This document shows, in pieces, positions 1 through 64,000 of a stretch of DNA of 64,000 bases. How positions within the stretch are numbered: position 1 is the stretch's first letter; the number at the start of each line of letters is the position of its first letter. A model generated the notes under the pieces. The model was given only the letters and a program-made list of their open reading frames with translations. It ran no database searches and was not told the origin of the DNA. Made by a program: the position numbers and the translations under genes. Source of the DNA: Candidatus Binataceae bacterium (GTDB lineage: Bacteria; Desulfobacterota; Binatia; Binatales; Binataceae); the NCBI GenBank assembly GCA_050736615.1, contig JBOHWL010000136.1, positions 16,828 to 80,827 of the forward strand, written 5' to 3'.

Positions 1-905
1 ATTTCTTTGGCCGTATCCACGAGTTCGCCTGGGCGGCTTCGATGCTGCCGCGGGTTGTGAATCGAATTGCCGCCAGTGCCGCCGGCGAGATGGCCAAGCG
101 TTGGTTGCGGATTCATCCCGCACGCGCGCTGCCAAGCTTCGCGCCAGAGACCTTTCGCTCCTGGTTCAAGCATCATCCTGTGGGGGAAAGCACGAACGAA
201 GTGATGCTCTTTCCAGACACTTTCAACAATTTTTTTGAACCGGCGGTTGCAATTGCGGCAGTCGAGGTGCTCGAACGCGCGGGTTTCCGCGTGATGATTC
301 CACCCCGCGATCTTTGCTGCGGCAGGCCGCTTTACGATCAAGGCATGCTCGAGGCGGCGCGCCGTCGCCTGGCGGGTCTGCTCAAAACGCTGTCGCCCCA
401 TGTGGCGCGCGGTATCCCCGTGATCGGCCTCGAACCGAGCTGCATTCTGACGTTTCGCGACGAATTACCGATGATGTTTCCACGCGCTTCCGACGCGCGC
501 GCGCTGGCCGCTCGAACCTTCATGCTGGATGAATTTCTGGCCAAAGAGGCACCCACCTTCACCCCGCCGAGCTTGCGCGGCGATGCGATCGTGCATGGCC
601 ACTGCCATCAGAAAGCGCTCGCGAGTCTTACGGGAGAATTGTCGATTTTGCGCAAGGCCTCGGAACTGACGGTGGTGTCGCCGGACGCAGGATGCTGCGG
701 TATGGCTGGCGCGTTCGGCTATGGCATGGAGCGTTACGAAATTTCACGCACAATCGGCGAGCGCGTGCTGTTGCCCGCGGTGCGCAACAGCCCCGCCGAC
801 ACGCTGATCATCGCCGACGGGTTCGCTTGCCGCTCACAAATTCGGCACTTCTGCCCGGACCGCCGGCCAATGCATTTTGCCGAAGTGCTGAACCTGACAA
901 CCTGA
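1..905 (+). CDS. 5'-partial (Fe-S)-binding oxidoreductase subunit with two cysteine-rich CCG domains (GlcF/GlpC/HdrD-like)
   Basis: The reading frame stays open upstream to base 1 (FFGRIHEFAWAAS precedes the listed Met). CCG motifs DLCCGRPLY and DAGCCGMAGAFGY are present, plus PSC, HCHQ and FACRSQI cysteine signatures. Confidence 0.7.
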   Translation, partial: FFGRIHEFAWAASMLPRVVNRIAASAAGEMAKRWLRIHPARALPSFAPETFRSWFKHHPVGESTNEVMLFPDTFNNFFEPAVAIAAVEVLERAGFRVMIPPRDLCCGRPLYDQGMLEAARRRLAGLLKTLSPHVARGIPVIGLEPSCILTFRDELPMMFPRASDARALAARTFMLDEFLAKEAPTFTPPSLRGDAIVHGHCHQKALASLTGELSILRKASELTVVSPDAGCCGMAGAFGYGMERYEISRTIGERVLLPAVRNSPADTLIIADGFACRSQIRHFCPDRRPMHFAEVLNLTT

Positions 906-946
906 TCCGCATACTGCGCGTTTGCAAGGGAGAAGAAACTGTGGCG

Positions 947-1948
947 ATGCATCTTGGGGTAACGATTCCGCTCGATGGCTTCCTGAACCATCACGTGACC
1001 GATTTAGCCCGTCATGCCGAAAAGCTTGGCTTCACCGACGCGTGGTCATCCGAGACTTATCAGACCGACGCTTTCTCGCCGTTGGCCGCGGCGGCGGCCG
1101 TAACGCAACGGATCCGGCTCGGCACCGCAATCGTGCCCGTCTTCACACGACCGCCGGCACTGATCGCGATGTCCGCCGCCGCGCTGCAGCAAGCCTCCAA
1201 CGGCCGCTTCGTGTTGGGATTGGGTATCACCACTCCGACCATCGCCACGCAATGGATGGGCGTCGAATACAAGCTGCCATTGACGCGAATGCGCGAGACT
1301 GTGGCGGCTCTGCGGATGGCGTTCAGTCAGCAAAAGATGACGCTGAAGGGCAAGGCGATTGTGGTAAACGGCTTCCGCCTTGACCCGTCACTTGAAAATC
1401 CACCGCCGATTTACATTGGCGCGCAGGGTGAAAAGATGCTGCGGCTGGCGGGCGAGCTTGGCGATGGCGTCGTGGTGAATTTCATCACGCCGGAGACTTT
1501 CCCTCAAATGCTCGCGCATATCAAAGAAGGGGCGCGAGCGGCGGGCCGTCCGGCTGACAATTTCGATGTCGCCTGCCGCATCGTTATCGCGGTGGACCAG
1601 GAACATGAAATTGTGCGTGAGGAATTGCGCCGTGAATTGACCGCTTATCTCACCGTGCCACAATACAACAAGTTTTTTTGCGAAATTGGCTATGCGGACG
1701 AGGCGACCGTCGCACTCGAGGCGTGGAATCACGGCGACCGCAAGAAGGCGCTCCAGTCAGTGCCGGACTACATGGTCGACGCGATTTTTATTTCGGGAAC
1801 GCCCGACCATTGGGTCCAGCGTCTGCGCGATTATGAAAAGGCGGGCATCACGACCTCGGCCTTCAAATTTAATTCTTACGCCAAGACGCCGGAGGAGAAG
1901 CGCGCGAGAATCATGGCCGCGATGGAAGCGCTCGCCGCCGCCTGGTAA
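947..1948 (+). CDS. LLM-class (luciferase-like, F420/flavin-dependent) oxidoreductase
   Basis: Start reassigned to ATG 947 (MHLGVTIPLDG), which follows an AAGGGAGAAG RBS. The listed ORF from 692 adds an Arg-rich, non-protein-like leader. LLM motifs RIRLGTAIVPVFTRPP, RFVLGLGI and ISGTPD are present. Confidence 0.75.
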   Translation: MHLGVTIPLDGFLNHHVTDLARHAEKLGFTDAWSSETYQTDAFSPLAAAAAVTQRIRLGTAIVPVFTRPPALIAMSAAALQQASNGRFVLGLGITTPTIATQWMGVEYKLPLTRMRETVAALRMAFSQQKMTLKGKAIVVNGFRLDPSLENPPPIYIGAQGEKMLRLAGELGDGVVVNFITPETFPQMLAHIKEGARAAGRPADNFDVACRIVIAVDQEHEIVREELRRELTAYLTVPQYNKFFCEIGYADEATVALEAWNHGDRKKALQSVPDYMVDAIFISGTPDHWVQRLRDYEKAGITTSAFKFNSYAKTPEEKRARIMAAMEALAAAW

Positions 1949-2050
1949 CCGCCCTGGAGAGTTAAAATAAATCGCCGGATGGCCCGGTTTCCCGCAGCTC
2001 GTGGGTTTGCCTGGTCGCTTCGCCGCGCGCAGCGCGGCTCCACTAGCCAC

Positions 2051-2082
2051 GCTCGAAATGACAGGGAAGGGCTTGTGCGGAG
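2051..2082. repeat. partial copy (right arm only) of the palindromic MITE/REP-like element family
   Basis: gcttcgccgcgcgcagcgcggctccactagccacgCTCGAAATGACAGggaaGGGCTTGTGCGGA matches both the interior and the right terminus (TTCGGAATGACAG) of the 17799-17872 copy. It also matches the right flank (GGGCTTGTGCGGA) of the 34937-35098 copy. No left terminus was found. Confidence 0.3.
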
Positions 2083-2161
2083 CTTCCTCGGATTCAATCA
2101 ATTGAAGACATGCTCTCAGGGCGGCGGGCCTCGCATCCCGCCGCCGTTGGCCGCCCGTCAC

Positions 2162-2779
2162 TTACCAGCCGAGGAATTGGCCCACCATGGCGCCCAACTG
2201 TGAGCCATACTCAGGCCTGTAGTAGGGCGGCGAATATGATTGGCTATATGAATATGCCGGCCCTGACGCGTAGGCGTAATTGCCTTTGAGATTGTGGCCG
2301 CCATTGTCGCGCCCAATCCGGCTGCTCAGACCCTGGATCACGTTGCCCAGCCGATGCTCAGCGTCTTTGTCACCGCGTGCGCGCGCCGCACGATAATCCT
2401 TCCATGCCACTGAGCGTCGTTGCATCAGATAAGCGAGTGATGACGAATTGTCGTAGGCGCCGTTGTAACCGCCATAGTAAGCCCCGCTGCCGGGGCCCTG
2501 AAATTGGCGGGCGAAACCCGGGTTGCCGGAGGCGGCCCGACCCCAGTCATGATCATCGTGATGGTGCCTCCAGGCATCATCGTGATGGTGTCGCCAGTCG
2601 TCGTTGTCATGCCGCCACCAAGCACCACGAGGCTGCCATTCGTGGCCACGATTGCAGGTCCACGCTGGCCCGTGATGCCCGCGACCCCAACCATGGCCAG
2701 GGTGCGCTAGCGCAGCGGCTGGCAGCGCCATCATCGCCAAACCCAACACAGCACCAACCAATTTCTGCTTTGACAGCAT
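2162..2779 (-). CDS. secreted histidine/tryptophan/aspartate-rich repeat protein (putative periplasmic metal-binding protein)
   Basis: N-terminal signal peptide MLSKQKLVGAVLGLAMMALPAAALA. Repeats WRHHHDDAW / WRHHHDDHDW are encoded by a tandem ~27-bp DNA repeat (atcatcgtgatggtg...) around 2550-2610. The C-terminus is rich in Tyr, Ser, Pro and Gly. Confidence 0.55.
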   Translation of the reverse strand: MLSKQKLVGAVLGLAMMALPAAALAHPGHGWGRGHHGPAWTCNRGHEWQPRGAWWRHDNDDWRHHHDDAWRHHHDDHDWGRAASGNPGFARQFQGPGSGAYYGGYNGAYDNSSSLAYLMQRRSVAWKDYRAARARGDKDAEHRLGNVIQGLSSRIGRDNGGHNLKGNYAYASGPAYSYSQSYSPPYYRPEYGSQLGAMVGQFLGW

Positions 2780-3113
2780 AGCCTGGACCCCTCCTCATTC
2801 CGAATGACGTTCGTGCTTCGATTTTGGTTACAGTCACTATCATTGTCTTTGTAGCGAGCGAGCGAGCAGCTTCTGACCGGTTCTAATCAGCAGCAAGTAT
2901 GCCTTAGCAAAAGCAGTCAGGCGGTGCGGTAAAGCGTCTTTTAGCGAGTGTCAGCCGACGGTGAAAAAAAACTGTCGTTGACCAGCCATACCAGCCCGTG
3001 CGGCTCGTACGAAAGCGGCGAGACGATCTCAATCGGAATTAACGAACTTTAATGTTCTCGAGCGGGAGCGCTATGCTCGCAAATAAGACGGAATCAAGTA
3101 GGTGGTAGACAGC

Positions 3114-4073
3114 ATGAATTATGGCGTGTGCCTTTCACCCTTCCTCACCGATTCGTATGCCGATTTGGTTCGGCTGGCGCGAGAAGCGGAAGCTTACGGA
3201 TTTGGTGGGATCTTCATTCCGGAGGCCGCCAATGATGGGTTGATGTGCTGCGACGCCATCGCGCGCGCTACCAGCCGGGTCCGATTGGCCAGTTGGATCG
3301 CGAACATCTACCTGCGCCAGCCAATGCTCTGTGCCTCGGCGGCCGCAATGGTGCAGGAAGCGGCGGACGGGCGTTTTGTGCTCGGCCTAGGCGTGAGCCA
3401 TCGCCCGATGCTCGAAGCACTCGGCATGGAAATGCGCGATGCGCGCGCATACTTGAGCCATTATATCACGGCGATTCGCGCAGTATTAAGCGGCCAGCCG
3501 ATCGGGCCGCTCCGCGTGCGAGTGCCGCTAACGCCGGTTCCGATTCATGTGGCGGCCCTGGCGCTGGAGACTATCCGCTTGGGCGCCGAACTGGCCGATG
3601 GGCTGATGCTCGACAATTGTACGCCGGAACGTTTGGGCCGCGCGATCAAGGTGGCGGGAGCGACGCGCGCGCGGTTTGGCCGCCAGTCCGCGCCTTTCGA
3701 GATAACCACCGGCGTGCTCGTGTTCCTTCATCAACGGAGCGATCGCGCGTACGACGCGGCGCGCCGGAGCATCGCACGTTACGCGATGCTGCCCGCGTAC
3801 AATCGCCTGTTCGCGAATAGCGGCTTCATTGCTGAGGCGAAAACTATCACCGAAGCCGCGACGCGCAATGACGCGGCCGCCGCGGCAGCGGCAGTGAACG
3901 ATCGGATGGTGGATGCGCTCTCGATAACCGGCTCGCCCGCGCGATGTCGCGAGCGGCTTGATCAATACGCCCGCCTCGGCGCGGACAATCTCGTCCTGCG
4001 GCCGAGTCCGGTGGACGAAGATTACGCGACCTGCGTGCGCCAAGCGTTACGCGCCTTATCCTCCGCGCTATAA
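3114..4073 (+). CDS. LLM-class (luciferase-like) oxidoreductase, second paralog
   Basis: ATG at 3114 (MNYGVCLSPF). The ORF track starts at GTG 3102. Motifs GRFVLGLGVSHRPM and ITGSPARCRERLDQY are typical of LLM/F420-dependent enzymes. Confidence 0.75.
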   Translation: MNYGVCLSPFLTDSYADLVRLAREAEAYGFGGIFIPEAANDGLMCCDAIARATSRVRLASWIANIYLRQPMLCASAAAMVQEAADGRFVLGLGVSHRPMLEALGMEMRDARAYLSHYITAIRAVLSGQPIGPLRVRVPLTPVPIHVAALALETIRLGAELADGLMLDNCTPERLGRAIKVAGATRARFGRQSAPFEITTGVLVFLHQRSDRAYDAARRSIARYAMLPAYNRLFANSGFIAEAKTITEAATRNDAAAAAAAVNDRMVDALSITGSPARCRERLDQYARLGADNLVLRPSPVDEDYATCVRQALRALSSAL

Positions 4074-4101
4074 GTCGGCGCGATCAAACGATCTCGCAGC
4101 T

Positions 4102-4146
4102 AACGCTGAAAGGCAGCCACATGCGACCGCCCTTCAGCGTTTTTAT
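4102..4146 (+). terminator. rho-independent terminator candidate downstream of the LLM gene
   Basis: Inverted repeat aacgctgaaagg ... ccttcagcgtt (12-bp stem, about 17-nt loop) is followed by TTTTTAT. It sits in the convergent gap between the 3114-4073 (+) and 4197-4766 (-) genes. Confidence 0.45.
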
Positions 4147-4196
4147 GATTCGGAAGCAGTAGAATGCGAAATCAGGCTTCGGATGAGGTAACCGGT

Positions 4197-4766
4197 TCAG
4201 CCATGCGCTTTGCGTAATCCATGCCCTTTGGCGCGGTTCGCGCTGGCGGCTATCGCCACTTCATTTTTGCGCAACGAGCGGTCCTTGAAGGCGGGCGAGG
4301 CCATCCGCGCTTCACTCGGCGGGCTGGTTTCAACCGCAACGATTTGTGCGATATCGACCACCGGTGCATCGGGTACCGATACTGGAGTTTCAAGCGCCGC
4401 ACGAGCTTCCGCAGCTCGTTGGAGGGACGCAAGCTTGCGCTCTTTCCACTGTTTGAGCCCGCGCCGCATATACTCAGGGTTGATGTCGAGCATGTCGCAG
4501 ACGTTATCGAACGAGAAGACCCACAGTTTATCTTCGAGTCCGATCCATTCATCAGCGTCGCGGAATAAGCGCTGTCCCTTGCTGGTGGACGAGTCGATGC
4601 ATTTCATAAAGCATTCGACCGCATCCTCCAATACGCTAAGGATGAGCCGCTTTTCGCCTTCGAGCAGATGCTTTTTGCGCATCGCCTCGAAGTACTGAAT
4701 GGGCAAGAGCGTGTCGGGTTCGAACAGTCCCGGCAGTTTCTCGTCCAGAGTTTCCTTTTCCTGCAT
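4197..4766 (-). CDS. hypothetical protein with predicted C-terminal helix-turn-helix; paralog of the 32814-33269 gene; last gene of the isc transcription unit
   Basis: Start reassigned to ATG 4766 (MQEKETLDEK), preceded by GGGAGGAAAA. The ORF track's longer N-terminus would overlap iscX. The product shares ...LP.Q.F.AM...E.RL.L.VL.DA ... W.FSFD.VCD.L.INPE..R..L with the 32814-33269 product. I do not recognise the family. Confidence 0.5.
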   Translation of the reverse strand: MQEKETLDEKLPGLFEPDTLLPIQYFEAMRKKHLLEGEKRLILSVLEDAVECFMKCIDSSTSKGQRLFRDADEWIGLEDKLWVFSFDNVCDMLDINPEYMRRGLKQWKERKLASLQRAAEARAALETPVSVPDAPVVDIAQIVAVETSPPSEARMASPAFKDRSLRKNEVAIAASANRAKGHGLRKAHG

Positions 4767-4842
4767 TTTTCCTCCCTGGTCTCCCCTCATCGCTTCCACC
4801 ACCCCGACCTCCTTAGTCTTAATGACGTAATACGACGATGTT

Positions 4843-5076
4843 CTATTCAATTTCGTCGTCGTTTTGCTCTTCGTACAGTTCGTGCCAAGCCATCTGCACG
4901 GCTTCGAGTTTGGTTTCGCTCGAACCGTCCGGCTCATCGTCGAATTCGTCGAGATCCAGGATCCACTGCCTCAGGTCCGTAAAACGCACATCAAGCGGAT
5001 CCAGTCCTGGGTGATTTTCGACAAGGACCTCGGCGATCTCTTCCGCCTGATCCCATTTAAGTCCCATTGCTGCCAA
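4843..5076 (-). CDS. iscX: Fe-S cluster assembly protein IscX (YfhJ-like)
   Basis: MGLKWDQAEEIAEVLVENHPGLDPLDVRFTDLRQWILDLDEFDD is a close match to the enterobacterial IscX pattern. It is acidic and immediately downstream of hscA. Confidence 0.7.
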   Translation of the reverse strand: MAAMGLKWDQAEEIAEVLVENHPGLDPLDVRFTDLRQWILDLDEFDDEPDGSSETKLEAVQMAWHELYEEQNDDEIE

Positions 5077-5142
5077 GTCCTCCCGCGTATTCCCGCCGGC
5101 CGCACGTTGGAATTTCGAGGTTCGCCGCCGTGCGCGGATACG

Positions 5143-7002
5143 TCAAGACAATTCTTCGATCGATTTCTTTTCCAGTGCCTGTTTGATCGCGCGGTCCATG
5201 ATGCGCTCGGCAAACGGCGTCGTCACTTCGTTCAACTCTTCGACCAATCCGGCGATAAGCTCACGGTCCTCGCTGTCGCGCGCATGGTCCAGGCGAGCGG
5301 CCGTCCGCTCGATTTGTTCCCGCTCATCTCCAATCAGGTCGCCATATTGGTCCATCTGCTTGCGCAGAGCGGCGAGGATTTGATCGGCGTCGTTGCGCGC
5401 GCTTATCAGCAGGCGCCGCTCGATATCCTCCTCGCCGAGGTCGATCGCCTCTTCCAACATTCGCTCGATGTCTTCGTCGATAAGGCCATAACTGGGTTTG
5501 ACATCGACCGAATGTTCGCGTCCGCTGCGCTCATCGCGCGCCGTGACGTTAAGAATCCCATTGGCGTCGATCAGAAACGTCACCTCAACACGGGGAACGC
5601 CAGCCGGCTGCGGCGCGATTGGCCCAAGCTTGAAGCGGGCAAGGCTCCGGCAATCTTTGGCAAGTTCCCGCTCACCTTGCAAGACATGAATATCGACATG
5701 CGTCTGGCTGTCCACAGCGGTTGTGAACATCTCGGCGGTGCTGGTCGGAATGGTGGTATTGCGATGGATCAGGCGTTCCATCACCCCGCCCATCGTCTCG
5801 ATGCCGAGCGACAATGGCACCACGTCGAGCAGCAGCATGTCTCCCTGGGTGCCCATTAACACTCCGGCCTGAACCGCTGCGCCGAGTGCGACCACCTGGT
5901 CTGGATCAAGGGAGCATAGCGGTTCACGGCCAAAAAACTCCGCTACCCGCCGGCGGACCAGTGGCACTCGTGTGGCGCCGCCGACTAAGACCACGGCGCT
6001 TATATCCGCCGCCTGCAGCCCAGCGTCTTTGAGTGCGCGCCCGCAGCACTCAAGCGTCCGTTTGACCAACGGCCACGTTATGCTCTCGAATTCTTCCCGG
6101 GTCAAACCGCGTTCGATATGGTGGCCAGGTAATTCCAGCCTGAGCATGGCCGTGTTAGCGTCAGTGAGCTCTTTTTTGGCATTTTCTGCCGCCAGACGCG
6201 CGCTATTCCATACGTGACGATCAGTACGCATCGCTGCGGGTGTTTGCGCTAGCAGCAGTTCGACTAACGCACGATCCATGTCATCGCCGCCCAGATGGGT
6301 GTCGCCGTTGGTGGCCAAGACCTCGAAGATGCCGCCTTTGATATTCAGGATGGAAATGTCGAAGGTACCGCCGCCCAAATCGTAAACCGCGACGCGACCT
6401 TCGGTTATCTGCTGAAGGCCGTAAGCCAGCGACGCGGCCGTGGGTTCATTGACCAGTCGCACGACCTCGAGGCCGGCCAAGCGTCCAGCGTCCTTGGTGG
6501 CCTGACGTTGACCGTCGTTGAAGTAGGCCGGCACTGTGATCACCACGCGCTCGACGCTCTCGCTCACAGCGGCTTCAGCCCGATGCTTGAGCGCGCGCAG
6601 AATCTCGGCGGAAATTTGCGGTGGCGTATAGGTTCGGCGGCCGGCTTGAAAACGCACCACTGGGCCCGAAAAATCAGTGAAGCTGTAGCGGGTGCGGTCG
6701 TCGTCGGCGATTTCATCGCCGCCAAGGCCCATGTAGCGTTTGACGGAGCGAATCACGGCTCCGTATTCGCCGCGTTCAAAGCCGATCGGCACCACCCGTC
6801 CGTCGCGTTCAATCGTCAGATGGGGTTCCATCCCGATGGCGTGTGCGCCCACCGATACGACACCGTCCGGAGCTATAGCCACGACCGAGGGCAATAGCGC
6901 GTTGCCGCTGGCCGGGTCGGCGATCACGCGCGGTTTGCCATCGTCCATGATGGCAATAAGGCTGTTGGTCGTGCCGAGATCTATGCCGAAAATTCGTGTC
7001 AT
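5143..7002 (-). CDS. hscA: Fe-S cluster chaperone HscA (Hsp70 family)
   Basis: Hsp70 signatures [40 protein letters not shown] and VLVGGATR, in isc operon context. Start placed at ATG 7002 ([10 protein letters not shown]). The ORF track starts at 7026 and adds MREFCFFA, which is the alternative. Confidence 0.85.
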
Positions 7003-7078
7003 CGCAAAAAAACAAAACTCGCGCATCGCACCGGCTGTTACCTATAGCCCGGGCGTGCGCGGAGAAACGACCTTTATG

Positions 7079-7723
7079 TCAGGCTGACGCGGATGATTCA
7101 AGCTCCCGGTCAACATCACGCAAAAGCGTACGCAAATAGGCGATTCTCGACAGCACGGCTTTGAGCTCCGCAGTCAAGCGCTGGTTCGAATCAGCGCCGT
7201 TGTCCCAGCGCTGGAAGTTGCTTTCGAGGTCTCGTCGCGCCACGTCCATTGCGGCTTGCAGCTCGCCGCGACGCTCGACCACTACACCAGCCAGCTCGCG
7301 CGCCTGAGTGTCGTTCAAACTCGCTTCGCGAAATTCGGACAACTGCTCATGCACCTCGAAGACCAGCTCGGCGAGTTCGAGCGGCACGATTTTATTATCT
7401 TTGGCAAGCTGTTCCCCGTTGAGCCCGAGCCAGTAGATTCCGCGCGCCACGGGGTCGCGCAAATTTCGATATGCGCGCGTCAGCAGCGCCGTACTCTTCA
7501 AACTCGCGTCACGCATCGCGGCCGCGCTATTGGCGAAGCGGTCAGGATGAAGTCGGCGGCCCCGATCGTGATAGGCGGCCTCAAGCTGGTTCGCGTCGAT
7601 CATCAGCTTGCGCGGCAGTCCGAGCGCCGAGAAAAAATCCAGCTCAGCACCGGTGGGCGCGCCACATTCATCGCAAACGAGCCGCGGCGGCTGTTGCCGT
7701 CCGCATGACGGGCATCGAATCAT
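7079..7723 (-). CDS. hscB: co-chaperone HscB (J-domain) with N-terminal CxxC...CxxC zinc finger
   Basis: CPSCGRQ...CDECG zinc ribbon at the N-terminus. J-domain HPD motif (RRLHPDRF). Sits between iscA and hscA. Confidence 0.8.
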   Translation of the reverse strand: MIRCPSCGRQQPPRLVCDECGAPTGAELDFFSALGLPRKLMIDANQLEAAYHDRGRRLHPDRFANSAAAMRDASLKSTALLTRAYRNLRDPVARGIYWLGLNGEQLAKDNKIVPLELAELVFEVHEQLSEFREASLNDTQARELAGVVVERRGELQAAMDVARRDLESNFQRWDNGADSNQRLTAELKAVLSRIAYLRTLLRDVDRELESSASA

Positions 7724-7741
7724 GATTACGCCCGGATTATG

Positions 7742-8056
7742 TTAAACCACGAATGATTCGCCGCATCCGCAGGTGCGTTTGGCGTTGGGATTGACCAGTT
7801 TGAAGCCCGACGACATCAACTCTTCGGCGTAGTCGAGCTCCGAACCGTTTAGATAGAGGAAGCTTTTCTTGTCCACGATGAGGCGCGCGCCGTCGCGTTC
7901 AAAAATTTTGTCGCGCTCCTTGGCAGCGTCAATTTCCATGCGATATTGCAAACCGGAACATCCGCCGCCGACCACCTTAACGCGCAGGCCCGCCTCCGGC
8001 TTGTCGGCGACCAGCGCCTTGATTTTAACGACCGCTGAATTGGAAAGAGAAACCAT
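7742..8056 (-). CDS. iscA: Fe-S cluster insertion/scaffold protein IscA (A-type carrier)
   Basis: LRVKVVGGGCSGLQY ... NPNAKRTCGCGESF conserved cysteine motif (C-x(n)-C-G-C). Confidence 0.85.
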   Translation of the reverse strand: MVSLSNSAVVKIKALVADKPEAGLRVKVVGGGCSGLQYRMEIDAAKERDKIFERDGARLIVDKKSFLYLNGSELDYAEELMSSGFKLVNPNAKRTCGCGESFVV

Positions 8057-8076
8057 TCGAATACCGCCGCTCGCGG

Positions 8077-8511
8077 CTAAGCGTGCTCAGCCTTCTTTAC
8101 CGGTTCCGGATTGGCGCTACCGACGGTGGTTCCCTGGTGCTTCTTCCAGTCGGCGATCGCCGCTTTGATTGCGTCCTCGGCCAGCACCGAACAGTGAATT
8201 TTGACCGGCGGCAGATTCAACTCTTTTACGATCACGGTGTTTTTGATCGTCAGCGCTTCGTCGATGCGTTTGCCCTTGACCAGCTCGGTCACATAGCTGG
8301 AGCTGGCAATCGCGCTGCCACAGCCAAAGGTCTTGAAACGCGCATCTTCGATCACGCCGTTATCCGGATTAATCTTGAGCTGCAACTTCATCACGTCGCC
8401 GCATTCCGGCGCACCCACAATACCGGTGCCGACCGAATTGTCGTCCTTGGAAAAACTGCCGACGTTGCGTGGATTGCTGTAATGATCAATGACCTTGTTC
8501 GAGTAAGCCAT
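8077..8511 (-). CDS. iscU: Fe-S cluster scaffold IscU
   Basis: MAYSNKVIDHYSNPRNVG, GAPECGDVMKLQ, FGCGSAIASSS, LPPVKIHCSVLAEDA are canonical IscU motifs. Confidence 0.9.
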   Translation of the reverse strand: MAYSNKVIDHYSNPRNVGSFSKDDNSVGTGIVGAPECGDVMKLQLKINPDNGVIEDARFKTFGCGSAIASSSYVTELVKGKRIDEALTIKNTVIVKELNLPPVKIHCSVLAEDAIKAAIADWKKHQGTTVGSANPEPVKKAEHA

Positions 8512-8554
8512 ATCTGTCTCTCCGTCCGCCTGATAAGTCCCGCACCTATCCTGC

Positions 8555-9775
8555 CTATTCAGCCTTCCACTGCACCGACTTCAAATCGATGCCTTCCTTG
8601 GCCATCTCATAAAGCGGCGACATCTCGCGCAAGCGCTTTACTTCTTTGCTGACCCGGTCGGTCACGTAATCCACTTCCTCTTCGGTATTGAAGCGTCCGA
8701 TACCGAAGCGAATCGAACTGTGCGCCAACTCCTCGTCCGTGCCGAGCGCGCGAATCACGTACGACGGCTCCAAGGTCGCGGAAGTACAGGCCGAACCCGA
8801 GCTTACCGCGATATCGCTCACTCCCATCAGGAGCGATTCGCCCTCGACGTAAGCAAAGCTCAAGTTGAGATTTCCGGGCAGACGCTCGGTGGGATGACCA
8901 TTCAGATAGACCTCATCGAGCCGCTCGAAAATGCCCGCCTGCAACTTATTGCGCAATTCCACCAGGCGTCGCGCCTCCTCGGGCATTTCCGCGGCCGCAA
9001 TCTCGCACGCCTGGCCAAAACCAACGATCCCGGTAACGTTGAGGGTGCCCGAACGCATACCGCGTTCGTGTCCGCCGCCATCGATAATTGGCGTAATACG
9101 CACGCGCGGACCCTTGGAGCGCACATAAAGGGCGCCGACTCCCTTGGGTCCATAAATCTTGTGCGCGCTCATCGACATCAGGTCGATTCCGGCCTTTTCC
9201 ACATCGACCGGGATCTTGCCGACCCCCTGGGTGGCGTCACAATGAAAGACGACGCCTTTTTCCTTCGCCACGCGGCCGATTGCGGCGACCGGATGAATCG
9301 TGCCGATCTCGTTGTTCGCGTACATGATCGTGATCAGCACGGTCTTGTCGGTAATCGCGGCGCGCACGTCATCGGGGTTGACCATGCCGTATTTATCAAC
9401 TGGCAAATAAGTGACGGTGGCCTTGCCCTGGCGTTCGAGCGCGCGACAACTATCGAGCACCGCTTTGTGCTCGGTCACGCAGGTGATGATGTGATTGCCC
9501 TTGTCTTTGTAGAACTCGATCACGCCTTTGATCGCGAGATTGTCGGATTCAGTGGCGCCGCTGGTGAAAATGATTTCCTTAGACTTGGCATTGATAATCC
9601 GCGCGATTTGATTGCGGGCCTTATCAACCGCTTCTTCAGCTTCCCATCCGAAACCGTGATTGCGGCTGGCGGCGTTGCCGAATTTCTGCGTGAAATATGG
9701 CACCATCGCCTCCAGCACCTGCGGATCGACCGGGGTCGTGGCGTGATTGTCCATGTAGATCGGAAGTTTAACCAT
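8555..9775 (-). CDS. iscS: cysteine desulfurase IscS (class V aminotransferase)
   Basis: [43 protein letters not shown] (PLP lysine), SSGSACTS (catalytic Cys). First gene of the operon. Confidence 0.9.
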
Positions 9776-9891
9776 TGCGCCCTCTTGGCGGCCCGAGCAC
9801 CGAAAAACCAGCGCACTGTATGAACGTGGGCACTTTCAAAGATTCGGTGCTGGCCGCCTCACTAATTCGCCGCTCAAGGATAATCTGAAAA

Positions 9892-10010
9892 ATTAGTGGA
9901 CCTGTCAAGTATAGTATGGCCGATCGGCCGATCTGTCAAACGCGACAAACCATATTCTCTGGAAGAACTTGCGGAATTTTATGAATAATGGACCTAATTG
10001 GTCCACTAAT
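9892..10010. promoter_or_regulatory. isc promoter region with operator-like repeats: inverted ATTAGTGGACC pair plus an imperfect ~25-bp palindrome
   Basis: ATTAGTGGACC occurs at 9892-9902. Its exact reverse complement GGTCCACTAAT occurs at 10000-10010. The second copy is embedded in TAATGGACCTAATTGGTCCACTAAT (9985-10010), with arms GGACC/GGTCC around TAATT. The region is AT-rich, lies upstream of iscS, and no iscR gene is present. Confidence 0.35.
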
Positions 10011-10116
10011 CAAATCATAAAGGCTTGTCAATGAAAATTGTGACCTTACCGATTGGTCAGAACGAAAATAAAACGGGTGCAAGGCTAATTCGAGAAACGC
10101 ATGCCGGACAGGCCGG

Positions 10117-10608
10117 CTACTGCTTGCGCGGCTTCAATTCGATCCGGCGTTCGTGGGTCCAATCTTCAAAGCCGAGCTTGTACCACGCCGACGAGCCGAG
10201 CCAGTTGCGATGGAGTACCGTGAGCGTGACGACCTCGACGCCCTGGTCGCGAAACCAGTCATAGGCTATCTCCAGCATCGGCCTCATCAGCCCCTTGCCA
10301 CGCCAGCCCTCGTCCAAATAGGCGTGATTGATATAGCCCTTGACACGTGGCAAATAGCCTTGCCGATCGCGCCGCAGATGGACCCATAGATAACCGGCCA
10401 GCCGGCCATCGCCATGGTCCGCGACCCACAGCGCGTGATGGTCGCGATGGAGCACCACTTTGAGCCAATTTGGCGCCTCGCGAATTTCGTTCCAGTCAAA
10501 GCGGGCGCGCGCGTCCAGCCCCTCATGATAGGCCGCAATGGCGGCGACCAGACGCGCCAACTCCGTCACGTCCTCGTCGCGCGCACGTCTCAATTCGATA
10601 CTCATCAC
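10117..10608 (-). CDS. GNAT family N-acetyltransferase
   Basis: GNAT fold motifs (VADHGDGRLAGYLWVH ... GWRGKGLMRPMLE ... LTVLHRN). Confidence 0.7.
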   Translation of the reverse strand: MMSIELRRARDEDVTELARLVAAIAAYHEGLDARARFDWNEIREAPNWLKVVLHRDHHALWVADHGDGRLAGYLWVHLRRDRQGYLPRVKGYINHAYLDEGWRGKGLMRPMLEIAYDWFRDQGVEVVTLTVLHRNWLGSSAWYKLGFEDWTHERRIELKPRKQ

Positions 10609-10876
10609 GTCCTCCCGGATAATCTTGAGGGTCTAACCAGCTTGCAGCCCACGCGCAAGCGCGCGCAGGCATTTTTTGCTAATGCGGCCATGAGCGGAAT
10701 CGTGCTAGAAGAGACCTCAAACTTATGCTCGGCGCGGTCATCGAGGCGGGATGGACCAGACCGCGGGTAACGATCAGCATAGGGCGCGAGTCAGCATTGC
10801 GCTCTGCCGATGACGATTTCCTTCCGGGCAATTGGCTCCTTCGGTACAGGGGACATTTTTGGGGACGGCATGAACG

Positions 10877-13315
10877 ATGGCTGGTGCTAACGGCAACAAT
10901 TCGGGTAAGGCGGGCGCCTTCATCCTGCGCTTTCGGGCTCCGATCGGCGCAATCTTGGTGATCATCACATTGTTCATGGCCTACTGGGCGGTACATGTGC
11001 CGATAGCCACTCATTTCGAAGATTTCTTCCCCGCCAACCATCCCAACACGCTGCTGTATCGCAAATACCGCCGCCAATACGGCGGAGCGCAAACCCTGGT
11101 CCTGATGTTGCGCCTGAAGCATGGCGACATTTTTAACTTCAAGACCCTGCAGACGATCCTGGACTTGAACACAGAGGTGAACGCCCTACCGGGGGTGAAT
11201 CACAACGAAGTCTTTTCGCTGGCTTCCTACCGCGTCGTCTATGCGCGCGCCCTGCCGGGCGAGCTGGTGGCATCGCCGTTCATGTATCCGAAGGTGCCGC
11301 AAACCAGTCAGCAGCTCGCGGATTTGAAGCAAACCGTGCGGGCCCATCGCGCGCAACTGGCCGGTTACGTCACGCCCGATGATAAGGGGGCGTTGGTGAT
11401 CGCCAGCTTCAATGAGGAAGGTCTCGACTACGGCGCGTTGTTTAACGACGTGCAAAACATCATCAAAAAGCACCAGGACGCCAATACCCGCATCTACGCC
11501 AGCGGCGCGGCGATGTTTTCCGCCTGGGGTTATCATTACCTGCCGCGCATCGCGTTGATTTTCGCCGTGTCGGTCGTACTAATGCTGCTCATCCTGTTCT
11601 TTACGCTGGGCCGGCGTACCGGATGGTGGGCGCCAATTCTGACCGGCATCTGCTCGGCGATCTGGGGCCTCGGCTTCATGAGCCTGATGCGCTTCAATTT
11701 CGATCCGGTGATGCTGGTTATCCCGTTCATCCTGACCGCGCGTGACTTGAGCCACGGCATCCAATGGCATGGCCGTTATTATGAGGAACTCGATCACATC
11801 GAGAACAAGATGGCGGCTTGTGCGAGCACGGCGGACCGCATGCTCGCGCCGGGAGTGTTGGCGGTGGTCGCCAATGTCGCCGGCATCGTGTTCCTGGCAT
11901 GTGGTGATATTCCGGCACTCAGGCAAATCGGCTTTGGCGGCGCGGTATGGCTGGGCGCGAGTGTCGCGATGGTCTTCCTGTTCCAGCCGATTCTGATGAG
12001 CTATCTGGCGCGTCCGGAAGTGCGTGAGCATAGCTGGCTGGTGCGCAAGCGCGATAGCGATCACAAATCGAGCTATCGTTCGGCGGGCGAATGGGTGGCG
12101 GCGCTGCCGGTCAGGCCGGGAGCGTTGCGCATCGGAGTAATTGCCGGCGGCGTCGGCTTGTTAATCGCGGGCGTCGTGGCGAGCCAATACTCGTTGATCG
12201 GTTATCAGACTCAGGGTACGCCGATTTACCGGCCTGCCGCCAAGATTAACCGGGATACCGCGGAAATCAGCAAATTCATCCCGACCAATTACGCCTGGGT
12301 GGTGCTCGACACGCCCAATTACATGCATACGCAATCCAGTGTTGCGGTGGGAACGTTGCGCATGGCCGATGATCTCGGCAGTTACCTGATGAGCCGCGGC
12401 GACGCGGTCGCCGTAATCAGTTTCGCCAATGTCGGGACCAAGCCGATGAATCAGTTGCTCCACAACGGCTTTCCCAAATACATGGCGATGCCAAACAGCG
12501 ATGTGCTGAGCGGCGACCTGTGGGGCTTTTTCTTCAGCGGCACCGCGCCCGACGAGGTCTATCAATTTTTCGCCAATTCCCCCAACATGACCAACACCTG
12601 TATCCGCGTGCTGCTGCCCGATCATACCTACACGCGGCTGCGGCGATTGCGCACGGACATCGCCTATTTCGTCAAGCATCGTGTGAAACCCGCGCCGGAT
12701 CTCACCAAAGTCAAAGTGCTCTACCTCGGCGGCGATGCCGGCCTGTATTTAGCGGCCGACGATGTCATTTCGCACCTTAACGTGCTCAATATCGCCCTTG
12801 CGCTGGCGGCGATTTTCCTGTGCTGCGCAATCGTGTTCCGCTCGATCACGGCCGGTATTCTGTTTGCCGTGGCCGCCGTGATGGCGAACTTCGCCGCCTT
12901 CATTTACATGAGCGCCTATGGCATCGGCCTCACCATCGACACCATCCCGGTGATCTCCGTCGGCATTGGCCTGGGGGTTGATTTCGGCATCTACACGGTG
13001 GCGCGCATCCGCGAGGAGGTGGCGTCGGGCAAACCACTCGAGAGCGCGATTGCAACCGCGCTGCGTACCACCGGTGGCTGGGTCTTCGCGACCTTTCTCG
13101 TGATTGTCGCGGGCATGATCCCGTGGGTGTTTTCCCCCCTGTTGTTCCATAACGAAATGAGCGTGCTGCTGATCCTGTTGATGGTCGCCAACGTGCTCAT
13201 CGGGATGCTGGTATTGCCAGCCTTTATCGCATGGCGCCGGCCGCGCTTCGTGACCTCGATGGCGCCGCCGGCGGCGGAAAAAGCCGAGCCGGTGGCAGGC
13301 GCGCACGCGGGGTGA
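10877..13315 (+). CDS. MMPL/RND-superfamily exporter (12-TM, two periplasmic loops; HpnN-like)
   Basis: 812 aa with two 6-TM bundles separated by large hydrophilic domains, typical of MMPL/RND transporters. ATG at 10877. Confidence 0.75.
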   Translation: MAGANGNNSGKAGAFILRFRAPIGAILVIITLFMAYWAVHVPIATHFEDFFPANHPNTLLYRKYRRQYGGAQTLVLMLRLKHGDIFNFKTLQTILDLNTEVNALPGVNHNEVFSLASYRVVYARALPGELVASPFMYPKVPQTSQQLADLKQTVRAHRAQLAGYVTPDDKGALVIASFNEEGLDYGALFNDVQNIIKKHQDANTRIYASGAAMFSAWGYHYLPRIALIFAVSVVLMLLILFFTLGRRTGWWAPILTGICSAIWGLGFMSLMRFNFDPVMLVIPFILTARDLSHGIQWHGRYYEELDHIENKMAACASTADRMLAPGVLAVVANVAGIVFLACGDIPALRQIGFGGAVWLGASVAMVFLFQPILMSYLARPEVREHSWLVRKRDSDHKSSYRSAGEWVAALPVRPGALRIGVIAGGVGLLIAGVVASQYSLIGYQTQGTPIYRPAAKINRDTAEISKFIPTNYAWVVLDTPNYMHTQSSVAVGTLRMADDLGSYLMSRGDAVAVISFANVGTKPMNQLLHNGFPKYMAMPNSDVLSGDLWGFFFSGTAPDEVYQFFANSPNMTNTCIRVLLPDHTYTRLRRLRTDIAYFVKHRVKPAPDLTKVKVLYLGGDAGLYLAADDVISHLNVLNIALALAAIFLCCAIVFRSITAGILFAVAAVMANFAAFIYMSAYGIGLTIDTIPVISVGIGLGVDFGIYTVARIREEVASGKPLESAIATALRTTGGWVFATFLVIVAGMIPWVFSPLLFHNEMSVLLILLMVANVLIGMLVLPAFIAWRRPRFVTSMAPPAAEKAEPVAGAHAG

Positions 13316-13368
13316 AGCATCGCGCGCGCTGAGAGACGCGCAAGTTCGCAGGCGGGGTTGTTATACGA

Positions 13369-13695
13369 TCAAAACGGACCGCGATGGGCGGCCTCGAAAT
13401 GGATCTCCAGCAATTTGCGTTCGGCGCGGATAGATTTCAGCGCCGCCTCGCGCACTTGCTCGAAATCCCGTTGCAGCCACGGTCCTAGTCGCGCAAGGAG
13501 CGCATCGGGATCGTCGCCGACGTGGCCAAGCAATGACGCCGCGATACGGCAATGCAGAACCACGCGCTCGATGCCGTCAGCGCGCTCCAATGCGAGCGTC
13601 AGCAACACGCTCTGGTCGTCGGTCACGGCCGGGGCCGCGAGGGACAGCCGGTAAGTCCCGCGCCCGGTATTAAGCGCAACGGCCAATTGATACAA
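13369..13695 (-). CDS. hypothetical protein (weak)
   Basis: 108-aa ORF downstream of secF on the same strand with a protein-like composition. No recognisable motif. Many alternative ORFs overlap it in this GC-rich DNA. Confidence 0.3.
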   Translation of the reverse strand: MYQLAVALNTGRGTYRLSLAAPAVTDDQSVLLTLALERADGIERVVLHCRIAASLLGHVGDDPDALLARLGPWLQRDFEQVREAALKSIRAERKLLEIHFEAAHRGPF

Positions 13696-13735
13696 GTCCG
13701 AACGCCGGCGAGCGGTCTAACCTTCTCAATACCGG

Positions 13736-14668
13736 CTAGGCGGCTTTGGAAAGCCGTTTGCTGACGTGTCCCCTTTCCCAATAAAGGACTACCGGTCCGG
13801 CGATATAGATCGATGAATAGGTGCCGGTGATCACGCCGATGAGCAGCGTGAACGAGGCCGGGCGCAGGATCGGTCCGCCCAGGGCCAGCAGGGCGATCAA
13901 CACCGTCATAGCGGTGCCGGATGTGAGCAGGGTGCGCGACAACGTTTCGTTGATCGCCCGATTCATCAGCGAATCGATCGGCTCGCGCCGCCGCTTGGCC
14001 GCATCTTCGCGAATTCTGTCTGACACGATGATCGTGTCATGAACCGAATAACCGATCACCGTGAGCAATGCCGCCAGAGTGGTGAGGTCAAATTCCAGCC
14101 GCGAGAGCATCAGCGCCAGCAACACCACCAGCACGTCGTGGACGAGGGCAATCACCGCGCCGGCGCCGAAGCTCCAACTGACATGACGGAACTGCCAGGC
14201 GATGTATATACCCATGAAGATGCAGGCGAACACCACCGCTTCGGTGCCGTCCACGCGCAAATCGCGGCCGACTTTGGCGCCAACCGTCTCGACCCGCACC
14301 ACGGCGGCTTTATTGGTATTGCCGTAACTTGCGGTCAGCGCCGATTCGAGCCGCTTCGCCAAACTGCCGATATTGTTGACCTTTTCGAAACGCACCAGGA
14401 ATTGGTGCTTGGACGAGCCAAAATCCTGCACGGTGACTTCGCCCAGATTAAGCGTCGCCATCGCGCTGCGAATACGGTCGCCGTTGGTGGGATGGTCGAA
14501 GCGCAACTGGACCACGCTGCCGCCGGCGAAATCGACGCCGAAATTCAGCCCGACGAAAATCAGTAGGATGATCGAGGCGAGATTGATCGCGGTCGAGAGT
14601 GCCACGAAAAAGTGGCGCTTGCCGACAAAATCAATATTTACGTCGGGCCGAATCAGTTGTAGCGACAT
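13736..14668 (-). CDS. secF: protein-export membrane protein SecF
   Basis: Typical SecF N-terminus (DFVGKRHFFVALSTAINLASIIL, GVDFAGGS), a periplasmic domain, then the C-terminal TM bundle (LIALVHDVLVVLG-like, TGTYSSIY). Confidence 0.85.
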   Translation of the reverse strand: MSLQLIRPDVNIDFVGKRHFFVALSTAINLASIILLIFVGLNFGVDFAGGSVVQLRFDHPTNGDRIRSAMATLNLGEVTVQDFGSSKHQFLVRFEKVNNIGSLAKRLESALTASYGNTNKAAVVRVETVGAKVGRDLRVDGTEAVVFACIFMGIYIAWQFRHVSWSFGAGAVIALVHDVLVVLLALMLSRLEFDLTTLAALLTVIGYSVHDTIIVSDRIREDAAKRRREPIDSLMNRAINETLSRTLLTSGTAMTVLIALLALGGPILRPASFTLLIGVITGTYSSIYIAGPVVLYWERGHVSKRLSKAA

Positions 14669-14937
14669 CGTGCCTGTTCCAACTCCTGGCGAGCGAGCGG
14701 CTCGGGCCAGCGGCTCGCATGTCCGTCCCGCCCCACACGGTAAAGCTTGGCCGGCCCTAGGGTCTCCCCAGCCTGCCGTGAAGCGTACATGCGTTGTGCA
14801 TGAAATTAGCCGTTCGGAACCGCAAAGAAAAGTGCTCAGTGGAGCTTGAGGCGATCATCCGCGAAGTCGAGGTGTGACGCTCGGTCTTGATATTGTCCGG
14901 GACCGTGGTGCGGACGAACACCGGCGCCAGATTGATG

Positions 14938-15276
14938 CTAAGCGGCTGCCGTATGCGCTTTGGCGCATTTCGCGCACATATTGTTCTGATTGTTGGGGTC
15001 TTCCTGCAGGCCTTCGTCAAGCGAATGGCATACCTTCATGCATTTTGCACAGATGAAGTAGATGCCTTCGATGGTCTTGTTGATGCGCTCGCGATTGAGA
15101 ATCCGCCCTTTGAGCTTTTCTATGCGGATACCCAGAAGGTCCTGGTATTGGCGCTTGATCTTGCGTCGGCCCGCTTCGTCCTTGGGCAGATCCGCATCTT
15201 CTTCGTTGTCTTCCGCAGTCTCGGTGAAGCTGTACACGTCGCGCTTGGTGGATTTAGTCTTGCGGACTCGCGCCAT
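14938..15276 (-). CDS. small lysine-rich protein with C-terminal CxxC...CxxC zinc-ribbon
   Basis: MARVRKTKSTKRD... basic N-terminus, acidic linker, FICAKCMKVCHSL...NMCAKCAKA four-cysteine motif. Family not recognised. Confidence 0.45.
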   Translation of the reverse strand: MARVRKTKSTKRDVYSFTETAEDNEEDADLPKDEAGRRKIKRQYQDLLGIRIEKLKGRILNRERINKTIEGIYFICAKCMKVCHSLDEGLQEDPNNQNNMCAKCAKAHTAAA

Positions 15277-15294
15277 GGCTGTGCTAAGCCTCCA

Positions 15295-15465
15295 TCAGCG
15301 AATACGCCCGACAAAGCCGCAATTTTTTTCGCAAACCAAATAAAAGCCCTTGCGGCCAAAGCCGGCGAACATGGTCACCTTGCTTTCCGAACCGCACGTC
15401 GGGCACAGATGCTTGTGCTCATTCTGGCGACCCTTTTCGGCCGTCTTTGCCTTTCTTTCAGCCAT
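15295..15465 (-). CDS. unannotated 56-aa zinc-ribbon protein (below the ORF-track size cut-off)
   Basis: Hand translation of the minus strand gives MAERKAKTAEKGRQNEHKHLCPTCGSESKVTMFAGFGRKGFYLVCEKNCGFVGRIR*. It is bounded by an in-frame stop 18 nt upstream of the ATG. CPTCG...CEKNCG is a YgiT-like zinc ribbon. Its stop lies 18 nt before the next gene, with GGAGG in between. Confidence 0.4.
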   Translation of the reverse strand: MAERKAKTAEKGRQNEHKHLCPTCGSESKVTMFAGFGRKGFYLVCEKNCGFVGRIR

Positions 15466-15752
15466 TTCTGTTACGCGCCCTCTTCACTGTGCTGCTTCAA
15501 TAACCATAATCATGATTCGCGTGGTATTCCGTCGGATGATGCCCCGCGTCATGCATAGCGGCTACACTTTAGCACGACCGGTGATATGAAAACCAAAAAT
15601 CACCCGGCCAATTACCGTCCTGACGCCAATTGTCGTCGCGCAATAGTCCGGGTGCGAATTAGCGTAAACGCCGCCACTCCCCAGAGTCAATACTGGCGCT
15701 GATCGTGCCGGTAGTTGCGTCTGCACGAGGCGACGTCTATCCCTAATGCTGC

Positions 15753-16649
15753 TTGAAGCAGTGGTTAAAAGAAAACGACCCGGTTTTGTTCATCGATCGC
15801 AAGGGCCGACGCTATCTGAAGGTCTTGCGCCGGGGCCAGAAGATTGAAATCCGGGGAAATATCACGGCCGAAGCCTTATGGGACCTCGAAGAAGGTTCGC
15901 GCGTCAAACTGAGTTCGGGTGAAAGCTACCTGGTGATACGGCCGACCTACGCCGATCTGATTCCGCATTTGCCGCGCGCGGCACAAGTGATCTATCCCAA
16001 AGATACGGGCCCGCTGCTGATATGGGGCGATGTCTATCCCGGCGCGACCGTGATCGAAGGCGGGGCTGGCGCGGGCGCGCTGACGATCGCGCTGCTGCGC
16101 GCCGTTGGCCCCGCGGGGCGCGTGATTTCATATGAGTTGCGCGAGGATTTCGCCGCCGCCGCGCGCCGCAACGTCGCTACTTTTTTCGGTGACGCACCCA
16201 ATTGGACGATTAAGTTGCGCAACCTCTTCGACGGTTTCGATGAGACCGAAGTGGACCGCATGTTTATCGACCTGGCCGAACCGGGACGCGCGCTCGAAGC
16301 CGCCGCGCGGGCGTTGCGGCCGGGCGGCGTGTTCGTCGCCTACGTGCCAACCGCGATACAATTGAAAGACACCGTTGACGCGTTGGCGTTGCGGCCGGAA
16401 TTTGGCGAAATCGACAGCTTCGAAACCTTGATGCGCCATTGGCAGGTCAAAGGCCTCAGCGTGCGTCCGGTCCATCGCATGGTTGCTCATTCCGCGTTCA
16501 TAATTGTCGCACGCCGCCTCGCCTCATCGTCCTCACCGGTTATGATCGGGGCGCCCGAAAGCACCCACGGTGAGGTCAGGCTCGACCATCGGACATCAGG
16601 CGAAGGCCATCTGGACGAGGGCGACGATGACGCGGACGAGGAGCATTAG
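15753..16649 (+). CDS. trmI: tRNA (adenine-N1)-methyltransferase TrmI/Gcd14 family
   Basis: N-terminal beta-domain (GQKIEIRGNITAEALWDLEEGSRVKL), Rossmann VIEGGAGAGALTIALLRAVGPAGRVISYE, DRMFIDLAEP. TTG start as listed (uncertain). Acidic C-terminal tail. Confidence 0.7.
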   Translation: MKQWLKENDPVLFIDRKGRRYLKVLRRGQKIEIRGNITAEALWDLEEGSRVKLSSGESYLVIRPTYADLIPHLPRAAQVIYPKDTGPLLIWGDVYPGATVIEGGAGAGALTIALLRAVGPAGRVISYELREDFAAAARRNVATFFGDAPNWTIKLRNLFDGFDETEVDRMFIDLAEPGRALEAAARALRPGGVFVAYVPTAIQLKDTVDALALRPEFGEIDSFETLMRHWQVKGLSVRPVHRMVAHSAFIIVARRLASSSSPVMIGAPESTHGEVRLDHRTSGEGHLDEGDDDADEEH

Positions 16650-16731
16650 ATGCGCGCGACGCGGCTCGCGTCATGCCAAACGCGCCCGGTTACGAAACAG
16701 TCGAATGGCAAAATAAGCGGCGGAGGTGGTG

Positions 16732-17661
16732 ATGGCTACCACATACAATACGGCGCAAATCGCGGAACTGCTCGAGCGCGTCAGTAATTGGGGTCGCTGG
16801 GGCAGCGAGGATCAAAAAGGCGCGCTGAATTTCATTACGGATGCCAAGCGGACGGCCGCCGCGCGTTTGGTGCAAACCGGCGAAACGGTTTCTTTAGCCC
16901 TGCCACTGCCGACCCATCCCGCACGCGATAATCCCGTGCCGGTGACTCATCTTATGATTCGCTCGGGCCAGATAGGTCATCCGCTCGGCTCCTTTGGATG
17001 CGCCGATTACTTCGCGATCGAGCCGCATGGGCTTGCCACCACCCATCTTGACGCCCTCTGCCATCATTTTTACCGCGGCAAAATGTACAACGGCTTTGAC
17101 GTGTCCGAGGTCGATTTCCAAGGCGCGCACAAATGCGCCATCGAGGTCGCTCGCGACGGTATCATCAGTCGCGGGGTGCTGTTTGATATCCCGAAGAGCA
17201 AACGGGTCGAATGGGTTGAACCCGGCGATGCGATCTACCCAGAGGATCTCGAAGCGGCGGAACGCGAGCAGCGCGCGCGGGTGGGCGAGGGCGATGTGAT
17301 GTTGTTGCGCACCGGGCGTTTTACCTTGCGCCGGCAAAAGGGTGCCGGCGCCATCGCCGGGATGAACATGCCCGGAATGCACGCTTCCTGCCTGCCATGG
17401 CTACATGAGCGGCGTATCGCGATGCTCGTGTCCGACGCGGTAAGCGACGTGCTACCGACCGCCTATGATGCGCCGTTGAAAATGCCGATTCATACGGGAA
17501 CGCTGGTGATGATGGGGGTTCATCTGGTCGACAACGCCGACCTCGACGCGCTTGCCAAAAAATGCGCCCGGCTGGGGCGTTACGATTTTATGTTCGCCCT
17601 GTTGCCGTTGATCCTCGAACGCGGCACGGCTTCGCCCGCCAACCCGGTCGCAATGTTTTGA
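16732..17661 (+). CDS. cyclase-family protein (kynurenine formamidase-like fold)
   Basis: GRWGSEDQKGALN, HLDALCHHFYRGKMYNG, RGVLFDIP, MLLRTG are putative-cyclase (PF04199-like) motifs. ATG at 16732 is 6 nt after GGAGG. The ORF track starts at GTG 16726. Confidence 0.7.
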   Translation: MATTYNTAQIAELLERVSNWGRWGSEDQKGALNFITDAKRTAAARLVQTGETVSLALPLPTHPARDNPVPVTHLMIRSGQIGHPLGSFGCADYFAIEPHGLATTHLDALCHHFYRGKMYNGFDVSEVDFQGAHKCAIEVARDGIISRGVLFDIPKSKRVEWVEPGDAIYPEDLEAAEREQRARVGEGDVMLLRTGRFTLRRQKGAGAIAGMNMPGMHASCLPWLHERRIAMLVSDAVSDVLPTAYDAPLKMPIHTGTLVMMGVHLVDNADLDALAKKCARLGRYDFMFALLPLILERGTASPANPVAMF

Positions 17662-17798
17662 GACGAAAGGCATGTCGCGAGCCGGATGTGAGCCGCTGAG
17701 TAAGTTGGCTGGCTGAGGCACGGTCGTGCGTGTGAATTTGTCAGCCCAGCGTCGCGAGCGATCTCCGTCGTTTCACCGGTCTCAGAGTCTGTGAATTT

Positions 17799-17872
17799 TT
17801 GTCATTCTGAACGGAGTCCGCCGCCAGCTTCGCCGCACAGAGCGGCTCCGCTGGTGGTGTTCGGAATGACAG
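17799..17872. repeat. palindromic MITE/REP-like element, minimal ~74-bp copy
   Basis: Termini TTGTCATTCTGAACGGAG (17799-17816) and TTCGGAATGACAG (17860-17872) are inverted repeats. The interior ccgccgccagcttcgccgcacagagcggctccgctgg is itself near-palindromic. Related copies lie at 2051-2082, 34937-35098 and 60336-60607. Confidence 0.5.
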
Positions 17873-17959
17873 AAAAAAATCTTCGCACACTCTCAGGATG
17901 GCCATCGTGCGATCACCGTCGCTCCATCGTCATTGGAGAGGTAACCTCGCAAGCGCAAG

Positions 17960-18691
17960 ATGGGAATACCGGTAATGGCCAGACAGGATTTCAGCCGGCG
18001 CAGCACCGAGTCGGAAATGATGGATGATGGCAGCGTGACTTTCGAGGCTTTTCGCGACTGCCTGCGTGATCTCGAGATCGTCAATCGCTTCACCCTGGCC
18101 TATCGGCCGACGAGACATTGGTTGAAACGTGTTTTGCGGGATCGGCTCTCGAATAATTGCACTTCGATTCTTGATGTTGGAAGTGGTGGCGGCGGGATGC
18201 TGCGGCGCATCGCGAACTGGGCCGGCAAGAACGGCCGCCGGGTCGAACTTGTCGGCGTGGACCTCAATCCGTGGTCCAAGCGATCGGCCGAAGAGGCCAC
18301 GCCGTCAGATGCATCGATCCGCTTCGAGACCTCGGATATCTTCACATTCGAGCCCGGCAAAATCGACTTCGTCATCAGCTCGCTCTTCACGCATCATCTG
18401 ACCGACAGCGACGTGGTGCGCTTTCTTCGATGGATGGATCAGCACGCGACACGCGGCTGGTTCATAAACGATCTGCACCGTCATTCCGTGCCGGCCTTTG
18501 TAATCAGGCACGCCACGCGCCTTTTGCGCTTCGATCGGATGGTGCGCTACGACGGGCCAGTCTCGGTCGCGCGGGCGTTTACGGCCAAGGACTGGCGGCG
18601 TCTTCTCGCCGCGGCCGGTATACCAGCCGAGCGCACCCGGATCGATTGGTACTTTCCTTTCCGATACTGCGTGACAGGCTGGAAGGCGTAA
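17960..18691 (+). CDS. class I SAM-dependent methyltransferase
   Basis: ILDVGSGGGGML glycine-rich SAM motif, VELVGVDLNP, FDFVISSLFTHHL. Confidence 0.65.
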   Translation: MGIPVMARQDFSRRSTESEMMDDGSVTFEAFRDCLRDLEIVNRFTLAYRPTRHWLKRVLRDRLSNNCTSILDVGSGGGGMLRRIANWAGKNGRRVELVGVDLNPWSKRSAEEATPSDASIRFETSDIFTFEPGKIDFVISSLFTHHLTDSDVVRFLRWMDQHATRGWFINDLHRHSVPAFVIRHATRLLRFDRMVRYDGPVSVARAFTAKDWRRLLAAAGIPAERTRIDWYFPFRYCVTGWKA

Positions 18692-18726
18692 GACCACGGT
18701 GGCGTGATCGCCAGCGCTAACGTCGC

Positions 18727-18749
18727 GACGCCGTGGATATCACGGCGTC
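18727..18749. terminator. perfect 9-bp-stem hairpin in the convergent gap (weak terminator candidate, no U-tract)
   Basis: GACGCCGTG gatat CACGGCGTC between the methyltransferase (+) and the MaoC gene (-). Confidence 0.3.
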
Positions 18750-18778
18750 ATCAACCAAATCGGGATAAAGCCGAATTT

Positions 18779-19213
18779 TTATTTCAGGAACTGAACCGTA
18801 GCGGTGCCGATCACCAAGCGCTCGGCTTCCTCGCTTTCCATCCACAGGTCCATATCAACCGTACGTTCCTCATCGTTTTTGTGGGTCACGAAACCCTGGA
18901 GCGTGATGGTATGGTCGGGCAGCACCGGTTGGCGATAAGTGGTGCCGAGCCGAATCAGCTTGGCGTCGCCGTGGCCAATCCAATCAGTCACCAGACGGCT
19001 CAAGATCGCCAGACTCATATTGCCGGGCGCGATCATGCCGGGCAGGCCTTCTTTTTTCGCACCCTCGTCGTCGGTGAAGCGCGGCACCCACATTCCGGTC
19101 GCGCGCGCGTAATTGCGCACCTGGTCTTTGCTCAAAAGGATCTCGAGCGGACCTAGCGCGTCGACACCAATTTCCACGTCCTCGTAACGTTTGCCGGTTT
19201 TGTCTTCGGACAT
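18779..19213 (-). CDS. MaoC-like (R)-specific enoyl-CoA hydratase, hotdog fold
   Basis: MSEDKTGKRYEDVEIG ... GLPGMIAPGNMSLAILSRLVTDWIG has a typical MaoC dehydratase layout. Confidence 0.75.
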   Translation of the reverse strand: MSEDKTGKRYEDVEIGVDALGPLEILLSKDQVRNYARATGMWVPRFTDDEGAKKEGLPGMIAPGNMSLAILSRLVTDWIGHGDAKLIRLGTTYRQPVLPDHTITLQGFVTHKNDEERTVDMDLWMESEEAERLVIGTATVQFLK

Positions 19214-19219
19214 GATAAC

Positions 19220-19663
19220 TCAGGGGCGATTCATGAAACGATGATCGATATGGGCGACGGTCTGGCCGTTCTGATTGGTAAGGGTCGAGCGCACGATGAC
19301 GAACACCATCAAGCCGCTGCGCCCGGTCTTTTCGTAAATCTCCTTGACGTGCGAGCTCAGTGTCACCGCGTCGCCGGGGCGAATCGGCGTGACGAATTCA
19401 ACGTCTTTGCCGGCGTCAAAGCCTTGTCGTCCAAAACGCGGCACATGCTCGAAGAAGTGGCGCCCGTTGCGAAACGTGACGGCGAAGGAGGGCGGCGCGG
19501 TGAGCTCGCCATACGGTCCTTGTTTGGCCGCCGCGGGGTCGGTGTGAATCGGATTGGTTTCACCGATCGCGGCGCAAAAACTCTTTACCGCCTCGGCGGT
19601 GACTGGCACCGGGTCGCTTACCTCGAAGACCTTGCCGATCAGCGCCGGATCGTAATCAACCAT
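19220..19663 (-). CDS. MaoC N-terminal-like (FAS1-type) hotdog dehydratase subunit
   Basis: Start reassigned to ATG 19663 (MVDYDPALIG). It overlaps the PHP gene stop in an ATGGTTGA arrangement. GETNPIHTDPAAA motif. Probable partner of the downstream MaoC protein, as in ChsH1/ChsH2-type heterodimers. Confidence 0.65.
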   Translation of the reverse strand: MVDYDPALIGKVFEVSDPVPVTAEAVKSFCAAIGETNPIHTDPAAAKQGPYGELTAPPSFAVTFRNGRHFFEHVPRFGRQGFDAGKDVEFVTPIRPGDAVTLSSHVKEIYEKTGRSGLMVFVIVRSTLTNQNGQTVAHIDHRFMNRP

Positions 19664-20348
19664 CAGTTTTGGCCTCGACCGCGACCGCGTGCGGCACCGC
19701 CTTGCGTCGCGGACGGAAATCGACCGGCTCGTAGTCGCCGGTTCTGAGTTCTCGCACCAGGTCCTCGATCGTCCGGATATCAGCGGCAAAGCGCGTCGCA
19801 CACAGCCCTATCAGGCTCACCAGGTGGCTATCCGACCCGCCTGTGGCGGCGTACCCGAACCGGTTGATCAACTCCAGGCTGCGCTGATCCTCGCCCTTGC
19901 GCGAGCCGCCGTTAAGGGCTTCGACCGCAGTCACGTTGTCGAGCGGCGGCCGCGACTCATAATGCTCGCACAGACCGACCGTTGGCCGTCCCGGATGACA
20001 CGGCACGGCGACGCCGCCCATCCGTGCGACTTCATCGATCAATTCCTGCGCCGGCAGCCTGACGTTGGAAAAATCGAAGCGGCGCGTCATCTCCGGCGTT
20101 ACGCCGAAGACCAGCACGTGACCATAGTCGGTCTCAACCTCGGACGCCTTCAGCACGAGTAAGCCGAATTTATCTTCGAATTCGCGGTAATCGGCGTCCC
20201 GGTTGAACTGCCGATGCTCGGTCAGCACGATACCATCCACTGGCCGCTCGGCATGCCGCAGCTTAAGCCAGTTCAAGTATGCTTCCAGCGGTGCGCGGCT
20301 GTCCTCCGAAGCTTCGCTATGACTATGCAGGTCGAGCGTTGTACTCAC
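19656..20348 (-). CDS. PHP-domain metal-dependent phosphoesterase
   Basis: LDLHSHSEAS N-terminal His motif. Later motifs include VLTEH, GGSDSHL. Confidence 0.7.
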   Translation of the reverse strand: MSTTLDLHSHSEASEDSRAPLEAYLNWLKLRHAERPVDGIVLTEHRQFNRDADYREFEDKFGLLVLKASEVETDYGHVLVFGVTPEMTRRFDFSNVRLPAQELIDEVARMGGVAVPCHPGRPTVGLCEHYESRPPLDNVTAVEALNGGSRKGEDQRSLELINRFGYAATGGSDSHLVSLIGLCATRFAADIRTIEDLVRELRTGDYEPVDFRPRRKAVPHAVAVEAKTDG

Positions 20349-20360
20349 TAAGACGGAACC

Positions 20361-20798
20361 TCACCTCGCCGGGCGAAATTTGACCAACGTCACCTCGGGG
20401 GTGGCGTCGTCGTAAACAACCTCGACGGGCATCCCTATTTTAACCTGTTCCGGGGGGCAGTCGACAATATTGGTGAGCATCCGCAGCCCTTCGTCCAGCT
20501 CCACGTACGCCATCACATAGGGCAGCGAATCGCGGAAGCCAGCCGACTGATTCTGATTGGTCACGGTGAAGGTGTAAATCTTGCCGCCGCCGTTGCACTT
20601 GATCCATTCGACGCGCGATGACAGGCAGTTGGTGCATAGCGCGCGCGGATAGTAACGCAACTCACCGCAATCACGGCATTTCTGGATGTACAGTTCGTGA
20701 CGTTTGATAGCTTCCCACCACGGACGACTTTCCTCGTCAAGATGCGGTAACGGTTTCGCGTAACGTTTTTTTTCCTTTTCTTGCGCCATCTTGACCAC
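20361..20798 (-). CDS. DUF35-type Zn-ribbon + OB-fold protein (acyl-CoA-associated, thiolase partner)
   Basis: CRDCGELRYYPRALCTNCLS rubredoxin-like ribbon followed by an OB-fold segment. Directly abuts the thiolase-like gene. Confidence 0.75.
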   Translation of the reverse strand: MVKMAQEKEKKRYAKPLPHLDEESRPWWEAIKRHELYIQKCRDCGELRYYPRALCTNCLSSRVEWIKCNGGGKIYTFTVTNQNQSAGFRDSLPYVMAYVELDEGLRMLTNIVDCPPEQVKIGMPVEVVYDDATPEVTLVKFRPAR

Positions 20799-21956
20799 TC
20801 ACTGATTGGATAGAATCAAAGTCGCGCCCGAATGACGCGTGCCGAGCGCGCCGCCGGTGCCATGCACGAGCGCGGTATTGCAATCCTTGACCTGGCGCGG
20901 GCCGCATTCGCCGCGCAACTGTTTGACCGCCTCGATTACCAGGAAGATGCCGCGCATGCCGGGATGATTGGAAGACAGCCCGCCGCCGTCGGTATTGATT
21001 GGCAACTCGCCGTCGAAGCGCAGGCGTCCGCCAGTGACGAAGGCGCCGCCCTCGCCGCGTTTGCAAAAGCCCAGATTCTCCAGCGTCGATAGCACGGTGA
21101 TGGTAAAGGAATCGTAGATCATCGCCATGTCGATGTCCGCCGCGGTGGCGCCGGCGCGTTCGAAAGCGAGCCGTCCGGACTGCGCGGCGGCAATCTCAAG
21201 AAAATCGCGCTGTCCGCGTGCCGCATGCCGCACCGTTTCACCCGCGCCCAGGATATAGACGGGCTGCTTTTTTAAATCGCGCGCGCGCTCGGCGGAGGTC
21301 ACCACCAGCGCGCCGCCGCCATCACTGATGATACAGCAGTCCAGCAGATGGAGCGGCGAGGAAATCACGCGCGAGGCCAGCACGTCCTCGACCGTTATCG
21401 GGTCGCGGTATTTGGCCACCGGATTCATCGAAGCGTGCAGGCGCATGGTGACCGCGATTTCCGCCAGTTGTTCAGCCGTGGTGCCGTAGTCATGCATATG
21501 GCGTTGCGCGATCATCGCGTACGCGCCCACCGTGGTCGGGCCGAAGGGAATCTCATACTGATCACAGATGTCACCGCCGCCACCGCCGCCGGTGCCTATC
21601 GCGAAGCGTTGCGAAGCGGCGGTCGAGCCGTACACGACCACGGCGACTTCGCACAATCCGGAATTGATCGCCGCGGCGGCGTGCGCGGTTTGAGCCACGA
21701 ATGACGAACCGCCGATAGAAGTCGAGTCCACGTAATTGGGCGTCAGGTTCAGGTAATCGCAGAAGCTGACGATGCCCATTCCGCCCATGCCCATCCCGGT
21801 CGTACAGAGGCCGTCCACATCCTTGATCGTGAGGCCGGCGTCCGCGAGCGCGCCTCTGATGCTCTCAGCCATAATCTGGAACATGGTCTTGTCGGGCGCG
21901 TAGCGGCTTGGATGCTCATATACGCCAACCAAAGCGGTCTTGCGGCTTAAACTCAT
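20799..21956 (-). CDS. thiolase-like protein, SCP-x/nonspecific lipid-transfer-protein type (putative retro-aldolase or thiolase)
   Basis: Thiolase fold with catalytic Cys context (GLCTTGMG), a glycine-rich loop and C-terminal HGTGGALG. Confidence 0.8.
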   Translation of the reverse strand: MSLSRKTALVGVYEHPSRYAPDKTMFQIMAESIRGALADAGLTIKDVDGLCTTGMGMGGMGIVSFCDYLNLTPNYVDSTSIGGSSFVAQTAHAAAAINSGLCEVAVVVYGSTAASQRFAIGTGGGGGGDICDQYEIPFGPTTVGAYAMIAQRHMHDYGTTAEQLAEIAVTMRLHASMNPVAKYRDPITVEDVLASRVISSPLHLLDCCIISDGGGALVVTSAERARDLKKQPVYILGAGETVRHAARGQRDFLEIAAAQSGRLAFERAGATAADIDMAMIYDSFTITVLSTLENLGFCKRGEGGAFVTGGRLRFDGELPINTDGGGLSSNHPGMRGIFLVIEAVKQLRGECGPRQVKDCNTALVHGTGGALGTRHSGATLILSNQ

Positions 21957-21966
21957 GCTGCGCTCC

Positions 21967-22893
21967 CTAATTCAATTCGGCGAGAAAACTCTCGATGGCG
22001 GCGTTGACCTCCCGCGGCCGCTCGGTGGTGAGATGGTGCGCGGCGTCGCGGATGAGCTGGAGGCGTGCGCCACGAATCCTGCTCTTGATGAACTCGGCAT
22101 GCATCGGCGGCGTGATGAGGTCGTCGGCGCCCGCCAGAATCAGCGTTGGCGCGGCAATGTCCGCGATGTTGTCGCGCAAGTCGGCCTGGCGGCAGGCGAC
22201 CACATCGGTGTACCGCACGCGCGGATCGGTGCGAATCTGCTCGCCCCAGCCCTCACGCACCACATCGAAGCTTTCCTTGATGGTTTTCGGGGCGTAACCG
22301 TCGGTGGTAAACGCTTGCGGTGCGCGGCCCATGGTTACGTTCCAAAGGGCGCGCACAAGCTCTTCGGGAACTTCGAACTTGGCCGCCGTCGCCATCGCGA
22401 TCAGCGCGTGAGCGCGTTTTGGATAGCGCAACGCGAAATCCATCGCGACCGCGCCGCCCATTGAACGTCCCGCTATCACCGCCGCTTCGATCCCAAGGCT
22501 ATCCATGAAGGCGGCAACGAACCCGGTATAATCGTGGAGCGTGCGCAATCCCTCGACCCCCGACGTGCGCCCGTGACCCGGCAGGTCGAGCGCAATGGGG
22601 CTGTGATTGGCCGCGAGCGCCTCTAGTTGATAGTGCCACTCATGGCCGTTGGACCCGGCGGCGTGTACGAAAATGAGCTTGCGGCCTCGGGAAAAATCCG
22701 GGGCCACATCAGGCAAGGTCGTCCCCCCCTCGTAATAATAGTAGGTGGCGTAACCCTGCACCTCCACGTACTTGGTCGGCATCGCACCCAAAACTCCCAC
22801 GCGTTGATTGAGGTTAGCTATGCGGTTTAGGCCGCAATTGTCAAACGTGTCAAAGGCCGATTTATCCGCAAGCTCGCCGGGTTCGATTTTCAT
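21967..22893 (-). CDS. alpha/beta-fold hydrolase
   Basis: Start reassigned to ATG 22893 (MKIEPGELAD). GRSMGG nucleophile elbow, HG oxyanion region (FVHAAGSNGHEW), C-terminal DAAHHL. Confidence 0.7.
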   Translation of the reverse strand: MKIEPGELADKSAFDTFDNCGLNRIANLNQRVGVLGAMPTKYVEVQGYATYYYYEGGTTLPDVAPDFSRGRKLIFVHAAGSNGHEWHYQLEALAANHSPIALDLPGHGRTSGVEGLRTLHDYTGFVAAFMDSLGIEAAVIAGRSMGGAVAMDFALRYPKRAHALIAMATAAKFEVPEELVRALWNVTMGRAPQAFTTDGYAPKTIKESFDVVREGWGEQIRTDPRVRYTDVVACRQADLRDNIADIAAPTLILAGADDLITPPMHAEFIKSRIRGARLQLIRDAAHHLTTERPREVNAAIESFLAELN

Positions 22894-23083
22894 TGCACCT
22901 GGCGCGCCGGCGTGCTGACGGATGCGGCCGCTTCGGACAAAGAAGAACCGTCGGTCGTCTGCCTGCCGCCTCAACCGTGCCGATTGGGGCGGAGTCGAAT
23001 CTTTACGGGTTTTAAAACTTCGCGATCGGCCATTGTCATCGCAAATGGCCGCTCGCGCTCCCCCGGCGCTTACGGATGTCCAC

Positions 23084-23320
23084 TCATCGCCGCTTGCGCC
23101 GTCCACGGGCGACAATGGTTGGAGCGCCAGACGCCTGCGTTTTTTCCCACTGCTCGATAGCGGCGCGATTGAAGCGCCAATTGCTGCCGACGCGGAATCC
23201 AGGCAGCCGCCCTTGGCGCAACAGCCGATATATAGTCGTGGGATGTACGCGCAGATGGTCCGACAGTTCCTTAATCGTAAAAATTTCGTCCTGCGCCGTC
23301 ATAGAAGATTGGGAATTCAT
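23084..23320 (-). CDS. excisionase-family (MerR-like) helix-turn-helix DNA-binding protein
   Basis: FTIKELSDHLRVHPTTIYRLLRQGRLPGFRVGSNWRFNRAAIEQW matches the excisionase/AlpA-type HTH_17 pattern. Heads the hydrolase/thiolase operon on the minus strand. Confidence 0.65.
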   Translation of the reverse strand: MNSQSSMTAQDEIFTIKELSDHLRVHPTTIYRLLRQGRLPGFRVGSNWRFNRAAIEQWEKTQASGAPTIVARGRRKRR

Positions 23321-23955
23321 TTTGGTCAGAGCCGCTCGCGGGTAACTGTCAGGTTCGCTTACTATGTTAATACCGCTGATTCAGCCTCTTCCGCGCGCAA
23401 CACGAAGTCAAGATGCAACTGTGCATAAAACGGGTCTGAATCCATCAGCACGAAGCTACCAACTGTTCTTGAATGTATTAATTGTATACTAACGCGAATC
23501 ACTGAGTATGTTGCCGCACGCAAGCGTTACGAGAAGCCTAATGCTTAAAGATAGGCGATATTTTGCCCTATTATGCCGATTGGGCCGTCAAATATTAGAT
23601 TTGGCGACGATCTCGGCGCCTTTTGATCGCCGCGGCTGATCCCTGGACCGCTCGCTCAGGGTCTTTATCTGATAATTTTGCGGCTGGCTTGAGGACATTG
23701 TTAGCGCGATCGCGCCGATGGTTGGTCAGATATGCACAGGCGTATCAACTCGAAGTATACAAATATTGTCATTTAGTATGCGCAATGGTGATGCGCTGAC
23801 AGTAATTGCGCATTGACGAAATATGGCGTCGAAATTTGCCAAAATGACGGGATTCCTACTTGGAGAATTGCACCTTCGGCTTTGTTTCCGCGGCCTTTTC
23901 CAAGAAGCGACGCCAGCGTGATTTCCATCGCAAGCAGGCGGTCATTCGTCCTTGA

Positions 23956-23985
23956 TTGACTAAGGTCGCGCCGCCTTCCTATGAT
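23956..23985 (+). promoter_or_regulatory. sigma-70-like promoter for the 24011 gene
   Basis: TTGACT (23956-23961), 18-bp spacer, TATGAT (23980-23985), then GGAGGAAG RBS (23995-24002) and GTG 24011. Lies in a 690-bp AT-rich intergenic stretch. Confidence 0.4.
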
Positions 23986-24010
23986 CCGGGCCACGGAGGA
24001 AGATTGTTAA

Positions 24011-24544
24011 GTGCGAATGTTCGTTCCACCTATTGCTCAACGCCGGGAAATGGACCGCAATCTTGCACGTTTTTTCCGCGAGCATCGTATTTCCACTTTT
24101 CGCCGCGCGGTGTCGAATTTCTGCCGCTATTACAACGTTAAAGCTCCTCGTATCGAGTGGTACGAATATATCGATTGGGGTAAGACGGCTGGCAAAACCT
24201 TCGAGGACGGCCGTATCCATCTGGTTCACCCCGAGAACTGGAAACGCGGCCGTATCTACAAAAGCGAGCGGATGTGGGTCCAGACGGTCTATCACGAGCT
24301 GGCGCACTATCTGTTTTGGACCGATGCCGAAGCCAAAGCCGAGGCTTTCACCCATCGGATGGTGCGCGGTCTGCGCCGGGTGATACCGCGGGCGGCGAGC
24401 GCGCGACTGCAAGTCCCGGCAGGTGCCGTGCCGCGGCCTTCGCGCGCGGGCTATCCGTCCAGTATGCGACCGCGAAGGGAAGCTCGGATCGCGGAGATCA
24501 AGCGCGGATCGCACGCCAGCGCCGCGCGGCGGCGGCATGCGTGA
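24011..24544 (+). CDS. putative zinc metallopeptidase-like protein (HExxH: YHELAHY), SprT/ImmA/WLM-like; C-terminal Arg/Ala-rich tail doubtful
   Basis: QTVYHELAHYLFWTD carries an HExxH motif with aromatic context. The last ~60 codons are low-complexity (Arg/Ala/Pro) and may be read-through. Confidence 0.45.
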   Translation: MRMFVPPIAQRREMDRNLARFFREHRISTFRRAVSNFCRYYNVKAPRIEWYEYIDWGKTAGKTFEDGRIHLVHPENWKRGRIYKSERMWVQTVYHELAHYLFWTDAEAKAEAFTHRMVRGLRRVIPRAASARLQVPAGAVPRPSRAGYPSSMRPRREARIAEIKRGSHASAARRRHA

Positions 24545-24587
24545 AATGCAACGGCAAGCCTTATGTCGCCGCGGGTTTTTTGGATAG

Positions 24588-25139
24588 GTGATGGCGCATA
24601 AGCCAAACGTCGAGAATCGTTGGTGGGTTGAAACCACCGTCAAGCGGCCCAAACAGGCAAAGGCGGAAGGCGACTTGCCGCAATTGCCAGTCGCAATGAG
24701 CTTCTATGCGGTCGCCAAGGATTACAGTCAGGACCGCGCGAAGGAAGATCTGACCGACAACAATCTGCGCATCGCGCGCGAGGCCAACCCGCCGCCGGGC
24801 GACTGGGTCTACGTGCCGATGACTGAAGATCATTATCCGCCCCGCTTGGTCAAACGGATCAAGGACGAATTCCGTCTGCCGCGCGAGGCCCGAGGCATTC
24901 TGCTTGATCACGGTCGTCTGGTGCGACTGCTCATCTGCGGCCCGCAACTCGAAGACTGGATGCTGGACGTGACAATGGGTGAGGAACCCTCGGTTGACGT
25001 TTACGTCTGGAGCACGATGTACCGTGAGCGGTTGTTTCGGCGCGCCGAAGAGGCCCTGCGGCTGGCGCACCAATGGGCGTTGAACCTGATTCAGAACCCA
25101 CCCCAGCGCGACGACCCTTTTCGTGGCGCGTTGCTCTGA
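24588..25139 (+). CDS. hypothetical protein
   Basis: 183-aa ORF with protein-like composition (Trp/Tyr-rich, mixed charge). It has the same strand and spacing as the 24011 gene. GTG 24588 or ATG 24591. Confidence 0.4.
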   Translation: MMAHKPNVENRWWVETTVKRPKQAKAEGDLPQLPVAMSFYAVAKDYSQDRAKEDLTDNNLRIAREANPPPGDWVYVPMTEDHYPPRLVKRIKDEFRLPREARGILLDHGRLVRLLICGPQLEDWMLDVTMGEEPSVDVYVWSTMYRERLFRRAEEALRLAHQWALNLIQNPPQRDDPFRGALL

Positions 25140-25201
25140 TACGTCCTTCAAACATTTGTTGATTGGCTGCGGCCGGCCTTGCCGCTGGGGAGCAACCCCT
25201 T

Positions 25202-25561
25202 TTATTCAACGACAATTGTCATTTTCATGGTCGTGTGGCCGATCCCGCGGTAGTGATCGCAAATCACCTTGAATGTCCCCGTGGTGGTGGGAGTGACGGT
25301 CACCATCGTAAGCCGCTCCGGCCGGATGTCGGTGTCGATTTTCAACGGCCGTGCAAAGAACCCATGCACCGCGTCCGTGCTGGTCAGTTGCAGCCGCACG
25401 GTCTCGCCTTTTTTGAGAATTATCTGACCGGGGCTGAATTGAAATCTGTGGGCCGTAATCTTCACGACCGGCGGCGGTGCCACGGTGTTCGCCCGTCCGA
25501 GCGCGGGGATTGCCAACGCGGCGGCGAAAGTGAACGCGCCGAGTGTTGTGGTCGGCCTCAT
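25202..25561 (-). CDS. secreted cupredoxin-like domain protein
   Basis: Signal peptide MRPTTTLGAFTFAAALAIPALG. Cupredoxin-type C-terminal ligand cluster VICDHYRGIGHTTMKM plus upstream His (AVHGFF). Confidence 0.55.
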   Translation of the reverse strand: MRPTTTLGAFTFAAALAIPALGRANTVAPPPVVKITAHRFQFSPGQIILKKGETVRLQLTSTDAVHGFFARPLKIDTDIRPERLTMVTVTPTTTGTFKVICDHYRGIGHTTMKMTIVVE

Positions 25562-26544
25562 GCGATTACTCCTGATTTGGCTAGTTGTTGCATTCCGCAG
25601 GTGCCCGAAAATTCACGGAGGCTGAGCTCGACGTCGCTGATCGTGAGCGCTGGACCGTCGCCGCTAACCTCTCGAATGCCGAGATTTTTGAATGGTTGAT
25701 GCGCATCGAAGGCGACTGGTTTGCGGTCGCCCGTTTGCGACGCATCAGGAAAGGCGAAGATCAGGGAACGGGCGGCATAATGGCGTGCGCGCCCGTCCTG
25801 ATGAAAATTGCGACGGTGAATATGGCCGTATAGCACCGTGACATTTTCATACGCCGCCAACGCCTTCATCACATCATCGCCGTCGCTGGTGAACCACTCC
25901 CATTCGGGTTTGAGATCGAACAGCGGCCTGTGCGTGAAAACGATAATCGGAGTGGCGAGCGGATAACGCGACAGGTCGCGTTTGAGCCACGCCAATTGTT
26001 CAGTCCCGACCTCCGGACGGCCGCGCGAAACGTTGTCGAGTGCGACGAAGTGGACGCCACGGTGATCGAATGAATAATGCGGTTCCCCGGAGTGCTCGCG
26101 GTACAGCTTGCCGCCGTCCAAAGCGGCATCGTTCTCGCCCGGAACCCATCGCAGTATCGGCACTTTGAGTCCGCTCGCGATTGATTTGAAGGTTCGCATC
26201 CGCGCGGCGTGAACTTCGCGGCTCTCGGCGTCATGCGTCAAATCGCCAGTGAAAATCACCAGCTCAGGCGCCTTAGGCATGCGCTTCACCATCTTTACGG
26301 CGCGCTCGAAAGCTTGCGTGCCGAGCGGGTCGGGCGGCCCATTGAAACCCACGTGCGTGTCGCTGAATTGCGCGAAGCTGAAGGAACCCGGCGCCTCGCC
26401 ATTCGAGGCGCGAAGCACCTGCTTGGCCATCGTGCCCGCCACCGATTTGCCCGCTAATGCGTTTCCCACCGTGTAAAGCGCCCCAATTCCGAGCGAAGTG
26501 CCGGCCACGCGCAAAAAAGAGCGCCGGTCGATTGGTTTGTTCAT
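25558..26544 (-). CDS. Tat-secreted metallophosphoesterase (calcineurin-like)
   Basis: Start reassigned to ATG 26544 (MNKPIDRRSFLRVAG, a twin-arginine motif), preceded by AAGGGG. Motifs GDLTHD, GENDAAL, GHIHRRNF. The listed 517-aa ORF adds a non-protein-like leader. Confidence 0.75.
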   Translation of the reverse strand: MNKPIDRRSFLRVAGTSLGIGALYTVGNALAGKSVAGTMAKQVLRASNGEAPGSFSFAQFSDTHVGFNGPPDPLGTQAFERAVKMVKRMPKAPELVIFTGDLTHDAESREVHAARMRTFKSIASGLKVPILRWVPGENDAALDGGKLYREHSGEPHYSFDHRGVHFVALDNVSRGRPEVGTEQLAWLKRDLSRYPLATPIIVFTHRPLFDLKPEWEWFTSDGDDVMKALAAYENVTVLYGHIHRRNFHQDGRARHYAARSLIFAFPDASQTGDRKPVAFDAHQPFKNLGIREVSGDGPALTISDVELSLREFSGTCGMQQLAKSGVIA

Positions 26545-26718
26545 CGGTTCACCCCTTAGAGTTACGCGCGGAACCCGGCTCCGAATGGATTCCATCGCCA
26601 CGCCTCGCGCTGTAAAGTCATCGCGCTGCAGAGTGATGAGACCGGTTGCGCTCGCGAATATTCCCGTCGGCGGCGCCGACCGGCCGCCCGGAATAAAATC
26701 GCTGTAGCGACGGTCTCG

Positions 26719-27313
26719 TTGCTTAAGGGTGGAAGCCGATCCATCAAGGTGGATCATCGAGTGCCCGAACGTGATAACCCGGCGCGGTTCGAGCAGGCCG
26801 TTCTGCCGCATCTCGATGCCGCCTACAATCTGGCGCGATGGCTGATGCGCGACGATCACGACGCTCAGGACGCAGTGCAGGATGCGTGTGTGCGCGCACT
26901 GCGTTTTTTTGGGAGTTTGCGCGGCGGCGACAGCCGCGTATGGCTGCTGGCGATCGTGCGCAATGTTTGTTACACACGCCTGACCAGTGGCCGTGCGAGG
27001 GAGCATGACGCCAGCTTTGACGAGGAGCTGCACGCCACAGACACGGTCGCGGGTGATAATCCGGAACCTGCTGATGCGCGCGCGCGACGATCGTGCGCTC
27101 CTGCAAGCCATCGAAAATCCGCCAGCCGAGTATCGCGAGCCGCTGGTGTTACGCGAGCTGGAAGGGCTTTCCTATAAGCAAATAGCCGAAGTGGCGGCGA
27201 TGCCGATCGGCACCGTGATGCCACGCCTGGCGCGTGCGCGAAAACGGATAATGGCGGAGCTTCGCGTAATGGCGGAGCTTCGCGGCGTCGCCCGCAAAGG
27301 AGAGGTGGCGTGA
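26719..27313 (+). pseudogene. ECF (sigma-70 family) sigma factor interrupted by a frameshift near 27040-27070
   Basis: Region 2 (PHLDAAYNLARWLMRDDHDAQDAVQDACVRALRFF...LLAIVRNVCYTR) is in the 26719 frame up to ...VAGDNPE. Region 4 (NLLMRARDDRALLQAIENPPAEYREPLVLRELEGLSYKQIAEVAAMPIGTVMPRLARARKRI) is in the +1 frame, ORF 26987-27313. The two join as ...SNPENLML..., matching the RpoE layout. Confidence 0.6.
27250..27285 (+). repeat. 18-bp tandem duplication at the 3' end of the sigma factor gene
   Basis: aatggcggagcttcgcgt / aatggcggagcttcgcgg, 17/18 identical. Encodes MAELRV-MAELRG. Confidence 0.5.
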
Positions 27314-28095
27314 CCTGCGGCGAAGCGCGCGGCCTGCTCGACGCATACGCGGACGCCGAGCTCGAACTGATGCACAGCCTCGAACTGGAGCGCCATCTCG
27401 AGCAATGCGGCGAATGCGTGCGCGCACGCGAGGATATTATTGCGACGCGCGAGGCGGTGCGCGGCGCCGCGCCTTACTACACGGCGCCGTTGGTCCTGTG
27501 TGAGCGTGTACGCGCATTGTCCGGCCCCGCACGAACCTCAAGCAGGTTAAAGCGATGGATGCCGCGGGCGATAGAATGGCCGTGGCTGATCACCGCGGCG
27601 GCGGTGCTGGCCGCTGTCATCGTGATTGTGCGAGGATTCACGCCGCCGACGACCCCATCGCCGCGCCTGGTAGCCAGCGAAGCCGTCGCCAGCCACGTGC
27701 GCTCGCTGATGGCCAATCATCTGGCCGATGTCGTGTCCTCGAATCAGCATACGGTCAAGCCGTGGTTTGATGGCAAGCTGGATTTCGCGCCAATCGTCGA
27801 AGATTTGGCGCGCGAGGGGTTTCCTTTGAGCGGCGGCCGGCTCGATTACTTCGATGGTCATCCGGTGGCGGCGCTAGTTTACCGCCGCCGCGCGCACGTC
27901 ATCAATCTTTTCAGTTGGCCCGCGTCGAAGCAGCCAGACAGCGTCGCAAAAGCCGAAGTGATACGCGGTTACAACGTTGTGCATTGGAACGACGCAGGCA
28001 TGGCGTACTGCGCGGTATCGGATCTTGACCTGAACGAACTGCGTCAATTTGCCGGTCTTTTCGCGCAAGGAATGGCGCCCGCGCCGCCTGGCTAA
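27310..28095 (+). CDS. anti-sigma factor with N-terminal zf-HC2 zinc finger, one TM helix and periplasmic domain
   Basis: GTG 27310 overlaps the sigma stop (GTGA). CGEARGLLDAYADAELELMHSLELERHLEQCGECV is the H-x3-C-x2-C anti-sigma motif. TM segment WPWLITAAAVLAAVIVIV. Confidence 0.65.
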   Translation: MTCGEARGLLDAYADAELELMHSLELERHLEQCGECVRAREDIIATREAVRGAAPYYTAPLVLCERVRALSGPARTSSRLKRWMPRAIEWPWLITAAAVLAAVIVIVRGFTPPTTPSPRLVASEAVASHVRSLMANHLADVVSSNQHTVKPWFDGKLDFAPIVEDLAREGFPLSGGRLDYFDGHPVAALVYRRRAHVINLFSWPASKQPDSVAKAEVIRGYNVVHWNDAGMAYCAVSDLDLNELRQFAGLFAQGMAPAPPG

Positions 28096-28178
28096 AGGCG
28101 CAAATCGACGATTCCGTGCGCCTTTCCACGCCCGGCACTTTATAGCTTACGATCGCGGAACGACGTACGGGGCGTTTC

Positions 28179-28667
28179 CTAACGGTTGCGGGCTTTGAGC
28201 ATTCGTTCGATCTCGCGGCGGCTGGTTTTACGCGCGATCGCCTCGCGCTTGTCGTACAGCCGTTTGCCCTTGGCCAAGGCCAGTTCGACCTTGGCGCGGC
28301 CGTCCTTGAAGTAAATTTTCAGCGGCACCAACGAATAGCCCCGCTCGCGCACGCGGCCCCACAACCGATTGATTTCGCGCCGATGCATCAGCAGCTTGCG
28401 CGGCCGCATTTCCGCATGGCTGAATTGGCCAGCCGGCGCATAAGCCGAGATATGCACGCCATTGAGAAAGGCTTCGCCGTTTTTTATGCGCGCGTAACTG
28501 TCGCGCAGGTTGGCGCGATGCGCGCGCAGTGATTTTACTTCAGTGCCGGTCAACGCAAGTCCCGCCTCGACTGATTCCTCAATAAAGAAGTCGTGTCGAG
28601 CTTTGCGATTCTCGGCCACCAGATCGTAGCCGTCGCTGTTCTTAGGTGCTTGCCGCTGACGCGCCAT
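28179..28667 (-). CDS. smpB: SsrA-binding protein SmpB
   Basis: GYDLVAENRKARHDFFIEE, GTEVKSLR, PRKLLMHRREI are canonical SmpB motifs. Confidence 0.9.
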   Translation of the reverse strand: MARQRQAPKNSDGYDLVAENRKARHDFFIEESVEAGLALTGTEVKSLRAHRANLRDSYARIKNGEAFLNGVHISAYAPAGQFSHAEMRPRKLLMHRREINRLWGRVRERGYSLVPLKIYFKDGRAKVELALAKGKRLYDKREAIARKTSRREIERMLKARNR

Positions 28668-28825
28668 TACGTCCCAGAGTTTACCGTGAGAATTGACGCG
28701 GCAATAGCCGGATGCGAGCCATCACTCCGCGGCGTGTCACTAGCGAAGCGCGTTTCGCGCGAAGCGAGCAAAGCCGTCCGCGGCGTGCGCAGCCGGCGTA
28801 GACGGCAATTGCGAATCTGAAGCGC

Positions 28826-29971
28826 TCACCATAATTGCGTGCTGGCAATCCGCGCACCCTCGGCCATTGATTTCAATTTCGCCCATGCCACGCCGCCGTC
28901 CACGCGCGAGGTGCCGGCAATCGTGCCGAAACCGCAATCCGTGCCGGCGATCACGTTTTCGCGGCCAACCACGTTGGCGATATTCTGGATACGCTGCGCC
29001 ACCAGTTCGGGATGCTCGATGAAGTTGGTCACGGAATCGATTACCCCCGGGATCAGCAGCTTGCCGTCAGGCAGTTTGACGTCCTTGAACACGGCCCATT
29101 CATGCTCATGGCGCGGGTTCGAAGCTTCATACGAAATTGCCATCGGACGCGCCTTCAGGACGATATCGATGATGTCGCGCAGTGCGACATCGTGATGATG
29201 CGGTCCTTCGTAGTTTCCCCAACAAAGGTGTAGCCGCGCACGATCGGGCGGAATATCGGCCAGCGCATGATTGAGTGCCTCGATGTGCATTTCGATGGTC
29301 TTGCGGAACTCGGCGAGGCTCTGGTCCCTGAATTGGATATGACGGCTCATCGCGAGGTCGGGGCAATCCACCTGCAGGATGAAACCCGCCTGGTGAATGG
29401 CGTCGTATTCAACCTTCATCGCTTCGGCGATGGCGCGGATATAAGCCTCATGACTCGGATAATGGCTGTTGCTCAGGAAAAAACTCACCACACCCGGTGA
29501 AGCGGCACTGATGAAGGCTTCCTCAACTTTGGCCCCGTTGAGCGCGGCCTTGAGATTATCGATATCGGTGCGGACCGGTATACGATTGCGATAGACAAGC
29601 GGACCGGTACAGGCGGGGCGTTTCAATCCGCCAATCCCACTCGAGCGGCCGCCACGTTTGGTGAATTCGGGGAAATCGACCAGGTCCGCGGCCCACAACT
29701 GAGCGCTCTTTTCGCCGCCGAATCCGCTTAGCCGATCCTTGACGTAGGTCGAATAGGAAGGCTTGCTCATCTCGCCGTCATTCACGATATCCACGCCGGT
29801 TTCGGCCTGCTTGCGGACTATCTCCCCGACGGCGGTTTTAACCCGCGCATCGAAAGCCCCGGCGTCGGCCAACTCACCCGCCTCTTTGGCGCGCAACCGC
29901 GTGAAAAGGTCATCGGGCCGCGGGAGGCTGCCGGTGTGCGTGGTCAGAATCCGCTGGCTGCTACGCTTCAT
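28826..29971 (-). CDS. cobalamin-independent methionine synthase II family protein (MetE C-terminal-like methyltransferase)
   Basis: UROD/MetE-like barrel. Zinc-ligand contexts LHLCWGNYEGPHHHD and IAGTDCGFG. About 380 aa like standalone MetE-C homologues. Confidence 0.7.
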   Translation of the reverse strand: MKRSSQRILTTHTGSLPRPDDLFTRLRAKEAGELADAGAFDARVKTAVGEIVRKQAETGVDIVNDGEMSKPSYSTYVKDRLSGFGGEKSAQLWAADLVDFPEFTKRGGRSSGIGGLKRPACTGPLVYRNRIPVRTDIDNLKAALNGAKVEEAFISAASPGVVSFFLSNSHYPSHEAYIRAIAEAMKVEYDAIHQAGFILQVDCPDLAMSRHIQFRDQSLAEFRKTIEMHIEALNHALADIPPDRARLHLCWGNYEGPHHHDVALRDIIDIVLKARPMAISYEASNPRHEHEWAVFKDVKLPDGKLLIPGVIDSVTNFIEHPELVAQRIQNIANVVGRENVIAGTDCGFGTIAGTSRVDGGVAWAKLKSMAEGARIASTQLW

Positions 29972-30146
29972 GGGGTCCTCCTAACCACGCGCCGGGACGC
30001 GCTCATCGCGCGCCACACGTTAAACCACTCTTTCCGAATCGGCAACGCAAACCAAGGTCGTCGCGATCGCTGACCAACGGTGGGTCAAAGAGCCGCATAT
30101 TGCAAACGCATCCGGCGCCGCGGGGTTCGAGCCGGACAGTCGTTGC

Positions 30147-30416
30147 TTATTGAGTGAAGCCGAGTTCCTTCAGCCGGGCGCGGGCTTCCTCGGCGCAGTC
30201 CGCGTGCACCATCAGGCGCGCTTCGATCGCCACCGTGCTGCCGAGCATGCGGGAGGATTCATCATCGAAAATAAAAGTTTCGATACCGCCGCCCTCGAGC
30301 AGATCGCGCGCCATTCGCACCTGCATCGCATCGATACTGACGAAAACCTGCTCAAGTTTTTGATTCTGATCGTTGTCGTAGTCGGTCATAGAAGCCTTGC
30401 TCAAATCGCCGCTCAT
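30147..30416 (-). CDS. DUF2007-like small protein (putative signal-transducing/PII-like fold)
   Basis: Start at ATG 30416 overlaps the DedA stop (ATGA). MQVRMARDLLEGGGIETFIFDDES resembles the DUF2007 pattern. The listed 191-aa ORF extension is not protein-like. Confidence 0.5.
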   Translation of the reverse strand: MSGDLSKASMTDYDNDQNQKLEQVFVSIDAMQVRMARDLLEGGGIETFIFDDESSRMLGSTVAIEARLMVHADCAEEARARLKELGFTQ

Positions 30417-31054
30417 CGCTCCGCGGCACTGCCGCGTCCGAAGACGACGCCCCTTATCCGATTGTAGATGATAGCCAGTAGCGCGGCGATCAGTAACAGT
30501 GCGATGAACCCGTCGAAGCGATGGAAGTAAGGTCCCAGGGTGTCCCAATGCTGGCCCAGCTTCATGCCGATCCATGCCAGCACCAGGCACCAGATATAGG
30601 AACCGGCCAAGGTGTACAGCGTGAACGGCAGCAATTTCATTCGCGCCACTCCGGCCGGCAGCGCAATAAAGGTCCGTACCGCCGGCAACAGGCGGCTGAT
30701 GAAAACCGCGGGCCCGCCCCAACGCGCGAAAAAACGATCGGCTAGCTCGAGTTCATGCGGCGCGATTAGGACGTAACGGCCATAACGTTCCAGCAACCAG
30801 CGCCCGCCGCTGGCACCGACATAATAGGCCAGATAAGAACCGAGCAGGCATCCGAACGCACCGCCGAGCGCGACCAATTGCAGATTGAAACGGCCGGCCG
30901 ACACCAGGTATCCCGCAAACGGCATGGTTATCTCGGACGGCAGCGGGACGCAGGCGCTCTCCACGGCCATAAGCAGGATAATCCCGCCGTAGCCGAGCGT
31001 CGAAATAACCGCGATAATGATCGCGGAAATGCCGCTCATGAGCTCGTCAATCAT
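30413..31054 (-). CDS. DedA/SNARE-associated family membrane protein
   Basis: ESACVPLPSEI, GYLVSAGRF, RLLPAVRTFIALPAGVARM are DedA signature segments. Confidence 0.8.
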   Translation of the reverse strand: MIDELMSGISAIIIAVISTLGYGGIILLMAVESACVPLPSEITMPFAGYLVSAGRFNLQLVALGGAFGCLLGSYLAYYVGASGGRWLLERYGRYVLIAPHELELADRFFARWGGPAVFISRLLPAVRTFIALPAGVARMKLLPFTLYTLAGSYIWCLVLAWIGMKLGQHWDTLGPYFHRFDGFIALLLIAALLAIIYNRIRGVVFGRGSAAER

Positions 31055-31357
31055 GCGTCAACCCGGGTGCCTGGCATGGGTGAGCCGTAGGCCCGGCTCC
31101 CCACCTTGCCATGCGCGGCAAGCGGAAGCGAGGCGGCGCGGCGTGTTATCCGCGCTTGCGGCGGCGCGAACGTGGGCGAGGCTTATACATGGAAAAAAAA
31201 ATGGACCGAGCGTTTGCATCCAGGGCGCAAAATGACTATTGCTAATGACTGTATATATGTTGATTTAACTTGACTGCATTCATCTTGATCGCGAGCCGAT
31301 GAAAACCGGCCCGCGGTTATTTAAGCCGCTCGGACGGGCGAACCAACGAGGCAACTC

Positions 31358-32689
31358 ATGGCCAAGGACACACTGACGATCACGGACAACCGTACCGGCA
31401 AGCAGTACGAGGTTCCCATCGAGGAGGGCGGCGTGATCCGCGCCGCCGCCTTGCGCAATATCAAGGCCGCATCCGACGACTTCGGGCTGATGTCCTATGA
31501 CCCGGCCTTTACCAACACCGCCTCATGCCGGAGCAAGATCACGTTTATCGACGGCGAAAAAGGTATCTTACGCTATCGTGGCTATCCCATTGAGGAGCTG
31601 GCGGAAAAAAGCAACTATCTCGAGGTCGCCTATCTCATCGTCAAGGGCGAATTGCCCGATCGCAAACATTTTGCCGCCTGGGAGCAGAACATCAAGATCC
31701 ACACGATGGTGCATGAAAGCGTGCGCTCGTTCATGGGGGGCTTTCGCTACGACGCTCATCCGATGGGCATGCTGGTGGGCACCATCGGCGCGCTCTCAAC
31801 CTTCTACCCCGACGCCAAGGAGATCGAGGATCTGGAATCGCGCCGCCTCCAGACCCGCCGCTTGATTGGCAAGCTGCCGACGCTGGCGGCCTGGGCTTAT
31901 CGCCACGGGCGCGGCCTGCCCTACAACTATCCCGACAATGACTTCAGCTATACCGGGAATTTCCTTTCCATGTTGTTCAAGATGACGGAGCTTAAGTATA
32001 AGCCCGACCCCACGCTGGAGCGCGCGCTTGACGTGCTGTTCATCCTGCACGCCGATCATGAACAAAACTGTTCGGCCAACGCGATGCGCTCGGTGGGCAG
32101 TTCACAAGTGGACGCCTATTCCGCGGTGGCGGCGGCGACCGCCGCGCTCTACGGGCCGCTTCATGGCGGCGCCAACGAAGCGGTCATTCGGATGCTGATG
32201 GATATCGGCTCGCCGAAGAACGTGCCGGAGTTCATCAAGAAGGTCAAAGCGGGTGAACGACGCCTGATGGGTTTCGGCCATCGCGTGTACAAGAATTACG
32301 ATCCGCGCGCCAAGATCGTGAAGAAGACGGCCTACGAGGTGTTTGAGGTCACGGGCCGCAACCCGCTCATCGATATCTCGCTCGAGCTCGAGAAAATCGC
32401 ACTTGAAGACGATTATTTCGCATCACGCAAGCTTTATCCGAACGTCGATTTCTATACCGGCGTGACTTACCAGGCGATGGGCTTCCCGATGACGATGTTT
32501 CCGGTGTTGTTCGCGATTCCGCGCACGTCCGGATGGATGGCGCAATGGGCCGAAATGGTCCGTGACCCGGAGCAGAAGATCGCTCGTCCGCGCCAGGTCT
32601 ATGTCGGCGAGCAAACGCGCCATTGGACCGCGATCGAAAGGCGCCCGGAACCGACCATGCGCGAGGACGCGGTCAGCGACCGTATCTGA
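31358..32689 (+). CDS. gltA: citrate synthase
   Basis: LRYRGYPIEEL, ILHADHEQNCSANAMR, GPLHGGANE, FGHRVYKNYDPRA are citrate synthase catalytic motifs. Confidence 0.9.
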   Translation: MAKDTLTITDNRTGKQYEVPIEEGGVIRAAALRNIKAASDDFGLMSYDPAFTNTASCRSKITFIDGEKGILRYRGYPIEELAEKSNYLEVAYLIVKGELPDRKHFAAWEQNIKIHTMVHESVRSFMGGFRYDAHPMGMLVGTIGALSTFYPDAKEIEDLESRRLQTRRLIGKLPTLAAWAYRHGRGLPYNYPDNDFSYTGNFLSMLFKMTELKYKPDPTLERALDVLFILHADHEQNCSANAMRSVGSSQVDAYSAVAAATAALYGPLHGGANEAVIRMLMDIGSPKNVPEFIKKVKAGERRLMGFGHRVYKNYDPRAKIVKKTAYEVFEVTGRNPLIDISLELEKIALEDDYFASRKLYPNVDFYTGVTYQAMGFPMTMFPVLFAIPRTSGWMAQWAEMVRDPEQKIARPRQVYVGEQTRHWTAIERRPEPTMREDAVSDRI

Positions 32690-32813
32690 GTGCGGTGCCC
32701 GGTGCCGCACGCGGCATATGACCGTGGCAGCGCTGGCCGGCGACCGCATCGCGGACCCGCGCCGCCAAACCGGCGGCGCGGAAGCTTGTCCGAAGCCGCC
32801 GTCGTTTTCCCGA

Positions 32814-33269
32814 TTACGAATTGACGGCCAGTGCCCGCTGGCGCCGCCGACGCCGACGCACGCGATTAGCCGTCATATGCTGCGCGCGGCTCGATTCCTT
32901 GAGGCGTAAACGGCCGAGCCCATGTCCTTCTCCCGTCGCCCGGCCCATCACTAGCCCGCTCAGCCGCTCACGCAAAATCTCAGGATTGATGCTAAGCGCG
33001 TCGCATACGCTGTCGAACGAAAAGGGATAGCCCGTACCGCGCGTGTTGACCCATTGGCCCGCTTCGGCAAAGGCACGCCGCTTACGCGCGTTACCCAAAC
33101 GCTGCCAGCCCTGCAAAATATTGATCGCGTCGACCAACACCGCGAGCATCAGGCGCTGTTCGCTGCAGAGCCCTCCGCCACCCATCGCGGTGAAAAATTG
33201 ACTTGGCAGGATTACGTCGGTGAAGCCGAGGGAATCGGCCGCCTGCGCCATCTGATCCGCCTGATGCAT
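32814..33269 (-). CDS. hypothetical HTH-like protein, paralog of the 4197-4766 gene; Arg-rich C-terminal tail
   Basis: Shares LPSQFFTAM...EQRLMLAVLVDA...PFSFDSVCDALSINPEILRERL with the other paralog. It is preceded by a 500-bp AT-rich region. Confidence 0.5.
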   Translation of the reverse strand: MHQADQMAQAADSLGFTDVILPSQFFTAMGGGGLCSEQRLMLAVLVDAINILQGWQRLGNARKRRAFAEAGQWVNTRGTGYPFSFDSVCDALSINPEILRERLSGLVMGRATGEGHGLGRLRLKESSRAQHMTANRVRRRRRRQRALAVNS

Positions 33270-33767
33270 CGCTCCTCGCCTCTCTTCGAGGGCCGGCCCC
33301 GATCTTCCGGATGTGAAAGAGTCGTCCGCCTTGTGCCCCCGCCTTGACCCACTTCTATCGGACAGACGTGGTATATGTAGCGCAGTGTAAGCAAGTATTC
33401 AAGTCTCATAACATCTAGAATTATCATTTTTCATTTCAGATTGCCGCATGTTTTCAATTTGCTATCAAGTTCGATTCCATACAGCGTCCATAATATCAAA
33501 AGAGCTTGAATAAATCCCGGACGACGCAAAAGCAAGTAGAAAGGATGATAATGAGCAATGATAGGCGCTTGCACGAACGCTTATCAAATGAATCCTCTTG
33601 TTTGCACAAAAGAAGTCATGCCGACCGCGCCGGCCTGGAGCGCGCCGCACCGCACCTATGCTATTGTATACGAATCGCGCAATGGCTCGGATGTTATCGC
33701 GGGTGTGGGCGTCGAGGACGCGCCGGGTTGACGCGAGGGCAAGATCATCATCGCTGGGAAAGGTTGG

Positions 33768-34922
33768 ATGCGAACGATGGAGCGGCAGTCAGAGCGGAGT
33801 ACTCGTCAGGTGAGGATTGGTGGCGTGGTCGTGGGTGGCGACGCCCCGTTGGTGGTGCAATCGATGTGCGCCACGCGCACCATCGATGTTGATCAGACCG
33901 TCGCGCAGACCCATCAATTGGCCGCGGCGGGCGCCGGCATCGTGCGAATCGCACTGGATAACGAAAAAGAGGTCGCGCCGCTCAGAGAAATTCGTGCGCA
34001 GACCAAGGGCATCACGCTTTCGGTTGATTTGCAGGAGAATTATCGGATTGCCGGCAAAGTCGCGCCGCATGTGGACAAAATCCGCTATAACCCCGGCCAT
34101 CTGCACCACATTGAAAAGGCCAAAGCGATTCCGGACAAAGTGCGCTGGCTGACGGAAATTGCGCGCGACCACGACCTGGCGCTCAGAATCGGCGTCAACT
34201 GTGGTTCGGTGGCGCCCGTCTTTCTGAAGCGTTACCCAGACGACCAGCTCACCGCGCTGGTCGAATCCGCCGTCTATCATTGCGAGTTGATGGACGAATT
34301 TAGCTTCGACCGCTTTGTGGTTTCGCTTAAGGACTCAGATCCGGGCAAAGTGCTCGAAGCCAACCGCCGTTTCAATCAGCGGCGTCCCGATGTGCCGCTT
34401 CATCTTGGGGTGACTGAGGCGGGACTGCCACCCGACGGTATCACCAAAACCCGCATCGCCTTCGAAAAACTGCTGGCGAGCGGAATTGGCGATACCCTGC
34501 GGGTTTCACTCACGTTGCCCAATGAACGCAAGCATGAGGAAGTGCTGGTCGGTCATCAGATAATTCGCGACGTGGCGGCGGGCCGCTTCATCTCGGTGCC
34601 CGATTTCGGCACGGGCCTCAACATCATTTCGTGCCCGTCGTGCTCGCGAGTAGAGAACGAGAAATTCGTCGAGCTGGCGCAGCAGGTCAAGGATCTGACC
34701 GCGTATGCTTCACGCCATCGCATCACGATCGCGGTGATGGGCTGCCGGGTCAACGGCCCCGGAGAAACGGACGACGCGGATTTGGGATTATGGTGCGGAC
34801 CGACCACCGTAAACCTCAAACGCAAGGACGCCAAGCTCGGCAATTTCAAATACGACCAGGTTCTCAGCCGTTTAAAAGTGGAGGTCGACCGTCTCATCGC
34901 CGAGCGCTCCGCCGGCAATTAG
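33768..34922 (+). CDS. ispG: 4-hydroxy-3-methylbut-2-en-1-yl diphosphate synthase (flavodoxin) IspG/GcpE
   Basis: [36 protein letters not shown] are IspG motifs. GGAAAGG RBS before ATG 33768. Confidence 0.9.
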
Positions 34923-34936
34923 GGACTTCCGCAGAC

Positions 34937-35098
34937 GTCTTAATCTGTCATTCCGAGCCTGGCGAGGAATCCCGGATCTCTTTATCTTTTTAGGACTTTC
35001 CGTGATTCCTCACTTATCTCGAACGCACCTCACAGACTCGTTTGCTCGTTTCGCCTGTGGCTGCGCTGCGGCAGACTCCGTTCGGGATGACAAATGGG
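34937..35098. repeat. palindromic MITE/REP-like element, ~160-bp copy
   Basis: Left terminus GTCTTAATCTGTCATTCCGAG (34937-34957). Right terminus TTCGGGATGACAAAT (35081-35095), which is the inverted repeat of the left terminus. The interior gattcctcacttatctcgaacgcacctcacagactcgtttgctcg is ~85% identical to the 60514-60558 segment of the third copy. ORFs 34631-34993 and 35042-35452 are artefacts of this element. Confidence 0.5.
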
Positions 35099-35113
35099 CT
35101 TGTGCGGACCCTG

Positions 35114-35627
35114 TTAGGGCCGGAGGCGGGCGTAAATCAACCGGTCGCCGAGGCGGCCGTCCTTGATGATGCTGCGGCGCAGGCGCCCTTCAAAAGTATA
35201 GCCGGCTTTTTCAAGGACGCGGACGGAGGCGCCATTCCACGCGAATACGCCGGCTTCAATCCGCTCGAGATTGAGATGGGAGAAGGCGTAGCCGGTGGCC
35301 CGCTTCACCGCCGCCGTCGCAATTCCTTTGCCCCAAAATGGTTTGCTCAGCCAATAGCCGATTTCCACCGTCAGACGATTGACGTCTTTTTGCGGCTCGA
35401 ATCCGATACCGCCGATCGCCTCGCCGTCCAGTTCGATCGCGAATTCGATTGAGGAGACGCGTCCCGACGCGCATCGCGTGGTCCATTCCTCGGCCTCGCG
35501 GCGAGTGTACGGATGGGGGAAAACGATCACGTAGAGTCAGCCACACCTCGCGCTCATTGGCGTAACGAACCAGCGCTTCGACATCGCCAACGCTCCATTG
35601 ACGAAGCGTGATACGGTTCGGATCCAT
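35114..35627 (-). pseudogene. RimL/RimJ-like GNAT acetyltransferase split by a 1-nt indel in a G5/C5 homopolymer (35515-35519)
   Basis: The N-terminus MDPNRITLRQWSVGDVEALVRYANEREVWLTLRDRFP is in the 35256-35627 frame. The remainder, HPYTRREAEEW...GYWLSKPFWGKGIATAA, is in the 35114-35530 frame. Removing one C from ttttCCCCCatccg fuses them into a canonical RimL-type protein. Confidence 0.6.
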
Positions 35628-35733
35628 CGTCGTGCCGCCTCATCCGGAGCGATTTGCCAATTTCAGCTTCATGATCCGGACGGGTCAGTCGTGCGGATGC
35701 ACAAAGGTGGATCCAGGGCGAATTTCGTACCGC

Positions 35734-36384
35734 TCAGATAGTCTGCCGGGTCTTGCGCCAATCCGCCAGAAAGCGTTCGAGCCCGAGGTCGGTGAGCGGA
35801 TGTTGCAGGATCTGCTTGATCACGGCGAAGGGCAGGGTCGCCACATGTGCGCCGGCTTCGGCCGCGCGTAGCAGATGGGTTGGCGAGCGCACCGACGCCA
35901 CCAGCACCTGTGCGGGATAGTCGTAGTTGCGCAGGATGCGCACCAATTGTTCGACAATGGTGAAGCCGTCCTGTCCGATATCGTCGAGCCGGCCGATGAA
36001 CGGCGAGAGGAAGGTCGCGCCGCATTTTGCCGCCGCCAACGCTTGCAGCGGATTGAAAATCAACGTGACGTTGACGGAGATGCCGCGGCTCGAGAGTGCG
36101 CGCGTGGCTTTGAGGCCCTCGATAGTAAGCGGACATTTGACCACGATATTGGGATGGATATGGGCAAGTTTTTCGCCCTGCTCGAGCATTCCGGGCGCCT
36201 CCGTGGCGACCACCTCGGCACTGACCGGACCGTTTACGAGCTCGCAGATTTCGCGCAGCACGTCGGCGTAGGGGCGGCCGCTTTTGGCAATCAGGCTGGG
36301 GTTGGTGGTGACGCCATCGGCCAGGCCCCAGCTTGCAATCTCCCGGATTTCGCTCACGTCCGCGGAATCGACGAAAAACTTCAT
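35734..36384 (-). CDS. tal: transaldolase (short Tal/FSA type)
   Basis: [30 protein letters not shown] (Schiff-base Lys), [10 protein letters not shown]. Confidence 0.85.
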
Positions 36385-36932
36385 CGCGAGACTACCTCCC
36401 GCCCGGGCGCTGGCCGCAGCATGCTGGCGCGCGCCAGGCTCACTCGAAATGGCGATTTCAACTTCGCCAGCAAATCGGAAATTGACTCGTTGAGGATTGG
36501 GTGAATCAAGGCCGGGGCCAACTCCGCCATCGGCGCCAGCACGAAGCGGCGTTCGTGCAGCCGCGGATGAGGCACCGTCAGCGCGCGACTCGCGATGATT
36601 TCCTTATTGAAGAACAACAGATCCAAATCGATTACGCGTGGGCGGTAGCGTGGCCGGACGGTCGCTTTGCCGCCCGGGCGTTTACGTCCCATCGTCCGCT
36701 CTATCGCCAACAGCCGCCGCATCAAAGCTTCCGCCATCAATTCAGTCTCAACTTCGACCACGCCGTTAAGAAAGGAGCCCTTGATATCGCCCACCGGCTC
36801 GGTTTCATAAATCGACGACTGACGGACGATTCGGGTCGTGGGAAGCTCGGCAATACCCGCAATGGCGGCGCGGTAATTGGCGGCGCGATCGCCGAGATTG
36901 GTGCCGATGCCGATAAAGGCCCGATTGGGCAT
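36381..36932 (-). CDS. folK: 2-amino-4-hydroxy-6-hydroxymethyldihydropteridine pyrophosphokinase (HPPK)
   Basis: [44 protein letters not shown] are HPPK motifs. Overlaps the tal stop by 4 nt. Confidence 0.85.
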
Positions 36933-36938
36933 TCGCCG

Positions 36939-38114
36939 TTATAGCCGAAGCGCTTTGATTCTTGCCACAGCCTGTTGCAATCGTTCGCTTGATACCGTGA
37001 GCGAAAAGCGAACGAACCCCTCGCCACCTTTGCCGAAACCTGAACCGGGTGTGATCACCACGCCGGTTTCTTTCAGCACACGCTCGGTAAACGAAACTGA
37101 ACTGAAGCCGTGCGGCACCTGCGCCCAGACATAAAACGTGGCCTGTGGCAGATCGCATTGCAGCCCCAGTCCACGCAGCGCCGCCACCATCAGATCGCGC
37201 CGCTCCTGATAGATGGCGCAATAGTCGCGCAGCTTGTCCGAAGCCCCGCCGCTACCTTCGAGCGCCGCGATCGCGGCTTCCTGCACGGCCTGAAAAACTC
37301 CCGAATCGACGTTGGTTTTGACCGTTCCGAGGGCACCCACCAAGGCCGCGTTGCCGACCGCAAAGCCAACCCGCCATCCGGTCATCGAATAGGTCTTTGA
37401 GAGCGAATGAAATTCGATAGCGCATTCAGCCGCACCCTCGAATTGCATCAAGCTCGGTGCGCGATAATTGTCAAAAGCGATTTCCGAATAGGCAAAGTCG
37501 TGGGCGAGAATAATCTCATGCTCGCGGCAATAATTAATCGCGCCCTTGAAGAAACCCGCCGTGGCCGTCGCGGCGGTGGGGTTGTTGGGATAGTTAAGCC
37601 ACATCAGTTTGGCGCGCCGGGCAATTTCTCGCGGGATTGCCGTAAAATCCGGCAGGAAGTGATTTTCCCGCCGAAGCGGCATGAAGTACGGCTCGCCCCC
37701 GTTGAATACGCATCCGGAGAAATAAACCGGATAGCCCGGGTCCGGGATCAGCATGATATCGCCAGGATTCACCACCGCAACGGGGAAATTGGCGATCCCC
37801 TCCTTGGAACCGATTAAGGCGCAGACCTCGCGATCGTAATCCAGCCTCACATCGAAGCGTTGTCGGTACCACTTCGCCGCAGCCTCCCTGAAGCGCTCCA
37901 GGCCCTGGTAATCCGGATAGCGATGATTCTGGGGATTGTCCACAGCCCGTTTGAGGGCGTCAACAATATGTTGGGGTGTAGGCAGGTCGGGGTCCCCAAT
38001 ACCAAGACTGATGACATCAACCCCCTGCCGCTGGACCTCGCGTTTCAGGCGGTCAAGCTCGGCAAACAGGTACGGTGGCAAAAAACTTAGGCGAGTGGCG
38101 GTTTTGATCTGCAC
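36939..38114 (-). CDS. class I/II PLP aminotransferase, LL-diaminopimelate aminotransferase (DapL)-like
   Basis: SFLPPYLFAELDRLKRE N-terminus as in DapL. LGIGDPDLPTP, NYPNNPT, SLSKTYSMTGWRVG (PLP lysine). Confidence 0.8.
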   Translation of the reverse strand: MQIKTATRLSFLPPYLFAELDRLKREVQRQGVDVISLGIGDPDLPTPQHIVDALKRAVDNPQNHRYPDYQGLERFREAAAKWYRQRFDVRLDYDREVCALIGSKEGIANFPVAVVNPGDIMLIPDPGYPVYFSGCVFNGGEPYFMPLRRENHFLPDFTAIPREIARRAKLMWLNYPNNPTAATATAGFFKGAINYCREHEIILAHDFAYSEIAFDNYRAPSLMQFEGAAECAIEFHSLSKTYSMTGWRVGFAVGNAALVGALGTVKTNVDSGVFQAVQEAAIAALEGSGGASDKLRDYCAIYQERRDLMVAALRGLGLQCDLPQATFYVWAQVPHGFSSVSFTERVLKETGVVITPGSGFGKGGEGFVRFSLTVSSERLQQAVARIKALRL

Positions 38115-38628
38115 CTGAAACGTCGTTCCCCCGGTCAGGACTGCTGATTAACTAACACACTTCGGATCTATATCGAAACCGCGTGTGGAAGGAAAACCAA
38201 GCGGATCAAAACATTATTCTCAACACCAGCCGATCGTTTCCAACGAAGTTATACACAGATCGGACTCGCCATCGGTACAACAAAAGCCGTGTCCCAAATC
38301 GCCGTTGGATCAAGCCTCGGAGCGGAGGTTCACCAGCCCGCATGGCTAATTGCTATTCAGCAAAAACTCGGAAACTCAAGCCAATTCATCGCGATGTCGG
38401 CAAACCGGATCGAGGCGATATTACTTTCGCTTGCGATGCGCAAACAGCAATGTTAGTAATTCTTCCGTTTGCCCGCCGGAAATACGAATTGGCTGTAAAG
38501 CACGCGGCGAATCAATTTCCGGTTGACCGCAAAGGGGAATGCTTGTTAGTTGTGCTGCGCATCGCTTTTCGGCCCGCTTTTGCGGGTGGGGATTCTTCTG
38601 GCGTTGTCCGTGGAACTGAGTTGAAAAG

Positions 38629-39141
38629 ATGAATCGCTTATTAATTCCACTGGCCGTGTTCACGTTTCTATGCGGAGTGAGCGTGGTGGCTTTCTCCCAA
38701 CGCCCATGGGCACCGCGCGTGGACGTTACTCAGCCGCTGCCGTTCAGCCATCGCGTCCATGCCGGCGTCAACCACATTCCGTGCCAATACTGCCACGAGT
38801 ACGCGCGGCGCTCACAAACCTCGGGTGCGCCTCCGATCGAACGCTGTGTCGGATGTCATGGTAGTGCGCTGACCGGCGGGCTCAAGCCGGTTACGCGGGC
38901 ATGGACCGACCACCGGCATCAACCATTCGAAATTCGCTGGAACCGGGTCTACGTGCTGCCTGACTTCGTGCGTTTCGTCCATCGGCCCCATATCTGGGCC
39001 GGGGTGGCGTGCCAAACCTGCCACGGAGACGTGCAGACGATGGACCGCGTGACACCAGTTTATGAGATCAATATGGGTTTTTGCATCGATTGCCATACCA
39101 AGCGCGGTGCCACCCAGGATTGCTTCGTCTGTCATCACTGA
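38629..39141 (+). CDS. actA: Alternative Complex III subunit ActA (multihaem cytochrome c)
   Basis: Signal/anchor followed by CQYCH, CVGCH, CQTCH, CIDCH (four CxxCH) plus C-terminal CFVCHH. First gene of the act cluster. Confidence 0.8.
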   Translation: MNRLLIPLAVFTFLCGVSVVAFSQRPWAPRVDVTQPLPFSHRVHAGVNHIPCQYCHEYARRSQTSGAPPIERCVGCHGSALTGGLKPVTRAWTDHRHQPFEIRWNRVYVLPDFVRFVHRPHIWAGVACQTCHGDVQTMDRVTPVYEINMGFCIDCHTKRGATQDCFVCHH

Positions 39142-39153
39142 GCGAGGAGCGTT

Positions 39154-42117
39154 ATGTCAGAAGGGCTGTCCAGGCGATCATTCCTGAAGCTTGCCGCCAC
39201 GGCTTCGGCCGCCGCTGCAATCCCGGGGTGTGAGCCCGCCGCAAGAAAGCTGATTCCTTATGTGGTTCCCGACGAGTACGTCACGCCGGGCATCCCCAGC
39301 TTTTACGCCACCACTTGCGCCGAATGTGGCGCGGGATGTGGGATTATCGCGAAAATCCGCGAGGGCCGCGTAATCAAGCTTGAGGGCAATCCCAACGACC
39401 CGATCAGCGCGGGCGCGACCTGCGCGCGCGGACAAGCCGCGTTGCAGGGGCTGTACGATCCCGATCGTATCGGTAAGCCGAGCCGACGTGGCGACAGCGG
39501 GAAATTGCTAGAGATTTCTTGGGATAGCGCTACCAAGCAGTTCAATGACGAACTCGGCGCCGCGGCCAAAACTGGCAAAAATCGCATCGTTTATGTCGGC
39601 GCGCCGCAAGGACCGACGAACGACAAAATCGCGATGGCGTGGTTGCGGGCGTGGGGCTCTCAGTGGGCGATCTTTTGGGAAGCCATCAACGATGAAGCGG
39701 CGCGCCAAGCCGCTCAAAACTGTTTCGGCAGCCGCGCCCTGCCGGTCTACCGTTTCGACCAAGCCGAAACCATCATTTCGTTTGATGCCGACCTGCTTGG
39801 CACTTGGCGCTCGCCCGTCGAATATGCCCGCCAATACGCGGAATTCAGGGCGCCCAAGAAAAAGAATGGCGAATTAACGGTGGGCCGCGCGGTTTACGTC
39901 GGACCGCGCCTCAATATCACCGCGGCCAAAGCCGACCAGTGGGTTCGTGCCACTCCCGGCGCGGTTGGCGCGATTGCCATGTCGGTGCTCAACGTCGTCG
40001 TTAACCAGGGATGGATGAAGCCAAACGCCGGGCTTGATACGGTCGCGCTCAAGACCTTCGTCAGTGGCTACGATCCCGGCACGGTGGAAAAACAGACTGG
40101 TGCGCCAGCCGCCCAGATCAAGGAAATCGCGCAATGGTTCGGGCAGGCCGACCACTCGCTGGCGGTGGCTGATACGGACGACGTGCAGGCGCATACTGCC
40201 GCTTACCTGCTCAACCTCGCGACCGGGAACCTTGGCAAAACCATGATGTTTCTGGCCGATACGCCGGCCGAGGCGACCAGCCAGCCGCATGAAATTCGCG
40301 CCGTCGTCGACGCGATGCGCAATGGCGAGGTTGACGTGCTGGTGATCGCCGCCGGCGCCAATCCGCTTTACTCGATGCCGATATCGTACGGCTTTCGCGA
40401 AGCCGCCCGACGCGTGAAATTCGTCGCATGGCTGGGTACCGCACCGGACGAGAGCGCGGCGGCGGCCAATCTGCTCCTGCCAACGCATCATCCGCTTGAA
40501 AGCTGGCGCGACTCGGCCCCGCGCGCAGGGATCAATGGCCTGGGGCAGCCGGTCATGCAGCCAGTGTTTCCGAGCAAGCCGCTGGCCGACATCCTGCTTG
40601 CCTCGGCCCATCTGGGCGCGGCCGCTTCGGCTAAGGCGATTCCATGGGAAAGTGGCGCGGACGCGGTAAATTCCGCCTGGCAGGATTTGCAGAATAAGGC
40701 GGAACCGAATGCGACCTTCGCGGATTTTTGGGACAAGGCCCGCGCCAATGGTGGCTATTACCAGGAAGTCAAGCCGGCCACGCCGACGGTCAATGCGGCC
40801 GTATTTACGCAGACCTTCGCGCCGCCGATGGCCTCGGGACTGACCTTGGTTGCCTATCCTCACATATTTCTTTATGACGGACGTGGCGCCAACAAGTCCT
40901 GGCTGCAGGAAATCCCCGAACCGGTCGACCAGATGGTGTGGGATTCGTGGGCCGCGATTCATCCTGAGACCGCTGCACGCTTGGGTTTCCACAAGACCTA
41001 TCTGCCGAGCTACCTGTACGCGGGAATCGACGTGGTCGAGATAGACACGCCAAACGGCCGCGTGCATCTGGGCGTCCATATCACTCCGCTGGTTAAGCCT
41101 GACGTGATCGCCGTGCCGCTTGGCCAGGGGCATACCTCGTACGGCCGCTATGCTACCGATCGCGGAGTCAATTTGTGGCATCACCTGCCGCAAAACGCCC
41201 GCAGTGTCGTGATCAACGCGCACAAAGCCGCCGGTGAACAGCACAAGCTGGTGTCACCGCTCAACGGCAGCGACATGATGGGCCGCTCCATCATCGAGGG
41301 CCTGAGCGTCGCGGAACTGGTCAAGGGTGTCTTGCCGCCGGCGGAGGGGCCAAAGGTTCCTGAGCCGTACGAGATGTACCCGCCGTTCGATTATCCCGGT
41401 CACAAATGGGGCATGACGCTCGACGTGAATTCCTGCGTTGGCTGCAGCGCCTGTGTCGCCGCCTGTTACGCCGAAAATAACCTCGCTGTGGTGGGTAAAG
41501 AGGGGGTTGGTCGCGGGCGCGTGATGTCATGGATTCGGATCGAGCGTTTTATCCCTGAAGCGCGCACCAGCGATCATGCCCCGCTGCTTTATATGGCACC
41601 GATCATGTGCCAGCAGTGCGACCACGCGCCGTGCGAACCGGTCTGCCCGGTCTTCGCCTCGCATCATACGCCTGAGGGCTTGAACGCGCAGATCTACAAC
41701 CGCTGCATCGGCACGCGTTTTTGCGAGAACAACTGTCCTTACAAAGTGCGGCGCTTTAACTGGTTCCTGGCGGAATGGCCGGCGCCACTCAATCTGCAGC
41801 TCAATCCCGACGTAACCACCCGCGGCGCCGGCGTGATGGAGAAATGCACCTTCTGCATCCAGCGCATCACCTATGCCGAAATCAATGCGCGGCTGCAAAA
41901 GCGCCCAGTGATGGATGGCGAGATCATCCCAGCTTGCGCGCAAGCTTGTCCGGCGCGCGCGATTACTTTCGGCGACATCAATCAGGCCGACAGTGCCATG
42001 ATGCGCCGGCGCAAAGATAACCAGTTGAGGAACTACACGATGTTGCCTCAGTTCAATGCTCTGCCGAACGTGACCTATCTGCGCGCGCTGCGCCACGTGG
42101 AAAAAGGGAGAGCGTAA
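39154..42117 (+). CDS. actB: Alternative Complex III subunit ActB (molybdopterin-oxidoreductase-like + 4Fe-4S ferredoxin domains, Tat-exported)
   Basis: Tat motif SRRSFLKLAATASAAAA. N-terminal Cys cluster CAECGAGCG. C-terminal ferredoxin clusters CVGCSACVAAC, CQQCDHAPCEPVCP, CIGTRFCENNCPYKV, CTFCIQR. Confidence 0.85.
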   Translation: MSEGLSRRSFLKLAATASAAAAIPGCEPAARKLIPYVVPDEYVTPGIPSFYATTCAECGAGCGIIAKIREGRVIKLEGNPNDPISAGATCARGQAALQGLYDPDRIGKPSRRGDSGKLLEISWDSATKQFNDELGAAAKTGKNRIVYVGAPQGPTNDKIAMAWLRAWGSQWAIFWEAINDEAARQAAQNCFGSRALPVYRFDQAETIISFDADLLGTWRSPVEYARQYAEFRAPKKKNGELTVGRAVYVGPRLNITAAKADQWVRATPGAVGAIAMSVLNVVVNQGWMKPNAGLDTVALKTFVSGYDPGTVEKQTGAPAAQIKEIAQWFGQADHSLAVADTDDVQAHTAAYLLNLATGNLGKTMMFLADTPAEATSQPHEIRAVVDAMRNGEVDVLVIAAGANPLYSMPISYGFREAARRVKFVAWLGTAPDESAAAANLLLPTHHPLESWRDSAPRAGINGLGQPVMQPVFPSKPLADILLASAHLGAAASAKAIPWESGADAVNSAWQDLQNKAEPNATFADFWDKARANGGYYQEVKPATPTVNAAVFTQTFAPPMASGLTLVAYPHIFLYDGRGANKSWLQEIPEPVDQMVWDSWAAIHPETAARLGFHKTYLPSYLYAGIDVVEIDTPNGRVHLGVHITPLVKPDVIAVPLGQGHTSYGRYATDRGVNLWHHLPQNARSVVINAHKAAGEQHKLVSPLNGSDMMGRSIIEGLSVAELVKGVLPPAEGPKVPEPYEMYPPFDYPGHKWGMTLDVNSCVGCSACVAACYAENNLAVVGKEGVGRGRVMSWIRIERFIPEARTSDHAPLLYMAPIMCQQCDHAPCEPVCPVFASHHTPEGLNAQIYNRCIGTRFCENNCPYKVRRFNWFLAEWPAPLNLQLNPDVTTRGAGVMEKCTFCIQRITYAEINARLQKRPVMDGEIIPACAQACPARAITFGDINQADSAMMRRRKDNQLRNYTMLPQFNALPNVTYLRALRHVEKGRA

Positions 42118-43485
42118 ATGGCCGCAGTCGTTCAAGAGCAAGAGGTTCCTACTTACCTCGACATTGATCGCACGATCCAGAAGCAGTTGCTGGCGCCGGG
42201 CGGCGTCAAATACTGGCTGTGGGTGGGCTTCTGCGCGCTCCTTACCGCGGTCGGCATCGGCTGCTGGACCAATCAGATCTATTCGGGGTTGGGCGTTACC
42301 GGATTGTCCCAGCCCACCATGTGGGCGGTTTACATTACCAACTTCGTTTTCTGGGTTGGTATTGCGCATGCGGGCACGCTGATCTCCGCTATTCTTTATC
42401 TGTTCCGTACGCGCTGGCGCACCGGGATTTTCCGTGCCGCCGAGACCATGACCATCTTCGCGATCGCGACCGCCGGCTTGTTCCCGGTTATTCACTTGGG
42501 ACGGCCATGGTTTTTTTACTGGCTCATCCCATACCCCAACGAACGCTATCTGCAGCCGGACTTTCGCTCGCCGCTAGTATGGGATTTTTTCGCGATCAGC
42601 ACCTACCTGACGATCAGCGTGTTGTTCTGGGCTACCGGCCTGATTCCCGATACTGCCAATGTGCGTGAAGTGGCGACGGGCTGGCGCAAGACATTATACA
42701 AAATCTGGTCGGTGGGATGGCAGGGCACCGACCGACAATGGCGCAACTTCTCGATGCTCTACATCCTGCTGGCGGGCTTTGCGACGCCGCTGGTGCTCTC
42801 GGTGCACAGCGTCGTGTCATGGGACTTTGCCATGATGCAGCTGCCCGGCATGCACAGCACGATTTTCGCACCCTATTTCGTCGCCGGCGCGATTTTCTCG
42901 GGCTGCGCCTTGGTCATCACACTGGTGGTGCCGTTGCGCAAGTTCTGGCATCTCGAGGAGGCCATCACCATCTGGCACCTCGACAATTTAGCCAAGGTGG
43001 TGCTGCTGACCTCGCTAATTATTACCTATTCGTACTGTTGCGAATCGTTCATGACCTGGTACAGCGGCGATCTGATCGAAATCGCGACCTTTCAAAATCG
43101 GTACTTCGGGCCGGAGGCCTGGATGTTCTGGTTGATGATCTTCTGCAACTGTGTGGCGCCGCTGGCCTATTTCGTGCCACGCGTGCGCACCAACGCGACG
43201 GGCCTGTTCGTGATCTCGATCTTCGTCAATATCGGCATGTGGTTCGAGCGCTTCGTGATTATCGCCGGCTCGCTCGCGACCAACACCGAGCCTTCGCAAT
43301 GGCGCTTTTACACCTTCCAGCCCACCGAGATCCTGATCACTGTCGGCAGCTTTGGATGGTTTCTGATGAACTTCTTTTTGTTCGCGAAGTTCATGCCGAT
43401 CGTATCAATGACGGAGCTTAAGGAAGGCGTCGGTTATTTACGGCAGGCGGTGACCGAAACTTACCCATACAAGAAGGTAGCATGA
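42118..43485 (+). CDS. actC: Alternative Complex III subunit ActC (NrfD/PsrC-like polytopic membrane subunit)
   Basis: 455-aa 10-TM protein with an NrfD-like pattern. ATG is adjacent to the actB stop. Confidence 0.8.
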   Translation: MAAVVQEQEVPTYLDIDRTIQKQLLAPGGVKYWLWVGFCALLTAVGIGCWTNQIYSGLGVTGLSQPTMWAVYITNFVFWVGIAHAGTLISAILYLFRTRWRTGIFRAAETMTIFAIATAGLFPVIHLGRPWFFYWLIPYPNERYLQPDFRSPLVWDFFAISTYLTISVLFWATGLIPDTANVREVATGWRKTLYKIWSVGWQGTDRQWRNFSMLYILLAGFATPLVLSVHSVVSWDFAMMQLPGMHSTIFAPYFVAGAIFSGCALVITLVVPLRKFWHLEEAITIWHLDNLAKVVLLTSLIITYSYCCESFMTWYSGDLIEIATFQNRYFGPEAWMFWLMIFCNCVAPLAYFVPRVRTNATGLFVISIFVNIGMWFERFVIIAGSLATNTEPSQWRFYTFQPTEILITVGSFGWFLMNFFLFAKFMPIVSMTELKEGVGYLRQAVTETYPYKKVA

Positions 43486-44012
43486 GCGACGAAATTGCAT
43501 TGGTGGCCTCGTTTCGCACCGTGGACGATTGCGCGCGGGCAGTCGAGACCCTTCATCACGCCCATATTAATGTCGATAGGTTCGGCACGTTCTCGCCATT
43601 CCCCAATGAGCGCTTGAACGAAGCGGTAAATGAAATCCGCCGCCTGGGGCCCAGCCGCGTGCGTCTGTGGGTGCTGGCCGGCGGCATCATCGGCGCGATC
43701 AGCGGTTTTGTCCTCACCATCGGCACCTCGTGGGAATGGAACCTGATGACCGGTGGCAAGCCGATCGCTTCAATTCCGCCCTTCATCGTAATCGCCTTTG
43801 AGCTGATGATTTTGTTCGGCGGAATGATGGGATGGACGGGCTTTTATTTTCATGCGCGGCTGCCCGCATTTGATTCAGCGCCGGGCTACCGATCGCGCTT
43901 TGGGGCCGATCATTTCGGCTTATTTCTGCAATGCGAAGAAGATGACGCGGCGCGGTTGGAGGCGCTGCTACGCGACAATGGCGCCGACGAAATCGTACGC
44001 GAAGCCGCGTGA
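43482..44012 (+). CDS. actD: Alternative Complex III subunit ActD
   Basis: Small protein with a central TM pair between actC and actF, DUF3341-like. Start overlaps the actC stop (ATGA). Confidence 0.65.
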   Translation: MSDEIALVASFRTVDDCARAVETLHHAHINVDRFGTFSPFPNERLNEAVNEIRRLGPSRVRLWVLAGGIIGAISGFVLTIGTSWEWNLMTGGKPIASIPPFIVIAFELMILFGGMMGWTGFYFHARLPAFDSAPGYRSRFGADHFGLFLQCEEDDAARLEALLRDNGADEIVREAA

Positions 44013-44051
44013 TCGGAATGCCGGTCCGAATTCAGAAGGCCTGAATGCAAG

Positions 44052-45272
44052 ATGAGTCCTAATCAACCCGCATCGTTGGGAGCAGCCGCGGTTCGCCAGA
44101 TCCATGAGCCGCTGCGGCTTTCGTGGAATCGCTATATCGGCGTCTGCATTATTCTGGTCATCATCGGCGTGGTGGCGTTCATCTTCGGGCTGGTGACCGG
44201 CTACGCCAACCGCGTCTGGGAGACCTACCTGGTCAACCTGCTGTTCTTTATTGGCATCGCGCAAAGCGGCATCGTCGTCTCCTGCGCCTTTTATTTGACC
44301 AACGGCCGCTGGTGTGGCGTGACTCATTATCGGTTGGCCGAAGCCTTCTGGGGCTTCATCCCACTCGGCTTCCTTCTGTACTGGGGTGTGTTTTTTGGCC
44401 GGATGCATATTTTCCCCTGGTTGACCCATCCGAGCCTGTTGTATTCGCCTTCCAAGCACATCTGGCTCAACGTACCGTTTCTCTTCACCCGCGACGGCAT
44501 CGCCCTGCTGGTGCTGACCATCCTGAGCTGGTGGTTCGTACGGCTTTCGCGTGGGCCCGCGGCCGAGACCTGGATGCTGGATCGCGAGACGATCGAGATG
44601 CCACCGGCGGCTTTGCGACGGCTGGCGCCGATCATCGCGATTCTCTATTGCTTCATCTATTCGATGTTGTCGGTCGATTTGATCATGGGGTTGTCGCCGG
44701 TCTGGCGCAGCACGCTGTTCGGATGGTGGTATTTCGGCGCCGATTTCTGGAGCGCAATCGTCGCGGCGGCGCTGGTAGCGGTGGTTTTGCGCGGCCGGAT
44801 CGGCCGCCCCAACGTGTTTCAGGATGGCGAGAAGCTGCATGACATTGGCAAACTGATTTTTGCCTTCTCGATCTTTTGGATCTACTTGTCGTTTGCGCAG
44901 TATCTGGTGATTTGGTATGGCGATATCCCGGCCGAGACTTACTTCATTGTGGTCCGCGCATGGCATCAGCCCTGGTCAACCCTGACCTGGATGTCGCCGC
45001 TTTTAATGTGGGTGGTGCCGTTTGTGGTGCTGATGGGCGTTCAACCCAAGAAAAATCCATATGTGCTGGGCATCGTCGCGGCCTTGGGTTTAATCGGGGT
45101 GTGGATTCTCAACTACATTCTGATAGTCCCTTCGTGGCATCCCAATGACCTGCCGTTCGGATGGGTGGAAATCTGTGTGACGCTGGGATTCCTTGGCGCC
45201 TTCGGTCTTTGCTCCAAGCCAGGGTTGGCGCGCACGGCGGCCGCCGCGGTCACCGTCGTGGATGGAGAGTAA
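44052..45272 (+). CDS. actF: Alternative Complex III subunit ActF (second NrfD-like membrane subunit)
   Basis: 406-aa polytopic membrane protein paralogous in architecture to ActC. No haem motifs. No actE-like monohaem gene lies between actD and actF or after actF. Confidence 0.75.
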   Translation: MSPNQPASLGAAAVRQIHEPLRLSWNRYIGVCIILVIIGVVAFIFGLVTGYANRVWETYLVNLLFFIGIAQSGIVVSCAFYLTNGRWCGVTHYRLAEAFWGFIPLGFLLYWGVFFGRMHIFPWLTHPSLLYSPSKHIWLNVPFLFTRDGIALLVLTILSWWFVRLSRGPAAETWMLDRETIEMPPAALRRLAPIIAILYCFIYSMLSVDLIMGLSPVWRSTLFGWWYFGADFWSAIVAAALVAVVLRGRIGRPNVFQDGEKLHDIGKLIFAFSIFWIYLSFAQYLVIWYGDIPAETYFIVVRAWHQPWSTLTWMSPLLMWVVPFVVLMGVQPKKNPYVLGIVAALGLIGVWILNYILIVPSWHPNDLPFGWVEICVTLGFLGAFGLCSKPGLARTAAAAVTVVDGE

Positions 45273-46318
45273 TGATGAGGGCGCGGAACCGATTGCTCAA
45301 ATTTTGCGGAATTGCCGGCGCGGTTGCTTTCGCCGCGTCCATCAGCGGCTGCACTACCGCCGTCTATCCGATGGATACGCTGCGTCCGACCTCCGATCTT
45401 ACGCGCGAGATCCTCTGGCTGTTCAATTGGGTCACCGCTTGGGATTGCCTGGTATTGGCGGTAGTGGCGCTCACTCTGTTCGGGGCGATTTTCATCTTTT
45501 CATCGCGCCAGGGTGATCCGGGTGAACCCTCCTCCACCCATTCGTCACTTTCTCTCGAACTGGCCTGGACCGTGCTGCCGGCATTGATCCTGCTGGCGAT
45601 TACCATCCCCACGATTCATACGATCGTGCATACGCAGCCGGACCGATGGCCGCATAACGCGTTTACCGTTCGAGTCATCGCGCATCAATGGTGGTGGGAG
45701 TTCAAATATCCTACGCTCGGCATCGACACCGCCGACGAAGTGCATATTCCGGAAAACCGCGAGATCCATTTTGAACTGGTTTCCGACGATGTGATTCACA
45801 GCTTCTTTATGCCGCAGGTGGGAGCCAAGCGCGACGTCGTGCCGGGCCAGATGAATCAGATTACGCTGACGGCGAACGTGCCGGGAATGTATTACGGCCA
45901 ATGCGCGGAGTTTTGCGGAACCTCACACGCCAACATGCGCTTTCGCGTGTTCGTCGATACACCGGCCGGTTTCAAGAAGTGGGTCGCCGACCAGCTCGCT
46001 CCCCCGTTCAAGCCAACCGCGGGGTCGGCTTTGGCTGGAGAGAAAATTTTCGTCAACGCGCCATGTGCGATTTGCCATACGATCAAGGGCATCTCAGGTT
46101 TTTCCAAGCAGTACACGTTCGGTTTCAAAGGGCCCAACTTGTCGCATTTCGGCAGCCGGACCAGCCTGGCCGGCAGCATTCTCGATAACACGCCGCAAAA
46201 TGTGGCGATGTGGATCAAAAATCCCGACCAAGTGAAGCCTGGCGCTAACATGCCGACTCTCGGTATGCGCGGCCAGCAGCTTAACGATCTGGTCGCCTAT
46301 CTCGAAAGCCTTAAGTAG
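45272..46318 (+). CDS. coxB: cytochrome c oxidase subunit II with C-terminal cytochrome c domain (caa3-type)
   Basis: Start reassigned to ATG 45272 (TAATG overlap with the actF stop, GGAGAG RBS). CuA site HSFFMP...CAEFCGTSHANM. C-terminal CAICH haem c motif. Confidence 0.85.
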   Translation: MMRARNRLLKFCGIAGAVAFAASISGCTTAVYPMDTLRPTSDLTREILWLFNWVTAWDCLVLAVVALTLFGAIFIFSSRQGDPGEPSSTHSSLSLELAWTVLPALILLAITIPTIHTIVHTQPDRWPHNAFTVRVIAHQWWWEFKYPTLGIDTADEVHIPENREIHFELVSDDVIHSFFMPQVGAKRDVVPGQMNQITLTANVPGMYYGQCAEFCGTSHANMRFRVFVDTPAGFKKWVADQLAPPFKPTAGSALAGEKIFVNAPCAICHTIKGISGFSKQYTFGFKGPNLSHFGSRTSLAGSILDNTPQNVAMWIKNPDQVKPGANMPTLGMRGQQLNDLVAYLESLK

Positions 46319-46327
46319 GGAAATCTG

Positions 46328-48820
46328 ATGGCTGCCCAACCCAAAGCATTGCCGACTGAACACCGCAGCTTTATTGAAGGCGGCGGCATCTATAGCTGGC
46401 TGACCACGGTCGATCACAAGCGCGTGGCCATGCTCTACGGCGTCACCGCACTGGGGTTGATGGCGCTGGGCGGCATGGAGGCGATGATGATGCGCGGGCA
46501 GCTGATGCTGCCCGACAATCATTTCCTCTCAGCCCAATGGTACAACCAGCTCTTCACGATGCACGGGTTGACGATGATCTTCCTCGTGCTGATGCCGCTG
46601 GAAACGGGGTTTTTTGGTAACTTCCTGATTCCGCTGCAGATTGGCGCGCGCGACGTGGCGTTTCCGCGGCTCAACGCCATGAGCTACTGGATTTTCCTGC
46701 TGGGCGCGATTTTCCTTAATCTGGGTTGGGCCTGGGGCCTGCCCAATGACGGCTGGTTCGGTTACGCGAATTTGACCGAGCGCTTTTTCTCTCCCGGGCT
46801 CAACATCGATTTCTACGACATGGGCCTGCTGATTCTTGGCATTTCCTCGGTGATGAGCGCGCTGAATTTCTTCGTCACCATCGTCAATATGCGCGCGCCC
46901 GGCATGACTTTCATGCGCATGCCGATGTTCATGTGGTCACTGCTGGTTACTGTCACCCTGATCATGCTGGCTTTCCCGGCGCTGACCGTCGGTCTCATTT
47001 TCCTGTTCATGGATCGTTACTTCGATACCCATTTCTATCGGGTAATCGCGGGAGCGACGCCGATCTTGTGGCAGCATCTGTTCTGGATTTTCGGCCATCC
47101 CGAAGTTTACATCATGGCGCTGCCGGCCTTCGGTTTGATTAGCGAGGTGATCCCGGTTTTCTCGCGCAAACCGCTGTTCGGCTATCCGATGATGGCCTAT
47201 TCGCTCATCCTGATCGCGTTCCTCTCGTATGGCGTGTGGGGTCACCACATGTTCGCGACCGGGATGGGTCCGGTCACGGACAGCGCCTTCGCGATCACCT
47301 CGATGCTGATCGCGATTCCGACCGGCATCAAGATTTTCAGTTGGATCGCAACTATCTGGGGCGGTCGATTGCGATTTACCACCTCATTTCTGTTCGCGAT
47401 CGGCTTCGTTATCGAGTTCACCATCGGCGGCCTCAGCGGCATCATGCACGCGAGCGCGCCAGTCGACCTGGAACAGACGGACACTTACACTATCGTTGCA
47501 CATTTCCATTACGTGCTATTCGGCGGCGTATTAATGGGAATTTTGGCGGCGGTCTATTACTACTGGCCGAAAATCACCGGCCGTATGCTCAACGAGACGC
47601 TTGGCAAATGGGAGTTCTGGATCACCGCGTGGGCCTTTAACGCGACGTTCTTCCCGATGCACTTTCTCGGCACGTGGGGCATGCCTCGGCGCATCTATAC
47701 GTACGCTCCCAACATGGGCTGGAATTTCTGGAATTATTGGGAAAGTATCAACGCGTTTATTCTGGCCTTCGCCTTCGCGCTGTTCTTCTTCAATCTCTGG
47801 TACAGCTCCTATTACGGTGAACGGGCCAGTGCCGATCCGTGGGATGCGCGGACGCTGGAGTGGTCGATACCGTCGCCACCACCTGTTTACAATTTCGCGA
47901 CGGTGCCGATGGTGACCGGGCGCGACGCCTGGTGGATCGAGAAGTACGGCAGTATCGAAGCGGTTGGAGCACACGGCGAGACCGCCAGCGCGGCGGCTGC
48001 CAACGCGGCGGCGGCGGGGGCGGCGGCACGCGAACGTTTGCAGCCCGCCGAACCCGGAGAAATCCATATGCCACCGCCGTCGCTCTATCCGGTGCTGGCC
48101 GCGCTGGGGATCTTCGGCATGGCCGCAGGCATGGCGCTGTTATGGTATCGCATCATTATCATCGGCGCGATCTTGCTGGTGCTGTCAGTTATCGCGATGG
48201 CTTTCGAGCATCCGAACTGGGGCGAGGACGATCCGCACGCGGTGGCCGAGACCTTCTTGGGGCTCGACACTCGCAAGTTTGGTCTCTGGTGCTTTCTTGG
48301 ATCGGAATGTGTGTTTTTTGCGAGTCTCATTTCGACCTACATGATTTACAAGTCGCGCAATATCGGCACCTTCGACGCTGATATTCTCAATATTCCGCTG
48401 ACCTCCTTCAGCACCTTTATCCTGCTGATGTCGAGTTTGTTGATGGTGTTGGCGCTAGCCGGCTATCAGCGTAACAGCAAGTTCTGGGGCACGTTCTGGC
48501 TGTGGGGGACGGTTCTGTTCGGCTTGATTTTCGTCGGCGGCCAGGCCTTCGAGTTTTTTGGCTTCTTCAAACAGGGCATGCTTTTCAACTCGGACCTGTT
48601 TAGCCAGTGCTTCTACACGTTGGTCGGTTTCCACGGCTTCCACGTGTTTATTGGAGTGGTCTGGCTGTCGGTGATCGCGATTGCGGGCACGCGCGGGAAA
48701 ATCGACAGCAAACGCGCATTATCGGTCGAAGTTGCCGGTCTGTACTGGCATTTCGTCGATATTGTCTGGGTAGTGATTTTCACGCTGGTCTATATGATGC
48801 GGACGGTGAAACACGGATGA
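46328..48820 (+). CDS. coxA: cytochrome c oxidase subunit I fused to subunit III
   Basis: 830 aa. The N-terminal part has haem-copper oxidase subunit I signatures (WFGHPEVYI, HHMF, HFHYVLFGG). The C-terminal ~200 aa is subunit III-like (FLGSECVFFASL, HGFHVFIGVVWL, YWHFVDIVW). Confidence 0.9.
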   Translation: MAAQPKALPTEHRSFIEGGGIYSWLTTVDHKRVAMLYGVTALGLMALGGMEAMMMRGQLMLPDNHFLSAQWYNQLFTMHGLTMIFLVLMPLETGFFGNFLIPLQIGARDVAFPRLNAMSYWIFLLGAIFLNLGWAWGLPNDGWFGYANLTERFFSPGLNIDFYDMGLLILGISSVMSALNFFVTIVNMRAPGMTFMRMPMFMWSLLVTVTLIMLAFPALTVGLIFLFMDRYFDTHFYRVIAGATPILWQHLFWIFGHPEVYIMALPAFGLISEVIPVFSRKPLFGYPMMAYSLILIAFLSYGVWGHHMFATGMGPVTDSAFAITSMLIAIPTGIKIFSWIATIWGGRLRFTTSFLFAIGFVIEFTIGGLSGIMHASAPVDLEQTDTYTIVAHFHYVLFGGVLMGILAAVYYYWPKITGRMLNETLGKWEFWITAWAFNATFFPMHFLGTWGMPRRIYTYAPNMGWNFWNYWESINAFILAFAFALFFFNLWYSSYYGERASADPWDARTLEWSIPSPPPVYNFATVPMVTGRDAWWIEKYGSIEAVGAHGETASAAAANAAAAGAAARERLQPAEPGEIHMPPPSLYPVLAALGIFGMAAGMALLWYRIIIIGAILLVLSVIAMAFEHPNWGEDDPHAVAETFLGLDTRKFGLWCFLGSECVFFASLISTYMIYKSRNIGTFDADILNIPLTSFSTFILLMSSLLMVLALAGYQRNSKFWGTFWLWGTVLFGLIFVGGQAFEFFGFFKQGMLFNSDLFSQCFYTLVGFHGFHVFIGVVWLSVIAIAGTRGKIDSKRALSVEVAGLYWHFVDIVWVVIFTLVYMMRTVKHG

Positions 48821-49179
48821 GCGATCAGGTTATCGAACACGAGCATATGACGACTCACGGGATCACCGAGTCGCATCACCCGGGGCCGCTGGTTTATATC
48901 GTCGTCGCGATCGCGCTGACGATTCTGACCGGCTTTGAAATCGGCGTTTTTTACGCGGCCTTTCTTCAAGCCGTGCTGGTGCCGCTGCTGATCATCCTGG
49001 CCATTTGCAAATTCATCTTGGTCGCGATGTTCTACATGCACCTGCATTACGACAGCGGGGTCTTCAGCGCGGTCTTCCTTTTTCCCCTGTGGGTCGCGTT
49101 GTTGATCGTGGTGTCATTGATGTTGATTTTTTTCTACTTGTCGGGCCACATTTTCCTGACGACGGGATGGACCTTTTAG
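48817..49179 (+). CDS. cytochrome c oxidase subunit IV (caa3-type small subunit)
   Basis: Start at ATG 48817 overlapping the upstream stop (ATGA). 120-aa 3-TM protein (MSDQVIEHEH..). The listed 190-aa ORF lies inside coxA in another frame. Confidence 0.55.
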   Translation: MSDQVIEHEHMTTHGITESHHPGPLVYIVVAIALTILTGFEIGVFYAAFLQAVLVPLLIILAICKFILVAMFYMHLHYDSGVFSAVFLFPLWVALLIVVSLMLIFFYLSGHIFLTTGWTF

Positions 49180-49189
49180 TCGAATCGGT

Positions 49190-50014
49190 GTGCATCCAAT
49201 GTGGGTAATTGACCCCGGATTATTGGTCGCGCTAATCGGGCTGGTGGTGGCTTATGCGGGAGCCTCGTGGCTCCTCGGCAAACAGCCCACATCACACCAG
49301 GCCGGTGCATACATGTTCGGTGTGCTGTCGATCTTTTTCGCGCTTAGCGGGCCGATTGATCAGCTCACCAGCGATCGTTTATTCACCGCCTATATCCTGC
49401 AGCAGATGATCCTGGTGCTCGTGGCGGCGCCCTTCCTGCTGATGGGCTTGCCGGACTGGATGTTGCGGCCGGTCTTTACGAATCGCTGGCTACGGCCATT
49501 CTGGCGCGTGATGACTCGGCCAGTCGTGACCTTCCTGACTTTCTCACTGGTGTTCACGCTGATCCACTATCCGCCGGTATGTGATCGCATCTGTCATCTG
49601 CAACAGTTTTACGCCAGTATCCGCGTGATACTGGTGATTGCCGGCTTGCTGTTGTGGTGGCCGCTATTCAGTCCGCTGGAGGAATTTCCGCCGCTACCGT
49701 ATCCGATGCAGATCATGTATCTGTTCCTGCTTTCCATCCCCATGACTGCCGTCGCCGCGCCGATCACATTGTCCGACAGCGTGGTTTATATGTTCTACCA
49801 GGGCGGAATACATCCGTGGGGATTGACGCCCATAGATGATCAGGTGATGGGCGGATTGCTCATGTGGATTGGCGAAATGTTTTATCTGATGACAGTTTTT
49901 ACGGTGGTTTTCATCAGATGGGCGGAGGCGGACAATGATACGGCACCGCGCCGGAAACAGCGGCAACCGGCCGAGGTTCGCGTCTTGCAACCGCGCGACC
50001 GTCCGGCGGCCTGA
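49190..50014 (+). CDS. ctaG: cytochrome c oxidase caa3-type assembly factor CtaG
   Basis: Polytopic membrane protein following the oxidase genes, Caa3_CtaG-like. GTG 49190 or ATG 49199. Confidence 0.7.
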   Translation: MHPMWVIDPGLLVALIGLVVAYAGASWLLGKQPTSHQAGAYMFGVLSIFFALSGPIDQLTSDRLFTAYILQQMILVLVAAPFLLMGLPDWMLRPVFTNRWLRPFWRVMTRPVVTFLTFSLVFTLIHYPPVCDRICHLQQFYASIRVILVIAGLLLWWPLFSPLEEFPPLPYPMQIMYLFLLSIPMTAVAAPITLSDSVVYMFYQGGIHPWGLTPIDDQVMGGLLMWIGEMFYLMTVFTVVFIRWAEADNDTAPRRKQRQPAEVRVLQPRDRPAA

Positions 50015-50042
50015 CCCAATCCGAAGTTCTCGGTCGCATTTG

Positions 50043-51431
50043 TCAGCTCGCTCCCGATAATGTGCCTGCGGCGGCGGGCGCCCGCCGGTAGGCGTAGCTC
50101 AGGGTCCACAAGATTGTCGCGCTGTAAACAAGTCCGCCGATCGCGACGATAACGGCACCGCTAACGGCGAGCCGCGCTTCACTGGTCGAAAAACCGACAG
50201 CAAGCACGATGAGGCCGGCGTTGAACGCGACGAACACCAGGCGCCGAGCCTGAGTAATTGAAAGCCGCGCCACCGCTATCGCTGGCCATCCCATTGCACC
50301 GCGCGTGCGGGAAACCAAGCCTGGAAAGAGCCGCTGGGACATGCCGATAATGAAGTTACCGATCCAGCCCATCAGGCCAAGCATCCCATAAATAGTGGCA
50401 ATGCGCGCGCCCATCGCGCTCTGCGTTCCGGTCCGCGTCAGCACGATTCCCAGTCCCGCAGCTACCGTCAACCACAGGATTGCCGTGATCATGTGGCGCG
50501 AACTCCAATCCAGCCGCGCGCGGCGAGTCCGCACCATCCGCGCGACTATCAGCGCGTACGCCATCAGCGCGAGCGCAATTATACAGGCCCATGCGGTGAT
50601 GCCGGGGAGACCGGCCAGTAGAGTCACCGCGAGTCCGATAACGCCGAGCGCCAAAGCGTAGATTTGCCACAATGCGGCTTTTGGCAATCGTGTTTCGGGC
50701 AGGATGAAGGCGGGCATCATTCGATACGTAACGGCGCATATGGTTAACGTCACCCATCCCAGCGCGGCGAGATGCGCATGACCGGCCAGATTGGTGATCA
50801 CATCGCCGCCCATGAAGTTCAGAGTTTTGTCGAGTGCCAACGTGAACCCGACACACGCCGCTGCGAACAACATCAGAATAGACAGTGCCATTCCGGTCTC
50901 CGCCACCGCACGCCCGATACGCGACCATAAACACGGCATCAGGTTGGCGGCGAACATTGCGATGCTGATGATCACCACGATTGCGGCGGACCAGGTGCCC
51001 GGCCATATGCCGAGCGCGAAATGGACAATCATGCCGACAGTGCCGAAGACAAAGAGGATCAATTGGAGGAAGGCAATGCGCGGGTAAGGCAGCTCGCGTT
51101 GGGTCAGGGCGGGAACATAGCGATACATCACGCCCATGATCGCCGCGGTAATCCAGCCGAGCGTAAAGGTATGCACCAAGGCCAGAAGATACGGCTGGTA
51201 AAAGTAGGTGACCGCTTCGCCGATCAACAGGGGTGCCGCGATCATTCCGGCGGCGAAAAAAATCGTCGCGACCATCAAGAAATCGACTGAAATGCGCGCG
51301 GCCGGATTTCGCCGCAAAGCGGATTCGAACGCGACTGGCGCGACGTTGTGTCCCGAAGAAACCATCCGATGATTGCCGTTGGCCAGTTTATCGAGTTCGC
51401 CATGATAAAGATCAATCGTGGATAAATTCAA
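50043..51431 (-). CDS. polytopic membrane protein of unknown function (about 12 TM)
   Basis: 462 aa, hydrophobic throughout. No motif I can assign. Convergent with ctaG. Confidence 0.5.
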   Translation of the reverse strand: MNLSTIDLYHGELDKLANGNHRMVSSGHNVAPVAFESALRRNPAARISVDFLMVATIFFAAGMIAAPLLIGEAVTYFYQPYLLALVHTFTLGWITAAIMGVMYRYVPALTQRELPYPRIAFLQLILFVFGTVGMIVHFALGIWPGTWSAAIVVIISIAMFAANLMPCLWSRIGRAVAETGMALSILMLFAAACVGFTLALDKTLNFMGGDVITNLAGHAHLAALGWVTLTICAVTYRMMPAFILPETRLPKAALWQIYALALGVIGLAVTLLAGLPGITAWACIIALALMAYALIVARMVRTRRARLDWSSRHMITAILWLTVAAGLGIVLTRTGTQSAMGARIATIYGMLGLMGWIGNFIIGMSQRLFPGLVSRTRGAMGWPAIAVARLSITQARRLVFVAFNAGLIVLAVGFSTSEARLAVSGAVIVAIGGLVYSATILWTLSYAYRRAPAAAGTLSGAS

Positions 51432-51705
51432 TCAACCAGCCGCAGCTCCGAGGATGACGCCGCTTGGGTCCGCAGTCATAAAGCCCAGTGGACCTCGGGC
51501 ATAAGAGCAGCTTGAATCAATCGCGACATGCACTTATCCTTGCGCCGCTATTCGAGAAAGCCTATTTAGAGATTGGATTCGACGGCAACGGCCTTGGCTT
51601 CCTGACGAGAGCCTCAGCGTCGGATAACCCGCTTGTTCGGGACGTTTATCCGTCTTTCCCCCGTCGGGATCTCTTTGGGCGGACCAAGCGCAAAAGGGAG
51701 ACGTT

Positions 51706-52725
51706 ATGCGTCACGCACATGCGCGGATGGTTCTCGACGGCGCGGTGGCGGGTCTGATTGGCGCGTTAGTAATCGCGCTCTGGTTTTTGGTTTTTGATGC
51801 GGCGCGCGGCTTACCGCTGGAAACGCCGGCGCTGCTAGCCGCCGCCTTGCTCCATGGCGCCAGCCCAACCGTGCTGAACCACGCGGCATGGACGCTGGTA
51901 GCGGAATACACGGTGGTGCATTTCGCGGTATTCGCCGGCATTGGCATTGTCGGTGCGTTGTTGATGGCGGCGGCGGAGCGTAACAAGGAACTATTCGGCG
52001 CGCTTTTTGTCTTCGTCGTCGCCTTCGAAATTTTCTTTATCGCCGTGGTGATGCTGGCCGGACCGGCGGCCCGTGCCTCGTTGCCGTGGTGGAAGGTCAT
52101 CATCGGCAATCTGATGGCGACGGCGGCGATGCTGGCGTACTTCTTTTGGCGTCAGCCGCGGCTTGCTCAAAATCTATTGGGCCCGTGGACGGACGTGGTG
52201 GTCGAAGGCATCATCTCGGGGATTCTCGGCGGGGTGATCATCGCGGTGTGGTTCCTCATCGTCGATGCCGCCGCCGGTCAACCGTTTCATACGCCCGCGA
52301 TGCTGGGCGCGGTCATCTTTCAGGCGGTGGGCATTCCGGAGACTGGCACTGTCACGGTTGCCCTAGTGCTAGGATACACCGCCGTGCATTTCTTCGCCTT
52401 CATTTTGTTCGGTATAGCCGCATCGGTGACGATGGCCGCCTCCGAACATGAACCGCTGCTCGCGCTGGGCGTGCTGGTACTGTTCGTATGGTTCGAGTTG
52501 TGCTTCGTCGGCTTCGTGACGTTTCTCGACCAGACGGCGGTCACTCAACTCGGATGGTGGAAGCTGATCGTCGGCAATGTCGCCGCGCTGGCCGCGATCA
52601 TCGCCTATTATGAGCATGGCCATCCGCGTATCGTGCCGCGCATTGCCGAGCGCTGGAATCGGCTGGAGAGCGAAGGTCGGCGGCCGCCGCGTCCGGTCCG
52701 GCGCACAATCCGCCGCGTTGTCTAA
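51706..52725 (+). CDS. membrane protein with internal tandem duplication (2 x ~150 aa, about 4 TM each)
   Basis: First half VLDGAVAGLIGALVIALWFLVFDAARGLPLETPALLAAALL...WWKVIIGNLMATAAMLAYFF. Second half VVEGIISGILGGVIIAVWFLIVDAAAGQPFHTPAMLGAVIF...WWKLIVGNVAALAAIIAYY. Confidence 0.5.
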   Translation: MRHAHARMVLDGAVAGLIGALVIALWFLVFDAARGLPLETPALLAAALLHGASPTVLNHAAWTLVAEYTVVHFAVFAGIGIVGALLMAAAERNKELFGALFVFVVAFEIFFIAVVMLAGPAARASLPWWKVIIGNLMATAAMLAYFFWRQPRLAQNLLGPWTDVVVEGIISGILGGVIIAVWFLIVDAAAGQPFHTPAMLGAVIFQAVGIPETGTVTVALVLGYTAVHFFAFILFGIAASVTMAASEHEPLLALGVLVLFVWFELCFVGFVTFLDQTAVTQLGWWKLIVGNVAALAAIIAYYEHGHPRIVPRIAERWNRLESEGRRPPRPVRRTIRRVV

Positions 52726-52961
52726 AGGCGTCATCTGCGCGGGCTGGCTGGTGTGCGCCGGCCACATCTTCGCTCAGTGATATTTGTGCCTACGCGTCGC
52801 GCCAGGCGGATCTGCGTTCGTCCTCGTGGGGATCAGTCCCAGCCTCGGCTCGCGCACGGCGTCTGAACAAGGAACTCACCATTCTTTATTCTGATGCACT
52901 GTCACATATGCCCAGCCGAAACAGCCCGCGACAATGTGGGGCTGACTCGCATCCCTGTGAG

Positions 52962-53789
52962 TTAGCCGCCGGACTTCGCTGGCCTGCCAATAAGTTCGTT
53001 GAGCATTTCGAGCGGACTGGCGGTGGCGAACTGTTCGCGTACCAATTCGGGCGTATTAGTCGCCGCCTTGTCGAGTTCGACCAGTTCCGGCGGTACGTAC
53101 CAGTGCAGCCGGTCCGAATGATAGGCCTCCCACGCCACTTTGGCGACTTCGAGTGCTGGAATCGGACGGAATAGCCCCTCCTTCGAAGCCCGCTCAATCA
53201 CCGGGCGCGGCACCAACGGTGTATCGATGAGGCCAGGCAGAACGTCGGCGGCGCGCACGCCATAACGGCGGAATTCGACTGCGAGCGCCTCGGTCAGACC
53301 CTTCACGGCATGCTTGGTGGCCGAATAGACGGCAATGCCCGGCATGCCGTAGGTAGCCGACGAGGACGAGGTGGTAAAACACAATGAACCGGGCGTCGCC
53401 TTGAGCAAGCCAATCGCCGAATGGATCCCATTCAGTACGCCAATGAAATTGACTTGCACCACGCGCAGGCTTTCGGCAAACGGCACCTGGTCGAAAAGGC
53501 CGCCCGCGCCGATGCCGGCGTTATTGTACAGCATGTCCATGTGCCCATTGGTCGCCGTGCCGAATTCGGCGATCGCGCGTTCGTAATCAGGCTTATCGGT
53601 AACGTCGAGGCGGCGGATAACACAGTTGGCGCCGCCCAGCTCAATCTCAAGGGTGTTGAGGCCGTCCAGGTTGAGGTCGTAACCGCCGACGAACCATTCC
53701 TTGCTCTGGAACAGTTTGGCCGCCTCGCGCCCCATTCCCGAGGCGGCGCCGGTGATAAAGATGGACTTCCGTCCGTTCGCGGATCCCAT
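52962..53789 (-). CDS. SDR-family oxidoreductase
   Basis: IFITGAASGMGREAA (TGxxxGxG), NNAG, catalytic YSATK. Confidence 0.8.
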   Translation of the reverse strand: MGSANGRKSIFITGAASGMGREAAKLFQSKEWFVGGYDLNLDGLNTLEIELGGANCVIRRLDVTDKPDYERAIAEFGTATNGHMDMLYNNAGIGAGGLFDQVPFAESLRVVQVNFIGVLNGIHSAIGLLKATPGSLCFTTSSSSATYGMPGIAVYSATKHAVKGLTEALAVEFRRYGVRAADVLPGLIDTPLVPRPVIERASKEGLFRPIPALEVAKVAWEAYHSDRLHWYVPPELVELDKAATNTPELVREQFATASPLEMLNELIGRPAKSGG

Positions 53790-53857
53790 GCTACCTCGCT
53801 CGTGATGTCAGCGCGCCCGCCATCCAGCGGGCGCTAAGAAGACCGTCCGCGCATTTA

Positions 53858-54316
53858 TTAAGCGGCGGACTTTTTCGCTTGATCATAAGCCGCTTGGATG
53901 CGCCGCAGTTCCTCCCAGCCCAGGTATGAGGTGAAACTGTTCTCGTTGAAGAACAGCACCGGGCCGTTACAGATGAAGATGTAGTCGGTATCTTCCAGCG
54001 CGGTGGTGGCGCCATGCACCATGCCGGTGGCTTCGTAAACGTAATCGCCGGTCTGCAGGATTCCGGTACGCACCTGCAGCTTGCCGCGGATGATGAAGGT
54101 GTGGGAGGCGGTCAGATGTTTATGCGGTGGCGCCACGTAGCCTTTGAGCCAGCGAAACAGCACGGCCCATGTGCCGGATTCAGCGCCGGTCCATAGAATT
54201 TTCATGAAGGCGCGCTCAGGGTCGTCCTGTGAGGGAATCCAATCCATTTCAGACGAGCGCACCAAGGTATCCATCAACTGGCTGTTGAACGGGTTGATAT
54301 CCTGCGGGAGCGCCAT
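53858..54316 (-). CDS. cupin-domain protein
   Basis: PPHKHLTASHTFIIRGKL...GMVHG is a two-motif cupin signature. Confidence 0.6.
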   Translation of the reverse strand: MALPQDINPFNSQLMDTLVRSSEMDWIPSQDDPERAFMKILWTGAESGTWAVLFRWLKGYVAPPHKHLTASHTFIIRGKLQVRTGILQTGDYVYEATGMVHGATTALEDTDYIFICNGPVLFFNENSFTSYLGWEELRRIQAAYDQAKKSAA

Positions 54317-54729
54317 GGCGTTTCTCCTCCTGCCTGTTCCTTAGCGTGAGCCCACCCGCTGATCAATCGAATTCTACCGCAAGTCGTCTCCCGCCGTCCC
54401 GGCGGCATCACAGTCGCCGCCTCGGTCCCTTCCGATATCGCCGACAATCCGGATGCTTGCAATCCGGGGGTGACGGCCCGCCTGAACCGCCTGTTAGAAC
54501 TTGTCCGGATGCTTGCTATAGCACGAAAGGTTTGTCAGCGACAGATAAATGTGACTTAAACATTCCAGATGATGCTTGAATCCTGTTATCGAATACTGTA
54601 CTTCCAGACTTCGCGCGGGCTGCGAGCTTGGCCGCGCAAGCCACCTTATTTGATTCGGTACGAGGCGATCGGTGATTTACAGCTGTTTTGGTTGATTGAT
54701 TTGACAATCCAAGCGCGAGGCGACAGGCG

Positions 54730-56220
54730 ATGAATCAGGTGAACCGGCAGCCGGGCGGCCGCATGTTGCGCAGCCAGACGCTTAAGCTGACCTATGTGTT
54801 TCCGATTGTTCTGCAATGGCGGCAATTAGCCAAGAAGGGCTTTCTGATCCCGGCTGCACTGACCGTCCTGGTTTCAACCTCATTGGGACTGCTCAGCGCT
54901 GGGCCGTTCGATTACTTCGCGTGGGCCTTCGCCTTTTACTGTGCGGTTGGGTTCTTGTACCTGGTCTATCGTCTTTGCGGCAAACGCAAATCATGGCTGG
55001 TGTTGTTGAGCGCAATGGGTTTGGGGGTTTTGTGTTTGTATCCGCCCAATTATTGCGTATGGCATGTGTTGCACGTGTTTTTTGCCAATTTCGTCGGTGG
55101 CATTTTCTTTTCGAAAGGACCACCGGCCGATGTTTTGGGTCAATTCTTCTACAATTTCGTGACTATCGGGCTGGTTGAAGAAGGGACTAAATTTGTCCCG
55201 GTACTGCTCTTCTTCTGGCTCGCCTACCGCTTCTCACCGCCATGGCGGGAGCAAATCGGCGTCTTCGAGCCGCTGGACGGGCTGCTGGTGGGAGCTGCCT
55301 CGGGTGGCGGCTTTGCCCTCTACGAGACCGTCCATCAATACATTCCGAAAACGCTGGCGATGTCGATGCGAGTGGATGCTTTCAACGCGCTCGTAAAAAA
55401 ACTTTTGCCGAGTAATCCGCAGCTTGCGCGCCTGCCGCCGCATCAGCTCGTCGATGTCATAACTGACCAAATCGCGGCCACTTTTTCGATGCAGCAGATT
55501 ATCGACAAGTTTCAGATCAATGGCGCGCACGCGATGCAGGTGCTTATCTATCGCTCCTTGAATGACTTGGCGGGCCATATGGCGTGGGCGGCGTTACTTG
55601 GCTACGCACTTGGCCTTGCGATACTCAAGCCGAAGAAAGGCTGGATTGCCATCCCGATTGCCTATTGCCTGGTTGCGGCGCTCCACGCCGTGTGGGATCT
55701 GGATTCTCCCGCCAACATCACTGCGGTGATTTCGGGCCTGGCTTCCTACTCTCTGCTGGCCGCCGCTATTCTTCAGGCCCGGCAATTGTCGCCCAATCGC
55801 GAGTTCAATTTCGCGACACAAACCCTCGAACGTCCGAAAACTCCGCTGCCACAAAGAGCAAATTCCAGTCAGAGCGCCGCCACTATTAACGCACAACCAG
55901 CCGCCAAGCCGCGAGTTAATTACAACCGCCCCGCGGGCTACGCGCTGGTCCTGGGCGCGCGTTCGATGTCGCTTGAGGTCGGGACCAAAATCAGATTGCA
56001 GGAAATTCCCGGATTAAAAGCGTTTTCTGCCGATATTGTCGCGGAAGTTCGCAACAGCCCCAACGATGTCTCGATTCTCGGGCTCAAGAATCTGTCGACC
56101 ACGAGTTGGAGAGCGTACACGCCTGACGGCCAGCATCGGGAATTAGAGCCCGGTCGTACGCTTCGGCTCGCGCGCGGCGTCGAGATTGATTTCGGCTCGG
56201 TGCGAGGGCAAATCCGATGA
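54730..56220 (+). CDS. PrsW-family intramembrane metalloprotease with C-terminal FHA-like cytoplasmic extension
   Basis: Multi-TM N-terminus with PrsW motifs EExxK (GLVEEGTKF), G-G-F-A-x-x-E (GGGFALYET) and HAxWD (AALHAVWDLD). The C-terminal ~100 aa (GARSMSLEVGTKIRL...STTSWRAYTPDG...LEPGRTLRLARGVEIDFG) has an FHA-like pattern. Confidence 0.65.
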   Translation: MNQVNRQPGGRMLRSQTLKLTYVFPIVLQWRQLAKKGFLIPAALTVLVSTSLGLLSAGPFDYFAWAFAFYCAVGFLYLVYRLCGKRKSWLVLLSAMGLGVLCLYPPNYCVWHVLHVFFANFVGGIFFSKGPPADVLGQFFYNFVTIGLVEEGTKFVPVLLFFWLAYRFSPPWREQIGVFEPLDGLLVGAASGGGFALYETVHQYIPKTLAMSMRVDAFNALVKKLLPSNPQLARLPPHQLVDVITDQIAATFSMQQIIDKFQINGAHAMQVLIYRSLNDLAGHMAWAALLGYALGLAILKPKKGWIAIPIAYCLVAALHAVWDLDSPANITAVISGLASYSLLAAAILQARQLSPNREFNFATQTLERPKTPLPQRANSSQSAATINAQPAAKPRVNYNRPAGYALVLGARSMSLEVGTKIRLQEIPGLKAFSADIVAEVRNSPNDVSILGLKNLSTTSWRAYTPDGQHRELEPGRTLRLARGVEIDFGSVRGQIR

Positions 56221-57482
56221 CGGATTCCGATACCAAGCCGCCGCCAACAGCCGGCGAGACGTCGAATTTTGCTGCTGAAGCTGCGATTGGCAGTGGGGCA
56301 GGGCATATAGATGAGGCTCAAGATCTGGCGGCGGCTCCAAATGAAGCTATCGCTGTTGGCGAGTGGCGGATGGCGGCTCATTCCATCCGTGGCGCCGCGC
56401 ATTTCAAGGCGCAGTTGCCCAACCAGGATGCCGTCCAATGCTGGCCGCCGGATTCAAATGGCAAGCCGCCATTGATCCTTGCGGTTTCCGACGGACATGG
56501 CTCGGCGCGCCATTTCCGCAGCGCACGCGGCGCCGCGCTCGCGGTTGAAGCCGCGATTGCGACTTTGCGCGAATTCAATCAACCATCCATCGGCCAGGAC
56601 CGTGAGCAAATGCAAACCGCGCTGGACGCGATGCCCTCAGACTTGGTTGGGAGATGGCGTGCGGCGGTTGCCGCCGAGCTGGACACTGATCCTCTTGATA
56701 TAGCCGAACTGGCCAAGGTTGAAGCCGCCGAAGGCCAGGCTTCGCGGCAATCGGTGGAGGCCGATCCCGTTCTCGCTTACGGCGCCACGGTTATCGCCAC
56801 GCTGGTGGGCGACGGCTTCATCTTATTTTTGCAGCTCGGCGATGGCGACGTGCTGTGCGTTGACGCCGCGGGCAAGACCAGCCGCCTGGGATTGCGTGAC
56901 CTACGCCTGACCGGCAACTACTCGACTTCGTTATGCCAGGCGAAGGCGCCCGAGTGGATGCGCACGCATCTGATGACGCAAGCGGACGAATGGCCGGCGC
57001 TTATTCTGATGTCCAGTGACGGCTATGCGAATTCGTTTGTTTCTGAAGATGATTTTCTGCAGACCGGCCATGACTATTTCGAGATGATTCGCACGCGCGG
57101 TTTGCGCGCGGTCGCAGCGGAATTGCCCCAAATTCTTGAGCACGCCTCCGAAAACGGCAACGGTGACGACATTTCGCTTGGCATTCTAAGCCGCATGGGA
57201 GAGAACGTTGACGCCTGCGCGACGACGGTGGCCGATCCGCAAATCGCACGTTCACTCGAAGCGCGCTTGAAACGGCCCGCACACAATTGGCGGGTGCTTT
57301 TTGCCCTAATCGTGATGGTAATGGTGCTGACGGGGCTGGCCTTTTTGCGTCCGCGGATCAGCGTGCGAACTCTCGAATGGTGGCATCACCCTCCAAAGAC
57401 AGCGCCAGCAGCCGGCGCGCACCTGTCGCAGAGATTGCCGCCAGGGAATCTTCAAGCGCATTTGGTCATTCCGCAGGCGTAA
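56217..57482 (+). CDS. PP2C-family Ser/Thr protein phosphatase with C-terminal TM anchor
   Basis: Start overlaps the upstream stop (ATGA). PP2C_2-type motifs: NQDAVQ, LAVSDGHGSARH, ATLVGDGFILFLQLGDGD, LILMSSDGYAN. C-terminal helix WRVLFALIVMVMVLTGLAFL. Confidence 0.75.
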   Translation: MTDSDTKPPPTAGETSNFAAEAAIGSGAGHIDEAQDLAAAPNEAIAVGEWRMAAHSIRGAAHFKAQLPNQDAVQCWPPDSNGKPPLILAVSDGHGSARHFRSARGAALAVEAAIATLREFNQPSIGQDREQMQTALDAMPSDLVGRWRAAVAAELDTDPLDIAELAKVEAAEGQASRQSVEADPVLAYGATVIATLVGDGFILFLQLGDGDVLCVDAAGKTSRLGLRDLRLTGNYSTSLCQAKAPEWMRTHLMTQADEWPALILMSSDGYANSFVSEDDFLQTGHDYFEMIRTRGLRAVAAELPQILEHASENGNGDDISLGILSRMGENVDACATTVADPQIARSLEARLKRPAHNWRVLFALIVMVMVLTGLAFLRPRISVRTLEWWHHPPKTAPAAGAHLSQRLPPGNLQAHLVIPQA

Positions 57483-57513
57483 CCAACAACTTTCGCTTGG
57501 TCATCGAATCAGG

Positions 57514-58782
57514 GTGGCGGAGATGGACTGGTCAACGATCAATCGGCATGAGGTGGCGCGCAAATCACTGGCTGGATTGATTGGCGGGCTTTTGGCCTGG
57601 GTGCCGGTCGAGTTATGGTTTGCGGCTTATCCGGACGGGTTGCTGCGTGCGGGTACGAATAGTGCCTCCTTCTATTATCTCGCGGAAATGTTCTTCCCAG
57701 CCTTTGTCGGTTTGCTGATTAACGCGACCGACGTCCAGGATTTCACCAGCGCCCGAGCCAAACGCTTTTTGCTGGTCACTTTTATCGCCTGTTTCGCCCT
57801 CGGGCTGCCCGCCGCCTACTATTCGCAGGCGCTGTTCACCGGCATGACGACTAATGCGCAGACCTTCAGGTCGGAAGGCATCGCCTTTCGCATGTTAAGC
57901 CGCGGCATATCATTTATAGTTTTCGGATTGGTGGCGGGCGCGGGCGTCGGGCTTGCCACCGGCGCGGTCACAAATCTGATCAAAGGCGCGATTGGAGGAG
58001 CTATCGGAGGCTTCTTCGGCGGGCTGCTGTTCGATCCGATCTTCGCGCTGACTTCGATCGGCCCGCTGAGCCGAATAATCACGTCGGGCGAAGAAGGTCT
58101 CCTGATCGGCCTGATGATCGGGCTGGTGCAGGACCTGACCAAGAGTGCGTGGCTGACGGTCGAGGCTGGCCGCTTGCGCAATCGCCAATTCCGCCTCGAG
58201 AAGCCGGTTACCGCACTGGGCCGCGCCGAAGAATGTGATGTCGGCTTATTTGGCGACGCGGGGGTCGAGGCCCGTCATGCCGTGATCGAACGCCAGGGCG
58301 ACGAATTCGTGCTCAACGCCCTCGGCCATCCGGTGACGGTTAACGGCCGCACCGCGCATGGAGCCAGACTGCGCGGCGGCGACCGGATCGGAATTGGTAA
58401 TTACGAGCTCAGTTTCAATTTGCGTGAAGTCGCCGCTCCGGCGCATCGCGGGAACGAAGTGCCAACGCCGGGGCCGATAGCAGCTTACCCGCGTTTCATC
58501 GACGCCAACGGCCGCGAGCTGGCGTTGCGCATCGACGCGAACACCAGGATGGGGCGTTCAAGTGACAACGATATTGTAATTGCCGATAGTTCCGTCTCGC
58601 GCCATCACGCGTCCATTTTCCCGTATGAGGGCGGCTACTTCATCAATGATCAAGAAAGCCAGAACGGCCTTTATTTGAACGGGCGGCGAATTTTTGTTGA
58701 GACAGACGGATCTCCCGGGCACCAGCTCGGCGACGGCGACGTGGTGCGACTCGGCGATGTGCAACTCACCTTCCGGCTCTAG
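57514..58782 (+). CDS. membrane protein with N-terminal 4-5 TM domain (glycine-zipper) and two C-terminal FHA domains
   Basis: FHA1: ALGRAEECDVGLFGDAGVEARHAVIERQGDEFVLNALGHPVTVNG...GDRIGIGNYELSF. FHA2: RMGRSSDNDIVIADSSVSRHHASIFPYEGGYFINDQESQNGLYLNG...GDVVRLGDVQLTF. Confidence 0.75.
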   Translation: MAEMDWSTINRHEVARKSLAGLIGGLLAWVPVELWFAAYPDGLLRAGTNSASFYYLAEMFFPAFVGLLINATDVQDFTSARAKRFLLVTFIACFALGLPAAYYSQALFTGMTTNAQTFRSEGIAFRMLSRGISFIVFGLVAGAGVGLATGAVTNLIKGAIGGAIGGFFGGLLFDPIFALTSIGPLSRIITSGEEGLLIGLMIGLVQDLTKSAWLTVEAGRLRNRQFRLEKPVTALGRAEECDVGLFGDAGVEARHAVIERQGDEFVLNALGHPVTVNGRTAHGARLRGGDRIGIGNYELSFNLREVAAPAHRGNEVPTPGPIAAYPRFIDANGRELALRIDANTRMGRSSDNDIVIADSSVSRHHASIFPYEGGYFINDQESQNGLYLNGRRIFVETDGSPGHQLGDGDVVRLGDVQLTFRL

Positions 58783-58928
58783 GCTTATGCGACGCGAGGG
58801 GGTTCCGCAATGCGAAGCGGAGTCGCATAGATTTAGAATGTTCGCCGACCCACAGCACCATGATCAGCGAGAAAGTTGCGCAGGTTCGCATCATTGCTGA
58901 CTTGCACTAAGTAACGGGGGGAAGCGAG

Positions 58929-60113
58929 TTGAGATTCGCCGGAACAGCAGTCAGTGTTTGTGCGCTAGTCACACTATTGTGCGGCGGCACCGCTGTCTAT
59001 TCGCAAGGGGACTATTTCAGCAGCAACAGTGGCGGCCCCGGGAATAGTACCGGTACGACCGGACGCGGGGATTACTTCAGCAGCAGAGGCACTGATACGC
59101 AAGGTATCCACGGTAACCCTAACTGCCCGCCGCCGGTGATTAACGGCATCACGCCCAAAAACTGGTCGTGCGGAACTGGCAAACAGGCGGTTCAATTGCC
59201 ACCTGTTAATTCCACAAATCGGTCGCAGCGAATACGACGGATGTGGGACAAAAATCCCAGTATCCCGTGCGACGCAAGTAGTCTGCCGCAACCCGGTAAC
59301 ACTGTCGCGAACGCGCAGGACCTCGTAAAGCTTATCTGGCAGCGCTACAACACCGGCAAACCGATTGGCGTATATCGCGTAGTCAATATGTCTACAGCAA
59401 CCTGCCTGATGGTTTTGTCGGGCACGCAACCTTTTACACCTCAATCAACGGGGCCGCTCGAAGATGTTGCGAGTGCACTGGGAATGAATGACGGGTTTCG
59501 TCAAGCAATAATCGAGCACATGGGAAGCGCTGATTTCGCATCCGTCTGTCCGCCCGGCAGCCGCCTCATTCTGGCGGGGCACAGCCTCGGCGGAATGGAA
59601 GCTCAACTGGTCGCGGCCGATCCTCGCACCGCCGCCCTTGGATATCAGCCCATGGCGGTAATCACGTTTGGCTCGCCCAAGGTCGCGCCAGAGGCGATGC
59701 AGACCAATTCGGCCGGGGGTATAACCGGCTTCACTCTCTACCGACGTTTCACAACTATCGGCGATCCGATTCCTTATTCCACGCGAGGTCTTGGAGCGTT
59801 TCAGCCGACTAATCAGATTTATGTGGACGATCGTAGCCCGGCTCAGAAAGCGCAAATCATCGCTTATACCGATGGATTGATTGATACCACTCTCAACACC
59901 CGGCTTGGGCTCCTGGCTTGGATAGCAATGGGTGCGATGGGACCCCACATGGCGTATCCATGTGTACGGATGCTGGCGGATGACTTTGACGCCCTGGGCA
60001 ATCGCATCAGCAGTCCGGGCTCAGGTACGCAACTGATACTTGCCCCCGCACCTGATCAAAAATTCTATTCGGCGCCGTCGCGATTAGGTGTAACGCCCCT
60101 TTCCAAACGCTAG
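58929..60113 (+). CDS. secreted class-3-lipase-like alpha/beta hydrolase
   Basis: Signal peptide MRFAGTAVSVCALVTLLCGGTAVYSQG. TTG start 5-6 nt after a GGGGGGAAG RBS. Nucleophile elbow LILAGHSLGGMEA (GHSLGG). Confidence 0.65.
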   Translation: MRFAGTAVSVCALVTLLCGGTAVYSQGDYFSSNSGGPGNSTGTTGRGDYFSSRGTDTQGIHGNPNCPPPVINGITPKNWSCGTGKQAVQLPPVNSTNRSQRIRRMWDKNPSIPCDASSLPQPGNTVANAQDLVKLIWQRYNTGKPIGVYRVVNMSTATCLMVLSGTQPFTPQSTGPLEDVASALGMNDGFRQAIIEHMGSADFASVCPPGSRLILAGHSLGGMEAQLVAADPRTAALGYQPMAVITFGSPKVAPEAMQTNSAGGITGFTLYRRFTTIGDPIPYSTRGLGAFQPTNQIYVDDRSPAQKAQIIAYTDGLIDTTLNTRLGLLAWIAMGAMGPHMAYPCVRMLADDFDALGNRISSPGSGTQLILAPAPDQKFYSAPSRLGVTPLSKR

Positions 60114-60335
60114 CGGGCTGTTGAAAAATCACAGCCTGCACCCCCTCTCTTTCTCCCCCGCAAAAGGGCGGGAGAGAAGCTCGAGGAAAGCAGTATGTTC
60201 TAACGCAGCTCGCGGACTCGCCTGCTCGGCTCCACTTCGCTCCGCCTGGTGCTTTACGCAGGGTGTCGAGGGCACTGGGTGCAACTTGCGCTAAGAGCCC
60301 TTTTTCAACACCCTGCTAAGGGAGCCTCTGCGCAA

Positions 60336-60607
60336 GTCTTAATCTGTCATTTCGAGCGTGGCTAGCGGAGTCGCGCTGCGCGGCGAAGCGAGCACACCAG
60401 TGGAGCGAAGCGGAACGAGCGGGCGAGTCTGCGAGCCGTGTTCCGGGTAAATTGAGTCCGCGAGCTGTGTATAAAAGCGCGGAAATTTGTTCATTTCCTT
60501 CGGTTTGTCCGGGATTCCTCATTTATTTCGAACGCACCTGCAGACTCGTTCGCTCGCATAGTCTTCGGCTACGCTAATGGCGGGCTCCGTTGGGAATGAC
60601 AAAGGGG
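60336..60607. repeat. palindromic MITE/REP-like element, expanded ~270-bp copy inside a repeat-rich convergent intergenic region
   Basis: Left terminus GTCTTAATCTGTCATTTCGAGC (60336-60357). Right terminus TTGGGAATGACAAAG (60590-60604). Segment 60514-60558 (gattcctcatttatttcgaacgcacctgcagactcgttcgctcg) is ~85% identical to the interior of the 34937-35098 copy. The reverse complement of the left interior (60358-60420) matches the 2051-2082 partial copy. Confidence 0.5.
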
Positions 60608-60672
60608 TATCGACAGAACCGGTGACCAGCCCTCAGCCGCGCGTCCGGCCGGGCGGGCGGCGGCATCGGCAG

Positions 60673-61887
60673 TCATAGGTTCATGTGACTGCGGTTATAG
60701 CCAGGGGTTTGACCAGAGGTCATAACGTTCGGTGCGTTGGGCGGGGTGAAACCCAACTGTGTCACGGCCCAATACGCAAAACTGTTGCTGTTGACAGCGT
60801 TGTTGGTAAGCTCTGGCGTCGGATTGTAGGGAAGTCCCGCATTGTTAACCCGGCTTTCGAGCTGGCTCATCTCCTGCGCCGCTTCGGAGCAGCTTTCGGA
60901 GACCTGGCCGGCAGTTTCTATCTGAGCGCCCTGCCCAAGGGGTAGGGTCTGCAAATTGCGGACACGTGTCGTCAGCGGCCCCCAATTGGGAAAATGCCCG
61001 GTCGGATTGCCTTCGTAACCTGTGGGCTGGAATCCAGGTCCGCTGAGAATCACGACGGTGTGAATTGCGTTCGTGATTCCGACAAACGTTCTCACGCCGA
61101 TAAATTCGAAACCGACCTGCACCTGGCAGCTCGGGGGCGCCACTTGACTTGCCGGGCAATAAAGCGAGACCGCCTGCACCACGCGCTGTCCCGGATTGAC
61201 GAAGTTGGCCGTCGCGACTGAAATGGCGGAGGCCGCGCCGTTCGGACGGCAGGTGATCGGCGGTGTCATCCGGGCGGTGATAAAATTATGAACGAGGCTG
61301 GGCGAACCGCTCTCTATGGCGAAAAAGCCGTTGGCATCCGGCCCGGAGGCTAGCGGCGAGCATTCGATGGCCATACCGGCCGCGTAATCGAATACAGTGA
61401 ATGTCACGACCGGCGCTTCGAAGCCACTGACGACGGAATTGGTGGGGCAAAGCATCGCGGGTTGCTCGTCGCCTCCAGCGTCATTGCCGGCCTCCGCGCC
61501 CCATTGCAGGCTGTCGCGGCTCCAGCTCCAGCCCGAAACATCACGCTTCGGGACCGCACAAGCGATCCGCACATAATCGAGCACGTCCCCGCGGCGAATT
61601 TGCGCGCCGACCAGTGCGCTGCCCTTGGGACAACGCAAAGTCTCGAGTTGGTAGCCCCGGCCGAGCCTCTGTCCGCCAGCCTGTCCTCCCGAAGCAGCCG
61701 TGTCGCGCTCGCCCGGACCGGGCTTGCTCCACATCGGCGTGGAAAGGCCGCCTCTCAGGCCTAAGCCGAAGCCGCCTTGCGCAAAGGCGCTTCCTGCCCC
61801 TATTGCTAGCGCGCCACAACCGACGGCTGTTGCAAGTAGGAGGAGGCCCGCTCGCGCAAACGTTGCGAACCAATTTCCGCCCGCCAT
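60673..61887 (-). CDS. secreted protein of unknown function (Cys-containing repeats)
   Basis: Start reassigned to ATG 61887, 8 nt after GGAGGA. Signal peptide MAGGNWFATFARAGLLLLATAVGCGALAIGAGSAFAQ. Two related Cys-containing segments (RCPKGSALVG...RIACAV / LCPTNSVVSG...AIECSP). Confidence 0.5.
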   Translation of the reverse strand: MAGGNWFATFARAGLLLLATAVGCGALAIGAGSAFAQGGFGLGLRGGLSTPMWSKPGPGERDTAASGGQAGGQRLGRGYQLETLRCPKGSALVGAQIRRGDVLDYVRIACAVPKRDVSGWSWSRDSLQWGAEAGNDAGGDEQPAMLCPTNSVVSGFEAPVVTFTVFDYAAGMAIECSPLASGPDANGFFAIESGSPSLVHNFITARMTPPITCRPNGAASAISVATANFVNPGQRVVQAVSLYCPASQVAPPSCQVQVGFEFIGVRTFVGITNAIHTVVILSGPGFQPTGYEGNPTGHFPNWGPLTTRVRNLQTLPLGQGAQIETAGQVSESCSEAAQEMSQLESRVNNAGLPYNPTPELTNNAVNSNSFAYWAVTQLGFTPPNAPNVMTSGQTPGYNRSHMNL

Positions 61888-62013
61888 TGCTATCCTCCAA
61901 CCGCGGGCCGCAGAACCTCCCAGGGCGAGCCCCGAAGATTTTCCCGAGACCCTCCCATACCCCGACTTCTGTGCCCGCCGCTGCTCGGCGCTCGTCTGCC
62001 GCATGCTTCGCGA

Positions 62014-63594
62014 TCAGCGGGTGCGCTTGTGGTAGTAGCGGGGCGGAGCGGGGTTAGTGGATGAACCGTTGTTGCCGCCCAGTAATCCCGACGCGACACC
62101 GCCAATCACGCCACCGATGATGCCTGCTATCGCGCCGCCCTCAATTCCAGAAATCCCCGAACCTTGCGATTGTACCGGCGTGGGCTGCTGGTACGGATAC
62201 GGCTCATTGCCAGCTTCTTGGGGATACGGGTTGCCAGCTTCCTCAGGCCGATAATAACGGTGAACGTGGTGGCGCACCGGCGAATGGTATTGCCGATTCG
62301 TTATCGGCGCGGGCTGTGGCGACGGCTGGGCTGGTAGCGGCGGCGGTTGATAGATCACCTGTTTGGGTGGATGCTCCCTGATGTATTCCTGATGAGCCAG
62401 TTCCTCCTGCTGGCTCCTCCAGTAACTGTAGCCCGTGGCCGCGACGGCGATGACCACGGCGGCCGCGATCGCCGGAATAATCAGGCGCCGCGCACTTGAT
62501 TTCGCCTTATCCGCGGTTGAATTCGCCGCGGGCGGCCGCACCGGGCGCGTGAGCGATTCGGAGGGGGCTTCTTCTTTGAAAACCCAGGTGCCTTGGTTGA
62601 CTGCCGTGCTTTTCGATTGCATCGGCGTGGTCGCGTCTTGGCCGAGCTCGACAAACGGCTCCGACTGCGGATTAGTGGCGGCGGTTTGACCAACCACAGA
62701 GGTCGACATGGTTTGCAACGGCTGCGTCGAATCGCGGCTCTGAGGTTCAGGGATCGGCGTTTGTACCTGAGCGCCCAGGTCCGCTTTGATCGCTTCAAGC
62801 CGCAGCCTGAATTCGCGCGCGCTCGGGATACGCTGCTCGATTTTGTCCGCCAATGACAGCGCGAGAAGGTCGGATAGCTCCTTGCTGCAATCCGAACGCA
62901 GACTGATTAGGGCGGGAAAATCGAACGGCACCGGGATGCGGCCGGTGAGCGCGTGATGGAGCGTCGCGCCGAGCGAATATAAATCCGAGCGCGCCTCGAC
63001 CATGCCGCCGTACTGTTCTTTAGGCGCGTAGCCGGGCGTGCCAAACGTCGTCATCGTCGCGTTCTGGAAAAAGCGCGCGATACCGAAATCAATCAGCCTG
63101 ACCTTGCCCGTCGGCGTCACCATTACGTTGGCCGGCTTCATGTCGCGATAAATGATTGGCGGCGTCAAACCGTGCAGGTATTCCAGCGTCGCGAGGATCT
63201 GCAGTGCGATATCGATTACCTCGGCTTGCGGCATCCCGGCGCGAGCGGCGCTCATCAGGTCCTGAAACGTGCCGCCCTCGACGTACTCCATCACGAGATA
63301 ATGATTCTGCCGCTCGCTGAATTTGTCGAAAATCTGGATAATATGCTCGTCCTTGAGCCGGGCGAGCATGTCGGCTTCTCGTTGAAAGCCAAGAATCGCC
63401 TGCTGTTGCTCCTCGGGATTGGCGAAGTTGTCGATCATCTCCGCCACAGCGCATAACCTGCTATTCAGGCGCAGATCCTCGGCGAGATAGACCACCTTCA
63501 TCCCGCCGCCGCCAAGTTTCCTGCCGAGCCGATAACGCCCGCTCAGGACCGTGGGAGAACCAAGAGTTGACGTGGTTTGAGGGTCGGTTGCCAT
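62014..63594 (-). CDS. Hanks-type Ser/Thr protein kinase with TM helix and C-terminal glycine-zipper tail
   Basis: GGGGMKVVYLA (Gly loop with Lys), IIYRDMKPANV (catalytic loop), LIDFGIARF (DFG), GTPGYAPKE (activation segment). Then the TM helix IIPAIAAAVVIAVAATGY, a Pro/Gln-rich region and a GIxGG repeat tail. Confidence 0.85.
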   Translation of the reverse strand: MATDPQTTSTLGSPTVLSGRYRLGRKLGGGGMKVVYLAEDLRLNSRLCAVAEMIDNFANPEEQQQAILGFQREADMLARLKDEHIIQIFDKFSERQNHYLVMEYVEGGTFQDLMSAARAGMPQAEVIDIALQILATLEYLHGLTPPIIYRDMKPANVMVTPTGKVRLIDFGIARFFQNATMTTFGTPGYAPKEQYGGMVEARSDLYSLGATLHHALTGRIPVPFDFPALISLRSDCSKELSDLLALSLADKIEQRIPSAREFRLRLEAIKADLGAQVQTPIPEPQSRDSTQPLQTMSTSVVGQTAATNPQSEPFVELGQDATTPMQSKSTAVNQGTWVFKEEAPSESLTRPVRPPAANSTADKAKSSARRLIIPAIAAAVVIAVAATGYSYWRSQQEELAHQEYIREHPPKQVIYQPPPLPAQPSPQPAPITNRQYHSPVRHHVHRYYRPEEAGNPYPQEAGNEPYPYQQPTPVQSQGSGISGIEGGAIAGIIGGVIGGVASGLLGGNNGSSTNPAPPRYYHKRTR

Positions 63595-64000
63595 GGAACG
63601 ACTCCGGCGGGGCCGCGATTAGCAATTTCAAAAACGGCTGAGGCGAACCCGTTCAATCAGCCGTTGATGAGCTGAAGCGTCCAAAAGGGCTCATTAATTC
63701 GCTCACGTGCGACGGCATCGCATCAGATTCGCCCCGAAAGCAAAACGTTGGCAGAGTTTAGCGCTAATATCCGCCGGAATCCAGCATCACATCGACATGG
63801 ATAGCGTTTGAGGGCAATTGACAGTAGGTGCGGCAATCAAAGCCACGTTCTTGGGACAAACGCGCGCGAGAAAAGCTCACTGAATTGCGGAGCATCTGCG
63901 CATAACCCGAGCGAGCACTTCTCTCAGCCGGGCGGGCGTCCAACGCCTTACGTCACATTCCCAGATGGTCGCGACATGCCATCCTAAGCTGCGCAGCCGT

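Follow-up and report, generated by a model that had tools for sequence, protein, structure and literature searches.

Four intergenic repeat loci in a Binataceae contig as probable IS5-type miniature elements around TGTC-tagged hairpin pairs

Introduction

Insertion sequences of the IS5 family fall into subgroups with distinct target-site duplications, 4 bp at YTAR/CTAG in the IS5 group and 3 bp at TNA in the IS1031 group, and their inverted repeats start with GG or GAG. Extragenic palindromes are mobilised in another way in the REPIN-RAYT system, which, in the account given by Bertels and Rainey in 2011, reportedly carries a GTAG tag, leaves no target duplication and has a RAYT gene flanked by REPs. 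For a further class, the CGTC/TGTC-tagged REP superfamily, we know of no transposase brought forward since its description in 2013.

Neisseria dRS3 and Rickettsia RPE-4/-6 belong to this superfamily (Di Nocera et al. 2013, PMC3733652). In that survey, its members are described as having an unpaired CGTC tag (variants TGTC and CCTC), an 8-9 bp stem beginning with A-T and T-A pairs, a loop of 4-5 nt and a short tail with the consensus CCA; they occur mostly as inverted dimers, in five phyla, and the survey reports no transposase gene flanked by CGTC-tagged repeats (PMC3733652). Two further published cases are close to the loci described below. CTAG duplications have been reported for IS5 (PMC10379815), and QMITE2 of Coxiella burnetii is a MITE in which inverted and direct repeats surround a REP core, its truncated copies looking like plain REPs (Wachter et al. 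2018, PMC5896051); QMITE2 lies mostly in gene 3' regions and sometimes provides the stop codon (PMC5896051).

Here we describe four repeat loci, A to D, in a stretch of 64,000 nucleotides from a Candidatus Binataceae bacterium, an uncultured soil organism; this stretch is referred to as the window. We consider it probable that they are non-autonomous transposable elements (MITEs) in which an IS5-type shell surrounds a pair of TGTC-tagged hairpins.

Results and Discussion

Four related loci in the window

The coordinates of all features are collected in Table 1. A 13-mer, TGTCATTCTGAAC, is found in locus B at 17800-17812, with its complement, GTTCGGAATGACA, at 17859-17871. Its counterparts are TGTCATTCCGAGC at 34946 and GTTCGGGATGACA at 35080-35092 in locus C, TGTCATTTCGAGC at 60345 and GTTGGGAATGACA at 60589-60601 in locus D and, as the complement of one end only, CGCTCGAAATGACA at 2050-2063 in locus A. 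With 0-1 mismatch allowed, the 13-mer occurs seven times in the window, each time inside loci A-D. The interiors align as well: loci C and D are colinear over their full length, 62 nt of locus A align to the left end of D with 82% identity, and locus B aligns to C along 27 nt (89%) and to D along 38 nt (79%). Chance similarity limited to short termini is therefore not what was found, as the interiors share stretches of 27-62 nt at 79-89%. Moreover, an nhmmer profile of 69 metagenome copies, built without any window sequence, matched only loci A-D in the 64 kb window, with E-values of 1.4e-6 to 0.03; in locus B the match is restricted to the core, 17800..17871 (profile positions 21-89, E = 0.029). 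Taken together, the 13-mer counts, interior alignments and profile confirm that the four loci form one related family, as an earlier sequence-only reading had observed; its interpretation is borne out in part.

Table 1. Features of loci A-D and of an unoccupied target site (positions in the window)
Feature	Position	Strand	Remarks
Locus A, one-ended remnant	2016..2087	-	inverted repeat, spacer, TGTC half-unit (2050-2063), GC-rich module
TCA, left copy of putative 3-bp (TNA) target-site duplication of B	17782..17784	.	TCA again at 17893-17895
Locus B, whole 108-bp element	17785..17892	+	GAG-type inverted-repeat shell around TGTC palindrome; from repeats and fold
Core of B (minimal copy of the sequence-only reading)	17800..17871	.	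72-bp imperfect palindrome; GC-rich hairpin flanked by the outer halves of two TGTC-tagged units
GC-rich interior module of B	17827..17849	-	GGAGCCGCTCTGTGCGGCGAAGC
TCA, right copy of putative duplication of B	17893..17895	.	
Unoccupied target site	28179..28182	.	single CTAA at smpB stop codon; duplicated around 142-bp element in L248; from alignment
TTAG, left target-site duplication of C	34919..34922	.	includes ispG stop codon TAG
Locus C, whole 191-bp IS5-type MITE	34923..35113	+	inverted repeat to inverted repeat
Canonical TGTC-tagged hairpin unit of C	34946..34971	+	TGTC-ATTCCGAGC...GCGAGGAAT-C; outer ATTCC complementary to inner GGAAT
Inverted, degenerate second hairpin unit of C	35004..35029	-	GATTCCTCACTTATCTCGAACGCACC; tag lost; from comparison with canonical right arms; common to D
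Right TGTC-tagged outer half-unit of C	35080..35092	-	GTTCGGGATGACA
TTAG, right target-site duplication of C	35114..35117	.	its TTA gives the stop codon (TAA) of the GNAT gene on the minus strand
Locus D, whole decayed element, about 306 bp	60320..60625	+	right end uncertain
Left TGTC-tagged outer half-unit of D	60345..60357	+	TGTCATTTCGAGC
GC-rich module within D-specific insert	60367..60389	+	GGAGTCGCGCTGCGCGGCGAAGC
Inverted, degenerate hairpin unit of D	60513..60538	-	common to C
Right TGTC-tagged outer half-unit of D	60589..60601	-	GTTGGGAATGACA

All four loci are intergenic, A, C and D between convergent genes and B 3' of a cyclase-family gene, in agreement with the placement mostly at gene 3' ends that had been noted before. 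The minimal copy at locus B, given earlier as 74 bp, is indeed a long imperfect palindrome: a 131-nt region there folds at -60.8 kcal/mol (z = -5.4), and it is the only strong palindrome of the four. Folding of each copy, which had been proposed as a check, was thus positive for B alone, since shuffled sequence folds as well as loci C and D (z about -1.2 to -1.3), and locus A has z about 0. A tRNA/tmRNA scan gave no match.

Positions and folds of this kind would also be expected if the loci were host-selected regulatory hairpins, namely terminators or mRNA 3'-end stabilisers, instead of mobile DNA: three of the four lie between convergent genes, the hairpin of locus B is very stable, and REP hairpins stabilise upstream mRNA in E. 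coli. However, the folds of C and D speak against this, and the earlier suggestion of terminators was not upheld, as no T-tract follows the hairpins and a terminator scan gave no site at the main hairpins of B, C or D. In locus B, T-runs precede the stem and A-runs follow it, just inward of its terminal repeats, which is the reverse of what a terminator requires. In addition, Rfam returned no match at the gathering threshold over the whole window and only sub-threshold chance matches to snoRNA models in an E-value scan of locus B, and the elements are missing from orthologous sites in close relatives, as detailed below. We therefore regard a purely regulatory origin as very improbable.

The mobile unit and its target sites

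The sequence-only reading took TGTCATTC and GAATGACA as the termini of the elements. These motifs turned out to be subterminal TGTC hairpin units, with the true ends further out; direct repeats abutting them were no more frequent than chance at k=2 (6 of 122). The mobile unit of loci A, C and D is bounded by 16-nt terminal inverted repeats (GGRRSYYCYGCRCAAG; 15-17 nt depending on the copy) lying about 20-25 bp outside the TGTC units, and similarity among these loci reaches about 20-25 bp past the ends given earlier, to 2087, 34923, 35113 and 60320.

A metagenome scan yielded at least 120 loci, mostly from contigs of one assembly (JADEYI01), with a search pattern that extended over the right inverted repeat in its inner half and thereby selected for matches with that part. 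Many of these matches lie at contig ends. At least 81 copies are complete, most of them 107-111 bp long (mostly 108 bp) and bounded by GGAACCTCTGCACAAG and CTTGTGCAGAGGTTCC, and similarity among the complete copies stops exactly at the inverted repeats. The flanking 4-mers, counted among the matches listed, are CTAG/CTAG in 20 cases, CTAA/CTAA in 14 and TTAG/TTAG in seven, with no case of CTAA/TTAG, which identifies the repeats as direct and not inverted. Among the matches listed, 162 of 216 repeat ends abut a YTAR tetranucleotide; 55 of 164 have a duplication whose TAR terminates an open frame of 100 codons or more, as compared with 22 and 11 ends for the other two frames.

An insertion could be followed directly at a sister copy. 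In a Binataceae relative with a 91% identical IspG (L248), the sequence reads GAAGTTC, CTAA, a 142-bp element, CTAA and CGGTTGCGG, and the orthologous site in the window reads GCGTTTC, a single CTAA and CGGTTGCGG. This filled/empty pair concerns a copy other than the four window loci; for loci C and B, the relatives are simply without the element. Four orthologous loci in relatives with 86-91% identical IspG have no locus C element and spacers of 41-70 bp, and no locus B element lies 3' of three orthologous cyclase genes.

Overall, the elements have the features of MITEs, namely terminal inverted repeats, a direct duplication of fixed length, an empty site, and small, multicopy, non-coding units, which range from 108 to about 306 bp with four loci in 64 kb. 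Similar elements, in which inverted repeats enclose a TGTC dimer, are found in Nitrosomonas (L020, and L082 with 108 bp) and in Methylotenera (L032). The inverted repeats, duplications and empty site also support the earlier description of mobile, non-coding MITE/REP-like repeats in intergenic 3' regions. The search for target-site duplications, likewise proposed before, gave 4-bp YTAR duplications in the metagenome copies, TTAG/TTAG at locus C and, weakly, TCA/TCA at locus B.

Structure and decay of loci C, D and A

Among the window copies, a clean 4-bp duplication is present at locus C only. Its inverted repeats are GGACTTCCGCAGACGT at 34923-34938 and CTTGTGCGGACCCTG at 35099-35113, the metagenome profile alignment stops exactly at its left end, 34923, and the IspG encoded next to it is shorter at its end by 1-6 codons than in the relatives. 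Locus C also holds, on its left side (34946-34971), the only complete canonical hairpin unit of the window copies; B, A and the left side of D keep the tag and the outer half-stem and have the loop replaced or expanded, and C and D have one degenerate inverted unit each.

In the alignment, locus D exceeds C by an indel of about 108 nt, which lies within the left hairpin unit. Its left repeat, GGGAGCCTCTGCGCAAG, lies at 60320-60336, immediately after CTAA at 60316-60319, and the profile match starts at 60322; on the right side the repeat is degenerate, with no duplication matching the left CTAA. We also considered CGAGC as a duplication flanking the extra 108 nt, and discarded it because CGAGC is present five times in that stretch. 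Locus A is one-ended: its inverted repeat, CTTGTGCGGAGCTTCC, lies at 2072-2087, where the profile match ends at 2087, the next four bases are TCGG and not YTAR, and no partner repeat was found at this locus. A candidate left repeat at about 1987-2002 was too weakly similar to be claimed. The growth by internal insertion proposed in the sequence-only reading is supported by the relation of D to C, and also by the metagenome family, in which a 98-bp element nested into 108-bp copies gives copies of 209 bp.

Locus B and a second type of shell

Locus B appears to have a shell of a different type. Its repeats, GAGTCTGTGAA at 17785-17795 and TTCGCACACTC at 17882-17892, are identical in 9 of their 11 positions, and the flanking TCA/TCA is a direct repeat, as an inverted reading would give TGA. 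The flanks can equally be read as a 5-bp CTCAG/CTCAG. With a 3-bp duplication and such short repeats, this putative shell is weakly anchored; repeats starting with GAG and a 3-bp TNA duplication match the pattern of the IS1031 subgroup. A repeat homologous to that of locus B, GAGTTTGTGAAGTTTTT, bounds a 98-bp element with TGA duplications in three loci (L189, L196 and L207), where this GAG-type element is inserted into TGTC units; it also exists without any TGTC core. The core of locus B is without the inner RRAAT half-stems of canonical units. Its GC-rich interior module, GGAGYCGCnCTGnGCGGCGAAGC, matches exactly as a pattern at two places in the window, in B and D (expected number 0.02), is absent from 277 fetched loci, and is thus private to this organism among the fetched sequences.

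The occurrence of one core in different shells raises the question of whether the TGTC palindrome might be an independent insertion module, moved by some enzyme left unspecified, which prefers the centres of other palindromic elements, the shells being its hosts and not its own ends. Such a module would account for the presence of the same core in two or more Binataceae shell types (GGAACC/YTAR and GAG/TNA) and for the chimeric look of locus B, given that the GAG-type element is also found without a TGTC core; in other phyla, the core is likewise found within lineage-specific outer inverted repeats, which reach a score of at least 12 around 32 of 123 dimers, as compared with 1 of 123 in the control. 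However, no filled/empty pair differing in the TGTC core alone was found, all 108-bp copies among the matches listed carry the core, and neither a target duplication nor a consistent junction was seen at the core boundary. Moreover, the sole nesting observed goes the opposite way, with the GAG-type element entering TGTC units, and we consider an independent module unlikely.

The TGTC-tagged hairpin unit

The unit spans about 21 nt and consists of the tag TGTC, a 9-position stem (ATTCYGAGC/GCGARGAAT) with a conserved tandem G.A mismatch and invariant A-U, U-A and U-A pairs, a loop of 3 nt as drawn (5 nt if the last pair is opened) and a variable tail, CT, CC or CCA. TGTC is found at all window ends; its invariance in 75 aligned arms is circular, as the search pattern demanded it, and the inverted dimers were selected by that pattern as well. 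The pairing within each arm is borne out by covariation. In other phyla, the inner 5-mer is complementary to its own outer 5-mer in 223 of 252 arms, and in 24 heterodimers 42 of the 48 arms match their own arm and two match the partner arm. Compensatory changes in three pairs amount to 69 double-change cells, compared with 26.7 +/- 4.5 after shuffling, and none of 500 shuffles reached 69.

The earlier view of a lineage-specific family could not be maintained, since TGTC hairpin units occur in more than 15 phyla or named groups and only the GC-rich interior module is private among the fetched sequences. By comparison with the published description (PMC3733652) and not by sequence, the units fit the CGTC/TGTC-tagged REPs, identity with families 1-4 being putative. 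Shared traits include the TGTC tag variant, the 9-position stem starting with A-T and T-A, a short loop, inverted dimers including heterodimers, the spread across phyla and the lack of an adjacent transposase. In contrast to that description, the units here occur in more than 15 named groups instead of five phyla, have a loop drawn as 3 nt with a tandem G.A mismatch instead of a 4-5 nt loop, and form dimers enclosed by inverted repeats with duplications. The elements also resemble QMITE2 in placing inverted and direct repeats around a REP core, in their position in 3' gene regions and in supplying stop codons, whereas the REP of QMITE2 is GTAG-type, its direct repeats are variable (7-11 bp), its length is 150-190 bp and its repeats are unrelated (PMC5896051).

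A core made of an inverted, tagged hairpin pair with covariation is also the REPIN layout, and the elements share with REPIN-RAYT systems the two inverted REP hairpins that form a longer hairpin, the non-autonomous nature and the high copy number. It is thus conceivable that the hairpin pair itself moves as single-stranded DNA, by means of a RAYT-type (IS200/IS605-like Y1 HUH) transposase with a single gene elsewhere in the genome; the TGTC...GACA palindrome itself has no abutting duplication, as HUH transposition would leave it, and outer inverted repeats were undetectable around about two thirds of the TGTC dimers in other phyla, from which it follows that the pair is not always inside such a shell. 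Nevertheless, the Binataceae-type unit is gained or lost from repeat to repeat with a 4-bp duplication, which HUH Y1 enzymes do not make, and the tag is TGTC as opposed to the GTAG of RAYT-associated REPs. In addition, no recurrent Y1 or other transposase gene was found near 125 loci of many phyla, and the 2013 survey (PMC3733652) likewise gives none flanked by CGTC-tagged repeats. Movement as a REPIN has, in our judgement, a low probability.

The search for a transposase

The prediction that the window holds no cognate transposase was correct, and none with matching ends was found in about 2 Mb of fetched sequence plus the window. With the E. coli IS5 protein InsH as query, phmmer gave no match in a set of 9,883 ORFs drawn from the window and all loci. 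When the ORFs near the 125 loci from many phyla were clustered all against all, only housekeeping families emerged (ABC ATPases, histidine kinases and oxidoreductases), and clustering of multicopy ORFs in the metagenome loci, among the matches listed, gave only orthologous loci. In a blastn search of plasmids with a 116-nt consensus, only the TGTC unit was matched, in two Calothrix plasmids; exact matches to the inverted repeat in viral contigs numbered 21, all single and with neither a YTAR flank nor a partner, consistent with chance; and literature matched by sequence strings consisted of unrelated primers only. Resemblance to attC/integron sites and to Correia elements was considered and dropped, as the core motifs do not fit.

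A tyrosine, IS200 or IS110 transposase, as suggested in the sequence-only reading, does not agree with fixed 3-4 bp duplications at YTAR/TNA and IS5-like repeats, which together speak for a DDE enzyme of the IS5 family. Of the 16 positions of the element repeat, 10-11 are identical to the E. coli IS5 ends, GGAAGGTGCGAAYAAG (16 bp), among them those of the ...ACAAG inner end, and both the 4-bp YTAR/CTAG and the 3-bp TNA duplications are signatures of the family. The IS5 assignment is accordingly a presumptive one, based on repeat and duplication signatures and in part on ISfinder subgroup traits. The elements resemble IS5-family MITEs in their 16-nt repeats, 4-bp YTAR duplication, length of about 108 bp, lack of an ORF and many copies; unlike in those, the core is a REP-like hairpin pair and not the remnant of a deleted transposase gene, no parent insertion sequence or transposase was found, and the host belongs to an uncultured phylum (Binatota).

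Proposed mechanism and implications

As a probable IS5-type MITE, each element has two layers, an outer transposon shell and an inner pair of inverted TGTC-tagged hairpin units. The shell of A, C and D is defined by the 15-17 nt repeat resembling the E. coli IS5 ends, and that of B appears to represent the second type, with GAG... repeats and a 3-bp TNA duplication. Elements of the first type insert at YTAR tetranucleotides and duplicate them, IS5-family DDE transposases probably acting in trans on both types, and the inserted copies may have some effect on mRNA. As YTAR contains TAG or TAA on both strands, many insertions fall on stop codons and regenerate them, which explains the 3'-end and convergent-gene positions. 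The TGTC hairpin is under selection as a single-strand structure, and could serve as a binding site, be a conserved subterminal part of parent insertion sequences or spread as a module of its own. The copies decay, and they grow through nested insertion and internal indels.

The elements are selfish DNA of an ordinary type whose core is unusually widespread. The overlap of YTAR with stop codons on both strands offers a tidy reason for MITE build-up at gene 3' ends in GC-rich genomes, and the elements record recent transposon turnover between Binataceae species. They also provide a concrete annotation rule for Binatota and other soil MAGs: such repeats break assemblies and may seed spurious small ORFs, and gene ends next to the elements need care because the elements sit on stop codons.

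Reading the loci as IS5-type MITEs connects a widespread hairpin repeat, for which no enzyme is known, with a shell whose transposase signature can be recognised, and this link is testable in genomes and in vitro. More tentatively, and with well under an even chance in our estimate, the CGTC/TGTC REP superfamily as a whole may spread across phyla as the core or subterminal module of IS5-family-type MITEs inserting at YTAR/TNA, often at stop codons, with solo dimers as decayed or shell-less remnants. If true, this would supply the mobilising machinery so far missing for a repeat class found throughout bacteria, and would account for the clustering of these repeats at gene 3' ends.

Loci and their setting

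All four repeat loci carry the motif sequences where the sequence-only reading had located them. In locus B, TGTCATTCTGAAC starts at 17800 and GTTCGGAATGACA ends at 17871; the 13-mer motif lies at 34946 in locus C and at 60345 in locus D, with complements ending at 35092 and 60601, respectively, and locus A holds the complement only (2050-2063). With 0 or 1 mismatch allowed, the 64 kb contain seven occurrences of the 13-mer, each within these loci. Locus A resembles the left end of D (82% over 62 nt), B resembles both C (89% over 27 nt) and D (79% over 38 nt), and C and D are colinear over their full extent. Moreover, a profile HMM derived from 69 metagenome copies, with the window sequence excluded, matched loci A-D without further matches, indicating that the four-locus family is real and its list complete for this window. 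The intergenic placement holds for all four, and another assembly (L001) matches locus C throughout at 100% identity. The palindromic nature attributed to the family was retained for B alone, the sole strong palindrome of the four (-60.8 kcal/mol, z = -5.4), as the folds of A, C and D are no more stable than those of shuffled sequence.

Coordinates of the repeat loci and their parts (window positions, unless a fetched locus, L, is named)
Feature	Position	Sequence	Setting
Locus A	2051-2082		luciferase-like monooxygenase gene / 205-aa gene, convergent
A, one-ended remnant	2016-2087	inverted repeat CTTGTGCGGAGCTTCC + TGTC half-unit, then TCGG	
Locus B	17799-17872		3' of cyclase-family gene, before methyltransferase gene
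B, outer repeats	17785-17795; 17882-17892	GAGTCTGTGAA; TTCGCACACTC	
Locus C	34937-35098		ispG / GNAT acetyltransferase gene, convergent
C, whole element	34923-35113	inverted repeats GGACTTCCGCAGACGT / CTTGTGCGGACCCTG	
C, target duplications	34919-34922; 35114-35117	TTAG; TTAG	
C, canonical TGTC unit	34946-34971		
C, degenerate inverted unit	35004-35029		
C, right outer half-unit	35080-35092		
Locus D	60336-60607		lipase-like gene / 443-aa gene, convergent
D, left end	60320	GGGAGCCTCTGCGCAAG, preceded by CTAA	
98-bp GAG-type insertions	L189 ~902-1002; L196 ~11939-12039; L207 ~7046-7146		metagenome
Spacers compared with locus B	L253 6368-6393; L254 10931-11010; L255 10931-10946		relatives

True ends and mobility

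The TGTC motifs had been taken as the element termini. Direct repeats abutting TGTC...GACA palindromes are at chance level (6 of 122 at 2 nt), so these motifs do not behave as transposon termini, and similarity in the window and in a Binataceae locus (L072) extends ~20-25 bp beyond them, as ...CYCYGCRCAAG.... A metagenome scan with the right TGTC end and the inner half of the outer motif returned at least 120 loci, mostly from assembly JADEYI01; the scan pattern included neither the left inverted repeat nor the duplications, the boundaries or the six outermost bases of the right repeat. The JADEYI01 copies are near-identical, reading [YTAR] GGAACCTCTGCACAAG GCTCTGC TGTCACCCTGAGCGCAGCGCATGGGTC CCGGATCCGG GATTCTTCGCTGCGCTCAGAATGACA ACCTAA CTTGTGCAGAGGTTCC [YTAR], and outside the paired repeats the sequence is unrelated at once. 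At least 81 copies have paired repeats, most of them 107-111 bp long (mode 108), and YTAR adjoins 162 of 216 repeat ends. Identical tetranucleotides flank 42 copies (CTAG/CTAG 20, CTAA/CTAA 14, TTAG/TTAG 7, ATAG/ATAG 1), and CTAA/TTAG never occurs among the 81; as CTAA pairs with CTAA and not with its complement TTAG, the flanks are direct repeats, i.e., target-site duplications. Many matches among the metagenome loci (L127-L246) lie 15-60 nt from a locus or contig end (e.g., L135, L151, L160-L162, L214), a sign that short-read assemblies may break at these repeats.

Comparison with relatives revealed filled and empty sites. In a Binataceae contig (L248), whose IspG is 91% identical to that of the window, the interval between an anti-sigma gene and smpB holds a 142-bp element, reading ...GAAGTTC CTAA (GGACCCTCCGTACAAG...TGTC dimer...ATGCAGAGCTTCC) CTAA CGGTTGCGG..., whereas at the orthologous site the window has GCGTTTC CTAA CGGTTGCGG, with a lone CTAA (28179-28182) whose CTA is the smpB stop codon. 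Conversely, locus C is missing from four orthologous ispG-GNAT spacers (41-70 bp there, 191 bp here), and locus B is missing 3' of three orthologous cyclase genes. These elements were thus gained or lost after the divergence of these species. Together with the duplications at the repeat ends, this bears out the mobile-element reading: the repeats at loci A-D are real, mobile DNA. Synteny breaks at locus B: every relative has a different gene 3' of the cyclase-family gene, and the spacer at B measures 298 bp (17662-17959) as compared to 16-80 bp in relatives.

Transposase and target choice

The combination of 16-nt inverted repeats and a 4-bp YTAR duplication is the IS5 signature and points to an IS5-family DDE transposase; such enzymes would act in trans to mobilise the elements. 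The ends of E. coli K-12 IS5 (GGAAGGTGCGAATAAG / GGAAGGTGCGAACAAG) share 10-11 of 16 positions with the element's repeat, and CTAG duplications are cited for IS5 (PMC10379815). No transposase with matching ends was found in the window, in agreement with the earlier placement of a cognate enzyme outside it, or in ~2 Mb of fetched sequence.

YTAR includes a stop codon on either strand. At 55 of 164 ends, an open frame of 100 codons or more terminates at the TAR of the duplication, against 22 and 11 for the other two frames. A target holding stop codons explains the bias towards 3' ends and convergent genes with no function invoked. The terminator role once suggested was not upheld, as none of the main hairpins has the signature of a terminator.

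Anatomy of the window copies

At locus C, the left TTAG includes the ispG stop codon and the right TTAG that of the GNAT gene on the opposite strand, each of these convergent genes terminating in one copy of the duplication. The window IspG is 1-6 codons shorter at its end than those of relatives (L248 10380-10500 and L249 8750-8860 compared): the gene ends GGC AAT TAG in the window and GGC AAT AAC TGA in L249, and the L248 tail is longer. Insertion of C may therefore have reset the C-terminus of IspG.

Locus D has the same modules as C plus a ~108-nt indel within the left unit; on the right, the end has degenerated and lacks a matching duplication. The D-specific segment (60358-60465) equals a whole 108-bp element in size; no inverted repeats are recognisable in it, and its first ~50 nt are common to remnant A.

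In locus B, the profile matched the core only. The outer repeats have T- and A-runs inward and TCA/TCA flanks; repeats that begin with GAG, together with a 3-bp TNA duplication, would fit the IS1031 subgroup. Homologous repeats (GAGTTTGTGAAGTTTTT...AAATTCACAAACTC) bound a 98-bp GAG-type MITE in the metagenome set, inserted in the TGA of TGTC units (ATTC-TGA-GCG) with TGA duplications. Two of these insertions (L189 and L196) are in one unit type and the third (L207) in the other, giving at least two independent insertions, and the TGTC hairpin unit seems to be a preferred target of another element. The nested MITE turns 108-bp copies into 209-bp composites, present in several copies, and growth by internal insertion, as had been proposed, is thereby confirmed. 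The reading that suits locus B best is a derived TGTC palindrome within a second type of shell, a GC-rich hairpin module having taken the place of the inner half-stems. This module, GGAGYCGCnCTGnGCGGCGAAGC, is found in B and D, and in A with a 2-nt insertion, and in none of 277 fetched loci.

The TGTC hairpin unit

The family had been considered lineage-specific, a view that the core does not sustain. Scanning one genome per species with TGTCATTYYGARC-N30-60-GYTCRRAATGACA gave at least 120 loci, and the matches listed fall in Acidobacteriota, Nitrospirota, Gemmatimonadota, Bacteroidota (including Hymenobacter isolates), Chloroflexota, Armatimonadota, Verrucomicrobiota, Ignavibacteria, Chlorobi, Planctomycetota, Alpha-, Beta-, Gamma- and Deltaproteobacteria (including Luteimonas isolates and Nitrosomonas), Clostridia, Methylomirabilia and a further Binataceae. 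The unit is also present on five viral contigs and two Calothrix plasmids.

Each palindrome arm is a small hairpin of its own, TGTC / ATTCYGAGC - GAA - GCGARGAAT / C. Among the matches listed (126 distinct palindromes), the inner 5-mer is exactly complementary to the outer 5-mer of the same arm in 223 of 252 arms (ATTCT/AGAAT 118, ATTCC/GGAAT 58, ATTTC/GAAAT 45), and of the 48 arms from 24 heterodimers, 42 are complementary within themselves and just 2 to the opposite arm. In addition, three stem pairs show compensatory changes over 75 distinct arms (CG/UA at two, GC/AU at one), with 69 double-change cells observed against 26.7 +/- 4.5 after shuffling (0 of 500 shuffles attain 69), and the signal collapses in slid controls. 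Self-complementary arms and covariation indicate that the unit under selection is the ~21-nt hairpin and not the long palindrome. A tandem G.A/A.G mismatch, present in 71-72 of 75 arms (columns 10-11 and 19-20 of alignment A5, made from arms of L002-L126), looks like a specific single-strand recognition feature and not plain stem. The mismatch adjoins a GCGAAGC-type mini-hairpin. At L006 (880-930, 1025-1080), L039, L060 and L150, TGTC dimers of other phyla have short tandem repeats alongside (GGCAGTCGGCACTC..., CACGGATGG..., GGGAATC...), which are not simple inverted repeats.

CGTC-tagged REPs, as published (PMC3733652), often bear a TGTC tag, have stems of 8-9 bp with A-T pairs first, occur mainly as inverted dimers and across phyla, include Neisseria dRS3 and some Rickettsia RPEs, and are described there as having no known dedicated transposase. 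The TGTC unit agrees with this general description in tag, stem, dimers and phylum spread.

Relation of shell and core

The element belongs to the known class of MITEs that have a REP-like core; Coxiella QMITE2 is an earlier example of a MITE that contains a REP, in that case one of the GTAG type (PMC5896051). In the literature searched, we found no description of this family, nor of an IS5-type shell paired with a TGTC-tagged hairpin core. Nitrosomonas (L082, 108 bp, repeat GGAGCCTCTGAATAA, TTA flanks; L020, CTAG flanks) and Methylotenera (L032, repeat GGATTCACGGAACAAG) also carry elements of this design. Among the matches listed, a clear outer inverted repeat encloses 32 of the 123 dimers that come from other phyla; a mismatched control gave 1 of 123, and in about two thirds of the dimers none is detectable. 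It is possible that a broad group of IS5-family elements has TGTC units as its conserved subterminal parts, that shells captured the units repeatedly as cargo, or that the units spread via a separate route.

Neighbouring features

Just beyond remnant A, a terminator-like hairpin (CCGGGCCATCCGG then CGATTTATTT; 1975-1987, minus strand) shares its strand with the 205-aa gene (2162-2779), which reads through A. A conserved cluster 3' of locus C (~38183-46318), syntenic in relatives (L249 12364-18792), encodes multihaem cytochrome c, molybdopterin oxidoreductase (987 aa), NrfD-like and ActD-like proteins, and resembles an alternative-complex-III-type module.

Follow-up and report, generated by a model that had tools for sequence, protein, structure and literature searches.

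A probable divergent junction of two native transcription units in a Binataceae genome, one of them encoding an unnamed HExxH zincin and a predicted PsiB-like partner

A small excisionase-type helix-turn-helix (HTH) gene, a long gap of low GC content and, beyond it, two genes that belong to no named family raise the question whether this locus is an accessory insertion or an ordinary boundary between resident genes. The whole stretch of DNA analysed, 64 kb in length and called the window below, had been read at this place as the degenerate edge of an integrative element or as a small cassette for defence or stress. We consider it very probable that the region is a divergent intergenic junction of two native, vertically inherited transcription units, without an accessory island. 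Unit A, on the minus strand, would start with a small HTH_17 gene under a separate promoter (TTGACT-17-GAGGCT). Past this gene come a terminator-like hairpin and then an alpha/beta-hydrolase-thiolase-ChsH2-MaoC operon, presumably for lipid or sterol-type beta-oxidation. Unit B, on the plus strand, would be a two-gene operon encoding an unnamed zincin and a PsiB-like partner, expressed from a housekeeping promoter close to consensus by way of a GGAGG site and a GTG start that is conserved. The spacer between them would then combine the typical long AT-rich upstream region of the HTH gene with the short stretch that holds the unit B promoter. A low-GC gap beside an excisionase-type HTH gene is insufficient ground for calling an island. 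Coordinates are collected in Table 1.

Table 1. Features of the junction and of the genes on either side (positions in the window).
Feature	Position	Strand	Remarks
Alpha/beta-hydrolase gene, 271 aa	21967..22782	-	Pfam Abhydrolase_6/1 at 1e-22; orthologues 271 aa
Terminator-like hairpin, 14-nt arms then AAGUUUUAAAA	23021..23057	-	directly past HTH stop codon
HTH_17 gene (excisionase-type / MerR-like winged helix)	23084..23320	-	Pfam HTH_17 1.3e-15
Divergent intergenic spacer, non-coding	23321..24010	none	690 bp, GC 0.49; two regulatory regions back to back
Putative HTH promoter	23383..23411	-	-35 TTGACT 23411..23406, 17 nt, -10 GAGGCT 23388..23383; inside conserved block 23321-23436
9-bp perfect inverted repeat ATGCGCAAT / ATTGCGCAT	arms 23778-23786, 23805-23813	none	18-nt loop
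Predicted sigma-70-type promoter TTGACT-18-TATGAT	TTGACT 23956-23961, TATGAT 23980-23985	+	18-nt spacer
GGAGG ribosome-binding site	23995..23999	+	11 nt ahead of GTG start; kept across Binataceae loci
HExxH zincin gene, 177 aa, GTG start	24011..24544	+	1092 homologues
Zincin conserved core	24011-24379	+	HELAH codons 24293-24307 (motif YHELAHY)
Zincin variable polycationic tail	24380-24541	+	
GC-rich hairpin then U6	24516..24582	+	spans HExxH ORF end and 43-nt gap before partner gene
Partner gene, 182 aa	24591..25139	+	most likely ATG 24591 (alternative GTG 24588)

The promoter proposed ahead of unit B was found exactly as described, and its pattern is shared by related loci: of 84 loci, 74 have TTGAC[TCG]-18-TAnnAT at a distance of about 23-54 nt ahead of the start codon. 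Transcription is predicted to begin near 23992 on the plus strand and, for the HTH gene, near 23376 on the minus strand. By count alone such sites were not above chance (2 found vs 1.6 ± 1.3 in shuffled sequences). In the 84-locus comparison, the information peaks of this upstream region were limited to the two hexamers, a CTnC directly before the -10 element and a T-rich patch upstream; no conserved operator was detected. The GTG start is supported because the homologues begin with MRM. The hairpin at the end of the first gene (fold energy -34.4 kcal/mol, z -1.6) may be an attenuator specific to the subclade of the window; other genomes have the two genes overlapping or separated by 2 nt.

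The HExxH reading frame with its YHELAHY motif proved to be a real gene. Its product would combine a core of about 120 aa, a zincin from an unnamed family remotely reminiscent of SprT-like proteins, with a disordered polycationic tail of about 55-70 aa. Invariant residues are H, E, H, W, D and E, the Asp being located six residues past the second His. HELAH was invariant in 104 sequences, and distant orthologues have HEMGH. Across the family the tail has a median length of 69 aa, with 32% R+K, 1.6% D+E and a pI of about 12. In the predicted structure, a model of low confidence (pLDDT 69) for which fold searches were uninformative, the HExxH motif is carried by a helix of residues 84-101. Three remote relatives on viral contigs possess the core alone, without a tail. 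A few homologues bear the JGI automatic label 'YD repeat-containing protein'.

The description of this protein as SprT/ImmA/WLM-like was justified only at the level of the motif. Against the SprT-like profile PF10263 it scored 13.5 bits, under the cut-off of 25.6; weak matches were obtained for 38 of the 104 family members (best E 0.024), the distant orthologues reached a sub-threshold 14-17 bits, and a match to M10 was sub-threshold only. ImmA/IrrE (Peptidase_M78), DUF45/YgjP and WLM gave no match to the window protein (E<=10), to the 104 members (E<=1) or to the distant orthologues, and a sequence-profile search of the PDB with the zincin returned no match. SprT-like proteins of the Spartan/Wss1 type are known as DNA-dependent DNA-protein-crosslink proteases. 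They resemble the zincin in its small cytoplasmic domain with the pattern 'W..G.T.G.t....I.L....(helix)HExxH', in weak Pfam alignments over profile positions 30-79 and in the nucleic-acid-binding appendage that the tail, judged from its pI of ~12, might constitute. The differences are nevertheless considerable: the family scores 13-17 bits where 25.6 is the threshold, has neither a Zn-ribbon nor another DNA-binding domain, and its tail is devoid of Cys. Furthermore, its candidate third metal ligand is the invariant Asp at +6, as in metzincins or snapalysin, and not a distal His, and it always comes with a dedicated partner gene. The adjacency of an HExxH protein and an HTH gene in the window is also reminiscent of the pairs of ImmA/IrrE (COG2856) with HTH repressors, but the HTH is of the HTH_17 and not of the Xre type, M78 remained unmatched, and this adjacency is restricted to three genomes.

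The partner gene, reported at first as a 183-aa open reading frame, is real as well, with a most likely product length of 182 aa. Residues 1-47 of the protein are conserved, predicted to be disordered and contain an invariant RWW motif, while residues 50-170 are modelled as a folded alpha/beta domain. The modelled fold matched PsiB (PDB 3NCT), AcrIIA11, TriTu, DddI and CdiI, which are inhibitors or immunity proteins. With PsiB, a plasmid SOS-inhibition protein, and with AcrIIA11 the partner shares only 7-9% identity, however, and no Pfam or NCBIfam match; its gene is chromosomal and core, neither phage-borne nor in the leading region of a plasmid, and the N-terminal RWW segment is an extra conserved element. 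We rejected membership in the PsiB family proper on both counts, sequence and leading-region context. The search of the PDB by sequence profile gave a single chance match (E=1.2), and no significant family was found for zincin or partner in Pfam, NCBIfam, PHROGs or PADLOC.

Both proteins have their best matches in Candidatus Binataceae and Binatia, and the 182-aa protein is encoded in 146 GTDB species representatives. Wherever a Binataceae locus has sufficient flanking sequence on the upstream side, the partner gene is immediately preceded by the HExxH gene on the same strand, and identity of the pair within the family amounts to 75-95%. In four distant Binatia genomes, where identity drops to 55-63% for the HExxH protein and 33-45% for the partner, the two genes are adjacent with an overlap of 4-8 nt in three (L088-L090); in the fourth (L091) an opposite-strand adh_short gene is placed between them. 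The genes flanking the pair vary from genome to genome. A 150-aa neighbour, present in 55 of 89 loci, was discarded as a third gene of the module, being absent from distant Binatia and from the immediate vicinity in the window. Conserved synteny in relatives had been named in the original prediction itself as an argument against accessory status; we observed it for the gene pair, and the accessory reading is not supported. Codon composition pointed the same way: compared with a reference GC3 of 0.705 ± 0.051, the partner gene had 0.728, the HExxH gene 0.657 and the HTH gene 0.608. The pair represents two orphan families without a Pfam, NCBIfam, PHROG or PADLOC model, in a predicted strongly expressed operon that is conserved across the uncultured class Binatia. 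Literature searches on PsiB with SprT, Binatota, AcrIIA11 with PsiB and bacterial SprT-like proteins yielded no description of it.

What these two proteins might do together can be proposed from their features. The polycationic tail would tether the metalloprotease to a polyanion, be it DNA, RNA or the ribosome. Synthesis of the partner would keep pace with that of the protease, as the overlap of the genes in distant relatives suggests, and the partner would bind the protease either as an inhibitor or as a specificity or adaptor subunit. With its tail of pI 12 and its dedicated PsiB-fold partner, the protease is a candidate for proteolysis linked to nucleic acids, in a phylum that has no genetic system. 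A more specific proposal, which we regard as rather unlikely although it deserves mention, is an undescribed, Binatia-specific housekeeping system, in which a zincin held on DNA or RNA by a histone-like tail and gated by the PsiB-fold partner via RWW would carry out Spartan/Wss1-like crosslink proteolysis or protein quality control at the nucleoid or ribosome.

Less probable still, and in our view doubtful, is a toxin-antitoxin or toxin-immunity cassette made up of the HExxH protein and its partner, with the protease as toxin and the PsiB-like protein as its neutraliser. Such an arrangement would agree with two small co-directional genes that overlap in distant relatives, with the modelled resemblance of the partner to inhibitors and immunity proteins, with the 'YD repeat-containing protein' label and with the tail-less relatives on viral contigs. 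The same fold data, however, are explained by inhibitor-like control of a housekeeping protease, and the distribution of the pair is core and vertical across the class Binatia, not patchy. Its promoter is housekeeping-like and devoid of an operator signal, its neighbours are housekeeping genes and its GC3 is native. The defence or stress cassette of the original prediction found no backing in databases either: neither downstream protein was matched by PADLOC or Pfam, nor did either have homologues in plasmid or phage-genome collections.

Returning to the two-unit reading, the HTH gene of unit A has two candidate starts: ATG 23320, for a product of 78 aa, and ATG 23302 (M7), for one of 72 aa; the latter is more likely and is the start called in the closest relative (L007). 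Its classification as AlpA/Xis-type was correct in its excisionase part, with 57.8 bits to Pfam HTH_17 (cut-off 27), 51.3 bits to TIGR01764 'excise' (cut-off 28.8, 1.1e-13) and further matches to phage excisionase PHROGs; AlpA, in contrast, gave no match. The NCBIfam equivalog MAD1 scored 58.2 bits, under its cut-off of 80. We dismissed a MADS defence system because of this score and because mad1 was the sole PADLOC match among the HTH and both downstream proteins, the other mad genes remaining unmatched. The protein resembles the small HTH_17 proteins of the BldC/Xis/TorI type in consisting of a single HTH_17 domain. It differs from this group by its score against the BldC model (16.6 bits vs a cut-off of 77), by having no integrase partner and by its conserved position upstream of a beta-oxidation-type operon.

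That position is the main clue to its role. Of the 62 metagenomic loci that were informative, 44 had an HTH_17 orthologue co-directional with the alpha/beta-hydrolase gene and a median of 237 nt upstream of it, with the thiolase gene next; in the other 18 the hydrolase gene was missing downstream. The orthologues tied to the operon were 65-89% identical. The hydrolase gene is the first enzyme gene of a hydrolase-thiolase-ChsH2-PHP-MaoC operon; the hydrolase reading frame listed as reaching 23115 is an over-extension. The synteny supports the HTH protein as regulator of the hydrolase-thiolase operon, which is on this basis its most likely function, in line with the fallback option of the original prediction that it controls the adjacent acyl-CoA operon. 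A TTGAC[AT]-17-GAnnCT pattern was found at equal distance upstream in 44 of 73 HTH orthologues, and we infer that the corresponding site in the window serves as promoter of the HTH gene, albeit with a non-canonical -10 element. The gaps upstream of the orthologues were 308 nt long in the median, with a GC content of 0.45-0.55. On the other side of the gene, the hairpin (fold energy -21.2 kcal/mol, z -2.17) would act as terminator.

It is highly improbable that the HTH protein instead serves the HExxH operon as a dedicated regulator transcribed divergently from it. The divergent layout with a shared spacer exists in three genomes (the window, L007 and L005), and in two others (L018, L079) an HTH_17 paralogue with 54% identity lies downstream of the pair at a distance of 1.5 kb, but none of 80 metagenomic HTH loci had an HExxH gene within 3 kb, more than 70 loci bear the pair without an upstream HTH gene, and the promoter region of the pair lacks a conserved operator.

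As to the spacer, the drop in GC content that drew attention to the region was confirmed, with 0.491 compared to 0.589 for the whole window, and the lowest 400-nt bin of all was 23201-23600 (0.472). Yet the value equals that of other ORF-free gaps in the window, such as 9776-10116 (0.475), 2780-3101 (0.509) and 33270-33767 (0.510, dropping to 0.417 in its lowest 300 nt). Intergenic DNA of this genome lies about 10 GC points below coding DNA, and the spacer is atypical among the gaps in length only. A decayed border of an integrative or mobile element, with the HTH as remnant excisionase and the spacer as foreign DNA, has a next to negligible probability: the excisionase matches, the low spacer GC and an HTH gene with GC3 about 1.9 sd under the mean would fit, but the 64-kb window contains no tRNA or tmRNA gene, no meaningful flanking direct repeats and no second copy of the spacer, Pfam-annotated genes about 8 kb to either side in the syntenic closest relative include no integrase or transposase, and HTH orthologues are stably linked to one catabolic operon in dozens of metagenomic loci.

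An Rfam scan of 22000-26000 at E<=1 found no family, and a metagenome scan with the exact pattern of the conserved block upstream of the HTH gene gave no match. The inverted repeat noted earlier is present, with arms of 9 and not 10 bp. We rejected it as an RNA hairpin or terminator because it folds no more stably than shuffles do (plus strand z -0.06, minus strand z -1.74), no U-run follows and conservation is poor, with 7 of 9 positions in the closest relative and absence from the next one (L005); it is probably due to chance or a minor operator. Nor did we accept three reading frames of 53, 58 and 73 aa as genes, given the poor conservation of the central spacer and indels there that are not multiples of three. 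Similarity of the spacer was confined to the same two relatives, extending over 500 nt in L007 (78%) and over the first 116 nt in L005, and the conserved block next to the HTH gene reached about 95% identity in the former and 84% in the latter.

The region is very likely composed of two native units standing back to back, with the pair of HExxH gene and partner gene forming a core operon. What had originally been posed as an accessory stretch is an ordinary divergent intergenic region: no credible ORF lies in the 690-bp spacer between the HTH gene and the HExxH gene, and the spacer is the sum of the upstream region of the HTH gene and the promoter region of the pair, since upstream gaps of HTH orthologues are generally long and AT-rich (median 308 nt, GC 0.45-0.55) and the pair has a promoter of its own. 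The hydrolase ORF as listed, running to 23115, was discarded as an over-extension because its orthologues have only 271 aa.

Features of the region and of compared loci (window positions unless a locus is named)
Feature	Position	Strand	Remark
ORF-free gap	9776-10116		GC 0.475, comparable to or below spacer
Thiolase gene	20799-21956	minus
Alpha/beta-hydrolase gene	21967-22782	minus	orthologues 271 aa
HTH_17 gene	23084-23320	minus	likely start ATG 23302, giving 72 aa
Spacer	23321-24010		690 bp
Best-conserved block of spacer	23321-23436
TTGAC[AT]-17-GAnnCT element	23411..23383	minus	within best-conserved block
Inverted repeat	23778-23786, 23805-23813		9-bp arms
HExxH ORF	24011-24544	plus
Intergenic hairpin	24516-24582		GC-rich, -34.4 kcal/mol, z -1.6, then UUUUUU
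Partner ORF	24588/24591-25139	plus
Cupredoxin and metallophosphoesterase genes	beyond the pair	minus
ORF-free gap	33270-33767		GC 0.510, comparable to or below spacer; 300-nt minimum 0.417 at 33311
HTH_17 paralogue	L018 6103-6285; L079 6098-6280
Tail-less zincin-core homologues (IMG/VR)	L172 2989-3369; L173 2992-3366; L174		27-33% identity
150-aa orphan	L002 6558-7010; L005 6727-7179

The 182-aa partner has hundreds of homologues (74-95% identity) of constant length, and when one genome per GTDB species was scanned, 146 representatives encoded it; the 80 kept were Binataceae, Binatia or 'delta proteobacterium' MAGs, with a few under other automatic labels. By name, the top database matches of both proteins were Candidatus Binataceae or Binatia. 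In every locus with sufficient upstream flank the HExxH gene lay directly 5' of the partner gene on the same strand, separated from it by an insertion of about 1 kb in two loci, and the genes flanking the pair varied by genome (CoA-transferase, ICMT, ABC transporter, SmpB, a 150-aa orphan). When 1.84 billion representatives were searched in full with HMMER, only 77 clusters of the partner family emerged; those distant members that are full-length come from other lineages of Binatia. Of four distant genomes examined, three had an orthologue of the HExxH gene (identity 55-63%, protein beginning MRM) immediately 5' of the partner with a 4-8-nt overlap, and the fourth had an adh_short gene inserted between the two. 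This conserved synteny in relatives is what the original prediction itself had named as refuting an accessory nature, and the pair is core. Neither protein was matched by PADLOC, and tblastn of both against 72,556 plasmids and 50,697 phage genomes gave no match. Conserved hypothetical operons are frequent in uncultured phyla; here two orphan families form a pair throughout the lineage, and one of them is a minimal zincin. In the closest relative MAG (GCA_050736555.1; L006 and L007) an assembly break falls exactly between the two genes, the HExxH gene ending one contig and the partner gene lying 82 nt into another. MAG JOPF038 (JASHPB01) carries two differing copies of the pair on two contigs (L067 and L087), explained by paralogy or by mixing within the bin.

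Judged from the sequence, TTGACT-18-TATGAT, located exactly where it had been predicted, is a real promoter and belongs to the pair. Of 84 loci, 74 had TTGAC[TCG]-18-TAnnAT ahead of the pair, and the distance from its -10 element to a conserved GTG-CGN-ATG start was 23-54 nt (median 32); Binataceae loci additionally had a GGAGG site. Among 69 distinct sequences, information content was high at only four places, namely both hexamers, a CTnC just 5' of the -10 and a T-rich patch 5' of the -35. No conserved operator-like element was found in them, which suggests constitutive expression of a housekeeping type. The hairpin between the two genes may be an attenuator setting the ratio of HExxH protein to partner; in other genomes the two genes are separated by 2 nt or overlap instead.

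The HExxH protein is a minimal zincin that probably works as a metalloprotease. Its conserved core of about 120 aa has invariant H95, E96, H99 and an Asp six residues past H99, and a segment W-E-Y-I-D-W-G-K-T-A-G-K-T...G-R-I-H-L-V-H-P-E-N-W that is invariant or nearly so. The variable C-terminal tail (median 69 aa, pI about 12) contains 32% Arg+Lys and 1.6% Asp+Glu and is rich in A/G/P/S. Of the predicted likeness to SprT, ImmA or WLM peptidases, recurrent SprT-like matches were recovered (38 of 104 family members, next to Peptidase_M10 in 18 and MPTase-PolyVal in one), but all were sub-threshold, no library held a model for the protein and the membership test did not place it among SprT-like proteins. 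Among 2.9 million IMG/VR contigs three gave matches, of which the best covers the entire core but lacks the tail, a homology confirmed by hhalign (probability 98.7%, E 2e-16); in L172 and L173 an unrelated DUF6899 gene follows, not the 182-aa family.

In the partner, residues 1-47 are conserved in sequence and predicted to be disordered, with an N-terminal RWW[VI][DE] motif whose tryptophans are both invariant even in 30-40%-identical relatives. Residues 50-170 form, in a confident model (pLDDT above 90), an alpha-beta-alpha-beta5-alpha domain of PsiB-like fold. In the distant members P0266 and P0273 the N-terminus is extended by 120-210 aa in which Arg, Ser and Lys abound, and 'EDWREPE' stands at the expected position of the RWW motif; the polycationic segment thus seems able to reside on either partner.

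The conserved operon with its own conserved promoter, the intact catalytic motif, the polycationic tail, the modelled PsiB-like fold and the gene overlap in distant relatives lead us to propose, tentatively, that the protease is tethered to nucleic acid and has a partner that regulates it. The tail would be its anchor to DNA, RNA or ribosomes, and the partner, made in stoichiometric amounts, would bind the protease as inhibitor or adaptor, with the RWW segment probably serving as contact site or pseudo-substrate. A toxin-antitoxin or immunity-type cassette, which the gene layout and the fold neighbours of the partner would fit, is unlikely given the core, vertical and highly conserved distribution of the pair and its absence from mobile DNA.

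It is very improbable that the HTH protein serves the pair as a dedicated regulator; synteny statistics contradict this. The HTH gene lies upstream of the pair only in the two closest relatives, L007 and L005, and none of 80 metagenome loci, collected by a protein-guided scan of contigs, had a HExxH gene within 3 kb of the HTH orthologue. By gene order, the HTH gene is part of the hydrolase-thiolase unit, in line with the fallback of the original prediction, by which the HTH may regulate the adjacent acyl-CoA operon: of 62 loci whose downstream flank reached 700 nt or more, 44 had the hydrolase gene 3' on the same strand (median gap 237 nt), followed by the thiolase gene wherever the flank permitted. 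Upstream gaps of the orthologues share the TTGAC[AT]-17-GAnnCT element, and a hairpin of -21 kcal/mol with U-rich sequence directly follows the HTH stop codon. In two Binataceae genomes the pair is followed, some 1.5 kb on, by an HTH_17 paralogue with 54% identity to the HTH of the window.

That the region is a remnant of an integrative element is all but excluded, with no tRNA in the window, no integrase in the syntenic neighbourhood and no flanking repeats found. The predicted GC dip exists (spacer 0.491 vs window 0.589, including the lowest 400-nt bin), but other ORF-free gaps of the window are equally low (0.475, 0.509, 0.510), so that low GC is typical of non-coding DNA in this genome. 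GC3 of the pair is native: the values 0.728 (partner) and 0.657 (HExxH) deviate by no more than about 1 sd from the reference (39 ORFs, 0.705 +/- 0.051); the short HTH gene is lower (0.608). The inverted repeat is present with arms of 9 bp instead of the predicted 10, folds no better than shuffled sequence and is poorly conserved. Similarity to the spacer is confined to L007 and L005, with no second copy in the window. Elsewhere in the window, close to the 3' terminus of the ECF sigma-factor ORF, 18 nt (TAATGGCGGAGCTTCGCG) are perfectly duplicated in tandem at 27249-27284, so that the peptide MAELR(V/G) is repeated.

The 150-aa orphan has no Pfam match. It is found close to the pair in 55 of 89 loci and, wherever genes have been called, is encoded on the other strand; in annotated loci it and gcpE/ispG are transcribed divergently, with an intergenic gap separating them. 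In the window, its site may correspond to the low-GC gap at 33270-33767.

Follow-up and report, generated by a model that had tools for sequence, protein, structure and literature searches.

A PrsW-family protease gene with an FHA-fold tail, linked to phosphatase, FHA and kinase genes in Candidatus Binataceae

Introduction

Do a PrsW-family intramembrane protease, a PP2C phosphatase, a membrane protein with two FHA domains and a Ser/Thr kinase that are encoded side by side in a soil bacterium, Candidatus Binataceae, work as one device, and what are the two secreted proteins encoded among them? The genes lie in a 64,000-nucleotide stretch of DNA, called the window here. A preliminary description of the locus stated that no FHA/PP2C/kinase triad coupled to an FHA-fused PrsW protease was familiar to its author. 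PrsW proteins fused to FHA, PilZ, cNMP-binding or Zn-ribbon domains have been described as probable 'signaling peptidases', with one sentence given to the PrsW-FHA fusion and no operon context (Zhang et al. 2012, PMC3482391). For the wider combination of PrsW with kinase, phosphatase and FHA genes, no description was found in the searchable literature. We know of no control of PrsW by Ser/Thr phosphorylation.

Results

Organization of the locus

The ORF map placed all six ORFs at the coordinates given in the preliminary description, and it also gave the boundary of the module. The features are as follows (nucleotide positions in the window).

54317..54729, no strand: intergenic region 5' of g1, module boundary, 414 bp
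54730..56220, + strand: g1, PrsW-family glutamic intramembrane protease with a C-terminal tail, 496 aa
55921..56217, + strand: tail of g1 (aa 398-496), divergent FHA-fold domain
56217..57482, + strand: g2, PP2C_2 phosphatase with a C-terminal TM anchor, 421 aa
57514..58782, + strand: g3, 4-TM Gly-rich membrane protein with two cytoplasmic FHA domains, 422 aa
about 58159-58443, + strand: FHA_a of g3, partly degenerate
about 58507-58773, + strand: FHA_b of g3, canonical
58929..60113, + strand: g4, class-3 lipase with a Sec signal, in a variable slot, 394 aa
60673..62004, - strand: g5, secreted protein with a jacalin-like beta-prism domain and a C-terminal domain of unknown fold, 443-aa ORF
61132-61734, - strand: jacalin-like beta-prism domain of g5 (AF2 and Foldseek)
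62014..63594, - strand: g6, Hanks-type Ser/Thr kinase, 526 aa

No consensus sigma-70 promoter was found within 54317..54729. Pfam searches of the six products supported the PrsW, PP2C_2, double FHA, Lipase_3 and Pkinase assignments made earlier, and the membrane anchors and signal peptides claimed for them agreed with a hydropathy scan.

The protease and its tail

The g1 protein matches Pfam PrsW-protease (PF13367, 1e-22), and its translation contains the motifs VEEGTKF, GGGFALYE and LHAVWD that had been quoted for it. The catalytic residues E151, K154, E199, H283 and H319 were invariant across 24 homologues, and a partial NCBI Candidatus Binataceae protein was 100% identical to g1. In family and catalytic motifs g1 matches PrsW of the Bacillus subtilis PrsW-RsiW-SigW pathway. 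However, g1 scored 18.7 bits against the NCBI PrsW equivalog model, far under the 225-bit cut-off, and it carries an extra insert of about 70 aa besides the FHA-fold tail.

The tail belongs to a large, unnamed family of 1,253 cluster representatives. The fusion to PrsW is real and the fold of the tail is that of FHA, although divergent in sequence. The domain is cytoplasmic, because the same domain terminates soluble kinase proteins with no preceding TM helix. Reading of the sequence, together with the failure of hhalign across that half, suggests that the Arg, Ser, His and Asn with which canonical FHA domains bind phosphothreonine are missing from the tail, which may therefore be no reader of phosphorylation. 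As in the fusions of Zhang et al., g1 joins an intact PrsW core to an FHA-fold cytoplasmic domain, and their inference, that the fused domain senses a signal to which cleavage responds, is the one made here as well. The window class differs from those fusions in its C-terminal, divergent FHA fold and its conserved kinase/phosphatase neighbourhood. In a census, Pfam-recognisable PrsW-FHA fusions were mostly cyanobacterial and had no PP2C, vWA or kinase neighbours, and their FHA domain appears to be N-terminal (one locus examined, L004).

The phosphatase, the FHA protein and the kinase

The g2 protein matches Pfam PP2C_2 (PF13672, 5.9e-36), with the catalytic motifs DGHG, GDGD, SDG and GDD legible in the translation. 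The hydropathy scan placed a TM helix at aa 359-377, as proposed earlier, and this C-terminal anchor was retained in the PP2Cs of the related loci L001, L091 and L003.

The g3 protein matches Pfam FHA (8e-28) in two stretches and has four TM helices by the hydropathy scan. It had been described as a 4-5 TM protein with two canonical FHA domains. The four helices and the two FHA stretches hold, but the full canonical set of GR, SxxH and NG is present only in the second FHA, where direct reading of the translation gives GR, SRHH and NG; in the first, Ser and Asn are missing.

The g6 protein matches Pfam Pkinase (4.6e-38), with the kinase domain at about nt 62725-63534. In agreement with the TM-anchored Hanks kinase proposed before, the hydropathy scan found a TM helix at aa 371-389 (nt 62428-62484) and a Gly-zipper stretch, which together with a Pro-rich region makes up the extracytoplasmic part. 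The YRD and DFG motifs and the alphaC Glu are intact. The catalytic Lys of PknB, the best solved relative, aligns with Ala in g6, and all eight members of the g6 family (8/8) have a Lys in the Gly-loop (GGGGMK) and no beta3 Lys. Read from these alignments, the lysine placement is WNK-like. A conserved D-x-T-x-P-[LV] motif directly follows the kinase domain.

We considered whether g2, g3 and g6 are the counterparts of PstP, FhaB(FipA) and PknB in the control of cell-wall synthesis for growth and division, with PrsW and the secreted proteins adjacent by an unrelated cause. Each of the three has the topology of its presumed counterpart, with PP2C and kinase anchored by a TM helix and the FHA protein seated in the membrane. 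In addition to the kinship of g6 to PknB, the top NCBIfam match of g3 is FhaB_Rv0019c, and in L092 ftsZ and ftsA are about 4 kb away from a distant g3/kinase pair. However, g3 scored 72 bits against the FhaB cut-off of 125 (and 71 bits against the TagH cut-off of 120), and g6, in which there is no PASTA domain, scored 210 bits against the PASTA kinase cut-off of 450. The ORF map and Pfam showed no rodA, pbpA or fts genes in the window module, and this explanation leaves the co-occurrence of PrsW-tail and PP2C_2 across phyla unaccounted for. We regard it as improbable.

The preliminary description mentioned the FHA/PP2C/kinase triads of type VI secretion and actinobacterial cell division, which are Fha1-PpkA-PppA and FhaA/FhaB-PstP-PknA/B. 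The logic is common to all, with a membrane kinase as writer, a PP2C as eraser and an FHA protein as reader, and the membrane-anchored PP2C and FHA proteins of the window resemble PstP and FhaB. On the other hand, the window module has no adjoining type VI secretion or cell-wall genes, and its proposed output is an intramembrane protease. By ancestry it is neither of these triads but a vWA-PP2C-kinase triad joined to PrsW, as described below.

Conservation of the module

The order PrsW-tail, PP2C, TM protein with two FHA domains, slot gene and kinase/g5 was kept in the close relatives L001 and L091. The g1 orthologue of L001 is 68% identical; in L091 the identities to the window are 92% for the tail, 82% for g3 and 87% for the kinase. 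The g3 orthologues of both loci occupy the same position and are 71-82% identical. L012 and L013 retain PrsW-tail (g1 47-50% identical), the TM protein with two FHA domains and the convergent kinase, with no PP2C beside PrsW, and L002 has PrsW-tail with no adjoining kinase or PP2C; the four-gene set is thus not obligatory. Distant g3 and g6 homologues occur as a pair where PrsW and PP2C are missing, and the kinase-FHA pair can also work on its own.

These data bear on whether unrelated genes merely came to lie together. In favour of this, conservation of the module does not extend to the lipase, and distant g5 homologues occur in unrelated gene contexts. However, L001 and L091 each have all of g1, g2, g3 and g6 in one locus, L012 and L013 have part of the set, PrsW-tail is accompanied by PP2C_2 in 27 of 30 loci, and the ends of g1 and g2 overlap by 4 bp, with the start of g2 inside g1 (ORF map). 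This synteny in other genomes, which the preliminary description had named as a test of its reading, shows that the adjacency is not coincidental. Coincidence is ruled out for the core four genes, and for the locus as a whole we give it almost no credence.

In 26 of the 30 PrsW-tail loci, PP2C_2 was joined by a vWA gene, usually with a kinase-tail protein and a single-pass membrane protein. The resulting five-gene module, made up of PrsW-tail, vWA, PP2C_2, kinase-tail and a single-pass membrane protein whose outside domain varies, was found in Acidobacteriota, cyanobacteria and Chloroflexota, and a separate PP2C-anchored scan retrieved it wherever the contig was long enough. Its vWA protein has an intact DxSxS motif.

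The five-gene module looks like a TerY-P triad to which a protease has been joined. The triad consists of the vWA protein TerY, a PP2C phosphatase and a Ser/Thr kinase (Anantharaman, Iyer & Aravind 2012, as far as summarised in PMC10542128). The related PrsW loci are ordered vWA, PP2C, kinase, and their kinase, like the kinases of TerY-P, is extended by a further C-terminal domain; g2 is a PF13672 PP2C that is 44-47% identical to the PP2Cs between their vWA and kinase genes. They differ from TerY-P in the added PrsW protease and single-pass membrane protein, and PADLOC misses their PP2C and vWA. The window module, in turn, has no vWA gene, and its kinase is of another family, TM-anchored and with the WNK-like lysine. 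The window is a Binataceae variant in which the double-FHA g3 and the WNK-like kinase replace the vWA and the tail-kinase.

A proposed phosphorylation switch

On balance, and with some reserve, we favour the view that g1, g2, g3 and g6 form one device, a Thr-phosphorylation switch wired to an intramembrane protease. We infer all interactions, the direction of control and the substrate in this switch. The kinase g6 would sense an extracellular cue through its Pro-rich and Gly-zipper extracytoplasmic region and phosphorylate Thr sites, the best candidate being the D-x-T-x-P-[LV] motif after its own kinase domain. The membrane-anchored PP2C g2 would remove the mark. The canonical second FHA of the 4-TM adaptor g3 would bind the phospho-site, and the divergent FHA-fold tail of g1 would dock into the same complex, so that the phosphorylation state would decide whether PrsW gains access to its substrate, either an exported protein or one that spans the membrane once, and cleaves it. 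In this view the module is a Binataceae-specific rewiring of the widely conserved TerY-P-like triad plus protease, with g4 and g5 as lineage-specific accessories, possibly outputs or substrates of the switch. Against the model tell the binding residues that the g1 tail seems to lack, the incomplete gene sets of L002, L012 and L013, the g3/g6 pairs found apart from PrsW and PP2C, and the lack of a substrate candidate with anti-sigma topology in the window. The preliminary description had proposed that the phosphorylation state gates PrsW, or else the release or activation of the two secreted proteins, and either may be so.

The secreted proteins and the variable slot

The g4 protein matches Pfam Lipase_3 (2.8e-7; 31 bits against a cut-off of 22), its GHSLGG and GDPIP motifs align with fungal class-3 lipases, and its N-terminus forms a signal-like helix by the hydropathy scan, in line with the secreted lipase recognised earlier. 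No homologue of the lipase was found in 90 loci screened, in L091-L120 or at the L001/L091 slot. The slot proteins of L091 and L001 have near-identical N-terminal 200 aa (E 1e-100) and different C-terminal domains, a Zn_peptidase (28.6 bits) in L091 and a weak match to 'Papain fold toxin 1' (E 0.009) in L001. The slot is polymorphic, with a different C-terminal domain in each of the three loci known (window, L091 and L001).

The g5 protein probably starts at Met40 (nt 61887), which gives the 404 aa and signal peptide described earlier from the 443-aa ORF; its N-terminus is also a signal-like helix by the hydropathy scan. It matches no Pfam or NCBIfam family. Only aa 91-291 were modelled with confidence by AF2, and Foldseek matched the model to jacalin-related lectins (E about 1e-4, target-normalised TM about 0.6), so that structure prediction, suggested for this protein in the preliminary description, gave a jacalin-like lectin domain. 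The internal Cys repeats reported before are those of the jacalin-like beta-prism. Orthologues of g5 adjoin the kinase in L001 and L091. In the family alignment the N-domain is constant and the C-termini vary, the C-terminal domain being clade-specific.

These features raise the possibility of a conflict system, in which a TerY-P-like sensor, on phage attack or on contact with competitors, would make PrsW free or switch on secreted toxins that are polymorphic. In the window these would be the lipase and the lectin-X protein, and in relatives the variable outside domains of the single-pass proteins. The slot proteins, with the lipase taking the slot in the window, and the g5 family share the constant N-domain and variable C-terminus of polymorphic toxins, and cyanobacterial loci contain repeats of a two-gene unit in which the gene of a multi-TM tail protein precedes that of a single-pass protein. 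PrsW also neighbours CHAT proteins (TPR-CHAT proteases in L012 and L013, a CHAT-FHA protein in L004). PrsW was proposed earlier as a toxin-releasing peptidase (PMC3482391), and TerY-P-like triads act in phage defence (PMC10542128).

However, g4 lacks the common N-domain of the L091 and L001 slot proteins apart from a 9-residue motif (E 0.12), and polymorphism is known from those three loci only. No immunity candidate was found after g4, where a 560-bp gap holds no convincing ORF, and L001 and L091 have no gap after the slot gene; RHS or filamentous repeats and a dedicated secretion-system marker were not found either. The Sec signal peptides of g4 and g5 are ordinary, and PrsW is not needed for their export. 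PADLOC models matched none of the PP2C, vWA, PrsW and FHA proteins, and only generic kinase models hit. The genes beyond the 414-bp boundary (ChrR-type cupin, SDR, CtaG and cytochrome oxidase) are housekeeping genes, with no defence island. We therefore consider a conflict system doubtful. The suggestion that the lipase and the 404-aa protein are an effector pair gains indirect support from the differing C-terminal domains of the slot and of g5.

Candidate substrates

The phosphorylation switch requires a substrate for PrsW. Founding PrsW cuts the anti-sigma factor RsiW (PMC3482391), and the locus could serve an envelope stress response in which g1 is the site-1 protease acting on the way to an ECF sigma factor. 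The anti-sigma factor would be encoded elsewhere, the kinase, PP2C and FHA proteins would only tune cleavage, and the lipase and lectin-like genes would be unrelated. In L012 and L013, genes for an ECF sigma factor and a zf-HC2 anti-sigma protein lie about 1.5 kb from the kinase; the anti-sigma protein has one TM helix and a periplasmic trypsin-like domain, an RsiW-like topology. Its N-in topology is shared by the single-pass proteins that accompany PrsW-tail in vWA-type loci, but none of these has an anti-sigma Pfam domain. In the window, L001 and L091, neither the module nor its flanks contained a sigma or anti-sigma gene, and the window, which ends about 400 bp past g6, contains no candidate with anti-sigma topology. 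The low equivalog score of g1 also argues against this explanation. We regard it as unlikely, though likelier than the other alternatives considered here. The zf-HC2 anti-sigma protein of L012 and L013 belongs to a canonical type of PrsW substrate and is a candidate substrate for the switch model. The envelope-stress explanation is itself a narrower version of that model with a named substrate class.

Gene Organization and Domain Assignments

An ORF listing placed six genes (g1-g6) in two convergent units, at exactly the coordinates that the preliminary description, made from the sequence alone, had assigned to them.

Genes of the module and the FHA-fold domain of g1
54730-56220, + strand: g1, PrsW protease with a C-terminal tail (PrsW-tail), 496 aa
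55921-56217, + strand: FHA-fold domain of g1 (the g1 tail), last ~99 residues of g1
56217-57482, + strand: g2, PP2C_2 phosphatase, 421 aa; 4-bp overlap of its ATG with the g1 stop
57514-58782, + strand: g3, TM-2xFHA membrane protein, 422 aa
58929-60113, + strand: g4, lipase, 394 aa
60673-62004, - strand: g5, putative secreted protein with a predicted jacalin-like domain, ORF of 443 aa
62014-63594, - strand: g6, kinase, 526 aa

g6 and g5 are oriented convergently to g1-g4. NCBI MAG proteins were 100% identical to each of g1, g3 and g5. On the 5' side of g1, a 414-bp gap was followed by housekeeping genes (ChrR-type cupin, SDR, CtaG and cytochrome oxidase), and no ORF was found in the ~400 bp between the start of g6 and the end of the window. 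The G+C content was uniform across the window. An Rfam search of the window at 54-64 kb returned no family, and a promoter and terminator scan found sites no more commonly than in shuffled sequence.

The preliminary description had proposed a phospho-signalling circuit in which each component is membrane-anchored. Pfam supported the PrsW, PP2C_2, FHA, Lipase_3 and Pkinase assignments in g1, g2, g3, g4 and g6, respectively, and none of the six products reached a named equivalog in NCBIfam. A hydropathy scan supported the anchoring, with a C-terminal TM helix in g2, four TM helices in g3 and one in g6.

The PrsW Protease and Its FHA-Fold Tail

g1 matched PF13367 (PrsW-protease) with 81.1 bits (1e-22, cut-off 23.5). 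The catalytic motifs of the family were all found, namely EExxK, the Glu of GGGFxxxE and two His motifs, and in an alignment of 24 homologues E150/E151/K154, E199, H283 and H319 were invariant or nearly so. Against NF033739, the NCBIfam equivalog for the RsiW site-1 protease, g1 scored 18.7 bits, below the cut-off of 225. Binataceae-type PrsW proteins carried an insert of ~70 aa between the second and third catalytic motifs (window 55340-55560, g1 aa ~205-275). In the alignment, this insert was absent or much shorter in the PrsW relatives from vWA-type modules, which consist of PrsW-tail, a single-pass membrane protein, vWA, PP2C_2 and kinase-tail.

The tail fused to PrsW had been described as FHA-like. 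With 19 tail sequences, Pfam, PF00498 included, gave no hit at E<=10, and a PDB profile search with the g1 tail returned chance-level matches only. When the tail was aligned by hhalign with a canonical FHA profile, built from 100 domains in the collected loci, the alignment covered the last 30 residues only, with a probability of 58%. A fold search settled the identity of the domain as an FHA beta-sandwich, confirming the description. The family shares a strongly conserved block with the consensus ...IPGL...VAEVxxNPxDPxxLGLKNLSxxxW...IDFGSxxGxI. Judged from the order of strands in the model, this consensus appears to keep only the Gly of canonical FHA domains and to have lost the Arg, Ser, His and Asn. 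The IPGL, NPxDP, KNLSxxxW and DFGS motifs are family-specific and are predicted to lie in what would be the peptide-binding loops of a canonical FHA domain.

Soluble kinases ended in the same domain with no TM helix before it, and the g1 tail was therefore placed in the cytoplasm. An exhaustive profile search recovered 1,253 cluster representatives of the tail family at E<=1e-3 and 582 at E<=1e-10, often with the domain in tandem. Among 106 full-length hits, PrsW fusions accounted for 32 and vWA fusions for 11; other fusions were scattered over aspartyl and trypsin-like proteases, WD40, TPR, HEAT and RDD, and kinases and multi-TM proteins likewise carried the domain. The tail is a promiscuous adaptor domain that is unnamed in current libraries and missed by Pfam, and these sequences define a large divergent FHA-fold family beyond the reach of current profiles.

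Phosphatase, FHA Protein and Kinase

g2 matched PF13672 (PP2C_2) with 124 bits (5.9e-36, cut-off 24). Its DGHG, GDGD, SDG and GDD motifs were invariant across three orthologues, its TM helix was located at aa 359-377, and it shared 44-47% identity with the PP2Cs of vWA-type loci. In the latter, a TM helix also follows the catalytic domain (locus L003, 13921-15432; locus L037, 13591-15267), and after it comes a region of ~145 aa with weak similarity to the tail domain (E 2e-4 in L037). Were this region to lie outside the cytoplasm, an FHA-fold domain in it could not read phosphorylation.

g3 matched PF00498 (FHA) at 8e-28 over two stretches. Both had been described as canonical, which held for FHA_b, where GR, SRHH and NG are all present, and failed for FHA_a, which keeps GR and the His and lacks the Ser and Asn. 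g3 scored 72 bits against the NCBIfam FhaB/FipA model (cut-off 125) and 71 against TagH TIGR03354 (cut-off 120). The g3 family is abundant, with >747 hits. For its distant members, the only partners were a g6-type kinase and a small membrane ORF; PrsW and PP2C were absent. Homology of the g3 membrane domain to multi-TM tail proteins was considered and rejected; the phmmer matches (E 1e-3 to 1e-6) were driven by Gly-rich TM repeats, and the similarity is one of layout only.

The Pkinase domain of g6 scored 131 bits (4.6e-38), and its YRDMKPAN, DFG and FQREAD (alphaC Glu) motifs aligned to PknB. The NCBIfam PASTA kinase model gave 210 bits with a cut-off of 450. The TM helix of g6 lies at aa 371-389 and is accompanied by a Pro-rich region and a C-terminal Gly-zipper stretch. 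At the beta3 position, the catalytic Lys of PknB aligned to an Ala (CAVAEM), so that the VAIK Lys is missing, and the Gly-rich loop holds a Lys instead (GGGGMKVVY). We compared g6 with relatives from loci L001, L012, L013, L091, L092 and L093. All eight kinases (g6 and seven relatives) had beta3 [CT]A[VL]A[EA]M without the VAIK Lys together with the loop Lys in GGGGMKxVY. A lysine in the Gly-rich loop is known from the eukaryotic WNK kinases, and judged from these alignments the lysine placement in g6 is WNK-like. In a non-exhaustive literature search, we found no report of a WNK-like lysine in bacteria, and its relocation in this family is an additional biochemical curiosity. A TM-2xFHA protein was the partner of the g6-type kinase in every member examined, and distant relatives of g6 gave weak Zn-ribbon matches. 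A D-x-T-x-P-[LV] motif was conserved directly after the kinase domain.

Conservation of the Protease-Kinase Linkage

Gene neighbourhoods of the PrsW-tail fusions were profiled across genomes. One close relative, L091, had the gene order of the window and shared 92% identity in the tail, 75% in the PP2C, 82% in g3, 87% in the kinase and 74% in g5, with a 426-aa secreted protein at the position of the lipase. L001, with a PrsW 68% identical to g1, encoded PrsW-tail, PP2C_2, TM-2xFHA and a 511-aa secreted protein, followed by a convergent kinase and g5 orthologue whose order is swapped relative to the window. Two further loci, L012 and L013 (PrsW 47-50% identical), kept PrsW-tail, TM-2xFHA and the convergent kinase, without the PP2C, the gene at the g4 position or g5. 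L002 encoded PrsW-tail and had only FHA proteins a few kb away.

Further genes surrounded the module in L012 and L013. A TPR-CHAT protease lies directly upstream of PrsW (L012, 539-3442; L013, 7042-9744), and downstream of the kinase there is an ECF sigma factor with a zf-HC2 anti-sigma protein, which has one TM helix and a periplasmic Trypsin_2 domain (L012, 10211-12524; L013, 16408-18715). L013 also encodes an FHA protein with a single TM helix at 15275-16231.

A scan of species-representative genomes yielded 80 loci, which were pooled with the loci collected before. PrsW fused to the tail was found in 30 loci from Acidobacteriota, Microcystis, Chamaesiphon, Nostoc, Limnocylindrales and Binataceae. 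vWA and PP2C_2 were both present in 26 of these 30, and most of the 26 also had a second tail-bearing ORF, which is a Pkinase, as well as a single-pass membrane protein whose cytoplasmic N-domain is conserved and whose outside domain varies. In Acidobacteriota, the order is PrsW-tail, single-pass protein, vWA, PP2C and kinase-tail. On all contigs of sufficient length, an independent metagenome scan that used the PP2C as anchor found these five genes again; it returned vWA-type loci only and no close Binataceae relatives. These results indicate that the link between PrsW and a phospho-circuit is real, as had been proposed, and conserved. Given the distant g3/kinase pairs and the vWA-type loci, the window looks like a merger of two older units, an FHA-adaptor/kinase pair and the PrsW-tail/PP2C_2 half of the vWA-type module.

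In cyanobacteria, the vWA-type modules contain recurring gene pairs, in which a multi-TM tail protein precedes a single-pass protein that has the conserved cytoplasmic N-domain (Microcystis locus L014, 11230-16118; L057, 7048-12206). The outside domains of these pairs vary (Gly-zipper, DUF1036 and others), and the repetition looks like local diversification. Pfam-positive cyanobacterial FHA-PrsW fusions were rejected as part of the same system and treated as a separate subfamily, because only the PrsW core matched and the module genes were absent in the census; at a distance of a few kb, L004 nevertheless encoded a CHAT-FHA protein and a PP2C.

Comparison with Known Systems

According to PMC10542128, the TerY-P triad is composed of a vWA protein, a PP2C and a kinase. 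The window has the same PF13672-type PP2C as the triad, but a vWA protein, found in 26 of the 30 related PrsW-tail loci, is not among its six products. The TerY-P kinase ends in a zinc ribbon or OB fold, whereas g6 ends in the TM helix, Pro-rich region and Gly-zipper, and in the relatives it is the divergent FHA fold that forms the C-terminus of the kinase. In PADLOC-DB v2.0.0, neither g2 nor the vWA protein or PP2C of L003 had a match at E<=1e-3. Only generic kinase models (PD-T4-6, mad6) were matched, and PADLOC therefore gave no TerY-P membership. The window is TerY-P-like by descent of its PP2C and is not a TerY-P member.

The fusion of PrsW to FHA, with a role as 'signaling peptidases', was proposed in one sentence by Zhang et al. 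2012 (PMC3482391), where the operon context is not described. Full-text searches, whose reach did not extend to the original TerY-P paper, returned no paper on PrsW with FHA, PP2C and kinase, on PrsW with vWA, or on an intramembrane protease with FHA and PP2C. The FHA/PP2C/kinase triads of type VI secretion and of actinobacteria have the logic alone in common with the window, with scores below the equivalog cut-offs and the required neighbour genes missing. For the Thr-phosphorylation pathway of type VI secretion, the TagH cut-off was not reached and the neighbours are cytochrome oxidase, SDR and cupin genes. The window combines kinds that are already known, a TerY-P-like phospho-switch, a PrsW signalling peptidase and an FHA adaptor, in a variant built on the unnamed divergent FHA-fold family.

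A Proposed Model of Phosphorylation-Gated Proteolysis

By sequence, the protease, the phosphatase and the kinase appear intact; the analysis further establishes that one FHA domain is canonical, that the protease has an FHA-fold tail and that the linkage between them is conserved. We lean towards a general model in which a phospho-switch gates cleavage by PrsW. g6 would write Thr phosphorylation and g2 would erase it. Many FHA domains prefer a hydrophobic residue at the third position after pThr (pT+3), and the D-x-T-x-P-[LV] motif of the kinase fits this preference as a candidate site. g3 and the g1 tail would assemble on the complex once it is phosphorylated, or else on a partner that is constant, and this assembly would gate the cleavage. 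As substrate of PrsW, the single-pass partner is the candidate for vWA-type loci and the anti-sigma protein for L012 and L013. In the window, g2 or g6, both single-pass with N-in topology, might be cleaved, or else the secreted g4 and g5.

PrsW proteases are known triggers of anti-sigma factor cleavage, and PrsW may cleave an anti-sigma factor here as well. An anti-sigma/ECF sigma pair adjoins the orthologous module in L012 and L013, but none was found in the window module. We regard this version, which overlaps the general model and does not exclude it, as somewhat unlikely. To our knowledge, the control of PrsW proteases is poorly understood. The conserved link of PrsW to kinase, phosphatase and FHA fold suggests a new control input, phosphorylation-dependent docking, and the five-gene module across Acidobacteriota, cyanobacteria, Chloroflexota and Binataceae extends the concept of the TerY-P triad to a membrane-protease output. 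The lineages are uncultured, and heterologous reconstitution would therefore be needed.

The Secreted Proteins and the Variable Slot

g4 matched PF01764 (Lipase_3) with 31 bits (cut-off 22), a match that spans the core 70-100 residues only. Its GHSLGG and GDPIP motifs (GxSxG and GDPxP) were in register with fungal class-3 lipases (3ngm), and its N-terminus was signal-peptide-like in the hydropathy scan. No g4 homologue was found in any related locus screened. The proteins in the same slot of L091 (2910-4190) and L001 (6401-7936) shared a signal peptide and a Cys-rich N-domain of ~200 aa (E 1e-100), beyond which their C-termini were entirely different. That of L091 is a zincin with an HEIGHH motif (Zn_peptidase, 28.6 bits, cut-off 23.2), and that of L001 weakly matched 'Papain fold toxin 1, glutamine deamidase' (E 0.009, below cut-off). 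Pfam did not recognise the shared N-domain, and one metagenome scan yielded no relatives of it. Homology of the g4 N-terminus to this domain was not accepted, because it depends on a single 9-residue motif, GD[YV]FSSNxG at the mature N-terminus (E 0.12).

We also considered a conflict or effector version, which overlaps the general model and does not exclude it. The constant N-terminus with alternative C-termini in L091 and L001 resembles a polymorphic toxin system; the window g4 has the 9-residue motif only, and the loci number three in all. The convergent g4 and g5 are separated by a 560-bp gap (60114-60672), in which no ORF exceeded 68 aa, none was convincing as an immunity gene, and no Rfam family or clear terminator was detected. 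At the same position L001 and L091 have almost no gap and no room for such a gene. The slot behaves like a polymorphic-enzyme locus, with three examples and no immunity-gene candidate, and its variability hints at hydrolytic effectors being deployed as the output. We judge the conflict or effector version unlikely.

For g5, a start at Met40 (404 aa) gives a signal-peptide-like N-terminus and is supported by homologues. The NCBI call (353 aa, from Met91) omits this conserved signal peptide and is probably too short, Met40 being the likelier start. g5 had no Pfam family. Its Cys-rich domain (aa ~91-291) was conserved and confidently modelled, and in Foldseek this part matched many jacalin-related lectins (E 1e-4 to 1e-3, probability 1.0, target-normalised TM 0.55-0.66) at a sequence identity of 5-15%. 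The model thus predicts a jacalin-like, three-fold beta-prism I fold for the N-domain. The C-terminal ~150 aa differ between clades, had no Pfam match at E<=1 and were modelled with low confidence. An LRAT/NlpC-like H...NSNSF motif in the C-terminal domain was unsupported and was dropped. A distant g5 family (L007-L010) kept the jacalin-like domain with a swapped C-terminal domain in unrelated gene neighbourhoods.

Because the related loci screened lack lipase homologues and distant g5 proteins occur in unrelated neighbourhoods, g4 and g5 are accessories of one Binataceae subclade. The interpretation in the preliminary description is supported in part. The linkage of phospho-circuit and protease is conserved; the lipase gene as such is incidental, an occupant of a variable secreted-enzyme slot.

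A broader reading, possible but rather doubtful, is that the window is a branch of an undescribed multi-phylum system. In this system, a TerY-P-like vWA-PP2C-kinase switch and PrsW would be tied by the unnamed divergent FHA-fold adaptor, and, as output, regulated proteolysis would release or activate polymorphic extracytoplasmic domains or secreted enzymes. In the window this would concern the lipase, in sister genomes a zinc peptidase or papain-like toxin, and elsewhere the variable ectodomains of single-pass proteins. If true, this would be a new signal-gated, protease-based system for effector deployment or conflict.

Genes Upstream of the Module

The stand-alone ChrR-type cupin gene (53858-54316, - strand; Cupin_7, 8e-26) encodes no anti-sigma domain, and no link of it to the module was found. 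ChrR itself is an anti-sigma factor with the cupin domain as its sensor half. Two large multi-TM ORFs without a Pfam match, 50043-51431 (- strand, 462 aa) and 51706-52725 (+ strand, 339 aa), are flanked by the cytochrome-oxidase/CtaG cluster on one side and the SDR gene on the other. The 339-aa product has the appearance of a 4-TM unit that was duplicated internally.
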